Positions 1 through 32,000 of a stretch of DNA of 32,000 nucleotides are shown in pieces. The translations under genes were made by a program, and so were the position numbers. The number at the start of each line of letters is the position of its first letter. Position 1 is the first letter of the stretch. Location: positions 450,001 to 482,000 of the forward strand of contig NC_009776.1 in NCBI RefSeq assembly GCF_000017945.1, in the 5' to 3' direction. Source of the stretch: Ignicoccus hospitalis KIN4/I (GTDB lineage: Archaea; Thermoproteota; Thermoprotei_A; Sulfolobales; Ignicoccaceae). Under the pieces are notes generated by a model. That model did no database searches and was not told the DNA's origin. It saw nothing but the letters and a program-made list of their open reading frames with translations.

Positions 1-97
1 TGTTGAAGGGGGTCGAAGGGGTCAGTGAGGTAGAAATAGAAACGGTCCACAGGATGAGCTACTAGCGCTTTTTGGTATAACCGACGCGAGTACTCCC

Positions 98-107
98 CTA
101 TATTAGG
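98..107 (+). promoter_or_regulatory. TATA-box-like element upstream of ORF 140..763
   Basis: CTATATTAGG is centred about 38 nt upstream of the ATG at 140. It is the only AT-rich patch in this short gap. Confidence 0.35.
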
Positions 108-139
108 TATGAGGGCGACTGACCCTTAGGGGCCGCCCG

Positions 140-763
140 ATGAGCTTAGCCCTAGCGCGCGTAAGGGAGTTCTTGGAAGAGTACGGGGAGAGGGCGGCCC
201 TCGTGCTCAAGGCTGCCCTCCAAGTTACTGACAAGTACAGGGCGGAGGGCAAGAACGCGCTGGGGGACTTCGACTACAAGGGGCTTACCCAAACTCTGAA
301 ACTGATGGGGGTGGAGTACAAGCCCTCCTTGCTCCTATCGAAGTTAGAGAAAGAGTACGGAATAATTGAGACCACCTACAAGTCGGGAAACCAGCACTGG
401 TGGAGGTTCGTAGAGGAGGACGCCGTAAGGGAGGCCTTGGAAGAGGAGGACGAAGTAGAGGACCCCAAGTTGGTGATGCTGAAGGTCCAAGCGGCCGCGT
501 TGGGGCTGGAAGAAATTAAGGGGAAGCTCAAGCTCCTCCTCTCCAAGAAGAGGCTGAGCGCCTCGGACAAGAAGTGGTTCCGGAACTTCGCGTTCGAAAC
601 GCTACCCTTGGTAGCGAAGCTCGCGCAGGAGGTAGTGGAGGAGGGCTACGAGGACCCCGAACTCTTGGAGGCTTTGAGGGTTCTGAAGCTCTCCCTCAAG
701 GTGGCGTCCAAGCTCAAATCTAAGGTCCCGCTCGACTTGCCCTCCTTGGAGGTGGAGGAGTGA
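140..763 (+). CDS. hypothetical protein, possible winged-helix-like middle region, acidic C-terminus
   Basis: 207-aa ORF with K/E/L-rich composition like the recognisable proteins here. Its stop overlaps the GTG start of the next ORF (GTGA at 760-763), suggesting translational coupling. I recognise no catalytic motif. Confidence 0.6.
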   Translation: MSLALARVREFLEEYGERAALVLKAALQVTDKYRAEGKNALGDFDYKGLTQTLKLMGVEYKPSLLLSKLEKEYGIIETTYKSGNQHWWRFVEEDAVREALEEEDEVEDPKLVMLKVQAAALGLEEIKGKLKLLLSKKRLSASDKKWFRNFAFETLPLVAKLAQEVVEEGYEDPELLEALRVLKLSLKVASKLKSKVPLDLPSLEVEE

Positions 764-1611
764 GCTGGGAGCCCCTAGCTTCGGAGACCTTGGGAGTTAG
801 GAGCATGGCCCTCGCGGTGGGAAGGGTAGTCATAGACCCCTCCGCCTCCCTGGCCCCCAAGCGGTTCGGCTTGCCCCCTCACCCCTTGGAGTGGGGGGCG
901 CTGAAGGAGGCGGCCGAGAGGATAGTGAGGGCCGTGGAGAGGAGCGAGGCCGTCGTCATAACCCACTACCACCGCGACCACTACAACCCCGGCTGGCTCT
1001 ACGACTATTCCGTTTACGACGGAAAGACCCTATTCATTAAGGATCCCAAGAACAACATCAACGTCAGCCAGAAGATAAGGGCGCACAAGTTCTTGAAGGC
1101 TCTGGAGAAGATGAAGGTGAACGTTCGGGTCGTGGTGGCCGACGGGAGGGAGTTCGAGGAGTTCGACCTCTCCTTCTCCCCTCCATTAGTGCACGGAGAA
1201 CCGAAGTTGGGTTATGTAATAGCCGTCAAAGTCGGGAAGGTCTTGTTTACCTCGGACATAGAGGGAGGGGACGAGGCCGCTAGGGAGTGGGCCAAGTCCC
1301 AAGGGGCCGAAGTGTTGATCGCCGACGGCCCTCCGCTGTACTTAAAGAAGGAGTTCGACGTGGAGGGCTTCAAGGAGTTCTTGCGCTCCTTCCCCTTCGC
1401 GGTGGTGGACCACCACCCGGCCCGGGTGGCCTCTTGGAGGGAGGCCTTGGGGCCCGTGAGGGCCTACTCGGACGTCTTGGGGGTCGAGGAGAGGCTCTTG
1501 GAGGCCAAGAGGAGGGAGCTGTACGAGCTCCACCCGGTGGAGGAGGGGTGGTTTAAGTTTCGCTTCCGAGACATGAGGTCTATCTATTTTACAGAAAACC
1601 CTATTAATTAG
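760..1611 (+). CDS. metallo-beta-lactamase-fold hydrolase (archaeal UPF0282-like)
   Basis: HYHRDH (HxHxDH) motif, later SDIEGGD and VVDHH metal-ligand-like positions. About 280 aa, typical of the small archaeal MBL family. Confidence 0.7.
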   Translation: MSWEPLASETLGVRSMALAVGRVVIDPSASLAPKRFGLPPHPLEWGALKEAAERIVRAVERSEAVVITHYHRDHYNPGWLYDYSVYDGKTLFIKDPKNNINVSQKIRAHKFLKALEKMKVNVRVVVADGREFEEFDLSFSPPLVHGEPKLGYVIAVKVGKVLFTSDIEGGDEAAREWAKSQGAEVLIADGPPLYLKKEFDVEGFKEFLRSFPFAVVDHHPARVASWREALGPVRAYSDVLGVEERLLEAKRRELYELHPVEEGWFKFRFRDMRSIYFTENPIN

Positions 1612-1640
1612 GTCACGGGGCTTCAGACGGCGATCAATCA

Positions 1641-2966
1641 GTGCCCGCCGCCGCCAGAGTGCCCCTCTTCGTTGACGATTTGGTGATGGTAGGGGTAAAC
1701 TACAAGACGTCCGGGAAGGAGCTGGTCGAGAAGGCCCAGTTCCCCGACCCTCTGGCGGCCTACTCGGCGATCAGCAGGATACCGGCAGTGAGGGAAGTGG
1801 TCCTACTCCAGACTTGCAATAGGGTAGAAGTTTACGCAATAACGACTAACAAAAAGGCCACTGTAGAGTCCATCAAGAGCTTGTTGGAAGCTAGGGCGGG
1901 GGAGCCCATACCGGAGGAAAAGTTCGTCATTTACTACGGCACGGACGCCGTGAGGCACTTGTTCCGCGTGGCAGCTGGTTTGGAATCCATGGTGCTCGGA
2001 GAGCCGGACATATTGAGGCAAGTTAGGGAGGCGGCGGAGTTCGCTGCCAAAGAGGGGTACATAGGTAAAGCGTTGAAGCTGACGTTCGAGAACGCAGTAA
2101 GAGTGGGGAAGAGGGTGAGGACGGAGACTGCGCTGGGGAAGGGCAGCATAGGCATCCCCTCTGCCTCGGTCAAGCTCTTGGAGGAGCTGATAGGGCTCGA
2201 GGGGAAGAAGCTGCTCGTGGTGGGCGCCGGGATGGCCGGGAGGGTGGTGGCAGTCAACGCAGCGAAGAGGGGAGCCAAAGTGATAATCGTTAACAGAACT
2301 TTAAGCAAGGCGAAAGAGCTGGCCGAGGAGGTCGGCGGGGAGGCCTACCCCTTGGAGGAGCTCCCCCGGCTCCTAAGGGAGGCGGACGCGGTGGTGGTCG
2401 CCGTGGGAGGGGGGAGCAAGGTAATAACTAGGGACGCGGTGGCAGAAGTAAACAAGAAGCTGGTGATAGTGGACATTTCCGAACCTCCGGCCGTAGACCC
2501 TGGAGTTTCCTTAAACCCCTACGTGATATACAAAGACATGTTAGCGGTGGCGGAAGTGGCGAACAGGGGACTGGAGAAGAGGAAGTCAGAAATAAAGAGG
2601 GCCGAAGACATAATAGAGGCGGAGCTGAACAAGTTCGTTAACTTCGCCCAGAGGGTGTTAGCGGACAAGATCTTAAGGGAGTTGATGGAGAAGGTAGAAC
2701 AGATTAGAATAAACGAGCTCTCCAAGGCGATGGCCAAAGTACCCCAAGAGTACGCAGAGGTGTTGGACAAGATGACGTCGTCCCTAGTCAAGAAGGTTCT
2801 AAAGGACGTCATCTTGAAGGTGAGGGAAGCTGCCGGGAAGGGGGACCTAACCACCTTGAGGATAGTGGCGGAAGTCTTCGACTTGAAAGAGTCCTTGAAC
2901 AACATAGAAATAATATACGATTACAACGGCGTGGAACAAGAGCTCAAACGGAAGCTCGAGCTTTAA
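1641..2966 (+). CDS. hemA: glutamyl-tRNA reductase
   Basis: LQTCNRVEVY catalytic-Cys signature, GAGMAGR NADPH-binding loop, long helical C-terminal dimerisation domain. GTG 1641 is the longest start. TTG 1680 or ATG 1686 (MVGVNYKTS) would give a more typical short N-terminus. Confidence 0.9.
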   Translation: MPAAARVPLFVDDLVMVGVNYKTSGKELVEKAQFPDPLAAYSAISRIPAVREVVLLQTCNRVEVYAITTNKKATVESIKSLLEARAGEPIPEEKFVIYYGTDAVRHLFRVAAGLESMVLGEPDILRQVREAAEFAAKEGYIGKALKLTFENAVRVGKRVRTETALGKGSIGIPSASVKLLEELIGLEGKKLLVVGAGMAGRVVAVNAAKRGAKVIIVNRTLSKAKELAEEVGGEAYPLEELPRLLREADAVVVAVGGGSKVITRDAVAEVNKKLVIVDISEPPAVDPGVSLNPYVIYKDMLAVAEVANRGLEKRKSEIKRAEDIIEAELNKFVNFAQRVLADKILRELMEKVEQIRINELSKAMAKVPQEYAEVLDKMTSSLVKKVLKDVILKVREAAGKGDLTTLRIVAEVFDLKESLNNIEIIYDYNGVEQELKRKLEL

Positions 2967-2998
2967 CCTCCGCCTCCGTCGCCCCGCGGGCACGCCCT

Positions 2999-3097
2999 TT
3001 GTGGAGGGTCGCGGTAGACGTAGGCGGCACGTTCACGGACCTCTTCGCCGTGGGTCCCAGAGGTTACGAAAGGGTCAAGGTGCTCTCCACCCCCTAA
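2999..3097 (+). other. detached 5' fragment (32 codons) of the hydantoinase/oxoprolinase gene, ending at TAA 3095-3097
   Basis: TTG 2999 then WRVAVDVGGTFTDLFAVGPRGYERVKVLSTP*. DVGGTFTD is the N-terminal ATPase phosphate-1 motif of the hydantoinase A family. Reading continues seamlessly in the next frame (KAPERGALEAIREFL...) if one C of the C5 run at 3090-3094 is removed. Confidence 0.6.
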
Positions 3098-3167
3098 GGC
3101 CCCCGAGAGGGGGGCCCTAGAGGCGATAAGGGAGTTCCTCCGCAAGACCCAAGTCGAGCCGGAGGAC

Positions 3168-5006
3168 GTGGGCATAGTGGTTCACGCTACCACGATAGCC
3201 ACCAACGCGCTGTTGGGACAAGAGGGGCTGGAGCTGGGAGAGGTAAGCTTGGTGACCACCAAGGGGTTCGAAGATATAATAGAAATTGCTAGACAATCGA
3301 GGCCCGCGCTGTACGACTTCTCCGGGAGGCGGCCCAAGCCCCTGGTGCCCCCGGAGCTGCGCTTCGGGGTGGAGGAGAGGACCTCTTGGGACGGGAGGGT
3401 TCTGAAAGAGGTAGACGAGGGCGAGCTGGCCTCCCTCGCCCCCAAGCTTCGGGGCACGGTCGCCGTGTGCTTCTTACACAGCTACTCCAACCCCCACAAC
3501 GAGGCCAAGGCCAAGGACGTGTTACGGAACTTGGGCTTCGAGGTAGTCGCCTCCCACGAGTCGGTTATGGAGATGAGGGAGTACGAGAGGTTCAGCACGA
3601 CCATAATAAACGCCGCCTTGAGGCCCGTGGTCAGCTCGTACCTCCTCAAGTTCCGCAAGGGGTTGGACGAGCTCGGGATAAGGGCTCCGCTCATGGTGGT
3701 CGCCAGCTCCGGGGGGCTGGTGGACGAGGAGGAGGCCAAGGCGAGGCCCGGCCAGCTGATAGAGAGCGGGCCGGCAGGAGGGGCGGTGGGCGCGGCCGCC
3801 TACGCGGCCGAGTTGGGGGTTGAGGAGGCCTTGGCCTTCGACATGGGCGGCACCACCGCTAAGGCGAGCGTGGTGGTTAAGGGCAGGCCGGCGCTGGTAC
3901 ACGAGTACGAGGTCGGCGGGAAGGTCCACGCCGGCAGGGTGGTGAAGGGCTCCGGCTACCCGGTTAGATACCCCTTCGTGGACGTGGCCGAGGTCTCCGC
4001 GGGAGGGGGGACCGTAGCGTGGGAGGAAGGAGGGGCGCTCCGCGTGGGGCCCAAGTCCGCGGGGGCCGACCCGGGGCCGGCGTGTTACGGCAGGGGAGGG
4101 AAGCAGCCCACCGTGACGGACGCGGACCTCCTCTTGGGGCGCCTCCCCGAGGAGCTCCCCACCGGGTTGAAGCTTAGGAGGGACCTAGCCCTCGAGGCCT
4201 ACTCCGAGCTCGCCCGGAGGCTCTCCGCGGAGCCCTTGGAGGTGGCGGCAGCAGTAATAGAGGCGATAACTGAGGAGATGGCCAGAGTGGTGAGGGTAGT
4301 GACGGTCGAGAGGGGCTTGGACCCCTCAGACTTGGTCATGATAGCCTACGGGGGCATGGGGCCCCTCCACGGCCCCGAGCTGGCGGAGTTCTTGGGAATG
4401 AAGGAAGTCCTCGTGCCCCCCGGGGCGGGGGTCTTCACAGCCGTAGGCATGCTGTTCGCCGACGCTATGTATAGCACATCAAAGACCGTTAACGCCCCCG
4501 CGGACGAGGACTTGGAGCCCACCTACGCCGAGCTGGAGGGGGTAGCAGTTTCGAGGATGAAGGCAGCTTCCATGGAACCCGACGAGGTGTTGAGGACTGC
4601 CGAGGCGCGCTACGAAGGTCAAGGGTGGACGGTGGAGGTTCCTGTGCCGAGACCCTACTCGCCCCAAGCGGTGAAGAGGGCCTTCGAGGAGGAGCACGAG
4701 AGGAGGTACGGCTTCACGTTGGACTCCGAAGTAATCGTGGAGACGGCGAGGGTTTATACGATTCACAAGTCACCGAAAGTTAGGGTAAAGGCCCCTCCGA
4801 CGGGCCCGGAGCTCCTCTGGGAGGGGGAAGCGTGGTTCCTCAAGCGGGGCTGGGAGGAGGCGAGGGCCTACGCGAGGTTCGGGAAGGGGGAAGTGGAGGG
4901 GCCGGCCATAATAGTGGACTACGACTCGGTGACCCTAGTGCCTCCGGGGTGGAGCGCCAAGGCGTTGGAGGACGGGAGCTTGTTGCTCAAAAAAGGCTCT
5001 ACTTGA
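3168..5006 (+). CDS. hydantoinase/oxoprolinase, A-type (HyuA / acetone carboxylase beta-like), main body
   Basis: 612 aa with HATTIATNALL, FDMGGTTAK, VSAGGGT and AYGGMGPLH, the actin-like ATPase motifs of hydantoinase_A. This frame is open from 3024 but has no start codon before GTG 3168. The true N-terminus lies in another frame (see 2999..3097). Confidence 0.85.
   Translation: MGIVVHATTIATNALLGQEGLELGEVSLVTTKGFEDIIEIARQSRPALYDFSGRRPKPLVPPELRFGVEERTSWDGRVLKEVDEGELASLAPKLRGTVAVCFLHSYSNPHNEAKAKDVLRNLGFEVVASHESVMEMREYERFSTTIINAALRPVVSSYLLKFRKGLDELGIRAPLMVVASSGGLVDEEEAKARPGQLIESGPAGGAVGAAAYAAELGVEEALAFDMGGTTAKASVVVKGRPALVHEYEVGGKVHAGRVVKGSGYPVRYPFVDVAEVSAGGGTVAWEEGGALRVGPKSAGADPGPACYGRGGKQPTVTDADLLLGRLPEELPTGLKLRRDLALEAYSELARRLSAEPLEVAAAVIEAITEEMARVVRVVTVERGLDPSDLVMIAYGGMGPLHGPELAEFLGMKEVLVPPGAGVFTAVGMLFADAMYSTSKTVNAPADEDLEPTYAELEGVAVSRMKAASMEPDEVLRTAEARYEGQGWTVEVPVPRPYSPQAVKRAFEEEHERRYGFTLDSEVIVETARVYTIHKSPKVRVKAPPTGPELLWEGEAWFLKRGWEEARAYARFGKGEVEGPAIIVDYDSVTLVPPGWSAKALEDGSLLLKKGST
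4989..4994 (-). terminator. oligo-T (T6) terminator candidate for the minus-strand gene 4999..5856
   Basis: A6 on the plus strand equals TTTTTT on the minus strand, 5 nt after the TAG stop (4999-5001). It lies inside the last codons (LKKG) of the convergent hydantoinase gene. Confidence 0.3.
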
Positions 5007-5856
5007 GGAACCACTCCAAGGGCACAGTAGCTACTCCCTCGCCCAAGCCGCCGGCGGTGGCGGCGGCCACGTAACCCTCTCCCCTAGCTACGTCGTACAC
5101 CTCGGGAACGCCGACCGCCACCTTAGTAGCCCCGTTCTCGACCAGCACCAGGCCCATGTTGGTGCCGCGCAGCCCTACGATCGCCTTGTCGGGGGAGAGG
5201 GCTAGGACCGCGCAAGCCCTACCCTTCTCAGGCGTCCAAACGAACACCGTGACGTTGCCGGTGACGCTGAAGGCGTTCAAGGTACCGTTGTGAACGTAGA
5301 ACACTATGCCTCCGGTGTAGTCAGCGTCCCTAACGGTGACGTTGGTTATCATCCTGACAGCGTTGCCCTCGTACAAGTAGAGGCCCTCGTCGCCGAAGAA
5401 CAGCAGCGCCTCGCCGCCCTCCACCTCGGGCGCCGGGGCGTTCACCTCCTTGACCAGCGTCGCGGTGGTGCCGTTCAGCTTGAAGAAGTAGGCCTTGAGA
5501 CCCTCCTCGTCGCGCACGGTGACCACTGCGGTGCCGTTGTAGTAGGCGCAGTCCAAAGAGGTGCCAGTCACGGAGGGGTAGCTCTCGTTGCCCAACACTA
5601 TGTCCTCTATCGGGTAGTAGGTGTTGTTGGTCACTAGCACTAGGTGCGTGAGGTTCTCGGCGGAGGTGCTTACTAGGAAGCCTCCGGGTATTGAAGTCAC
5701 ACAGGTGACGTTCTCGCCCAGGTCGAACTGGGCGACCGTGAGGCCGCTGGTGGCGTTCAGCAAGTACAGCAGGGGGCCTTGGGAAGCCGCTACTAAGTTC
5801 CCGTTAGCTGCTAGGGAGCTTATCAACCCTATGAGGAAGAACGCGCCGTACACCAC
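4999..5856 (-). CDS. secreted or surface beta-rich protein, heavily sequon-decorated, function unknown
   Basis: N-terminal hydrophobic signal/anchor MVYGAFFLIGLISSLAANG. Ten N-x-S/T sequons in 285 aa. Repetitive beta-strand-like V/T/G-rich composition. Confidence 0.6.
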   Translation of the reverse strand: MVYGAFFLIGLISSLAANGNLVAASQGPLLYLLNATSGLTVAQFDLGENVTCVTSIPGGFLVSTSAENLTHLVLVTNNTYYPIEDIVLGNESYPSVTGTSLDCAYYNGTAVVTVRDEEGLKAYFFKLNGTTATLVKEVNAPAPEVEGGEALLFFGDEGLYLYEGNAVRMITNVTVRDADYTGGIVFYVHNGTLNAFSVTGNVTVFVWTPEKGRACAVLALSPDKAIVGLRGTNMGLVLVENGATKVAVGVPEVYDVARGEGYVAAATAGGLGEGVATVPLEWFLK

Positions 5857-5886
5857 TTTTCCCTACGGGTGAGGAGAGCGGGGACG

Positions 5887-5892
5887 AAAAAA
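5887..5892 (-). terminator. oligo-T (T6) terminator candidate after gene 5923..6969
   Basis: The minus strand reads TAGATTTTTTCG about 30 nt after the TGA stop. It could also act as the AT-rich promoter element for the downstream gene that starts at 5856. Confidence 0.35.
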
Positions 5893-5922
5893 TCTACAAG
5901 GTTGGACGAGGTGGAAAGGCGC

Positions 5923-6969
5923 TCACTCCGCGGAGGCCTCCGCGGGCTGGAGCTCCTTCTCCATGAGCTCTCTGGGCGGGTAGCCCAACTCCTTGAAGAA
6001 CATCTTGGTCTCGTTGTCCAGCTCGTCCAGCTTGTCCTTTATGGCGTAGTAGAGCTTCTCCAAAGCGGTGTAAGCCCTGCTGGACAGCTTGCTCTTGAAC
6101 CAAGTTATGTCCTTGGCGTTGCCCACTTGATCGCTGAAGTCGTAGTTCCAGTACTCATCCTTAGTTCTTCCAGTTATCAAGTACTCGAACTCCAGCAACA
6201 GAGTGCCCCTGGGTATTATGTAGTCCCCGAAGCCCTCGAGCATGTTTATTATTTGCCTCTTTATCTTGCTCAAGTTCCTTATGCCGGCGAGCTTGTTGGG
6301 GCTGGGCCTTATCTTTATAACTTGAAGTATTCCGAGGAAGGTCATTATCAAGCTCAGGTCGCTGACGGGCTCGTACCACGGCCTCCCCTCCACGCCCTCA
6401 ATAGCCGGGGTTCTGTTCAGAACTTGCCTGGCGAGCAACAAGTTGTAAGGGCTGGCTTGCTTGAACTTCTCCAACAAGGCCAGCTGGCTCAGGCTGCTCA
6501 CTTGGGTCACGCCGAACATGGTGTGTCTGGCCGGCGTGGTCACCATCAAGTTCACGTAGAAGCTGAACATCAACGCCGCGGACGGGTCGTCCTTGAGGAC
6601 GTCGTAGACGAACTGGCTCACCGGGGTCCTCCTCACCGCCAAGCTGGTCAGCCTGCTGGGCACCTCGTCGTAGGAGACCACCTCCAGCACGTTGAAGGCT
6701 TCAAGAACCCTCAAGTAATACAGCAGGTCGGTCATGCCGAAGTTCTTGAGGCTGGGGTACTTGTCGCCCAGCTTGTCCACGTGCGTCATCCCGCCGAGCA
6801 TGTCGGAGAGCCTTACCCCCTTGCCGTAGGGCTCGTCCGCGTTCACTAGGAGGTCTCGGTAGAACTCGAGGAAGCCCCTGATGTTGCTAAGCTTCCCTTG
6901 AGCGGCAGCAATCACTTCTTTGAACCTTTTGGGCGTCCAGAGTTCGGGGCTTAACGGTATTACTAACAT
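5923..6969 (-). CDS. hypothetical protein, 348 aa, no recognisable family
   Basis: ATG start preceded by GGAGGAGGAAG (Shine-Dalgarno-like) and a strong TATA box about 42 nt upstream. Balanced helix-rich composition. The opposite-strand 326-aa ORF has shadow-frame composition (L/V/Q/H/G-rich). Confidence 0.7.
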   Translation of the reverse strand: MLVIPLSPELWTPKRFKEVIAAAQGKLSNIRGFLEFYRDLLVNADEPYGKGVRLSDMLGGMTHVDKLGDKYPSLKNFGMTDLLYYLRVLEAFNVLEVVSYDEVPSRLTSLAVRRTPVSQFVYDVLKDDPSAALMFSFYVNLMVTTPARHTMFGVTQVSSLSQLALLEKFKQASPYNLLLARQVLNRTPAIEGVEGRPWYEPVSDLSLIMTFLGILQVIKIRPSPNKLAGIRNLSKIKRQIINMLEGFGDYIIPRGTLLLEFEYLITGRTKDEYWNYDFSDQVGNAKDITWFKSKLSSRAYTALEKLYYAIKDKLDELDNETKMFFKELGYPPRELMEKELQPAEASAE

Positions 6970-7005
6970 CTTCCTCCTCCCCGAGCGTTCCTAAGGGGAA
7001 AGGGG

Positions 7006-7017
7006 GATATAAATAAC
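7006..7017 (-). promoter_or_regulatory. TATA box for gene 5923..6969
   Basis: The minus strand reads GTTATTTATATC, the most AT-rich element of the 164-nt divergent intergenic region. It is centred about 42 nt upstream of the ATG at 6969. Confidence 0.5.
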
Positions 7018-7085
7018 TACGCGCAGCCCCGCTACCTACCTTTATGCTCCCTACACCCTTCAGTTGCCCTTGAACGACGCTGCGT

Positions 7086-7100
7086 CCTTTTGAAAAACCC
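7086..7100 (+). promoter_or_regulatory. candidate TATA/BRE element for reverse gyrase
   Basis: CCTTTTGAAAAACCC is centred about 41 nt upstream of the TTG start at 7134. A similar TTTTGAA core lies upstream of 26977, and a related TTATTGAAA (23746-23754) lies in the cytochrome/aroC divergent gap. Confidence 0.3.
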
Positions 7101-7133
7101 TTAAGCCGGCTACGCCGCCGCGGGGCCGAAGGC

Positions 7134-10100
7134 TTGTACGCTTCCTACCGACGCTCGTGCCCCTCGTGCGGAGGGGAAATAGAGGACGTCAACTTGTCCT
7201 TGGGCTTGCCTTGCGACAAGTGCTTGAGGGTTGTGGGCTTAGAGAGCTTGAAGTTAGACCCTTCTAAGAAGGACTCGCCCTCCGTCCGGAGGAGGCTGAT
7301 AGAACTAGGGGGGCCCTTAGGGGAAAGCTTGAAGCTCGAAGAGGAGCTGGAGTCCTTGGAGAAGGTGTTCCAAGAAGTCTTGGGAGCCCCCATGTGGAGC
7401 GCCCAGAGGGCTTGGGCCCTGAGGGCCCTGAGGGGGGAGAGCTTCTCCATAGTGGCCCCGACGGGCATGGGCAAGAGCACCTTGGGTGCGCTCCTTTCTG
7501 TGTATCTGAGCCACAAAAAGAAGAAGAAGAGCTACATTATAGTCCCCACCACGCCGCTCGTAGATATGATGTTCAGAAAGGTCTCCGCCTTCGCGGAGGC
7601 CTTCGGCGTCCGGGCGGTTTACTTCCACTCCAAGATGTCGCCCTCTCAGAGGAAGGAAATGAAGGAGAGGCTCCTCTCTGGGGACTTCGACGTACTCATT
7701 ACTACCTCCAGATTTCTAATAAATAATTTAGACTTACTGAAGAATTACGAGTTCGGATTCGTCTTCGTCGACGACGTCGATTCAGTCTTGAAGAGTCCCA
7801 AAAACGTGGACAGGATATTAATGGTGTTAGGCCTCCAAGAGTCAGACGTCAAAAGGCTGGAGGAGGTAGACAAGGAGCTCTCTAGGAAAGCACAAGTGTT
7901 AACGAAGCTTCAAGATTTGCAGAAGAGATACCAACTCTTAAAGGAGATGAGAGAGCTAGAGGAAGAATTGGAAGATTTGAAGAGGAAAGTTAAGGGGAAC
8001 TTGATAGTAAGCTCTGCTACGGGGAGAGCGAAAGGGAATAGGGTAAGGCTCTTCACGCGCTTGTTGGGCTTCACCCCGGGCGGCGTCGGAGAAGGGGTAA
8101 GGAACGTGGTCGACTCCTACTCCCGCTCCTCGGACGTCGTGGAAGTGGTCAAGAAGCTGGGCAAGGGAGGGCTGGTCTTCGTCCCCGCCGACTTGGGAGC
8201 CAAGGGAGCCGAGGAAGTCGCGGAGGCCTTGAGGGCCGCCGGGGTTGCAGCTGAGGTCGCGACCTCGGAGAGGATCGGCGTCATTAAGGACTTTGAGGAA
8301 GGGAGGGTTGAAGTCTTGGTGGGCGTGGCCACCCACTACGGGGTGTTGGTGAGGGGCATAGACTTGCCCCACGTGGTGCGCTACGCCGTCTTCGTAGGCG
8401 TGCCCCGGTTCAAGTTCAAGCTGAAGCTGGAAGAGCCCTCGCCCATGACCATTTATAGGCTCTGCTCGTTGGCGGCCAGGTTCTTCGAGGAGTGTGCCTC
8501 CCTCTACGCCAAGCTGCGCAAGTGGGTCCAGAGGCTGGGGCCCGCGGGGCTTCAAAGCGTAGAGGAGGCCTTGAAGGAGGGAAGCGCCTCCACCCCGGCC
8601 TCTAAGGACTTCATGGAAGCTTATACCAAACTGAAAGAGATAATAGAAAAAACGGATTTCATTGAAAAACTCAAGGAGTCCGGCGAAGTGGACGTGGTAG
8701 CGGAGGACTCTCTGTACGTCTTGATTCCCGACGCCGCCACCTACTTACAAGCCTCCGGGAGGACGTCCAGGCTTTACGCGGGAGGCGTCACCAAGGGCTT
8801 GTCCGTAGTACTGGTGGACTCGGAGCCCCTCTTCAGAGGCCTCAAGAAGAGGTTGGCGTGGGTGGTGGAGGAGTGGAAGGAGTTCGAGTCCTTGAACTTG
8901 AGTGAGCTGCTCAAGGAGATAGACGAGGATAGGAAGAAGGTCTTAAAGGTCATCAGGGGGGAGCTAAAGGTTGAAGAAGTTCGAGACCTCATGAAGACCG
9001 TACTAATGATAGTTGAGTCGCCCAACAAAGCTAGGACGATAACGAGCTTCTTCGGGCGCCCCAGCGTGAGACAAGTGAAGGGCGTGAAGGTTTACGAGGT
9101 CACCTTGGGGGACAAGCTCTTGTACGTGGCCGCCAGCGGAGGCCACGTGTACGACCTAGTCGAAGAGGCCGACCCTTGTAACGAGGAGCCTTGCATGCTC
9201 TTCGGCATAAGGGTAAAGGACGTGCCGGAGGAGGTGCTGAGCTCCATAAAGCGGTGCGCCGTGTGCGGCCACCAGTTCTCGGGGGACGTGAAGGAGTGCC
9301 CGAGGTGCGGCTCGCCCTTCATAAAGGACGCCAAGGACGTGGTGGACGGGTTAAGGGAGCTCGCCCAAGAAGTGGACGAGGTCCTAATCGGCACGGACCC
9401 CGACACGGAGGGGGAGAAGATAGGCTGGGACTTGAAGAACCTAATATCCCCGTTCGCGAAGAAGATAAGGAGGGCCGAGTTCCACGAAATAACGAAGAAG
9501 GCAATATTGAAAGCGTTGGAGAACCCAAGGGACTTCGACATGGGGTACGTTTGGTCCCAGATGGTCCGGAGGGCCGAGGACAGGCTGACAGGCTTCACCT
9601 TGAGCCCGAAGCTCTGGTTCGAACTGTGGCCGCAGCTGTGCGAGGTCTCCAAAGAAATGAAGAAGAAGCTGCTCGGGTGTCCGCTCACTAGGAACTTGTC
9701 CGCCGGAAGGGTCCAGACCCCCGTCCTCGGGTGGGTAATACAGAGGTACGAGGAATACGCCAAGTCCAAGAAGAAGTTCTACATAATAAGGTTCGACGGA
9801 CGCGAGCTCGAGTTCTCCGAGGACGAGTTGAGAGGCTTCTCCAAAAAGCTCGCAATAGACGGGAAGGTCAAAATACTCAAGGTAGAGGAGGAGGTAGAGG
9901 AGCTCAAGCCCTTGCCCCCCTACACCACAGACACCATGCTCGAGGACGCCTCCAAGCTGGGGCTGGACCCCTCGAGAGCTATGAGGGTAGCCCAAGACTT
10001 GTTCGAGATGGGGTTCATAACTTACCACAGGACGGACTCCACCAGGGTGTCGGACGCGGGCATAGCGGTGGCGAGGGAGTGGATAACCTCCAAGTTCGAG

Positions 10101-10913
10101 GGCTTGTTCGCGCCCAGGAGGTGGGGGGAGGGAGGGGCCCACGAGGCGATAAGGCCCACGAGGCCGCTGAGCGCGGAGGACCTCAAGAGGTTAATAGAGG
10201 AGGGCATGATAACGCCCCCTAGGGAGCTCAGCAAGCAACACTTCATGTTGTACGACATGATATTTAGGAGGTTTATGGCAAGCCAGATGAAGGAGGCGAA
10301 GGTTAAGAAAGCGGTGTACGAAATAACGGTTGAGGAGGGAGGTGCGGTAGTAGGCAAGAAGGTTTTGGAGAAATACGTAGAAAGGGTGTTCGACGGCTTC
10401 CTCTTAGTATACCCTATAGTCAAGATAGAGAGCCTCCCCGAGGGGGAGTACGAGGTTAAGGAGGTTAGGGCCGTCTCCCGCCACACGGTGCCCTTGTACA
10501 CCCAAGCCGACCTCATAAGGCTCATGAAGGAGAGGGGGCTCGGCAGGCCGAGCACCTACGCGAAGATAGTTAGTACCTTGCTCGAGAGGAGGTACGTAAC
10601 TCTGAGCAAGGTGGGCAAGAAACTCGTCCCCACGGTTAGGGGCTACGCTGTGTACTCGTACCTCACCGGGAAGGTAGTGGGCGCCGGCTGGGTTAGGAAG
10701 GCGCTGGAGGTCATCATAAATCCCGAGGGCAAGTCTAAGTACTTCCAAAAGCTGGTGGAAGAAGAGGCCACTAGGAGGTTGGAGAAGGTCATGGACGAGA
10801 TAGCGGAGAAGAAGGACGAGAAGATGTATATTAACGTACTCAAGGATATCATAGAGGAGACCAAGGTTATTCCTTTCCTAAGCGACAAGGGCGCTCAGCC
10901 CAGCCTCCGGTAG
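7134..10913 (+). CDS. rgy: reverse gyrase (SF2 helicase domain fused to type IA topoisomerase)
   Basis: N-terminal Zn finger CPSCGG...CDKC, Walker A APTGMGKST, DDVD box, Toprim IVESPNKARTI, second Zn finger CAVCGH...CPRCG, DPDTEGE, and active-site tyrosine context ITYHRTDS. 1259 aa. Confidence 0.95.
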   Translation: MYASYRRSCPSCGGEIEDVNLSLGLPCDKCLRVVGLESLKLDPSKKDSPSVRRRLIELGGPLGESLKLEEELESLEKVFQEVLGAPMWSAQRAWALRALRGESFSIVAPTGMGKSTLGALLSVYLSHKKKKKSYIIVPTTPLVDMMFRKVSAFAEAFGVRAVYFHSKMSPSQRKEMKERLLSGDFDVLITTSRFLINNLDLLKNYEFGFVFVDDVDSVLKSPKNVDRILMVLGLQESDVKRLEEVDKELSRKAQVLTKLQDLQKRYQLLKEMRELEEELEDLKRKVKGNLIVSSATGRAKGNRVRLFTRLLGFTPGGVGEGVRNVVDSYSRSSDVVEVVKKLGKGGLVFVPADLGAKGAEEVAEALRAAGVAAEVATSERIGVIKDFEEGRVEVLVGVATHYGVLVRGIDLPHVVRYAVFVGVPRFKFKLKLEEPSPMTIYRLCSLAARFFEECASLYAKLRKWVQRLGPAGLQSVEEALKEGSASTPASKDFMEAYTKLKEIIEKTDFIEKLKESGEVDVVAEDSLYVLIPDAATYLQASGRTSRLYAGGVTKGLSVVLVDSEPLFRGLKKRLAWVVEEWKEFESLNLSELLKEIDEDRKKVLKVIRGELKVEEVRDLMKTVLMIVESPNKARTITSFFGRPSVRQVKGVKVYEVTLGDKLLYVAASGGHVYDLVEEADPCNEEPCMLFGIRVKDVPEEVLSSIKRCAVCGHQFSGDVKECPRCGSPFIKDAKDVVDGLRELAQEVDEVLIGTDPDTEGEKIGWDLKNLISPFAKKIRRAEFHEITKKAILKALENPRDFDMGYVWSQMVRRAEDRLTGFTLSPKLWFELWPQLCEVSKEMKKKLLGCPLTRNLSAGRVQTPVLGWVIQRYEEYAKSKKKFYIIRFDGRELEFSEDELRGFSKKLAIDGKVKILKVEEEVEELKPLPPYTTDTMLEDASKLGLDPSRAMRVAQDLFEMGFITYHRTDSTRVSDAGIAVAREWITSKFEGLFAPRRWGEGGAHEAIRPTRPLSAEDLKRLIEEGMITPPRELSKQHFMLYDMIFRRFMASQMKEAKVKKAVYEITVEEGGAVVGKKVLEKYVERVFDGFLLVYPIVKIESLPEGEYEVKEVRAVSRHTVPLYTQADLIRLMKERGLGRPSTYAKIVSTLLERRYVTLSKVGKKLVPTVRGYAVYSYLTGKVVGAGWVRKALEVIINPEGKSKYFQKLVEEEATRRLEKVMDEIAEKKDEKMYINVLKDIIEETKVIPFLSDKGAQPSLR

Positions 10914-13777
10914 ACCTCTTCCAACACCTTCAAGTAGTCTTCGTCCTCCTCCAGTTTGATTCCGAGCTTGTCCGCCATCAGCTTCAGCGAGGACTCGCTG
11001 TTCAACTTCCTCCTCACCAGCGTGTATAAGTTCGTTACCAGCCCCCTGGTCGCGGCGGCCAAGTAGCTCTTGTAGACCAGCGGGTGGTCCTTGAGCGTCG
11101 CCTCGAGCTTCCTCTCCGGCATGTAAGTTACCGCCCTCCCGCTCGTGAACACGTCCACCAAAACTAACAAGTCCTTCGGGTTTGTAAACTTCTTCTTCAC
11201 TACGTTATTTCCTTTCTTTACCATTATAACGTCGTCAAATATCAAGAAGTAGTTGGCCTCCTTAGGTTTAGCCTCCATCTCCTTGATTGCCTCCAAGCCC
11301 TCGAACGCCTTCCCTCCCATCTCGGAAGTTAAGAAGGAAGCCAGCTCCTTGAGCTCGTTCCACCCCTCCTTCTTCAAGAACTCGCTTACCGAGTAGGGGT
11401 CCACCATTAAGGCCACCACTTCTGTGAGCTTGTCGTGTTTGTGGGACCTCACCTCCTCGCTCACGGCGTTCCAGTCCAAAGACTTCAAGAGGCCCGAGGC
11501 CTCCCTCTCCCACACCACCACCTCCTTAAAGCGGCCTTTCTTCAAGCTGTATGCTATTTCTGTGATGTCTATTGATTCTCTCACCCTCAAGACGGCGAGG
11601 GCATAGGCCAAGGCCGCGTAAACTTCCACTTCCTCCCAGTTGTCGCTTATCGGGTAGGCGTAGCCGTAAGTGTAGTCCTCGTACTCCCCGTAGACCCGCA
11701 CGTCCAGCGCCACCTCTTCCCGCTCGTAAACCGGGACGTAGCCCTTGCCCACCTTCTTCAAGTCCGCTTTGACCGACTCTATTATCCACTTCACGTGCAA
11801 GGGCTCCTCTGTCAGCTTGCCGAAGCCCCCCTCCGGGGGCCTCACCAACAGCTCAACCTTAGAGGTCAGCTTGCCGAACTTGTAGTCCTTTTCCGGCGTG
11901 GTCCACGTCTCACCCCACTTGGACTTTATCGTGTGGTACTGTTGGACGGCCTCGAAGGCCCAGCGGTAGCGCTTGACGGCGTCGCCCAAGGGCATTTCCA
12001 ATATCCCCTTTTCGTCCACCTCCACGACCACGGCGTCGGAGGAGTAGTCGAACGAGCCCGGCTGGAACCTCTCCACCAAGTCCCTCCTCCCCACCGGCTC
12101 GAGCCTCTCCTCCGAGCCTCCCCTCAGAACCCTCCTCGGCACCCCGTACGGGGGGCCGTACTCGTAGAAGCCCAAGTTCCTCCAGACCCTCTTGCCCTCG
12201 GGGGTCAGCCTCCCTCCTTCGTAGAGGCCTAAGGACTTCAACACCCTCTCCTCGTCCTCCCTCATTATTTGTCCGGCGACCGCCTTCCACAGGCCGGTGA
12301 ACATCTTCACCCACTCGTTGGTGGTATCTACGTAGAGCTTCTCCAAATCCATCTTTGCCCATTCCAACAGCGTGGAGGTCCCGTACTTCAACATCTTCTT
12401 GTCCCACTGGCGGAAGGGCAGAATTACGGTCTCCGTGAAGGCTATGTCGCCACGTCTCCCCTTCCTACCCTCCCTCTGTTTGAACTCCCTTACGGTGTCG
12501 GGCAAGCCCACGTGAACTACCCTAACTACGTGGCCTATGTCTATTCCTTGGGCTAGGGTCTTAGGGGATATTATTACCTTCAACTTGCCCTCTCTGGCCA
12601 TTTCCTCTATCTTGCTCCTCCTTTCTTTAGAGACCATGTAGTGGTGGGTAGCCACTTTGTCTTGTAGGTTCGGGGGGAGCCTGTGCTTGACCTCGCTCGC
12701 GAGCTTCTCCGCTTGCCTTATGCTGGGCACGAACACTAAGGTTAACCCTTCCCCCTCACACGTGACGTAGGAAGAAATTATCTCGGCGAAGTCCATCGAA
12801 GGGGAGGGGACCCTTACTCCCTTACTCCTCAACACTTCTACTATAGTAAACACGTTTTCCTTGAATACGTCGTAATCGGTCAAGGCCTCCGCAAGCTGCG
12901 GGACCTTGGAGATTACCTCCTCCCTCCTCGCCTTTATCCTCTCCCACAGCTTCTTCAAGTCCTTCGATATGACTAGGTACCCTCTGTTCTCAACCTTGAA
13001 CGGCTTCCCGGTGACTACCACGCTCTCCCTCCCCGTAACGTCCTCCAAGAGCTTCGCCACTTGCTCCGCGTTGCCCAAGGTGGCAGTTAACAAGACCACT
13101 TGTGGGGGCTTCTCGGCGTAGGAGGAGATTACCTCTATCATGCCCAATATCGCCGAGGTCCCGTGGGAGCCATAGAAGTCGAGCTCGTCGAAGACCAGTA
13201 GGTCAACTTTGAACAAGAACTCCCTTAAGTACCCCCTTCCCTCCGCAATCCTCTTCAAGTCTTGCATTAAGAAGGCCGGGTTGGTAGCGACTATCTTGGC
13301 GGAGCTCAAGTCGCCCAGCCTCTTGACCGTGGTAGAGTCGACCTTCACTACCGCCTCCGGCACTCCCAAGTCCTCGAAGTACTCCTTGAGCCTCCTCAGC
13401 TGGTCGGAGGAGAGCGCCAGGGTAGGGTAGACCGCTAAGGCCCTCATACCCCCGCGCACCGCGGCGAGCGCCCAAGCCTCGGTCTTGCCGGAGCCCGTGC
13501 CCGCCACCAAGATTACGTTCTTGCCCTTCTCGAGGGCCTCCACGGTCTCCACTTGGTGCTTGTAAGCGTACACCCCCTCGAGCCTCTTCAGCCCCGGCAC
13601 CAGCTCGTCGAACCTGACGCCGCTGAGCTCGGGCTCGCTCGGGGGCTCTCGGTAAGACTCGAAGTCGTAGCCCATTGACCTCAGCAGCTCTCCGCTGTCG
13701 CAAGGCTTGAGCATTTCACTTGCTCCTAACGCCCCCACGAGTCGGAAACTTAAGTTGGGAGCGTTGGAGTTGCTCAA
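10895..13777 (-). CDS. large SF2 (DEAD/DEAH-like) helicase with about 500-aa uncharacterised C-terminal region
   Basis: Motif I AGTGSGKTEA, Ia VYPTLALSSDQ, II FDELDF, III LTATLG, VI QREGRKGRRG. An alternative start at ATG 13714 (MLKPCDSGELL) would leave room for a divergent promoter (CTTAAGTTT at about 13749-13757). The 3' end overlaps rgy by 19 nt. Confidence 0.85.
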   Translation of the reverse strand: MSNSNAPNLSFRLVGALGASEMLKPCDSGELLRSMGYDFESYREPPSEPELSGVRFDELVPGLKRLEGVYAYKHQVETVEALEKGKNVILVAGTGSGKTEAWALAAVRGGMRALAVYPTLALSSDQLRRLKEYFEDLGVPEAVVKVDSTTVKRLGDLSSAKIVATNPAFLMQDLKRIAEGRGYLREFLFKVDLLVFDELDFYGSHGTSAILGMIEVISSYAEKPPQVVLLTATLGNAEQVAKLLEDVTGRESVVVTGKPFKVENRGYLVISKDLKKLWERIKARREEVISKVPQLAEALTDYDVFKENVFTIVEVLRSKGVRVPSPSMDFAEIISSYVTCEGEGLTLVFVPSIRQAEKLASEVKHRLPPNLQDKVATHHYMVSKERRSKIEEMAREGKLKVIISPKTLAQGIDIGHVVRVVHVGLPDTVREFKQREGRKGRRGDIAFTETVILPFRQWDKKMLKYGTSTLLEWAKMDLEKLYVDTTNEWVKMFTGLWKAVAGQIMREDEERVLKSLGLYEGGRLTPEGKRVWRNLGFYEYGPPYGVPRRVLRGGSEERLEPVGRRDLVERFQPGSFDYSSDAVVVEVDEKGILEMPLGDAVKRYRWAFEAVQQYHTIKSKWGETWTTPEKDYKFGKLTSKVELLVRPPEGGFGKLTEEPLHVKWIIESVKADLKKVGKGYVPVYEREEVALDVRVYGEYEDYTYGYAYPISDNWEEVEVYAALAYALAVLRVRESIDITEIAYSLKKGRFKEVVVWEREASGLLKSLDWNAVSEEVRSHKHDKLTEVVALMVDPYSVSEFLKKEGWNELKELASFLTSEMGGKAFEGLEAIKEMEAKPKEANYFLIFDDVIMVKKGNNVVKKKFTNPKDLLVLVDVFTSGRAVTYMPERKLEATLKDHPLVYKSYLAAATRGLVTNLYTLVRRKLNSESSLKLMADKLGIKLEEDEDYLKVLEEVYRRLG

Positions 13778-13988
13778 GGAGCTCTGCGAGGACCCGTGCT
13801 ACCGGGAGCTGGAGGAGTGCGAGTACTTGGAGGAGCTCGAGGCCGAGCCCCACCCCCACTTGGCCCGCAAGGCGGTCGTGGAGCTCTTGCACTCCGCGGC
13901 GGAGAGGGGCTGTGACCCCTCCCGCGCCCTAGGCCTCTTGATTAAGCTCTTCGAAGGGGGAGTGGGGGAAGGGCCTTGGAGGTCTTAA
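13707..13988 (+). CDS. possible small Cys-containing acidic protein (70-93 aa), function unknown
   Basis: An open frame fills the otherwise roughly 200-nt helicase/mtnA gap. In-frame TTG options at 13755, 13764 and 13770 avoid overlap with the helicase N-terminus. The E/L-rich sequence LKELCEDPCYRELEECEY... looks protein-like. The end overlaps the mtnA start by 13 nt. No homology recognised. Confidence 0.3.
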   Translation: MSISLAPNAPTSRKLKLGALELLKELCEDPCYRELEECEYLEELEAEPHPHLARKAVVELLHSAAERGCDPSRALGLLIKLFEGGVGEGPWRS

Positions 13989-15031
13989 AGCCGGTCGACC
14001 TAGTGGGCGATAAGGTAGTGTGGCTGGACACGAGGTACATACCTTGGAAGGAGGTCTGGAAGGAGACTACCGATTACAAGGAGGTGGCCAGGGCCATAAA
14101 GGACATGGAGGTTAGGGGGGCCCCGGCGATAGGGGTAGCGGCTGCCTTCGGGATGGCGCTGGCGGCCTTGCACTACGAAGGGGAGGACGTGGAGGGCCTG
14201 TTGAGGCGTTTGAGGGAGGCTAAGGAAGTCCTCGCGAACACCAGGCCGACCGCGGTGAACTTGTTCTGGGCCCTAGAAAGGGTCATGAAGAGGGCCGAAG
14301 AGGCCACGAGGTCCGGCTCGGCGGAGGCGGTGAGAGAGGCCGTGGTCGAGGAGGCCAGAAAGATCCAACAAGAGGACATAGAGTCCAACGTGAAGATGGG
14401 CAAGATCGGGGCCAAGCTGATAGAGGACGGGGACGTGGTGCTGACCCACTGCAACACCGGGAGTTTAGCGACCGCGGGCTACGGGACCGCCTTGGGCGTG
14501 ATAAGGGCCGCGTGGGAGGAGGGGAAGAGGATAGAAGTGATAGCCACCGAAACCAGGCCGCTGGACCAAGGGGCGAGGCTGACGGTGTGGGAGCTCAAGA
14601 GGGACGGAATCCCAGTGAAGCTCATAGCAGACACTATGGTAGGATACTTAATGAGCAAAGGTAAGGTAGACAAAGTGTTCTTGGGGGCCGACAGGATACT
14701 CCTCAGCGGCCACTTCGCCAACAAGATAGGCACGTACCAAATAGCGGTCTTGGCCAAACACCACGGGGTCCCCTTCTACGTGGTGGCCCCGACGTCCACA
14801 GTGGACCCCAAGATAACCTTAGACGAGCTCGTCATAGAAGAGAGGGACCCAGACGAAGTTAGGCGCTGCCCCTACCCCTTCGAGAAGGTGTACGTAACCG
14901 TGAGGGACGTAGAGGTTTACAACCCGGCCTTCGACGTCACCCCGCCGGAGCTGGTAACTGCCATAATAACGGAAAGGGGGATCGCTTACCCGCCGTTCTA
15001 CGTGAGCTTGAAAAAGCTATTGGAAGGCTAA
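13976..15031 (+). CDS. mtnA: S-methyl-5-thioribose-1-phosphate isomerase family (MtnA / aIF-2BI type)
   Basis: VRGAPAIGVAAAFG, THCNTGSLATAGYGTALGVI and LGADRI are hallmark motifs of the eIF-2B-related sugar-phosphate isomerases. The N-terminal VVWLDTRYIPW matches the MtnA subtype. Confidence 0.85.
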   Translation: MEVLKPVDLVGDKVVWLDTRYIPWKEVWKETTDYKEVARAIKDMEVRGAPAIGVAAAFGMALAALHYEGEDVEGLLRRLREAKEVLANTRPTAVNLFWALERVMKRAEEATRSGSAEAVREAVVEEARKIQQEDIESNVKMGKIGAKLIEDGDVVLTHCNTGSLATAGYGTALGVIRAAWEEGKRIEVIATETRPLDQGARLTVWELKRDGIPVKLIADTMVGYLMSKGKVDKVFLGADRILLSGHFANKIGTYQIAVLAKHHGVPFYVVAPTSTVDPKITLDELVIEERDPDEVRRCPYPFEKVYVTVRDVEVYNPAFDVTPPELVTAIITERGIAYPPFYVSLKKLLEG

Positions 15032-15483
15032 CCGCACCTCTCGCCGACGACCGTAAGCTCGAAGGTTTTCTCGTGAACCATACCGTTCAGCGTGTAGGCC
15101 ACCCTCACTACCGCTTGGTGGGCCCCGGGGGCGGAGGGCGAGAAGTAGAGGTTGACCTCCAAGCTTTGTCCGGGCGCCAGCGTAGTCACCAGCGGCAAGG
15201 TGGCGGGCTTGCCGTCCACCACAGCAGCCACCGTGGCGTTGCTGACTTTCACGTCGATCGTTACTGTCGCCGGCGGGTTGGTGGCGGGGTTGAAGGCCCT
15301 TAACTTCAGCTTGGCGACGCTGTTCACACAAGCCTTTAACGTCGTGTTACCCTCGAGCTCCACGTTCAGTTTGGGAGCAACCGAAGGTGCGCCGAAGAAC
15401 ATGAAGTACGCTAATACCGCTAAGGCGAGCAAGGCTATTCCCGCCAAGCCGAGCAGCTCCGCTTGCCCCTTTCTCGAGACCAT
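15028..15483 (-). CDS. membrane-anchored or pilin-like protein with Ig/CARDB-like beta domain
   Basis: MVSRKGQAELLGLAGIALLALAVLAYFMFF is a short basic N-terminus, KG, then one hydrophobic helix, resembling a class III / type IV pilin-like signal. The rest is beta-rich with T/V/A and two sequons (NTT, NAT). Confidence 0.6.
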   Translation of the reverse strand: MVSRKGQAELLGLAGIALLALAVLAYFMFFGAPSVAPKLNVELEGNTTLKACVNSVAKLKLRAFNPATNPPATVTIDVKVSNATVAAVVDGKPATLPLVTTLAPGQSLEVNLYFSPSAPGAHQAVVRVAYTLNGMVHEKTFELTVVGERCG

Positions 15484-15542
15484 GCTCTCTCCGTTAAAGC
15501 GACCTCGGGTAAACCAATAAGCTTTGGTATCACCAAGTCGGA

Positions 15543-16709
15543 TTATCTCCTTTTTAAGAGAAGGGGCAGTTGGGAGTACATCCTCGCGAACTCCAACACG
15601 TCGCTAATCCTTACCTTCTCGTTGGGCTTGTGAGCCTCCGATATCTCTCCCGGCCCCCACGCGACGGCGTCGTAACCCTTGTAGTACCTTAAGTCCAACC
15701 CCCCTTCACAGACCTTGGGAGGGTGCCCCCAAGCCTCCCTTATCACTTCGGCCACCTCGCTCCCCTCGTTTATGAAAGGCTCCATCATTTCCAAAGCCTT
15801 GGCCTCGGCGTATTCCGGCAAGAGGGAGTAAACTTCCTCGGCCACGCGCTCCGCGCTCTCCTCCGGTATCACCCTTATGTCCACGCTAAATACAAACGAC
15901 CCCGGGATGACGTTGACTTTGTTCGAGGTGGAGTAGGCAACTCCTCCGACGCTCACAGTATTGAACTTGGCCAAGGGGTGCTCGGAGGTGTACTCGTACT
16001 TGCTGTACCTCTTGGAGAACCTCTCCACGAGCGCGTAGTAAAGGGCCGTTGCCACGTTAGAGGCCTTCAAGAAGGCGTTTTCCCCCATCCAAGGGGTGGA
16101 GGCGTGAGCTTGGGACCCCTTGACTTTGACCTCCAGCCAGACCGCGCCTTTGTGGCCTATCCACACGCTCTTGCTGCTAGGCTCCGCTATTACTACGTGC
16201 CTACCTATTGGGTACTTCTCCTTCAGTTTGCTCACCCTGTACCCGGTCCCGCACCTCCCCCCAACTTCCTCGTCCGGCACGAAGACCGCTTGCACCTTGT
16301 TACCCTTCCAGTTCGAGAGCTCCGCGAGGGAAGCAGCAACTGCCGCCACACCCCCCTTCATGTCCGTGGCCCCCCGTCCCACCAAGTACTCGCCCACCAC
16401 CTTGGGCTCGAAGGGGTTCCCCTCCCACCCGTCGCCGGGAGGGACCACGTCGTAATGGCCGTTGAACTCGAGTAAGGGCTCCCCCTCGCCCACCCAAGCG
16501 AAGAGCAAGGGCTTGGGGCCTTGGGGGCAGTGGGAGCTCCTATACTCGTCGTCCACGTACTCAACCTTAGCGCTGACTCCCCTCTCCTCCAGCCAGCCCT
16601 TGAGGAAGTGGACCAAGTCCTCGTACTGCTTGCCTTCGGGGGAGACGGTGTCGAAGGAGATGAGTTGGGAGAGGAGGTCCAAGACCTCTTGGGGGGACAA
16701 AGAGAACAC
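15543..16709 (-). CDS. M20-family metallopeptidase/deacylase (ArgE/DapE/LysK-like)
   Basis: GHYDVVPPG, GRGATDMKGG and EEVGG metal-ligand motifs. 388 aa, GTG start. Confidence 0.85.
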   Translation of the reverse strand: MFSLSPQEVLDLLSQLISFDTVSPEGKQYEDLVHFLKGWLEERGVSAKVEYVDDEYRSSHCPQGPKPLLFAWVGEGEPLLEFNGHYDVVPPGDGWEGNPFEPKVVGEYLVGRGATDMKGGVAAVAASLAELSNWKGNKVQAVFVPDEEVGGRCGTGYRVSKLKEKYPIGRHVVIAEPSSKSVWIGHKGAVWLEVKVKGSQAHASTPWMGENAFLKASNVATALYYALVERFSKRYSKYEYTSEHPLAKFNTVSVGGVAYSTSNKVNVIPGSFVFSVDIRVIPEESAERVAEEVYSLLPEYAEAKALEMMEPFINEGSEVAEVIREAWGHPPKVCEGGLDLRYYKGYDAVAWGPGEISEAHKPNEKVRISDVLEFARMYSQLPLLLKRR

Positions 16710-16734
16710 CTTGTGCGGGGGCGCCCGAAGGTTA

Positions 16735-16998
16735 TTAATGCCTCAACAAACCTTTGCTCAACATCTCGTCGATCAAGGGCAATATTAAGCTCTCTACCTC
16801 TTCTCTCCTCATCCCGCTGAGGGCCACCGCTTGGGCTATCACCTCCTCCGGCGTGGAGCCCTCTAGGAAGCTCTGCCACACTAAGTAGGCCCCGTAACCC
16901 ATCAAGAACTTCTTCCCGTTGGCCTCCACGACCACCCCGTCCCTCCTCCGCAATATTACCCTCCCGCTCGCTATCATTTTGTCCCCAGTTCTTCGCAT
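16735..16998 (-). CDS. PqqD-like / RiPP-recognition-element-like small protein (87 aa)
   Basis: FLMGYGAYLVWQSFLEGSTPEEVIAQAVALSGMRREEVESLILPLIDEMLSKGLL fits the PqqD winged-helix pattern: beta hairpin, then iW..l.G.t.eEi, then helix ending gLl. Only the last 87 codons of the 208-aa track ORF look real. Candidate starts are ATG 16998 or 16977. Confidence 0.55.
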   Translation of the reverse strand: MRRTGDKMIASGRVILRRRDGVVVEANGKKFLMGYGAYLVWQSFLEGSTPEEVIAQAVALSGMRREEVESLILPLIDEMLSKGLLRH

Positions 16999-17034
16999 TT
17001 TGAGAAGCTTAAAACGCTCTCCCTGCAGGATGCG

Positions 17035-17050
17035 TAATTTTAAAATATTA
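17035..17050 (-). promoter_or_regulatory. AT-rich near-palindromic element, likely TATA box for 16735..16998
   Basis: TAATTTTAAAATATTA overlaps the stop codon of the upstream gene and is centred about 44 nt upstream of ATG 16998. It stands out in an otherwise GC-rich context. Confidence 0.35.
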
Positions 17051-17537
17051 CGGACTTTCCGAGAGCCGCCTCCACGGGTAAGGCCATCTCCCCGTCCGAC
17101 GCCCTCACGTAGTAGCACTCCTTCCTCAGACACTTGTAGGCCGTCAACGCACAGAGCGCTGCGTCCAAGAGGTCCCCCTCGAAGGGGAGGCCCACGAGCT
17201 TCCTCAAGGGGGCCGGGAAAGTTTCTATTACCTTTATTCCCCTCCCAACTAGTTCTTCCCTCAACCTCTTGCCCTCCTCCGCCAAGGCCCTCATGCCCCT
17301 CCAGCCGGGTGGCAACACCTTGAGCCCCGCCTTGCGGGCGACCAAGTCCACCTCCCTCCAAGTCCCCTCTGGGACCTCTAAGGGCGCGTCCACCGCGACG
17401 AGCTCCGGCCGGAGGGCTCCGAGCGTCGGCGCGAGCGCCTCGTTGTCCAAGAACTTAGTCCAGAAGTTGGATCCGTCAAAGATAGCTAAGGCAGAGGGCC
17501 TCTTAACCGCCAAGTCCACGCCGGCCGCCAGAACCAA
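17040..17537 (-). CDS. DUF429-like / RNase H-fold predicted nuclease
   Basis: N-terminal AAGVDLA (RuvC/YqgF-like GxD start), VAVDAPLEVPEG..REVDLVARKAG pattern as in DUF429 proteins. 165 aa with normal composition. Confidence 0.5.
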   Translation of the reverse strand: MVLAAGVDLAVKRPSALAIFDGSNFWTKFLDNEALAPTLGALRPELVAVDAPLEVPEGTWREVDLVARKAGLKVLPPGWRGMRALAEEGKRLREELVGRGIKVIETFPAPLRKLVGLPFEGDLLDAALCALTAYKCLRKECYYVRASDGEMALPVEAALGKSVIF

Positions 17538-17574
17538 TTAGCTTGCCCGGAGCCCCACGGGGGGTAAGGAGGAA

Positions 17575-18054
17575 ATGAGCGTCCGTTCGGAGGCTCTGAA
17601 GCTAGTGGCAGACGCTTGTGAGGACTTCATACTAAACGTCCTCCCGGAGAGGGTGGACGAGGACAAGGCCTTCGAGCTGGCGAAGGCATTCTCTTCAGAG
17701 GCCTTGGCTGATAAAGTCTTGGAGGTGGTGGGCAACGTCCCTCCGGAGAAGCTCGTGAAGGCGTACTTCAACCTGTTCGAGATAATAGGAAAGGCTTACA
17801 CGTACGAAATCAAGAGCACGAAGCCGTTGGTCGTAGAGATAAGGAACTGTCCCCAGAGGAGGAAGGTAAGGGGAAGGGGCTCTTGCGCGGCCTGTCTGGG
17901 CTTGGTGGCAGGGGTGCTGGAGAGGGCCTACGGGAGCGCCGCCGTTGAGGCCTTCGGCAAGAGGTGGGGCCCTCCCGACGCGGCGGTGGTGATAAAGAAG
18001 GAGGGGGAGCCCGGGAACTGCGTGTGGAGGATAGAAGAACGCAACCAGCGGTGA
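17575..18054 (+). CDS. V4R-domain-like small-molecule-binding protein (tentative)
   Basis: EIRNCPQRRK....GSCAACLGLVAGVLERAYG resembles the Cys-containing core of 4-vinyl-reductase domains. ATG preceded by GGAGGA. 159 aa. Confidence 0.45.
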   Translation: MSVRSEALKLVADACEDFILNVLPERVDEDKAFELAKAFSSEALADKVLEVVGNVPPEKLVKAYFNLFEIIGKAYTYEIKSTKPLVVEIRNCPQRRKVRGRGSCAACLGLVAGVLERAYGSAAVEAFGKRWGPPDAAVVIKKEGEPGNCVWRIEERNQR

Positions 18055-18179
18055 CCGGCGGGGCTCGAGCTCTGAGATCCCGAGAGGAACTGGTTTTGAG
18101 AGGTAGCCCAAGCCCGCGAGGGCCAAGGGCACGAAGGTGGGAGCCCAGGGGCCCGCCCCGTCTGCGGGGCTTCCGCGTG

Positions 18180-18256
18180 TGGCGGGCCCGCCGGGATTTG
18201 AACCCGGGACCACCGGGTTAAAAGCCCGGCGCTCTTCCTGGCTGAGCTACGGGCCC
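18180..18256 (-). tRNA. tRNA-Lys (anticodon UUU), CCA encoded, no intron
   Basis: The reverse complement folds by hand as GGGCCCG-TA-GCTC-AGCCAGGAA-GAGC-G-CCGGG-CTTTTAA-CCCGG-TGGTC-CCGGG-TTCAAAT-CCCGG-CGGGCCC-G-CCA. All four stems are perfect Watson-Crick. 77 nt. Confidence 0.92.
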
Positions 18257-18314
18257 GGGCGTGGGGCCCTAAAAGAGGTTTTAGAGTTTTCCGCGAGGGC
18301 CTCGGGGCGAAGGC

Positions 18315-19103
18315 TTGAGGATTCTCCACGTAAGCGACCTCCACGGCTCCGTGAAAGCGTTCGAGCTGACTAAGGAGCTATACTTCAAGCTCGGGGCGGA
18401 CTTACTAGTGGTTTCCGGTGACTTGACGGGGAAGTGCGTTTCCAACGGCAAGGTAACCAAGTGCGTGTGGGGGAGGTTTAAGGACCCGCAGAGGATGGGC
18501 AGGGAACTGTTCTTGGCCTCCGGAGGTTACTTCGTAGAAGCTTCGGATACGGAGGTGGAGAGGAACGCCCCGGGACTCTTGGCGAGGGCGGCCGCGAGGA
18601 GGGTTAAGGAGTGGCTGGAAGGGCTAAAGGATTCGGGAGTGAAGTACTTCGTCATAGCGGGCAACGTGGACCACCCGTACATGGACGAGGTCTTGGAGGG
18701 TGACGAGGCCACGTTCTTCGGGCTCAAGTTCTGTGGGCTCTCATACGTGCCCTACACGCCCTTCGGGACCTACAGGGAGACGTCGGAGGAGAGGATAAGG
18801 GAGATGTTGCCAAAGGAGAGGTGCGATGTCTTAGTTTCCCACAGCCCCCCGAAGGGCTTCTTGGACTACAGCAACTACCGCGAGGGGGGCCACGTGGGCT
18901 CTGAGGCGGTGAGGGAATGGATCGAAAAGTATCAACCGACCTTAAGCTTACACGGCCACGTCCACGAGTCCCGGGGGACCGCCAGGCTGGGCAAGACGCT
19001 GGCAGTAAACCCCGGCTCTGAAGCGGAGCACGGCGCCTTGCTCTACGCGGTCATAGACTTGGACGGCGAGCCCGTCGCCTCCTTGGGAGAGGTGCGTTAC
19101 TAA
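18315..19103 (+). CDS. calcineurin-like metallophosphoesterase
   Basis: Ordered motifs VSDLHG, SGDLTGK, AGNVDH, SHSPP and HGHVHES. TTG start. About 65-aa insertion between motifs II and III. Confidence 0.85.
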   Translation: MRILHVSDLHGSVKAFELTKELYFKLGADLLVVSGDLTGKCVSNGKVTKCVWGRFKDPQRMGRELFLASGGYFVEASDTEVERNAPGLLARAAARRVKEWLEGLKDSGVKYFVIAGNVDHPYMDEVLEGDEATFFGLKFCGLSYVPYTPFGTYRETSEERIREMLPKERCDVLVSHSPPKGFLDYSNYREGGHVGSEAVREWIEKYQPTLSLHGHVHESRGTARLGKTLAVNPGSEAEHGALLYAVIDLDGEPVASLGEVRY

Positions 19104-19133
19104 AATCCCTCTCCGGCCCCTCCCGGCCCAGCC

Positions 19134-20135
19134 ATGGCGAACGCCCTACTGCTCGCGCTGAGGTCGCTCTGGCTGGGCGAGGAGCCCCCGTACGAGGAGG
19201 TCTTGGGGAGGGAGGGGGACGAGCGGGAAGTGAGGGAGCTGCTCTCTGGCTTGTGGGTAAAGTGCTACCCTCAAGGCGACAAGAGGCTGTGCGTCTACTC
19301 CTACAAGAGGCCTCCCAAGGATCCGGTGCCGCTCTTGCTGGACGCGCGGGGCACGGTGATAGAGTGGAGCAAGGACGGCCCGGAGCTGGTGGCCTACCCC
19401 TTTCACAAGTTCTTTAACTTGGGCGAGGCGGAGTTCCCGGAGAGGCCGCTCCTAGCGTACGAAAAGCTGGACGGCACCATGGTCTCCTTGTTCCTCTACG
19501 ACGGGGAGGTCAGGGCCGCGACGAGGAAAAAGCTGGACGTGGATTCTCCCTTCGCCAAAAAGGCGTTGGAGCTCTTCGAGGGCGAGCTGGGGGACGAGAC
19601 CAGGGTGTTCGAGCTGCTGGGCCCGGGGTCCGGGAGCCCCTGGGTCGGGGGCACCCAAGAGCTCTTGAGGGCCGGCGAGTGGTCCTTGGTCCCCTTGGCG
19701 TATAGGGACATGAAGACCTTGAAGTTGTATCCGTTGGAAGGTCCCACTAGGGTCGAGGTGGAAGACTTGGAAGACGCGAAGAGGAAGGCAGAAGGCTTCG
19801 GGGAGGGCTTGGTGTTGTGGTTCGAAGTGGGAAGCCAGAGGCCCTTGATGGCGAAGGTGAAGTCAGTTAAGTACAAGCGCTTGGTAGACCTCTTGAAGCT
19901 CGGGTGGGAAGGGCTGGCCAAGATAATACTGATGAACGCGTTGGACGACGCGGCCAGGATGTTGGACAATGAGGTATACTCCAAGGCAAAGGCTGTGGAG
20001 GGTATGCTGGACGAGATAGAGAGGGCCGTCTTGAGGGGGGAGTTCCCCCACGAGAGGGTTAGGGAGTGGCTCCCCATAGACCCCTCGAGGGCCCTAGAGG
20101 AGGCAGTGAGAGTTTGTCTGGAAGAAGGTTGTTGA
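19134..20135 (+). CDS. ATP-dependent RNA ligase, T4 RnlA (Rnl1)/Trl1-like nucleotidyltransferase
   Basis: ARGTVIE...HKFFNLGE followed by motif I EKLDGT (Lys111), motif III-like VFELLGP, motif IV GEGLVLWFE and motif V AKVKSVKY. Order and spacing parallel what I recall of phage T4 RnlA (CRGIMFE...EKFFNLNE...TKEDGSL...EGYVAV...FKIKSDWY). Confidence 0.7.
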   Translation: MANALLLALRSLWLGEEPPYEEVLGREGDEREVRELLSGLWVKCYPQGDKRLCVYSYKRPPKDPVPLLLDARGTVIEWSKDGPELVAYPFHKFFNLGEAEFPERPLLAYEKLDGTMVSLFLYDGEVRAATRKKLDVDSPFAKKALELFEGELGDETRVFELLGPGSGSPWVGGTQELLRAGEWSLVPLAYRDMKTLKLYPLEGPTRVEVEDLEDAKRKAEGFGEGLVLWFEVGSQRPLMAKVKSVKYKRLVDLLKLGWEGLAKIILMNALDDAARMLDNEVYSKAKAVEGMLDEIERAVLRGEFPHERVREWLPIDPSRALEEAVRVCLEEGC

Positions 20136-20512
20136 AGACCTTGTTCGTCGTAACTTGTAAGCCCGGGAAGGAGTTGCGCGCTGCGGAGGAGGTTATGGAC
20201 TTGTTGCTTTATTGCGACGAGGGGGCCTTGGCGGTTCCGACCGCTAAGGGGCTGGCATTGGGTACCACCTCCTTAGGACCCGAGGAGGCCGCTAAGTGCT
20301 TGGAAGGCAAGGTATCTGCATATATAAACTGGATATACTTTGGCGACGAGTTGTGCGAGAAGTGTAAGGCGTTGAAGAAACAATGCCTAGAGGAAGTGGA
20401 GGAGGGCTTTGAAGCCTTTTGCACGGGGAGGGCGATCGTGAAGATCAAAAAGGCTTTGAGGGCGAAAAGGGGAGTGTTGGTTAGTGTTCCTCTTCGCCGT
20501 AATGAGCGATAA
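20132..20512 (+). CDS. small protein, possible NFLD/THUMP-like RNA-binding fold (tentative)
   Basis: TTG 20132 overlaps the ligase stop (TTGA). MKTLFVVTCKPGKELRAAEEVMDLL resembles the N-terminal ferredoxin-like module that precedes THUMP domains. The track ORF start at 20066 lies inside the ligase gene and is unlikely. Confidence 0.4.
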   Translation: MKTLFVVTCKPGKELRAAEEVMDLLLYCDEGALAVPTAKGLALGTTSLGPEEAAKCLEGKVSAYINWIYFGDELCEKCKALKKQCLEEVEEGFEAFCTGRAIVKIKKALRAKRGVLVSVPLRRNER

Positions 20513-21911
20513 CAGCTCTTATGACCGGTCTCGCCAACAGCATGTAAACCATCATGCCCGCCGCGTGGGCCGCAACGGTCAAGGCCCACTCCATGGGGGT
20601 CGGGTAGTAGATCGCCAGCTTGCCCAGCACGTCCGGGGTGTAGCCCGGTATGACTATCGGCAGAGTCTTCTCACCTACCACCGCCAGTATTATCAAGGCG
20701 CTCAAGAAGACTACGCCCTTGCGCGTCTTCCTCAGCCTCGGCACGAATATGGTTAGTATTACGGCCAGCGAGCCGACGACTATCCAGAAGAAGTTCATTA
20801 GGGCCAAGTACTCCATGCCGGGGTAGCCCCAGCTGCAGCCGTTGAAGTTGGTGCCGCTGAAGAACACCGCGAAGTCCTTGAGTATCGGCTTCATTAGCGC
20901 GCAGAACGGCATGACGGCGAAGTTGAATATTCCTATCGCTTGGGCCCTCTTGTGGGGCTCAGTAGTGTACCAGAACAGCTCTTGGGCCTCCGACAAGGTG
21001 AAGTAGAGGCCGACGATCATGGCGGCGGTGGCCGCTATCAAAGTCTTTTCGTATACGTAGTTGGGAACCTTGAACTTCTTGTAGAACTTCTCGGCTATCA
21101 CAGATACTATTAATAACATTGCCGGACCGGCCGCTAAGGCAGTCGCCACGTAGCGCGGGGCCAGCAGAGGGGCGTTCCATATAGGCCTCGCCGTCAGGGG
21201 CTGGCTTATGAATCCCGTTACCGTGTGTATACCTATGGCCAGCGGCGCCGCGATAAGCATGAATAGGTACATGAGCCACTTAGGCGGGGCGTACTTGGGC
21301 CCCCTGCGGTACCAGTGAACCGCTATCAGTATCCCTATCAAGTTGACCACGAGGTACCCATTGAGCACCGTGAAGTCGTAGTCGAATATCGACTGCGGGT
21401 TGGGGAACTGGAGCTGGGCTACTATTGGTAGCGCCAGCAGCTGTATGGTCCTTATGGGCCGGCCGACGTCAACCAGCACGAGTAGTAGCGCCACTATAAG
21501 CGCCGCGACCGCTTGGACCTCCGCTAAGGGGGCAAGCCTCATGAACCCTTTGTCCCTGAAGACGTACGCTGCAACTCCGAACAGCACTCCCGCAGCTGCT
21601 ACTCCGACCCAGAAGACGAAGAACGAGATGTAGAGGCCCCACGCGACCCAGTCGTCCAACGCGGTGTAGACCATGCCTCCCCTATGCTCGCTAATGCCGA
21701 GCTGTTCCAACAGCTTGGGGTCCATGCCTAGGTGGTAGACCAGCTGGGTGTATATCGCTGGGCCCGCTTGTACGCCGGCCCAGAGACCCAAGCCGAAGGC
21801 GGTCAGACCGGCCATGGCGAATATCCACGTCCAGCCCCTCCAGTCGCCCTTGAACATGTGCTTTATTATGTACCATATGGTCACAAGAAACTCTACCACT
21901 GGGTTGCTCAC
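20481..21911 (-). CDS. NrfD/PsrC-type integral membrane quinone-interacting subunit
   Basis: 476 aa, at least 10 hydrophobic helices, W/Y/F-rich. Immediately downstream of a Tat-dependent 4-cluster FeS protein, the canonical arrangement of PsrBC, NrfCD, DsrOP and ActBC modules. Confidence 0.8.
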   Translation of the reverse strand: MSNPVVEFLVTIWYIIKHMFKGDWRGWTWIFAMAGLTAFGLGLWAGVQAGPAIYTQLVYHLGMDPKLLEQLGISEHRGGMVYTALDDWVAWGLYISFFVFWVGVAAAGVLFGVAAYVFRDKGFMRLAPLAEVQAVAALIVALLLVLVDVGRPIRTIQLLALPIVAQLQFPNPQSIFDYDFTVLNGYLVVNLIGILIAVHWYRRGPKYAPPKWLMYLFMLIAAPLAIGIHTVTGFISQPLTARPIWNAPLLAPRYVATALAAGPAMLLIVSVIAEKFYKKFKVPNYVYEKTLIAATAAMIVGLYFTLSEAQELFWYTTEPHKRAQAIGIFNFAVMPFCALMKPILKDFAVFFSGTNFNGCSWGYPGMEYLALMNFFWIVVGSLAVILTIFVPRLRKTRKGVVFLSALIILAVVGEKTLPIVIPGYTPDVLGKLAIYYPTPMEWALTVAAHAAGMMVYMLLARPVIRAVIAHYGEEEH

Positions 21912-21936
21912 TGCCCCTCACCTCCTCCGTCGCTCC

Positions 21937-23061
21937 TCAGTCGTGACCCCTCTCCTCTGCTTTTTCTCTACTTCCGTGGTGAGTCCCTTCGCCGTGCTTC
22001 GGGGTGCCCAGCCAGTTGCCGGACTTGGGGTTCTCGGAGTCCAGCGGAGGGGTCCTAGCGGGGCCGAAGTAGTAGAAGAACCTCGGCTTAGTGCCGGCGT
22101 AGGGCTTGAGGACGAACACCCCGTACTCCTTTATTATTCTCTGTATGGGCCCTTCCTCGTCGTGGAGGTTGCCGAAGGCCCTCGAGCCCACCGGACATAT
22201 CTCCACACAAGCCGTGGTCCCCCCGTCCCTGGTCCTCTGTATACACCAAGTACACTTCTCTACGGTATGCACCTCCCTGGGGACGTTCCCGAACACGTGC
22301 ATGTTGGGGTTGAGCGTCAGCGCGTCCACGGTGACTGGCTTCCAGTTCATGTGCCTAGCTCCGTAAGGACAAGCGGTTATGCAGTACCTACAGCCTATGC
22401 ACCGGTAGCTGTCCACGACGACTATCCCGTCGGCCTCTTGCCAAGTGGCCCTAACCGGACAAACCATAGTGCACGGCGGGTACTCGCACTGGTTGCACGC
22501 GACCGGTATGTAGACCCTATCCTTGTAAGGGGCCTCCTTGTAGTCTAGGTCTACTCCGAGCAGCTCGAGCTCCTCCCTGTTCACGTTGACTACCTTTATC
22601 CACTCTATGCCTTGGGTGCGGTCCACGTTGTTCTCTTGTACACAAGCGTAGGCGCACCTCCTACAGCCTATACACTTGTTCAAGTCCAGTGCCATGGCCC
22701 AGCGGACTCCCTTCTTAGCCAAGGTCCACTTTACCTTGATCTCCTCGCAGTGCTTCCTCGCCAGCCTACACTCCGGGCTGTTCTCGCCCAGCCTCTGGCA
22801 TATGGAGTTGGCGCTCTCCATGCACTTCTTCTTAGCCATCTCCTCCTTCTTCTTCGCTAGCTCTTTGATCTCTTCTGGGGTCTTATAGGGGCTGTACTCG
22901 CTTATTACGTACTCCCCCTCCTCGTACACGTAGCCCAGCAGCTCTTCGTCGCTGAGCTTGTGTAGGACCTTACCTACTTCGTCTCTGCTGACGGTCATCA
23001 AGCCTACCGCGCCGGCCGCGGCTATCCCCTTGAGCAAATTCCTACGGGTCTGGTTAGCCAT
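21937..23061 (-). CDS. Tat-exported four-cluster [4Fe-4S] ferredoxin subunit (NrfC/PsrB/DmsB/DsrO type)
   Basis: Twin-arginine signal MANQTRRNLLKGIAAAGAVG. Four cluster motifs: CIGCRRCAYAC, CNQCEYPPCTMVCP, CIGCRYCITACP and CTWC...CVEICP. About 100-aa extra N-terminal region carrying two further Cys pairs. Confidence 0.9.
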   Translation of the reverse strand: MANQTRRNLLKGIAAAGAVGLMTVSRDEVGKVLHKLSDEELLGYVYEEGEYVISEYSPYKTPEEIKELAKKKEEMAKKKCMESANSICQRLGENSPECRLARKHCEEIKVKWTLAKKGVRWAMALDLNKCIGCRRCAYACVQENNVDRTQGIEWIKVVNVNREELELLGVDLDYKEAPYKDRVYIPVACNQCEYPPCTMVCPVRATWQEADGIVVVDSYRCIGCRYCITACPYGARHMNWKPVTVDALTLNPNMHVFGNVPREVHTVEKCTWCIQRTRDGGTTACVEICPVGSRAFGNLHDEEGPIQRIIKEYGVFVLKPYAGTKPRFFYYFGPARTPPLDSENPKSGNWLGTPKHGEGTHHGSREKAEERGHD

Positions 23062-23084
23062 GGTCCCACCACCCCCACTTCGCG

Positions 23085-23735
23085 TTACTTCTTAACATAT
23101 GCTATAATGGAAAGAAACGCGGCTACGCCCATCAAGAAGAAGAGCGAATTGAGGACCGCGTCTTGTGGGTAGGGCTCAGGCCTGTCGCTTGGAGGGGGCA
23201 TTATGTTGGAGGGAGGCTTAATGGGGTCGTGGGGGTCGTGGCAGAACACACAAGACTTCCCCGGCACGGTCTTCAAGTTGGTGTACTTAGGGCACTCGTG
23301 GTACCAGTACGGGGAGCCCTTGTAACCGTAGACGAAGTGGGAGGAGCCTCCCTCACATACGAAGGTGCTGTTGGCGTGGGCCCCGACCAAGTAGTCCGCG
23401 TAGACCCTCGGGTGGCACTGTGCACACAAGGTGTCGTACTGGTGCATCTGCTCCGGGGAGGCGAGCTCCTTGGGTACTACAGTAGCCCCGTTGACGAGCT
23501 TAATGGGGTCTTGGGGGTCGTGGCAGTTGGAACAGTAGAGGCCAGAGTGGGCGCCGTGCAACAAGTTGATCTTGTGGAACTCCACCGCCTTAACGTTGCC
23601 GTCCAGCTTCAGCCAAGGCGTGTGGCAGTAGGTACACGGGTAGGCCGGAGTGTAAGCTAAGGCTACGGCGGCGAGTAACGGTAGGAAAGCGGCGAGCCTC
23701 TTCATGACCTCACTACCCAACCTTTGGGGCGCCAT
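23085..23735 (-). CDS. tetrahaem c-type cytochrome with signal peptide and C-terminal membrane anchor
   Basis: Four CxxCH motifs (CTYCH, CSNCH, CAQCH, CVFCH). Signal peptide MKRLAAFLPLLAAVALA (likely true start ATG 23705). C-terminal helix LNSLFFLMGVAAFLSIIAYVKK. Confidence 0.85.
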   Translation of the reverse strand: MAPQRLGSEVMKRLAAFLPLLAAVALAYTPAYPCTYCHTPWLKLDGNVKAVEFHKINLLHGAHSGLYCSNCHDPQDPIKLVNGATVVPKELASPEQMHQYDTLCAQCHPRVYADYLVGAHANSTFVCEGGSSHFVYGYKGSPYWYHECPKYTNLKTVPGKSCVFCHDPHDPIKPPSNIMPPPSDRPEPYPQDAVLNSLFFLMGVAAFLSIIAYVKK

Positions 23736-23740
23736 TCTCC

Positions 23741-23754
23741 CTTTTTATTGAAAC
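23741..23754 (-). promoter_or_regulatory. candidate TATA element for the cytochrome operon
   Basis: The minus strand reads GTTTCAATAAAAAG, centred about 42 nt upstream of ATG 23705. This is the same spacing as at 7006-7017 relative to 6969, and it favours the shorter start. Confidence 0.3.
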
Positions 23755-23841
23755 TTGGCCGGACCGGCCGCAAAGCGGTTTTCCCCTCGTCCCCTCCTCA
23801 AAAGGGGACCACATGCTTTGGGCGGAAACACAATAGGTAAG

Positions 23842-24960
23842 ATGTTCAGCGTAACTACTTGGGGGGAGAGCCACGGCAAGGCGATAGGCGCGGTGATAGA
23901 CGGCTGCCCGGCCGGCTTGCCCCTCAGCGAGGAGGACCTCTTGGTCGAGCTCTCGCTCCGCAGGCCGGGGAGGAGGTTCACCACCCCGAGGAGGGAGCCG
24001 GACGTCCCAGAGATACTGAGCGGGGTGTTCAACGGAAAGACCACCGGCATGCCTATTTCAATAATAATAAGAAATAGGGACGTTATCTCGAGCTACTACG
24101 AGAAGATCAAGGAAACTCCCAGGCCAGGTCACGCGGACTTAGCGTACATAAAGAAGTACGGCTACGAGCACTGGGACTACAGGGGAGGCGGGAGGGCCTC
24201 TGGGAGGGAGACCGCTGCTAGAGTGGCGGCGGGGGCGGTGGCCAAGAAGCTGCTCGGCTGCTTAGGAGTGGTGGTCTCCGGCTACGTGGTGGAGCTGGGC
24301 GGGGTAGAGTTCCCGTCAGCCGAGGACGCGGAGGAGTCCTTGAGGTCCCGCCTCTCGCCCTTCCGGGTCTTGTGTTGTGAGGAGAAGGCCGAGGAGGTCT
24401 TGAAAGAGGCGCTCGAGAGGAGGGACAGCGTGGGCGGGGTGGTGGAAGCGGTCGCGTGGAACGCGCCGGCGGGCTTGGGCGAGCCGGTGTTCGACAAGCT
24501 CAAGGCGGACCTCGCGAAGGCCATGATGAGCATACCCGCCAGCGTGGGCTTCGAGGTAGGTTGGGGCTTCAAGCTGGCCCGGCTCAGGGGGAGCGAGGCG
24601 AGGGACAAGATAGTGAGCTCGGCCGGCGAGGCGACTGTGGAGGGGGACAAGGCCGGCGGAATGCTGGGCGGAATAAGCGTCGGGGCGCCGATAAGGATTA
24701 GGGTCGCGTTCAAGCCCACGAGCTCCATAATGATCCCGGAAAAGACGGTGAACATACACACGCTGGAGGAGACTGAGGTGGAGGTGCCCGGGAGGCACGA
24801 CCCGGCCATAGTTCTGAGGGCCGTTTCGGTGGTCGAGTCGATGTTCGCCATAGTCTTGGTGGATCACGCGATCAGGGCCGGCCTCTTGAACCCGGTGAGG
24901 GTCGAGTGGGGCCCCCACTGCCAGAGGGTCTGGGAGCTCTACGCGGATAGGGTGCCCTAG
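23842..24960 (+). CDS. aroC: chorismate synthase
   Basis: MFSVTTWGESHGKAIGAVIDGCPAGL, RRPGR, RPGHADL, GGGRASGRETA and GGISVG are classic AroC signatures. The longer track ORF from 23755 adds a non-conserved basic extension. Confidence 0.9.
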   Translation: MFSVTTWGESHGKAIGAVIDGCPAGLPLSEEDLLVELSLRRPGRRFTTPRREPDVPEILSGVFNGKTTGMPISIIIRNRDVISSYYEKIKETPRPGHADLAYIKKYGYEHWDYRGGGRASGRETAARVAAGAVAKKLLGCLGVVVSGYVVELGGVEFPSAEDAEESLRSRLSPFRVLCCEEKAEEVLKEALERRDSVGGVVEAVAWNAPAGLGEPVFDKLKADLAKAMMSIPASVGFEVGWGFKLARLRGSEARDKIVSSAGEATVEGDKAGGMLGGISVGAPIRIRVAFKPTSSIMIPEKTVNIHTLEETEVEVPGRHDPAIVLRAVSVVESMFAIVLVDHAIRAGLLNPVRVEWGPHCQRVWELYADRVP

Positions 24961-26018
24961 CGCTGCCAACACACGCCCTTTACCCTCATAACGAATGGCT
25001 TGTTCAGCTCACCCGATATTTCCACCTCGAGCTCCGGGAGGAACTTCTTAACCACGTGCACGTGGGTCCAAGCGTGCATGGTAAGGGCCGCGCCTCCCAC
25101 CTCGGTCCTTCCGCAAGCTAAGGAGACGTAAGGAACTATCATGTCGCTCATGTGCCTGTCCAAAGCCTTGCCCGTGCTCAAGTCCTCCAAGAGCTTCCGC
25201 GCCGCCTCCTCGCCCACCCTCTCGGCCCTCTTCCCCCTAGCTCCCAACGAGTCCGCGCCCAACAAGCTCCTCTCCGTTATGGCCCAAAGCACTATCCCGC
25301 TCCCGGGCCCCAAGTGGGGGTCCCTCTCCGGAGGGTACCACTCCAAGTCGATGTCTACGTTCTTTAGGCCGCTCTTCTTGAGGACCTCTTCGGCGGCCTT
25401 CGCTTGCCTCTCCGCGACGTGCTTAGGGAGCTTGACGCAGTGAGAGAGCCCGCGGACCTTCAGCACCTCGCCCCGCTCCACCTCCCCCCACTGGGTCAGT
25501 GAGTCCACAGGGCGGGAGGCGAACTCGACCTCTCCCCCTCCCTTGGGGTAGTGGCCTCGCCGCTTGAGGACCAACTCCGTCTTGGCGCCGAACCTCTCCA
25601 GGAGGGGATAGAAGACGAACCTCAAGTAGTCCACCGGAGGGCTCATCGGCACGTCCGTACCCCCTCTCAGCTGAACCCTGACCTCTCCGGGGGCGAAGAG
25701 AGCCGCGGGAGTTACTGCTTGCAAGACCAAGCTGACGCTGCCCGCGGTGCCTATGTCGAACCTAAACGTCCCGGCCTTCAAAGTCTTCGGTATGAACACT
25801 ATTTCGGTGGAGCCCAGCTCCAAGCCGCGGACCTCCGCGTCGGTCATCTCGGCCAAGGCCTTGACGGCCACCATGTGTTGCCTCCTCAAGCCCGGGTTCT
25901 TCCTCTTAGCCCTGATGTTGAATATTCTAACCGGTTTCAAAGTCACGGCAGAGAGTGCCACGGAGGTCCTAAGTATTTGGCCACCTCCCTCGCCGAAGGA
26001 GCCGTCTATCTCGATCAT
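24957..26018 (-). CDS. rtcA: RNA 3'-terminal phosphate cyclase
   Basis: MIEIDGSFGEGGGQILRTSVALS N-terminus and GHYPKGGGEV are typical RtcA. Candidate adenylylated His in the C-terminal ALTMHAWTHVHV region. 353 aa. Confidence 0.9.
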   Translation of the reverse strand: MIEIDGSFGEGGGQILRTSVALSAVTLKPVRIFNIRAKRKNPGLRRQHMVAVKALAEMTDAEVRGLELGSTEIVFIPKTLKAGTFRFDIGTAGSVSLVLQAVTPAALFAPGEVRVQLRGGTDVPMSPPVDYLRFVFYPLLERFGAKTELVLKRRGHYPKGGGEVEFASRPVDSLTQWGEVERGEVLKVRGLSHCVKLPKHVAERQAKAAEEVLKKSGLKNVDIDLEWYPPERDPHLGPGSGIVLWAITERSLLGADSLGARGKRAERVGEEAARKLLEDLSTGKALDRHMSDMIVPYVSLACGRTEVGGAALTMHAWTHVHVVKKFLPELEVEISGELNKPFVMRVKGVCWQR

Positions 26019-26047
26019 GTCGTCGCTCCTAAAAAGTCGTGTGAGGG

Positions 26048-26911
26048 TTAGGCTTTATCGCCGAGCCCCCTCTTTTGGGGGACCGCCGGGACGGGCAAGT
26101 ATTCCACGCCCGGCCTCTGGGGCTGGGCTTGCGGGTAGAGCTCCATGAGGGCCCAGACCTCCTCGGGCACCTCCTTCTTCACCGGTAACCCTAGCTTCAC
26201 CAAGTCCTCGTAGAACAAGGGGTGGTCGTGGGTGTACTTGCCGGTTACCAGCTCCTCCGCTATCTCCCTCGCCTTCTCCTCGCCGACCTTGTCCTTGAGT
26301 ATGTATGTTACGAACTCTAACATCTCGTTCAGCGCTTTCTTGGCAACGTCCGCGTGAACCAAGAAGTATTCATTAGCTTCCTTGCCCTTCTCCTCAGCTA
26401 CCTTGACCACGCTCGGCGAGGGCACGTGCATCGGGCCGGCCGGGGTGGCCACCGGCACTTGGGGGTCCAGCGGTCCTAAGGCGGCCGCGGGGCCCATCCA
26501 TATCTCGTCGGCCGCTAAGGCTATCAGCGTACCACCGCTCATGGCGTAGTGTGGCACCACTGCGACCTTCTTGGCGGGGTGGTCGTGGAGCGCCTTAGCT
26601 ATCTGGGATGCTGCCAGCACCATTCCGCCTGGCGTGTGGAGTATCATCATTATGGGTACGTCCTTGGGAGTGTTGTGGATAGCCCTGATGACCGCTTCGC
26701 TGTCCTCAACGTCTATGAAGCGGTAGAACGGTATGCCGAAGAAGCCCACCCTCTCTTGGCGGTGTATCAACGTGATGATACGGTAGCCGTACTTCTCTTC
26801 TATCCTCCTCAGAACGTTCATTCTAGCGTTCTTTATACGCTGGTATTCCAGAACTGGCTCTGTTATCATCGTCAACAAGAGTAGCCAAAACAACAGACCT
26901 ATAATGTCCAT
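26048..26911 (-). CDS. membrane-anchored Clp-fold serine protease (SDH / serine dehydrogenase proteinase family)
   Basis: N-terminal TM helix, then ITLIHRQE..., MILHTPGGMVLAASQIAKAL and VPHYAMSGGTLIALAADEIWMGPAAALGPLDPQ, matching the family pattern as I remember it. Confidence 0.75.
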   Translation of the reverse strand: MDIIGLLFWLLLLTMITEPVLEYQRIKNARMNVLRRIEEKYGYRIITLIHRQERVGFFGIPFYRFIDVEDSEAVIRAIHNTPKDVPIMMILHTPGGMVLAASQIAKALHDHPAKKVAVVPHYAMSGGTLIALAADEIWMGPAAALGPLDPQVPVATPAGPMHVPSPSVVKVAEEKGKEANEYFLVHADVAKKALNEMLEFVTYILKDKVGEEKAREIAEELVTGKYTHDHPLFYEDLVKLGLPVKKEVPEEVWALMELYPQAQPQRPGVEYLPVPAVPQKRGLGDKA

Positions 26912-26976
26912 GGTTTGAAGCCCTAAGAGAAAAACTCCTCGGAGGCTTTTGAAGCTGGGCGCGGGCTTTGGGGTGC

Positions 26977-27147
26977 GTGAAATTTAGGCACTTGGTCTTC
27001 GCGCTTTCAGTGTACTTGTTCTTGTCGACTCTCTTCAACTATACCTTGTTGGGGGCCTACTACGCCCTCACGAACTTCATCTTGGGGGCCTTCTTCTTGG
27101 TGACCTTCTCCATTTCTCTGTTCATTGTGGAGGAGTTGGGGTGGTGA
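26977..27147 (+). CDS. unlisted small two-TM membrane protein (56 aa)
   Basis: Hand translation: GTG-MKFRHLVFALSVYLFLSTLFNYTLLGAYYALTNFILGAFFLVTFSISLFIVEELGW-TGA. A basic N-terminus is followed by two hydrophobic helices. The stop overlaps the subtilase GTG start (GTGGTGA). GCTTTTGAAGC lies about 27 nt upstream. The ORF is below the 60-aa track cutoff. Confidence 0.4.
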   Translation: MKFRHLVFALSVYLFLSTLFNYTLLGAYYALTNFILGAFFLVTFSISLFIVEELGW

Positions 27148-28562
27148 GGGGTTTGCGAGCCTTAATAATATTATTACTCGTCGTCTCGTCAATGCTCGCG
27201 GACTCCGGGGACTGCGCCTTCGGGTGGTGGAAGGACCTCTTGCGGGCCCCTGACGCCCACTCGGAAGGGGTCACCGGAAAGGGCGTGGTGGCCTTAGTTA
27301 TAGACACCGGAGTCGACGCCGAGGTAATTAAATCTGTATTCAATAGGACTGTTGACCGGTACTTCAACGCGGCCTACGAGGCTCACAAGGACGAGTGCTT
27401 TAAGTACGTAGACTACAAGAACGTCACCATGTGCGTGTACGGCTTGACGGAGGTAGGGGGGAGGAGCGCTTACTTGGCCGCCCCCGTGAACGAAACCACC
27501 GACTTGGCCGGCCACGGGACCGCCGTCGCGGCCGCCCTGCTGTCGGTGGCCCCCGACGTAGACTTGCACGTTGCTAAGGTGGCTTGCTACGTCCTACTCC
27601 TCGACGAGAACGGCTCCGTGACTTACGCAATCCCATTCATAGACCCAGAAGCCTTGAAGCTCGCATTGGAAAGGGCAGTTAACGGGACGGACGTAGTGAA
27701 CTTGAGCTTGGGCTCGGTAACTCCCGTCACCGGCCCCTTGCCGGACGTCCCGACCGCCTTAGCCCTCAGGGGGCTGTGGGACGTTATCTACTCTAAGAGC
27801 TCAGAAACAGCCTTCGTGGCGGCTGCGGGCAACGAGGGCCTCAAGGTCCCCTCCTTCCCCGCGCTCTCGGAGCACGTCATAGGCGTCTCGGCCTTAGCTT
27901 ACAAGGACGGCGAGTTTGAGGTGGCGAGCTTCAGCGACGGGGGGCCCGGGGTAGACTTTTCCAGCGTAGGGGTCGGGCTCTACTTGCCGGTCCCCAAGTA
28001 CTCTTACATAGCCGAAGCGGTGAAGGACCCGTGCGCCGAGGAGGTCGGAAGGGCCCTGTTCTTGAGGCTGGACGGAACCTCTTTCGCCGCCCCGCTGGTC
28101 TCGGGTACCGCCGCGCTGTGGATCCAGAGGACGGGGGTCAAAGGGACCTCTGAGGTGAGAGAGGTGTTAAAACAGAACTCATTGCACCCCTTCGGCCCCG
28201 GGTGGTCGCCCGAGGCCGGCTGGGGGGTGCCGGTGGCCGTGCCGGTGGAGGGCCAAGGGCTCTCCTTGCCCGGAATACCCTTCGCCGGCTTGCCCGCGTT
28301 GCTCCTAGCGAAGCGCAAGAGGGGAGCTACGCTCTTGACAATTATGATGATAAGTTCATCGGCCTTCGCCGTGGAGCCGGAGAAGCTGGGCGAGGCCTTC
28401 GCGATCTCTTCCCTAGCCACTTGGACCGCGTACTACGTCGCGAACGGCCTCGGCCCGGTCGCCTCGCTCTGGATGGCCACCTTCAACACTTTGATCGTTA
28501 CTGCCTTGTTAGCAATATCTTGGAAGGTCGTGGAGCTCGTGTGCGCAACGATTAAGTGTTAG
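27141..28562 (+). CDS. subtilisin-like serine protease (S8) with hydrophobic C-terminal extension
   Basis: Catalytic triad contexts VALVIDTGVD (Asp), AGHGTAVAAA (His) and GTSFAAPLVSGTAALW (Ser). Oxyanion Asn in AAAGNEG. Signal peptide MVRGLRALIILLLVVSSMLA. The last roughly 110 aa contain several hydrophobic segments. Confidence 0.85.
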   Translation: MVRGLRALIILLLVVSSMLADSGDCAFGWWKDLLRAPDAHSEGVTGKGVVALVIDTGVDAEVIKSVFNRTVDRYFNAAYEAHKDECFKYVDYKNVTMCVYGLTEVGGRSAYLAAPVNETTDLAGHGTAVAAALLSVAPDVDLHVAKVACYVLLLDENGSVTYAIPFIDPEALKLALERAVNGTDVVNLSLGSVTPVTGPLPDVPTALALRGLWDVIYSKSSETAFVAAAGNEGLKVPSFPALSEHVIGVSALAYKDGEFEVASFSDGGPGVDFSSVGVGLYLPVPKYSYIAEAVKDPCAEEVGRALFLRLDGTSFAAPLVSGTAALWIQRTGVKGTSEVREVLKQNSLHPFGPGWSPEAGWGVPVAVPVEGQGLSLPGIPFAGLPALLLAKRKRGATLLTIMMISSSAFAVEPEKLGEAFAISSLATWTAYYVANGLGPVASLWMATFNTLIVTALLAISWKVVELVCATIKC

Positions 28563-28592
28563 CCCGGAGGCCCCAGAGGCGGGCAAGCTAGG

Positions 28593-30665
28593 TTGAAGGC
28601 CCTAAAGAAGCTGGCAGAAAAGCTCGAGGACCCGAGATCGGTGGCGAAGGCCACATTCGCCATAGCTATAGCCCTCGCGTCAGTGTCTTCACTACTCATT
28701 ATGCTAACCACCTCCATAAAGCCCATCAGAGTGGAGTGGAGTGGGGCAGTCCTCGTCTCCGGGTGCAGCTACGGCATCATGGCCACCCCCAGCCCCTACA
28801 ACCGCCCCACAGTAGTGTTCTTCACCCCCCACAAGACCTCCTCTGCGTGGTTGATGTCCTTCAACGACGTGGTCAGCTACTTCAACGGCACTCCCATCTC
28901 CCACTTGGGCTACCCGAAGATCAGAGTTGCTAACGATTCCAAAATAATAATTGACTATACAAAGTTCAAGAAGGTGACATACGTTTACAAGGACACAGTG
29001 TACGTAGAGTTGCTGAACTTCACCGAAGGAGTCTTGGGCCTTTCGGTGCCCGCGCTCGAGGGCGTGGCGGAGGGCAACGGTTCAGTGAGGCTCTTGGGCG
29101 TTAAAGGCCCCTTCATGATGAAGTTCGATGTCGTTATGAAGTTTACGGGCTGTAAGCCGGAGGTGTTGCGCTCGACGCCGTTCAAGGACATCATGGGAAG
29201 CAAGTACTTGGTACAGGTGTCGCTTAGATGCAACGAAAGCTCGAAGCTAGAGGTAATCGCGGAAAACGTCGAAGACCCTCTGGTGGGAAAGTTGATTCTA
29301 TTAATGATAAACTATTGGACCTACTCCTTACCTCTGATCGTAGTTTTGATAGGGGTGGTACTGTGGTACAAGTGGCTGTCTAAGAACTTGGAAGACTTCA
29401 AGGGGGTATTAGTCTTTATAAGCATCCTGATCTTGCTGTCCGGGCTCAGCGGCCACCACTGGGACTTATTAATGGCCTTGAAGTTCGGCGAGATGGTCGT
29501 CAGCGGGAAGGACCTATACCAGTGGACTTATAACAACACCCTCTTGATGAGGGATCGTCTCCCTAACCCTCAGATATTCTATCCGGGTTACGCGTACTTG
29601 CCCCAGCTGGCGCCCTTCTTCGTCCCCATCTACTTAGCCTACGAGTCTATCTTCGACAAGCCCTACTACTACCAATTGGTTCCGGGAACCGTTGATCTGG
29701 CCGAAGTCCGGGCGCTACTCTTCGGCGCTCTCACCTTTATCTATTACGTCCTAGTCCACGGGTATTTCATGCTGTTTTACTTGATTGGAGCATTCTTGAT
29801 TTACAAGTTCTACGGTAAGGACAGATTCTTATTGAGCGTATACTCATTCCTTCCCATAGTAATCATAGTGGAGTGGGGGATGTTCGAGGCATTCTTAATT
29901 CCCTTCTTAGTGGCGTCGCTTATCTTGTTGAGGGAGGAAGGTAACGTTCACCAACTCCTCTCGGGCCTCGCTTGGGGGATGGTCTCCTCCAAGATTTACG
30001 CCGCGCTGGCCGCACCGGCCTTGATTCTCAATTCTAGGAGGAAGGTCCTTTGGCTGTTAGGCTTCATAATAGCGATTTCGCCCTCCCTGTACTTCTTACT
30101 GACCGAGCCAAAAACCTTCTTATCGTGTACCTTGCTCTTCCACACGAACAGGAACATGGGGGACGTTAACTATTACCCCAGCTTCATGGGGAACCCCGTC
30201 GACTTGTTGTGGTGGGGCAAGGTCGGCAGCGCGGCGGAGGTGGTGCTGACCCTCCTGACGTATTACTTGGTGTGGAAGCTCAGACCGTCTCCGGAGGTCG
30301 CTGCGGCAACAGTACTAGTCCCCTACTTGCTCTTCAACCGCCTGGTCTCACCGCAGCACTACTTGACTTTTGCGACTTTAGTGTTGCTCTCCGGGGACAA
30401 GAGGACTTACGGCCTCTTGAGCTTGTTAATATTGCTCCACGTGAACTTAGTGAGGCCCACCGCCTTCTACTTGGCCTACCACTGGCTGAGCGCTGAGGTC
30501 GCCTTGAGCTACTTCTCCTACGACCCTACCGGCGTGTTGAACCTAATAGTTACCAGCGTAACCCCCTCAGTGATATGGCCGTTCCTCTTCCCCACCTTGG
30601 CGGGGGTCCTAACGCTCTATTACTACAAGTCGTTGAGCCTTAGGGGTAGTAAGTGGAGGTCGTAG
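28593..30665 (+). CDS. large polytopic membrane protein, possibly a GT-C-fold (DUF2029-like) glycosyltransferase
   Basis: An N-terminal anchor and a roughly 190-aa extracytoplasmic domain are followed by about 12 or more TM helices. The first loop HHWDLLMALKFGEMVVSGKDLYQW...FYPGYAYLP resembles the D...G..lY...YPP pattern of GT-C mannosyltransferase-like proteins. Coding is secure, function tentative. Confidence 0.55.
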   Translation: MKALKKLAEKLEDPRSVAKATFAIAIALASVSSLLIMLTTSIKPIRVEWSGAVLVSGCSYGIMATPSPYNRPTVVFFTPHKTSSAWLMSFNDVVSYFNGTPISHLGYPKIRVANDSKIIIDYTKFKKVTYVYKDTVYVELLNFTEGVLGLSVPALEGVAEGNGSVRLLGVKGPFMMKFDVVMKFTGCKPEVLRSTPFKDIMGSKYLVQVSLRCNESSKLEVIAENVEDPLVGKLILLMINYWTYSLPLIVVLIGVVLWYKWLSKNLEDFKGVLVFISILILLSGLSGHHWDLLMALKFGEMVVSGKDLYQWTYNNTLLMRDRLPNPQIFYPGYAYLPQLAPFFVPIYLAYESIFDKPYYYQLVPGTVDLAEVRALLFGALTFIYYVLVHGYFMLFYLIGAFLIYKFYGKDRFLLSVYSFLPIVIIVEWGMFEAFLIPFLVASLILLREEGNVHQLLSGLAWGMVSSKIYAALAAPALILNSRRKVLWLLGFIIAISPSLYFLLTEPKTFLSCTLLFHTNRNMGDVNYYPSFMGNPVDLLWWGKVGSAAEVVLTLLTYYLVWKLRPSPEVAAATVLVPYLLFNRLVSPQHYLTFATLVLLSGDKRTYGLLSLLILLHVNLVRPTAFYLAYHWLSAEVALSYFSYDPTGVLNLIVTSVTPSVIWPFLFPTLAGVLTLYYYKSLSLRGSKWRS

Positions 30666-31420
30666 TCTCCTTCAAGCCCGACGAGAGGGCCAGGGAGTTG
30701 GCGGAGAGGGTAGCGAGGGGGCTGGAGGGAGCGGGGGTCAAGGTGAGGTGGTTCCCGGAGGCAGACCCTTGTGCGGCAGACGGCTTGGTGGTGGTCGGAG
30801 GCGACGGCACGCTGCTCTACACCCTCTCCAAGGCCCCTTGTGAGACTCCACCAGTGATGACCGTTAGGGCCGGGAGGAGGGCCTTCTTGCTGGACGTGGA
30901 GCCAAGGGAGGTGGAGGAGGCGGTCAGAAAGTTCGTAAGGGGGGAGTACCAGCTAGAAGAACACAAGAGGCTGGAGGTCGACGGACACTTCGCGCTCAAC
31001 GAGTTCGCGGTCCTCAGCAAGTGGAGGAGGGTCACTAAGTTGAACGTCGAAGTGTCTGGATATTCTGTCTACGAGGGGCTGGAGGGAGACGGAATAATAG
31101 TTTCCACCACCTTGGGCTCCTCCGCCTACGCCCTGAGCGCGGGGGGACCCATAGTGGACCCGAGGGCGGAGGTCCTGCTGCTGGTGCCGGTCAACCCCAT
31201 CCAGCTCGACGCGAGGGCAGTAGTCCTTCCCAAGGACTCTGAAATAAAGGTGAAAATTGTTTACAACACTAAAGAAGTAGTAACGCTGTTGGACGGTATA
31301 GTCGAGTTGACGGGGGAGGAGTTCGTAATTTCGCTCACGGGGCCTAAGGTTAGGTTCGCGCGGTTTAGGAGGGAGAACTTTTATAGAAGGCTTATAGAGC
31401 TTAGGTCGTTTAAGGCCTAG
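30653..31420 (+). CDS. nadK: NAD kinase
   Basis: VVVGGDGTLLY (GGDGT) and STTLGSSAYALSAGGPIV motifs. 255 aa. GTG start overlaps the upstream gene by 13 nt. Confidence 0.9.
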   Translation: MEVVVSFKPDERARELAERVARGLEGAGVKVRWFPEADPCAADGLVVVGGDGTLLYTLSKAPCETPPVMTVRAGRRAFLLDVEPREVEEAVRKFVRGEYQLEEHKRLEVDGHFALNEFAVLSKWRRVTKLNVEVSGYSVYEGLEGDGIIVSTTLGSSAYALSAGGPIVDPRAEVLLLVPVNPIQLDARAVVLPKDSEIKVKIVYNTKEVVTLLDGIVELTGEEFVISLTGPKVRFARFRRENFYRRLIELRSFKA

Positions 31421-31430
31421 GCTAAGGGCT

Positions 31431-31778
31431 GTGGAAGCGTCTATAGTTTTGATAGCCCACGGCAGCAAGAACAAGAACTTCTATAGGATGGTAAACAACG
31501 TAGCAAGGATGCTAGAGGAGAAGGTCGGGAAGAAGGTCTACGTAGGCTACCTAATGGGAGAGCCCAGCGTGGAGGAGGCGGTCAAGGAGGCCCCGGGCGA
31601 CCTAGTAGTTGTGGTACCGTTCTTCATATCTGAGAGCAGCCACGTGGTGCGGGACGTCCGGGAGAGGGTTATGAAGGTCTCGAACGGGAAGAAGGTAGTC
31701 TTCGCCAAGCCTTTGGGGGACCACCCCTTAGTGGTGGAGGTGCTTTACTCCCGCTATTTAGAGGCCTTGGGAGAATGA
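31431..31778 (+). CDS. cbiX: small CbiX-type sirohydrochlorin chelatase
   Basis: 115 aa with VLIAHGSK and VVVPFFISESSHVVRDV, typical of half-size archaeal CbiX(S). Confidence 0.8.
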   Translation: MEASIVLIAHGSKNKNFYRMVNNVARMLEEKVGKKVYVGYLMGEPSVEEAVKEAPGDLVVVVPFFISESSHVVRDVRERVMKVSNGKKVVFAKPLGDHPLVVEVLYSRYLEALGE

Positions 31779-32000
31779 TATACTCGTTCACGGCCAAGTT
31801 CCACGCGAACGTTCAAGCCCTCCACAAGGGCACGATAGAGGTCACTTGCGAGGAGCGCTTAACTCCCAGAGGGGACTGCGTGGTGCTCACCTCCTCCACC
31901 CACGACCCCTCGGAGCTGGCCCGGTCTTGTCCGGAGGGGAGGAGGGCGGCGTTCGTGGTGCTCACCCGCTTTGGCGGCTTCTGGGTGGAGGGGACTTGCG
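31775..32000 (+). CDS. DUF371-like protein, 5' part (runs off the window)
   Basis: The ATG overlaps the cbiX stop (ATGA). MIYSFTAKFHANVQALHKGTIEVTCEERLTPRGDCVVL matches the H..T.EiT.e..LT.rGDC pattern of DUF371. Open to the window end. Confidence 0.55.
   Translation, partial: MIYSFTAKFHANVQALHKGTIEVTCEERLTPRGDCVVLTSSTHDPSELARSCPEGRRAAFVVLTRFGGFWVEGTC

Follow-up and report, generated by a model that had tools for sequence, protein, structure and literature searches.

A predicted T4 RNA ligase 1-type ligase and its conserved small partner gene in Ignicoccus hospitalis and related archaea

The window considered here is a stretch of 32,000 nucleotides from the genome of Ignicoccus hospitalis KIN4/I (NC_009776.1, positions 450,001 to 482,000 of the forward strand), and all coordinates refer to it. 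A tRNA-Lys(UUU) gene on the minus strand (18180-18256; ARAGORN and Rfam, 72.8 bits in Rfam, with the start called at 18180 or 18183) is divergent from ORF1 and separated from it by a spacer of 58 nt. ORF1 (18315-19103, plus strand, TTG start) encodes a 262 aa calcineurin-type metallophosphoesterase (MPE) recognized by Pfam, and after a 30-nt gap it is followed on the same strand by ORF2 (19134-20135), a 333 aa protein predicted from Pfam, PHROG, profile and fold comparisons to be an Rnl1-type ATP-dependent RNA ligase. ORF3 (20114-20512, plus strand), a small conserved partner of 132 aa when read from TTG 20114, is described through synteny, its homologues and an AF2 model. An AT-rich, TATA-like box, TTACTAAAAT, is located on the plus strand at 19097-19106, where it spans the MPE stop codon and precedes the ligase ATG by 28-37 nt. 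The rtcA gene lies on the minus strand at 24957-26018, 4445 nt beyond ORF3; a preliminary description of the locus had likewise placed it about 4.4 kb away and outside the operon.

The gene order, same-strand packing, 30-nt gap and TTGA overlap given in that description are all found in the sequence, with the start of ORF3 being the only point revised. From TTG 20132, the start used there and in the NCBI call (126 aa), ORF3 overlaps the ORF2 TGA within TTGA. The true start is more likely TTG 20114, which gives a 22-nt overlap with ORF2, as the resulting N-terminus (MSGRRLL...) fits the MSGERLL, MSGKRLL and MSEERLL found at the called starts in three relatives. At its other end, ORF3 overlaps a convergent NrfD gene by 32 nt. 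ORF1, ORF2 and ORF3 are all real genes under purifying selection as judged by codon comparison, with dN/dS values of 0.08-0.35 for pairs with estimable dS, which are rough values as dS is close to saturation.

The motifs by which ORF2 was initially recognized, including Lys111, are all located in the 333 aa protein: HKFFNLGE at 91-98, EKLDGT at 110-115 (Lys111), VFELLGP at 158-164, EGLVLWFE at 224-231 and AKVKSVKY at 240-247. Residues ~40-244 make up an Rnl1-like N-subdomain and a nucleotidyltransferase core with Lys111 in motif I, and residues ~245-333 form an all-helical C-domain in the AF2 model (pLDDT 93). A profile-HMM search, suggested earlier as a check on the assignment, placed ORF2 marginally above threshold for the RNA ligase family PF09511 (30.7 bits against 28.3, a margin of 2.4 bits, covering residues 71-152 only), and the same model matches 15 of 15 ORF2 family members with a best value of 4.7e-13. 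Similarity is also seen to phrog_562, the PHROG family of T4 gp63 (4.3e-22), and when the ORF2 family profile is compared to the PDB, T4 Rnl1 is the sole match (1e-16, residues 49-285). Alignment by hhalign to T4-type Rnl1 gives a probability of 97.9% (E 3.4e-13) and runs ~40 residues beyond motif V, while the top Foldseek match of the model is T4 Rnl1 (2c5u, 4.7e-12), with Trl1-LIG and Rnl3 behind at ~1e-6. These results uphold the earlier proposal that ORF2 resembles T4 RnlA rather than Rnl3 or RtcB. The protein is nevertheless not an equivalog of T4 RnlA, as it scores 16.9 bits with the NCBIfam equivalog model TIGR02308, far under the cut-off of 242.

Residue by residue, the ORF2 positions R72, K92, K111, D113, G114, R131, E160, E224/G225 and K241/K243 correspond to R54, K75, K99, D101, G102, K119, E159, E227/G228 and K240/K242 of T4 Rnl1, and the mapped catalytic residues are invariant or nearly so in an alignment of 15 homologues. 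K111-L-D-G of motif I, E160, E224-G225 and K241-x-K243 are invariant in 15/15, with motifs I, III, IV and V in order; F93/F94 align with T4 F76/F77, and R72, K92 and F93 do not vary across the family alignment. In the T4 enzyme, Arg54 and Lys75 touch the ATP gamma-phosphate and are essential (PMC6379707). The C-domain is a different matter: the 15 family members yield no match to T4_Rnl1_C (PF20819) even at E<=10, where a T4-type control gives 3e-39, and as the domain does not fit this model the substrate specificity of the T4 enzyme is not transferable to ORF2. By sequence and predicted fold, ORF2 belongs to the T4 Rnl1-type branch of covalent lysine nucleotidyltransferases, as a cellular protein conserved throughout the genus. 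Databases already label it an RNA ligase, and literature searches found no paper on it, nor on any archaeal Rnl1-type enzyme.

ORF3 is predicted to adopt a beta-alpha-beta-beta-alpha-beta ferredoxin-like core with a Cys-rich loop and a C-terminal beta-hairpin (AF2, pLDDT 77). It belongs to an orphan family with four conserved cysteines, of which 18 proteins were retrieved in the homologue search, all from the Ignicoccus lineage in which this ligase clade occurs; no Pfam domain was detected in the 7 members scanned, including THUMP (PF02926) and DUF3195. The top Foldseek match is 1rki, or PAE0736 (7e-4, ~20% identity), which is also the sole PDB match of the family profile (E 0.003), and the next matches are N-terminal segments of the THUMP enzymes RlmM, TrmN, ThiI and RlmKL over 73-84 columns (E 0.03-0.4). 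The THUMP-like matches are weak and cover only the ferredoxin-like part; NGN and RRM domains are among the hits too, and ferredoxin-like folds are common. In line with the ferredoxin-like module of THUMP proteins to which its N-terminus had been compared, the N-half of ORF3 is predicted to have a ferredoxin-like fold, with its best matches in PAE0736 and the THUMP-enzyme N-modules (E 7e-4 to 0.4). PAE0736 itself is classed in the SCOP THUMP-like superfamily (PMC3779223). ORF3 might tentatively be described as a ferredoxin/THUMP-like four-cysteine protein with remote resemblance to PAE0736. Its closest relative is the Pyrobaculum DUF3195 protein, to which 1rki belongs and which, like ORF3, is small, Cys-rich and crenarchaeal; unlike ORF3, the Pyrobaculum gene has no adjoining ligase and sits between RFC and Orc1/Cdc6 genes, a DNA-replication context.

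Synteny was compared across eight loci of the Ignicoccus lineage, comprising I. hospitalis, I. islandicus, I. pacificus and five MAG loci. In all eight, ORF3 comes immediately after the ligase gene, whose stop it overlaps by 4-37 nt, making it the only invariant partner of the ligase; as ORF3 runs over the ligase stop throughout, the pair is probably translationally coupled. The two genes stay together despite six upstream and three downstream contexts and a ligase identity of 59-76%. An AT-rich box is likewise present ~13-38 nt before the ligase start in every locus, whichever gene lies upstream, and the box at 19097-19106 is a candidate promoter for the ligase and ORF3, a pair that probably has a promoter of its own. 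The comparison is best read as pointing to a functional unit of two genes, the ligase and ORF3, with a predicted role in RNA sealing.

The preliminary description went further and proposed a cassette in which the MPE, the ligase and ORF3 form one operon for mending tRNA cut in the anticodon loop, with tRNA-Lys(UUU) as a possible target and the MPE clearing 2',3'-cyclic or 3'-phosphate ends. The ligase type, the MPE and the ORF3 fold it described have stood, and the complete calcineurin-like motif set it noted in ORF1 is present: SDLHG 7-11, SGDLTG 34-39, GNVDH 116-120, SHSPP 175-179 and HGHVHE 213-218 supply all five metal-binding motifs (DxH, GD, GNxxH-type, H, GHxH), with Pfam matches to Metallophos_3 (5.7e-15) and, over profile positions 1-190 of 191, to Metallophos (1.2e-12). 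The genes run in the same direction with a short gap, the MPE is genus-conserved and under purifying selection, and three genomes of the hospitalis clade, the other two being L004 and L006, keep the MPE, the ligase region and tRNA-Lys in synteny. Among PDB sequences the MPE is closest to MPPED2 and aq_1956, so that the solved relatives include MPPED2-type phosphodiesterases, and in bacterial Pnkp a calcineurin-type phosphoesterase heals RNA ends; a match to PADLOC PDC-S10 (4e-24) was also recorded. The MPE is a possible candidate for an end-healing enzyme and may have a role with the ligase in the hospitalis clade, although its GDLTG and GNVDH motifs are of the YfcE/Metallophos_2/3 type, whereas lambda phosphatase and CthPnkp have the GDxxDRG/GNHE type. 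It is the linkage that fails, as the MPE adjoins the ligase region in the hospitalis clade only, and even there L004 and L006 carry a 220 aa membrane-protein gene between the two. In I. pacificus the MPE lies at ~443-452 kb and the ligase at ~80 kb, in MAG JALWJF they are on different contigs, and the ligase flanks searched in I. islandicus (~6 kb each way) and L008 (~5 kb each way) gave no match to the MPE; taken together, the MPE is unlinked or absent nearby in I. pacificus, I. islandicus, L007/L010 and L008. Proximity of tRNA-Lys to the ligase is likewise confined to the hospitalis clade, with no tRNA gene detected in the fetched loci (~5-6 kb each side) of the four lineages L001, L003, L007 and L008, and that of rtcA to I. 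hospitalis. Further points against a single operon are the TATA-like box between the MPE and the ligase and the lack of a 5'-OH kinase, which the preliminary description had also remarked; none was detected in ORF1-3, the ten neighbouring ORFs scanned or the Pfam lists of related archaeal loci. The gene-neighbourhood comparison that had been put forward as a check on the cassette therefore goes against it, with the MPE not syntenic beyond the hospitalis clade and the ligase and ORF3 kept in 8/8 loci. The single operon is unlikely on this evidence; by comparative synteny the MPE and tRNA-Lys are lineage-specific neighbours and not parts of a conserved unit, a caution that a seeming operon and a nearby tRNA gene, viewed in a single compact genome and not compared with relatives, can mislead.

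Two other explanations bear on the ligase and on ORF3 separately. The ligase may have been captured from a virus and now act in virus-host conflict, as counter-defence or defence, for example by reversing ribotoxin damage, with ORF3 being lineage-specific and unrelated or regulatory. Its nearest non-archaeal relatives are indeed phage-encoded or on phage-like contigs, the best phage matches having 25-34% identity; the contigs are L013, which bears an HNH gene, L030 and L031, and in L031 a P-loop kinase (AAA_33/Zeta_toxin) is encoded two genes upstream of the ligase. The archaeal spread is very narrow: a set of 5.8 billion proteins contained 13 close homologues, and 1.8 billion representatives yielded a single 50%-identity cluster together with P0019. 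Defence genes occur in the vicinity in two cases (CRISPR-Cas ~1.9 kb downstream in I. islandicus, Csx1 ~3.4 kb upstream in L008). This explanation is still improbable, as the ligase is in all sampled Ignicoccus genomes in varied contexts with no integrase or viral genes nearby, its GC3 of 0.84 is host-like, the MPE having 0.81, and PADLOC is negative for both the ligase and ORF3. An ancient viral capture would be compatible with the two-gene unit as well and does not settle what the ligase does today. It could also be argued that ORF3 is functionally unrelated, its adjacency being inherited order in a compact genome, and that the ligase acts alone like monomeric T4 Rnl1. Crenarchaeal genomes are dense and overlaps between unrelated genes are common in them, as the one between ORF3 and NrfD illustrates; a more remote archaeal orthologue of the ligase (L015, 40% identity) is not followed by ORF3, and the replication context of the closest ORF3 relative points the same way. 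This is very unlikely when set against a pair that has stayed together while both flanks changed repeatedly over eight loci with such divergent ligases, and against an ORF3 family found only in the lineage of this ligase clade.

The explanation that probably accounts best for the comparative data is that the Rnl1-type ligase and ORF3 constitute an RNA-sealing unit, with the MPE and tRNA-Lys as mere neighbours. Following the chemistry established for T4 Rnl1, Lys111 would attack ATP to give ligase-AMP, with Arg72 and Lys92, the equivalents of T4 Arg54 and Lys75, expected to hold the gamma-phosphate; AMP would then be transferred to a 5'-PO4 RNA end, which the 3'-OH end would attack to seal the break. 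The likeliest role of ORF3 would be that of an accessory or substrate-recognition subunit, which would parallel both the Hen1 N-half that completes Rnl4 of bacterial Pnkp and the tRNA specificity of the T4 Rnl1 C-domain. A structured cellular RNA is the probable substrate, either broken to leave 3'-OH and 5'-PO4 or carrying such ends, and joining it would serve repair or circularisation; end-healing enzymes, if required, would be encoded elsewhere in the genome. A more specific and rather doubtful extension is that the pair forms a two-subunit hyperthermostable RNA ligase, in which ORF3 as a THUMP-like metal or disulfide protein would supply in trans the recognition of tRNA or structured RNA that the C-domain provides in T4.

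I. hospitalis grows near 90 C, and a hyperthermostable ssRNA ligase of the T4 Rnl1 type would serve adapter ligation for RNA-seq. Rnl1-type ligases have been published for phages, fungi and plants, with archaeal ligation credited to RtcB and Rnl3 (reviewed in PMC4606414 and PMC3400036). The presence of such an enzyme throughout the genus hints that some Crenarchaeota have a second way of sealing RNA, one that requires 5'-PO4 and 3'-OH ends, and raises the question of which RNA is joined. Being strictly linked and an orphan, ORF3 is a candidate that can be tested as a subunit conferring specificity or activation in trans; were the two-subunit ligase true, it would define a new ligase clade by its trans partner and would be the first cellular archaeal 5'-PO4/3'-OH sealing pathway on an Rnl1-type enzyme, alongside RtcB.

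In comparing the pair to known systems, the bacterial Pnkp/Hen1 system (PMC1920235), whose CthPnkpC-Hen1N is the named exemplar of Rnl4 (PMC6379707), offers a functional analogy only, that of a ligase with an Rnl1-like N-submodule and a separately encoded protein. It has a kinase domain and the Hen1 methyltransferase, both of which are lacking in the window, where the phosphoesterase is separate and inconsistently linked; no similarity to Hen1 was detected in ORF3, and no Rnl4 structure is among the top 50 Foldseek matches of ORF2. The ligase domain of fungal Trl1 (Rnl6; 6n0t, 9qw7) shares the Rnl1-like N-subdomain and nucleotidyltransferase core and is the second-best fold at ~1e-6, but Trl1 has fused kinase and cyclic phosphodiesterase domains that the 333 aa ORF2 lacks. 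The RxxR element past motif V of Trl1, a proposed 2'-PO4 binder (PMC6379707), is not kept in the Ignicoccus ligase family, where the residues at these positions vary (KYKR, KYMR, KYQN, EYQD...). Assignment of ORF2 to Rnl6 was rejected on the basis of this element, the missing fusion and a fold match weaker than that to T4 Rnl1. The archaeal Rnl3 enzymes (Pab1020 of Pyrococcus abyssi, MthRnl and Palaeococcus pacificus Rnl), thermostable ATP-dependent ssRNA ligases, also have an Rnl1-like N-domain and a fold match of ~1e-6; Rnl3 was rejected in turn, as this lies five to six orders below T4 Rnl1 and the family profile has no Rnl3 match in the PDB, and Pfam detected no Rnl3 dimerisation or C-terminal domain in the ORF2 family.

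T4 Rnl1 (RnlA, gp63; 2c5u, 5tt6, 9do4) remains the closest comparison, with the Rnl1-specific N-subdomain, the nucleotidyltransferase core, the motif order and a helical domain after motif V in common with ORF2, and with the first ~40 residues of that domain also aligning, including an LDD/SDD element; T4 K119 has its equivalent in an Arg of ORF2. The two differ in that overall identity is just 17-19%. The appended C-domain of T4 Rnl1 is clade-defining and confers tRNA specificity; it measures ~120 aa, against ~89 aa in ORF2. T4 Rnl1 is viral and has Pnkp as its partner, whereas ORF2 is a cellular archaeal protein without Pnkp but with a separate small partner gene that is absent from T4.

The locus comprises a tRNA-Lys(UUU) gene on the minus strand (18180-18256) and, after a 58-nt spacer, three plus-strand genes: ORF1, a calcineurin-type metallophosphoesterase (MPE; 18315-19103), ORF2, the candidate ligase (19134-20135), which follows after a 30-nt gap, and ORF3, a small partner that overlaps the ORF2 stop codon and ends at 20512; rtcA (24957-26018, minus strand) lies 4.4 kb away. 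The layout given in the preliminary description was exact, and every motif that it quoted is found at its place in the window. Its geometry for ORF3 held in part: the overlap with the ORF2 stop is present, but a 126-aa protein with a 4-nt overlap is probably incorrect, and ORF3 is more likely to be 132 aa long and to overlap ORF2 by 22 nt, since the in-frame TTG at 20114 gives an N-terminus (MSGRRLL...) that agrees with those of three relatives (MSGERLL, MSGKRLL and MSEERLL). The 3' end of ORF3 overlaps by 32 nt (20481-20512) that of a convergent NrfD-like membrane gene (20481-21911, minus strand), and the downstream block of NrfD, a 4Fe-4S protein, a cytochrome c7-like protein and chorismate synthase is syntenic in three of the compared loci (L004, L006 and L007). 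Upstream of the tRNA gene, a 960-aa DEAD/DEAH helicase (10895-13777, minus strand) and a DUF429 protein (17040-17537, minus strand) are encoded, for which no conserved linkage to the ligase was found in the loci examined. The tRNA was the sole Rfam match over the whole window.

ORF2 is predicted from sequence and modeling to be a T4 Rnl1-type ligase, and its earlier description as Rnl1-like rather than Rnl3 or RtcB is correct because five independent lines agree. ORF2 narrowly passes the gathering threshold of PF09511 (RNA_lig_T4_1; 30.7 vs 28.3 bits, residues 71-152), which matches 15/15 members of the family, and it is matched at 4.3e-22 by the PHROG of T4 gp63, 'RNA ligase and tail fiber protein attachment catalyst'. 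Searched against all PDB sequences, a profile built from the 15 homologues matched T4 Rnl1 alone (E 1e-16, residues 49-285), and hhalign of the family against T4-type Rnl1 gave a probability of 97.9%. AlphaFold gives a confident model (pLDDT 93), whose best PDB fold match is T4 Rnl1 (4.7e-12), followed by fungal Trl1 ligase domains and archaeal Rnl3 (~1e-6), with Rnl5, Rnl2 and DNA ligases ranking behind these. In the alignments, R72, K92, K111, D113 and G114 of ORF2 correspond to T4 R54, K75, K99, D101 and G102, and R131, E160, E224/G225 and K241/K243 to T4 K119, E159, E227/G228 and K240/K242; these positions are invariant or nearly so across the family, and the catalytic apparatus is thereby shown, at the level of sequence, to be intact. 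In the mutational literature on T4 Rnl1 the mapped residues are essential. For two of them, Arg54 and Lys75, which both touch the ATP gamma-phosphate, this is documented (PMC6379707).

What defines a clade of RNA ligases is the domain attached to its nucleotidyltransferase core (PMC6379707), and it is this domain that limits the assignment. The C-domain of ORF2 (about residues 245-333) is all helical in the model and shorter than that of T4, and T4_Rnl1_C (Pfam PF20819) matches 0/15 family members even at E<=10, with a T4-type protein scoring 3e-39 as the control. Past motif V, the hhalign alignment to T4-type Rnl1 covers the first ~40 residues only, and ORF2 falls far under the cut-off of the NCBIfam equivalog model for T4 RnlA. 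Relatives aligning across the whole profile were scanned as possible intermediates between the ORF2 C-domain and T4_Rnl1_C, and none matched PF20819. Among the longer Rnl1-like proteins from an exhaustive search, one carried T4_Rnl1_C and none carried fused kinase, phosphatase or THUMP domains. In Trl1, an RxxR element is proposed for 2'-PO4 recognition, whereas the Ignicoccus ligase family has no conserved RxxR. Set against the clade definition, this C-domain evidence limits the assignment of ORF2 to an Rnl1-type adenylyltransferase with an apparently divergent C-domain, and the tRNA anticodon-loop specificity of T4 should not be transferred to it. At the C-terminus of the ligase (residues 328-333) a conserved Cys pair, C-L-E/K/R-x-G-C, is seen in most family members, the homologue P0010 being an exception. 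With the four conserved cysteines of ORF3, this pair might take part in disulfide or shared metal chemistry.

Synteny was compared across eight loci of the Ignicoccus lineage, in all of which (8/8) ORF3 comes directly after the ligase and the two genes overlap at the ligase stop codon. The gene upstream of the ligase varies (MPE, a 220-aa membrane protein, a prenyltransferase, a Macro-domain gene, pilin-like genes or a nucleotidyltransferase), as does the gene downstream of the pair (NrfD, a DNA methyltransferase or a pyridine-nucleotide oxidoreductase); ligase and ORF3 form a two-gene unit. A simple scan for AT-rich boxes, used as the archaeal promoter search, showed that each locus has a TATA-like box upstream of the ligase start, which suggests that the pair may have its own promoter; in the window the candidate is TTACTAAAAT (19097-19106), with a box-to-ATG spacing close to that between a TTTTAG box at 18279 and the MPE start. 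Small ORFs overlapping the ligase stop on two phage-like contigs, L030 (115 aa) and L031 (116 aa), were considered as ORF3 counterparts and proved by hhalign and BLASTP to be unrelated to it and to each other. PADLOC gave no match to ligase or ORF3. In a single genome (L008, MAG GCA_054016855.1) a Macro-domain gene (4414-4950, minus strand) and the ligase gene are divergent, with 50 bp between the former and the ligase start; a THUMP + UPF0020 methyltransferase gene (3206-4207, minus strand) lies just past the Macro-domain gene, and a Csx1 gene further upstream. The yeast-type Trl1/Tpt1 pathway of ligation yields ADP-ribose-1''-phosphate as a by-product, and this compound is processed by Macro domains.

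The preliminary description had proposed a possible wider unit, in which MPE, ligase and ORF3 form a heal-and-seal operon repairing tRNA, next to a tRNA-Lys gene. The MPE directly adjoins the ligase in I. hospitalis only. Two MAG lineages related to it, L004/L005 and L006, have an unrelated membrane-protein gene between MPE and ligase, and in the MAG JALWJF the two lie on separate contigs. The genome scan for MPE orthologues, which picks up close relatives only, placed the I. pacificus orthologue (64% identity) at about 443-452 kb, with the ligase at about 80 kb; around the ligase, no MPE match was found within roughly 6 kb each side in I. islandicus or roughly 5 kb each side in L008. The tRNA-Lys(UUU) gene stands beside the ligase block in the hospitalis clade only (also L004 and L006) and is missing from the ligase flanks of the other four lineages, and no rtcA counterpart occurs around any other ligase (flanks of roughly 4-6 kb each side). 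No kinase domain was found in ORF1-3, as had been remarked before, or among the neighbors scanned. Because these linkages are not kept across the eight loci and no kinase was found among the genes scanned, the cassette and the tRNA-Lys link are local synteny and no conserved system. The MPE, whose motifs GDLTG and GNVDH are of the YfcE/Metallophos_2/3 type and whose closest relatives of solved structure are MPPED2 and aq_1956, could still act on RNA ends in vivo; in the data examined there is no evidence tying it to RNA. Its PADLOC match to the single-gene phage-defence candidate PDC-S10 (4e-24, 83 bits, profile positions 91-204/223), for which no functional information was found, is taken as general resemblance within the MPE subfamily; the sole paper naming PDC-S10 is a jumbophage survey on another subject, with a single mention. 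The intervening 220-aa multi-pass membrane protein (L004 3351-4013, L006 4313-4972) carries the motifs YNRKIIHITAGG and GDGVTGIIR, which bring to mind polyprenol or dolichol kinases that depend on CTP, and an AIM24 gene lies between tRNA-Lys and MPE in the same two loci; neither gene is present in the 32-kb I. hospitalis window.

The ORF3 family has 18 members, all of the Ignicoccus lineage, and is under purifying selection; no Pfam domain was found in it. In the model (pLDDT 77), a ferredoxin-like core of beta-alpha-beta-beta-alpha-beta order is accompanied by a loop of low confidence and a beta-hairpin. 1rki (Pyrobaculum PAE0736, Pfam DUF3195), classed by SCOP in the THUMP domain-like superfamily, is both the best fold match of ORF3 and its sole PDB profile match, and the next fold matches are N-terminal modules of the THUMP-containing RlmM, TrmN, ThiI and RlmKL; a Foldseek comparison with viral predicted structures gave nothing below E 0.08. 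The suggestion that ORF3 resembles the ferredoxin-like module preceding THUMP domains is thus borne out only weakly, as ferredoxin-like folds are common and the Pyrobaculum DUF3195 genes do not neighbor RNA enzymes. Three cysteines of the loop region are invariant, with a fourth always one or two residues past the first; since 1rki has three disulfides, these could by analogy form disulfides rather than bind metal. ORF3 GC is 52% (GC3 65%), clearly below the ligase (61%, GC3 84%) and MPE (60%, GC3 81%) despite its translational overlap with the ligase. DUF3195/PAE0736, the relative closest to ORF3, was also sought beside RNA ligases in Pyrobaculum-type contigs and sits instead between RFC and Orc1/Cdc6 genes, neighbors that suggest a link to replication for this THUMP-like family, which is uncharacterised. 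It lies directly upstream of Orc1/Cdc6 on three contigs (L016 3995-4291, L029 3992-4288 and L019 3992-4288); in L016 and L029 the order is RFC-small, RFC-large, DUF3195 and Orc1/Cdc6, with DUF3195 overlapping the end of the RFC large-subunit gene, and in L019 the upstream gene differs from the RFC large subunit.

A word-indexed search of 5.8 billion proteins returned only 13 close ORF2 homologues (59-83% identity), from I. islandicus, I. pacificus and hydrothermal MAGs, and two further, distant matches. When 1.8 billion representatives, among which the Ignicoccus ligases are one 50%-identity cluster, were searched exhaustively with a profile, 11,246 Rnl1-like relatives were found, only ten of them at E <1e-30. 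P0019, which is among these ten (40% identity), is encoded on a MAG contig with archaeal-looking neighbor genes, and the remaining near relatives that could be placed are on phage-like contigs; GenBank phage genomes match at 25-34% identity. The gene is host-like in composition, with dN/dS of about 0.14-0.29 and dS near saturation. The narrow archaeal spread, phage-like relatives and host-like composition fit an old, possibly viral acquisition retained under purifying selection.

The existence of the ligase is not new, because public databases already annotate it: ORF2 is 100% identical to NCBI 'RNA ligase [Ignicoccus hospitalis]', encoded on a 1,297,538-base contig, and is named 'T4 RNA ligase 1-like N-terminal domain-containing protein' in UniRef. 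The literature search found no paper describing ORF2 or any archaeal Rnl1-type enzyme. What is new is the conserved pairing of the ligase with an orphan THUMP-like protein, together with the divergent C-domain, and a hyperthermostable Rnl1-type enzyme would have practical value. Judging from its family, the ligase would seal 3'-OH/5'-PO4 RNA ends in three ATP-dependent steps through Lys111-AMP, and ORF3 would most likely be its accessory or substrate-recognition subunit, as suggested by strict linkage, overlap and co-distribution with the ligase; the pair would be of greater significance should it prove to be a ligase of two subunits acting on a defined cellular RNA. The phage-like contig L031 encodes the near relative P0027 and, upstream of this ligase, a P-loop kinase (AAA_33/Zeta_toxin) at a distance of two genes and an ATP-dependent DNA ligase at a distance of four (L031 4277-4819 and 3051-4127). 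This resembles the classical kinase-plus-ligase arrangement of phages, which the archaeal ligase loci do not have. For a partner of the kind proposed for ORF3 there are precedents, as the N-terminal half of Hen1 completes the Rnl4 ligase and the C-domain of T4 Rnl1 has a role in specificity (PMC6379707).

Follow-up and report, generated by a model that had tools for sequence, protein, structure and literature searches.

The operon and its products

The window, a 32-kb stretch of Ignicoccus hospitalis DNA, contains the Igni_0528-0530 operon. Three co-directional minus-strand ORFs lie at the coordinates, and with the 23- and 25-nt gaps, that had been claimed for them (Table 1), and the expected neighbours, aroC and a small ORF with an RNA ligase gene, were located as well. 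A reverse gyrase is encoded at 7134-10913, which confirms that the DNA derives from a hyperthermophile. When each large ORF of the 32-kb window was scanned against Pfam, no catalytic subunit of the molybdopterin, NrfA, or any other type was detected, in keeping with the claimed absence of an adjacent catalytic gene. Window ORFs other than Igni_0530 contain no CxxCH motif, pentahaem genes are absent from the window, and dsrMK genes were found neither in the window nor at the crenarchaeal loci.

Table 1. Coordinates of the module genes, associated signals, and neighbouring genes in the window
Feature	Position	Strand	Basis
Tetrahaem cytochrome c, Igni_0530	23085..23735	-	ORF of 216 aa, motifs, TM segments
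Tat-exported four-[4Fe-4S] subunit, Igni_0529	21937..23061	-	ORF of 374 aa, Pfam, conserved Cys
NrfD-family membrane subunit, Igni_0528	20481..21911	-	ORF of 476 aa, Pfam, AF2 model, Foldseek
23-nt spacer, cytochrome to FeS gene, with GGTGG Shine-Dalgarno-like motif	23062..23084	-	
25-nt spacer, FeS to NrfD gene, with GGAGGTGA Shine-Dalgarno-like motif	21912..21936	-	
TATA-like box TTTCAATAAAAA, 5' of the operon	23740..23751	-	Read from sequence
Chorismate synthase, neighbour	23755-24960		
RNA ligase, neighbour	19134-20135		
Small ORF, neighbour	20066-20512		

The TATA-like box is likely an archaeal promoter element, and its spacing would be compatible with a transcript start between the two candidate ATGs of the cytochrome gene. 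The position of this box and the N-termini of homologues suggest that the second ATG (23705) is probably the true start, giving a protein of 206 aa. The window cytochrome is 100% identical to Igni_0530 (UniProt A8A9W0; sequence in Table S1, PMC4429474) and matches Pfam Cytochrome_C7 (E=1.9e-6). It has four CxxCH motifs (residues 34, 68, 104, and 162), a hydrophobic N-terminal Sec signal, and a C-terminal TM anchor (193-211), as the original prediction described. In an alignment of 69 homologues, all four motifs are conserved, as are the four distal residues H54, H60/63, H120, and H169, which argues for electron-transfer rather than catalytic haems. Conservation of these residues suggests that all of the haems are His-His ligated. 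A clade-specific insert, C127/H146/C148, is found in the crenarchaeal cytochrome.

The second subunit, Igni_0529, is a predicted DsrO/PsrB-type ferredoxin-like protein. Its export by the Tat system and its four [4Fe-4S] motifs had been correctly recognized: a TRRNLLK motif (Pfam TAT_signal, E=1.1e-3) is followed by 16 cluster Cys arranged as CxxCxxCxxxC, CxxCx4CxxxCP, CxxCxxCxxxCP, and CxxCx11CxxxCP, and both features are conserved in the homologue alignment. The protein also matches Pfam Fer4_11 and PsrB in the PDB (2vpw_B, E=4e-34), and has a crenarchaeal N-terminal extension with four additional Cys. Against the NCBIfam DsrO model (NF045797) it scores 172.3 bits, which is below the cut-off of 200.

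The third subunit, Igni_0528 (472 aa in its database entry), is a cofactor-free NrfD-family protein of the DsrP/ActC class. A Pfam NrfD match (E=1.3e-25) and about 10 TM helices bear out the polytopic subunit that had been proposed, and three short insertions are Ignicoccus-specific. The score against the NCBIfam DsrP model (NF045798) is 172.9 bits, below the cut-off of 350; the DsrP of an Archaeoglobus MAG, used as a positive control, reaches 393.7 bits. The top Foldseek matches of the AF2 model (pTM 0.82) are ActC structures (6btm_C, 8k9e_C, and 6f0k_C; E~1e-8, TM 0.59-0.65). PDB sequence and fold searches with this subunit returned ActC and ActF, and never PsrC (2vpw_C). D148 (conserved in 87/88 homologues) and S174 (86/88) align with ActC His139 and Ser164 and are putative P-side quinone-site residues.

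These genes are already published and are not a discovery, so the module cannot be considered novel. The genome paper of 2008 reported them under the name ‘bacterial-type polysulfide reductase’ (PMC2614490), and all three products were detected by proteomics in 2011 with RSpC values of 13-174 (PMC3149612). According to PMC4429474, which cites Nass 2014, Igni_0530 has been purified from membranes. Covalent haem and expression of the module are both established in the literature. A search for cytochrome c maturation genes, proposed with the original prediction, found CcmB, C, E, and F in the I. hospitalis genome.

Relationship to known electron-transfer complexes

The cytochrome-FeS-NrfD triplet is common to about 70 bacterial and archaeal loci, in which a homologue of the Igni_0530 cytochrome lies 5' of the FeS gene and the neighbours vary. 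The top NCBIfam matches of Igni_0529 and Igni_0528 are DsrO and DsrP, and the top structural match is ActC; the likeness to DsrJOP and alternative complex III (ACIII) noted earlier was therefore apt. HMM cross-scores and an NJ tree without bootstrap or a reference NrfD set place the crenarchaeal NrfD clade next to a group of DsrP and bacterial tetrahaem-module NrfDs. In the bacterial-module HMM, Igni_0528 scores 247 bits and true DsrPs 430-474 bits. The HMM and phylogenetic placement proposed earlier thus puts the NrfD subunit near DsrP and outside the canonical DsrP clade. On the basis of these comparisons, Igni_0528-0530 is assigned to a family of DsrO/DsrP homologues with a bis-His tetrahaem cytochrome, sister to true DsrOP.

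Among described systems, the closest is the DsrOhPh-tetrahaem complex, found in cable bacteria and also in other bacteria (PMC13047784). It likewise consists of a His-His tetrahaem cytochrome, a DsrO homologue with four clusters and Tat export, and a cofactor-less DsrP homologue; this last, the NrfD subunit, falls beside canonical DsrP but not within it. This complex occurs in organisms without dissimilatory sulfur metabolism and has been assigned no function (PMC13047784); a preprint calls it ‘DsrOhPhCyt’, formerly ‘candidate alternative complex III’ (10.64898/2026.08.25.746951). However, the crenarchaeal sequences form a deep branch of their own. The C-terminal TM tether and the insert of the cytochrome, as well as the four-Cys extension of the FeS subunit, distinguish the Ignicoccus module, and the cable-bacteria-specific TMH1 protein is absent from it.

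Igni_0528 shares its topology and the conserved quinol-site residues with the membrane subunit of DsrJOP, whereas DsrJ is a triheme protein with a His/Cys haem and is unrelated to four-haem Igni_0530. In true Dsr loci, the NrfD gene is accompanied by a three-haem ORF of ~130 aa, and Igni_0530 has no homologue there. DsrJOP identity was rejected based on the sub-cut-off DsrO and DsrP scores, the four-haem cytochrome, and the lack of dsrMK nearby. Cbc4 (CbcSTU) of Geobacter sulfurreducens, a presumed quinol:cytochrome c oxidoreductase, has the identical three-part architecture (anchored tetrahaem cytochrome, four-[4Fe-4S] protein, and integral membrane subunit), but it is a paralogue rather than an orthologue, and CbcS (160 aa) has an N-terminal instead of a C-terminal anchor. 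In Geobacter-type loci, a set from which G. sulfurreducens itself is absent, the 162-165-aa second-module cytochromes are not matched by Igni_0530 at E<=1e-3, and the best match of Igni_0528 is the first-module NrfD.

The NrfBCD system of Escherichia coli follows the same plan, in which an NrfD-type quinol dehydrogenase, a Tat FeS protein, and a multihaem cytochrome serve a separate multihaem reductase, although NrfB is a soluble pentahaem cytochrome. Nrf identity was rejected: NrfC scored 114.7 bits (cut-off 377.6), the NrfD equivalog gave no match, and neither a pentahaem NrfB nor NrfA is present. For ACIII, ActC is the best solved-structure match (TM about 0.6), and a monohaem cytochrome gene downstream of the module in Pyrodictiaceae relatives recalls ActE; I. 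hospitalis, a strict anaerobe, has no such gene. The match of Igni_0529 (374 aa) to ActB is limited to the C-terminal FeS portion of the latter. ACIII identity was rejected because there is no large ActB fusion of molybdopterin-like and FeS domains, no pentahaem ActA, and no ActD/E/F. Qrc was rejected on scores of 131 bits for QrcC (cut-off 400) and 29.5 for QrcD (cut-off 570), and on the lack of QrcB. With PsrABC/SreABC, under whose name its genes have been annotated, the Ignicoccus module shares a PsrB-like FeS subunit and an NrfD-family membrane subunit, and it differs by its additional cytochrome. Psr/Sre identity was rejected given ~10 rather than 8 TMH, the lack of a PsrC/SreC signature, and the lack of a molybdopterin subunit in the window.

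Gene neighbourhoods and candidate partners

In five loci (L026, L027, L054, L067, and L078; mostly titled Phycisphaerae or Planctomycetaceae), the NrfD gene is immediately followed downstream by a gene for an octahaem cytochrome of the IhOCC type, and an overlapping octahaem ORF is found in L040. The best PDB match of the downstream octahaem proteins is 4QO5 (E=9e-75 and 3e-50). In Hyperthermus butylicus and a Pyrodictium MAG, such genes lie upstream of the module. P. delaneyi and Pyrofollis japonicus have the order octahaem, ~500-aa gene, HTH_10, and then ccm genes (PMC8105010), which runs into the ccm-plus-module layout of P. occultum and P. abyssi. The module, the ccm genes, and the octahaem gene thus share one cluster in Pyrodictiaceae, although this clustering could be a mere ‘cytochrome island’ with ccm at its centre. 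Apart from Pyrodictiaceae, the IhOCC association is seen in a single bacterial clade of the NrfD tree. In about 18 other bacterial loci NapA adjoins the module, consistent with a quinol dehydrogenase that supplies periplasmic reductases.

The recurrence of the triplet among changing neighbours, together with the four conserved distal His, supports the outward-facing, non-catalytic electron unit that had been proposed. Its suggested partner, a sulfur or hydrogen redox enzyme, is not favoured: the neighbourhoods of relatives suggest periplasmic multihaem or NapA-type reductases. [quoted passage not shown] In co-culture, Igni_1359 decreased 2.3-fold with Igni_0528 up 4-fold (PMC3149612), which, like the lack of linkage, speaks against this pairing.

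Proposed electron flow

Our main reading, which we hold at a probability of roughly one half, is that Igni_0528-0530 is a three-subunit, non-catalytic electron hub at the membrane's outer face, relaying membrane-derived electrons to outward-facing cytochromes. NrfD-type Igni_0528 would provide a quinol/quinone pocket on the positive membrane side, beside the first [4Fe-4S] cluster of Igni_0529, and protons would be released outward. Electrons would pass through the four clusters of Igni_0529 to the four bis-His haems of membrane-tethered Igni_0530, and then to an enzyme of the intermembrane compartment whose gene lies elsewhere. The likeliest acceptors are the abundant IhOCC-type (HAO-family) octahaems Igni_0955 and Igni_1359. 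The module would resemble NrfBCD, Cbc, or DsrJOP-type quinol dehydrogenases in function, while its ancestry places it within the DsrO/DsrP-homologue and tetrahaem family. DsrP, the nearest characterised relative, binds menadiol, and its electrons flow to DsrO and then DsrJ (preprint 10.64898/2026.08.25.746951); D148 and S174 of Igni_0528 are equivalent to the conserved acidic and Ser residues of the DsrP quinol site.

The ‘membrane pool’ link of the original prediction is uncertain in I. hospitalis. Solvent extraction reportedly found no quinones in this organism (PMC4429474), so the quinol step may not apply there. Igni_0528 might then serve only as an anchor and proton path, with a protein partner feeding the FeS/haem chain directly. 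A precedent is the quinone-free organohalide-respiration complex of Dehalococcoides, which has an NrfD-like subunit (PMC10772276). We regard this arrangement as very doubtful: the putative quinone-pocket residues D148 and S174 are strictly conserved, I. hospitalis is mentioned as having homologues of the Men pathway (PMC3914697), the use of methylmenaquinones is described for related Pyrodictiaceae (PMC8105010), and the failed extraction may reflect sensitivity.

Electrons could also run in reverse, as in Qrc. Igni_0955 or Igni_1359, reduced by hydrogenase, would donate to the complex acting as a cytochrome c:quinone oxidoreductase, and the quinol would be oxidised by a reductase such as SreABC. 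The architecture is the same as that of QrcACD, Igni_0955 is reduced in vitro by native hydrogenase (PMC4429474), and NrfD-family sites are in principle reversible (PMC8076601). Nevertheless, this direction is improbable, since the similarity to Qrc is weak, DsrP oxidises quinol, the bacterial neighbours (NapA and IhOCC-type) are reductases that require electrons, the hydrogenase operon encodes its own FeS and membrane subunits, and quinones went undetected.

A further reading assigns the module to an H2:sulfur oxidoreductase, as its electron-transfer and anchor part, either with the sulfur-reducing catalytic subunit SreA, encoded at another locus (Igni_0802), or in a hydrogenase-sulfur reductase supercomplex. 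It was proposed by Podar 2008 (PMC2614490), Nass 2014, and Kletzin 2015 (PMC4429474), the last of which also cites the presence of haem c in the H2:S0 complexes of both Pyrodictium abyssi and P. brockii. I. hospitalis is known to respire no acceptor other than sulfur, Igni_0529 resembles PsrB, and in co-culture the module increased 2-4-fold alongside hydrogenase and ATP synthase (PMC3149612). We consider this assignment unlikely. A SreABC-type catalytic cluster, Igni801-803, is encoded at a different place in the genome and comes with FeS and 8-TMH NrfD subunits of its own (PMC2614490), and it decreased >5-fold while the module rose (PMC3149612). The module is also kept in P. delaneyi Su06, described as non-sulfur-reducing (PMC8105010). 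Moreover, bacterial modules sit in nap or cytochrome operons, and NCBIfam, PDB, and Foldseek comparisons yielded no PsrC or SreC-type signature. Pyrolobus fumarii, which bears the module, is not known to reduce sulfur, and this counts against the same assignment.

It is also conceivable, if rather improbable, that in I. hospitalis, where quinones went undetected, the module and the IhOCC-type octahaems together form the actual respiratory sulfur/polysulfide reductase, free of Mo; the NrfD subunit would then be an anchor and a proton path that works without quinones, and the Sre-type molybdoenzyme would be dispensable. Such an enzyme would represent cytochrome-c-based sulfur respiration, analogous to MccSep of Geobacter, a newly described multihaem polysulfide reductase (PMC13510729).

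The operon and its subunits

Ignicoccus respires sulfur with H2, has an energised outer membrane and is the host of Nanoarchaeum. Few membrane redox complexes are expressed in this organism, and the three-gene module Igni_0528-0530 is among them. ORFs, sequence motifs and Pfam scans over the window bore out every particular of the operon as the original prediction described it, namely a tetrahaem cytochrome, a twin-arginine-exported FeS protein and an NrfD-type subunit on the minus strand with no catalytic gene beside them. The two spacers measure 23 and 25 nt and carry GGTGG / GGAGGTGA ribosome-binding-like motifs. In the Pfam scans, the remaining sizeable ORFs of the 32-kb window were housekeeping genes only (glutamyl-tRNA reductase, hydantoinase, reverse gyrase, helicase, eIF-2B family protein, M20 peptidase, phosphoesterase, RNA ligase, chorismate synthase, RNA cyclase, SDH-type protease, subtilase, and NAD kinase), and none of the other window ORFs contains a CxxCH motif; together with the ORFs and motifs, these neighbours confirm the observation. 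A convergent Cys-rich ORF without a Pfam match shares a 32-nt overlap (20481-20512) with the 3' end of the NrfD gene.

Coordinates of the module and associated features (L numbers denote retrieved genome loci)
Feature	Location	Coordinates	Strand	Length
Tetrahaem cytochrome ORF	window	23085-23735	minus	216 aa
FeS subunit ORF	window	21937-23061	minus	374 aa
NrfD-family ORF	window	20481-21911	minus	476 aa
NrfD insertion, residues 330-360	window	20832-20924	minus	31 aa
FeS N-terminal helical extension, residues ~80-105	window	22747-22824	minus	
Cytochrome insertion, residues ~128-150	window	23286-23354	minus	
Start region of cytochrome gene	window	23705-23751	minus	
Cys-rich ORF	window	20066-20512	plus	148 aa
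hemA (glutamyl-tRNA reductase, haem synthesis step one)	window	1641-2966	plus	
RNA 3'-phosphate cyclase	window	24957-26018	minus	
RNA 3'-phosphate cyclase	L005, Pyrodictium occultum	19828-20913		
Module FeS gene, called as two ORFs	L087, Hyperthermus butylicus	8908-9976		206 + 154 aa
Protein after octahaem gene	L087, H. butylicus	6509-8026		~500 aa
Protein after octahaem gene	L089, Pyrodictiaceae	12777-14333		~500 aa
Protein after octahaem gene	L090, Pyrofollis japonicus	12761-14233		~500 aa
Mono-/dihaem cytochrome	L003, Pyrodictiaceae	11327-12193		
Mono-/dihaem cytochrome	L005, P. occultum	11418-12050		
Mono-/dihaem cytochrome	L088, Pyrodictiaceae	11415-12056		
PAPS-reductase + ferredoxin fusion	L091, I. 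hospitalis	11968-13908		~650 aa
PAPS-reductase + ferredoxin fusion	L090, P. japonicus	7820-9790		~650 aa

The cytochrome ORF is identical at every residue to Igni_0530 (UniProt A8A9W0; Table S1 of Kletzin et al. 2015, PMC4429474), and the operon is therefore Igni_0530-0529-0528. Podar et al. 2008 (PMC2614490) described this cluster, noted that Hyperthermus butylicus has it too, and contrasted it with Igni801-803, a complete SreABC-type sulfur reductase that includes the catalytic subunit. Proteomics detected all three proteins (Iho0528-0530, RSpC 13-174; Giannone et al. 2011, PMC3149612). They rose about 2-4-fold when Nanoarchaeum equitans was grown along with the host, and Iho0801-0803 fell more than 5-fold (PMC3149612). 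Under higher energy demand the module becomes more abundant and the canonical Sre-type reductase less so. As relayed in PMC4429474, Nass et al. 2014 purified the tetrahaem cytochrome Igni_0530 out of membrane fractions, and genes for cytochrome c maturation (ccm) are encoded in the genome. With the genes expressed and haem covalently bound, two of the refuting conditions attached to the original prediction are already answered in the negative, and its proposed check for ccm genes has an answer as well. As a genome-scan finding, Igni_0528-0530 is thus a published gene cluster rediscovered. The original prediction of a stand-alone electron conduit read the sequence correctly and drew a reasonable functional picture, but its novelty did not stand, as the complex had already been published, found expressed and partly purified. 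The new elements are modest: a placement that explicitly sets the module apart from DsrJOP, Psr, Nrf, Qrc, alternative complex III (ACIII) and Geobacter CbcSTU (Cbc4); sequence evidence for an all-bis-His cytochrome; a deep crenarchaeal clade that is not a recent bacterial import; and a recurring linkage to NapA and to octahaem cytochromes of the IhOCC type, the HAO-family type of I. hospitalis.

The cytochrome combines an N-terminal signal, CxxCH motifs at residues 34, 68, 104, and 162, and a hydrophobic C-terminal helix (193-211), and its Pfam match is Cytochrome_C7. Because the four CxxCH motifs and H54, H60/63, H120, and H169 are essentially invariant in 69 module cytochromes, the protein bears the sequence signature of four bis-His electron-transfer haems, and an open catalytic haem is probably absent. 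A word-indexed search returned 12 close relatives only, and an exhaustive profile search gave 224 representatives at a threshold of E<=1e-3 and just 11 at E<=1e-10, a drop that marks the family as highly divergent. The AlphaFold2 model, built on an 11-sequence alignment, was weak (mean pLDDT 64, pTM 0.48); Foldseek searches of the PDB with it gave noise only (best E=1.6), and the sequence had no PDB match below E=0.46. One insertion is unique to the Ignicoccus/Pyrodictiaceae clade and contains the invariant H146 and C148; C127, directly before it, is Trp in bacteria. This region could form a disulfide or provide an unusual near-haem ligand. The probable start is the second ATG at 23705 (M11), where homologues begin and which a GTGAGGT motif precedes; the first ATG, by contrast, follows a TATA-like TTTCAATAAAAA at a distance of only ~5 nt.

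The FeS subunit carries a TRRNLLK twin-arginine motif and 16 Cys in the classic four-cluster pattern of PsrB/NrfC/DsrO. In the proteomics paper, Iho_0529 is listed at 353 aa and without a signal peptide (PMC3149612). The annotated Igni_0529 start is apparently M22 (353 vs 374 aa), which removes the Tat signal kept in all homologues, and may be the source of the published claim that the genome encodes no Tat-signal ferredoxins. The crenarchaeal N-terminal extension adds four Cys (C-x7-C-x9-C-x6-C) that are absent from bacterial homologues and DsrO. The first and fourth of these are missing from the FeS subunit of one MAG, a pattern that suggests two disulfides or an additional metal site. The split FeS gene of H. 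butylicus could be a pseudogene, or could reflect a frameshift or an error in the type-strain genome sequence.

Placement within the NrfD family

Igni_0528 belongs to the NrfD family (Pfam E=1.3e-25) and has ~10 transmembrane helices. Among NCBIfam models, DsrP matched it best at 173 bits (cut-off 350), a test in which a true DsrP encoded by an Archaeoglobus MAG scored 394 bits, and DsrO was likewise best for the FeS subunit at 172 bits (cut-off 200). The TtrB, ArrB, QrcC, NrfC, and QrcD models scored far lower than DsrO/DsrP, and the PsrC and NrfD equivalog models gave zero matches to the FeS and membrane subunits. Foldseek searches with the AlphaFold2 model of Igni_0528 (pTM 0.82) retrieved ActC (E about 1e-8, TM 0.59-0.65). 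By both sequence and fold, ActC subunits were the only solved structures matched, and PsrC was absent from these matches. With DsrP and ActC as best matches and none to PsrC, Igni_0528 is therefore a member of the 10-helix ActC/ActF/DsrP group (group C of Calisto & Pereira 2021) and not of the 8-helix Psr/Nrf type. For the FeS subunit, the best solved structures were PsrB and ArrB, and the FeS part of ActB was also matched. Membership tests for DsrJOP, Psr/Sre, NrfBCD, Qrc, ACIII, and Cbc4 led to rejection in each case.

In a neighbour-joining tree of NrfD proteins, the sequences from Ignicoccus and Pyrodictiaceae together make up a deep monophyletic clade, next to a group of DsrP and bacterial tetrahaem-module NrfD proteins. 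Against HMMs of the bacterial modules and of DsrP, Igni_0528 scored 247 and 205 bits, respectively, whereas DsrPs and bacterial module proteins reach 360-470 bits on each other's HMM; true DsrP is closer to the bacterial modules than the Ignicoccus and Pyrodictiaceae proteins are. The deep clade, these cross-scores and an operon GC content that is unremarkable and equals that of the window argue against a recent import from a deltaproteobacterium (Podar 2008), and this proposal was rejected. The comparison speaks instead for an old lineage that Ignicoccus and Pyrodictiaceae have in common.

Igni_0528 has three short insertions found in Ignicoccus only. The Ignicoccus NrfD proteins exceed those of Pyrodictiaceae by ~55 aa, mainly through a hydrophobic insertion that is modelled at low confidence. 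I. hospitalis and P. occultum both have an RNA 3'-phosphate cyclase gene within a few kb of the module, which may be residual synteny. The ALAD gene (hemB) is close to the H. butylicus module copy; the parallel with hemA in the window may be coincidence.

Distribution and neighbouring genes

NrfD relatives were collected by a scan of species-representative genomes, in which at least 586 were confirmed among the 600 matched stretches listed; the 80 loci it listed were analysed together with loci for named relatives. Among these, about 70 loci have a cytochrome homologous to Igni_0530 directly upstream of the FeS gene. They include archaea (Ignicoccus islandicus, Pyrolobus, Pyrodictium, Hyperthermus, and Geoglobus and Hydrothermarchaeota MAGs) and bacteria (Desulfobacterota, Geobacter-type, Bacteroidota, Planctomycetota, Nitrospirota, Acidobacteriota, Gemmatimonadota, and Gammaproteobacteria). 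Genuine DsrMKJOP loci form their own clade, with a small three-haem ORF and without an Igni_0530 homologue. The 'DsrOhPh-tetrahaem' locus of cable bacteria (PMC13047784) likewise has four His-His haems and a distinct clade near DsrP. This bacterial family was earlier termed 'candidate ACIII' (PMC13047784), and a DsrMKJOP cryo-EM preprint (10.64898/2026.08.25.746951) names it 'DsrOhPhCyt'; Igni_0528-0530 is an archaeal branch of it. Geobacter Cbc4 has the same architecture, but CbcS (160 aa) belongs to a second, paralogous module adjoining the Igni-like one in Geobacter-type loci.

A NapA-type periplasmic nitrate reductase adjoins the module in about 18 bacterial loci among those listed. One NapA (L084) scored 973 bits (cut-off 904), four other full-length proteins 869-905 and a shorter one (L026) 678. 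An octahaem cytochrome gene lies directly downstream of the NrfD gene in five loci (L026, L027, L054, L067, L078) and L040 has an overlapping octahaem ORF; most of the six are titled Phycisphaerae or Planctomycetaceae, and they group together in the NrfD tree. Other multihaem cytochromes are present in many further module loci among those listed. The best solved structure for the module-adjacent octahaems was PDB 4QO5, Igni_0955 of I. hospitalis (E of 9e-75 for a Pyrodictium MAG protein and 3e-50 for a Planctomycetaceae protein, against about 1e-17 to 1e-19 for canonical HAO), which by sequence assigns them to the IhOCC type.

In H. butylicus and the Pyrodictium MAG, the module is closely preceded by the octahaem gene, which has the same orientation. 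The order in P. delaneyi and Pyrofollis japonicus is octahaem, ~500-aa protein, HTH_10, ccmB, thioredoxin, ccmF, ccmC, with ccmB not seen in the Pyrofollis block. In P. occultum and P. abyssi, the same ccm block runs straight into tetrahaem, FeS, NrfD, monohaem cytochrome, and ccmA. Pyrde_0485-0496 were grouped likewise in a P. delaneyi proteomics paper (PMC8105010). The gene for the conserved ~500-aa protein comes after the octahaem gene in every case in Pyrodictiaceae; the protein has no Pfam or NCBIfam match and, in the Hyperthermus copy, a C-terminal TM segment. Right after the NrfD gene, Pyrodictiaceae encode a C-terminally anchored mono-/dihaem cytochrome (Kletzin cluster 30, kin to the Aeropyrum bc-complex cytochrome), a gene absent in I. 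hospitalis and I. islandicus.

A proposed electron-transfer role

In the DsrMKJOP structure, menadiol in DsrP lies <8 Å from a DsrO cluster, and its authors propose that electrons pass from DsrP by way of DsrO into DsrJ and that protons leave to the periplasm (10.64898/2026.08.25.746951). Igni_0528 Asp148 aligns with ActC His139 (DsrP Asp106/110) and is kept in 87 of 88 family members; the pocket serine, Ser174 (ActC Ser164), is kept in 86 of 88. By homology, this conservation and the structure suggest that Igni_0528-0530 would act as an outward-facing wire from quinol to FeS to haem. A Qrc-like reversal of this flow appears improbable. The NapA and octahaem neighbourhoods suggest what the module feeds. 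We consider it about an even chance (roughly 0.5) that Igni_0528-0530 is a non-catalytic membrane hub supplying electrons to the octahaems Igni_0955 and Igni_1359, as NrfBCD does for NrfA; Igni_1130, which is OTR-like, or the Nap-like complex Igni1377-1380 might be further acceptors. Partner and direction, once known, would clarify the Ignicoccus electron transport chain and assign a function to the widespread bacterial family of DsrOP homologues with a tetrahaem cytochrome.

The published alternative, in which the module is part of a sulfur reductase, seems rather unlikely, because Igni801-803 is self-sufficient and regulated opposite to the module, and the module also occurs in nap operons and in organisms described as non-sulfur-reducing. 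[quoted passage not shown] Their genes lie at genomic sites apart from the module, and Igni_1359 fell 2.3-fold in the co-culture where Igni_0528 rose 4-fold (PMC3149612). The ccm-centred clustering may also represent a general 'cytochrome island'.

Solvent extraction reportedly found no quinones in I. hospitalis (PMC4429474), which undermines the quinol step for this organism. A quinone-independent role as membrane anchor and proton path nevertheless has a low probability in our estimate: the pocket residues are conserved in the family, Men-pathway homologues have been mentioned for I. hospitalis (PMC3914697), and related Pyrodictiaceae are described with methylmenaquinones (PMC8105010).

In I. 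hospitalis and Pyrofollis japonicus, a gene for a fusion of PAPS reductase and ferredoxin adjoins an IhOCC-type octahaem gene on the opposite strand, which hints at a tie between these octahaems and sulfur-oxyanion metabolism.
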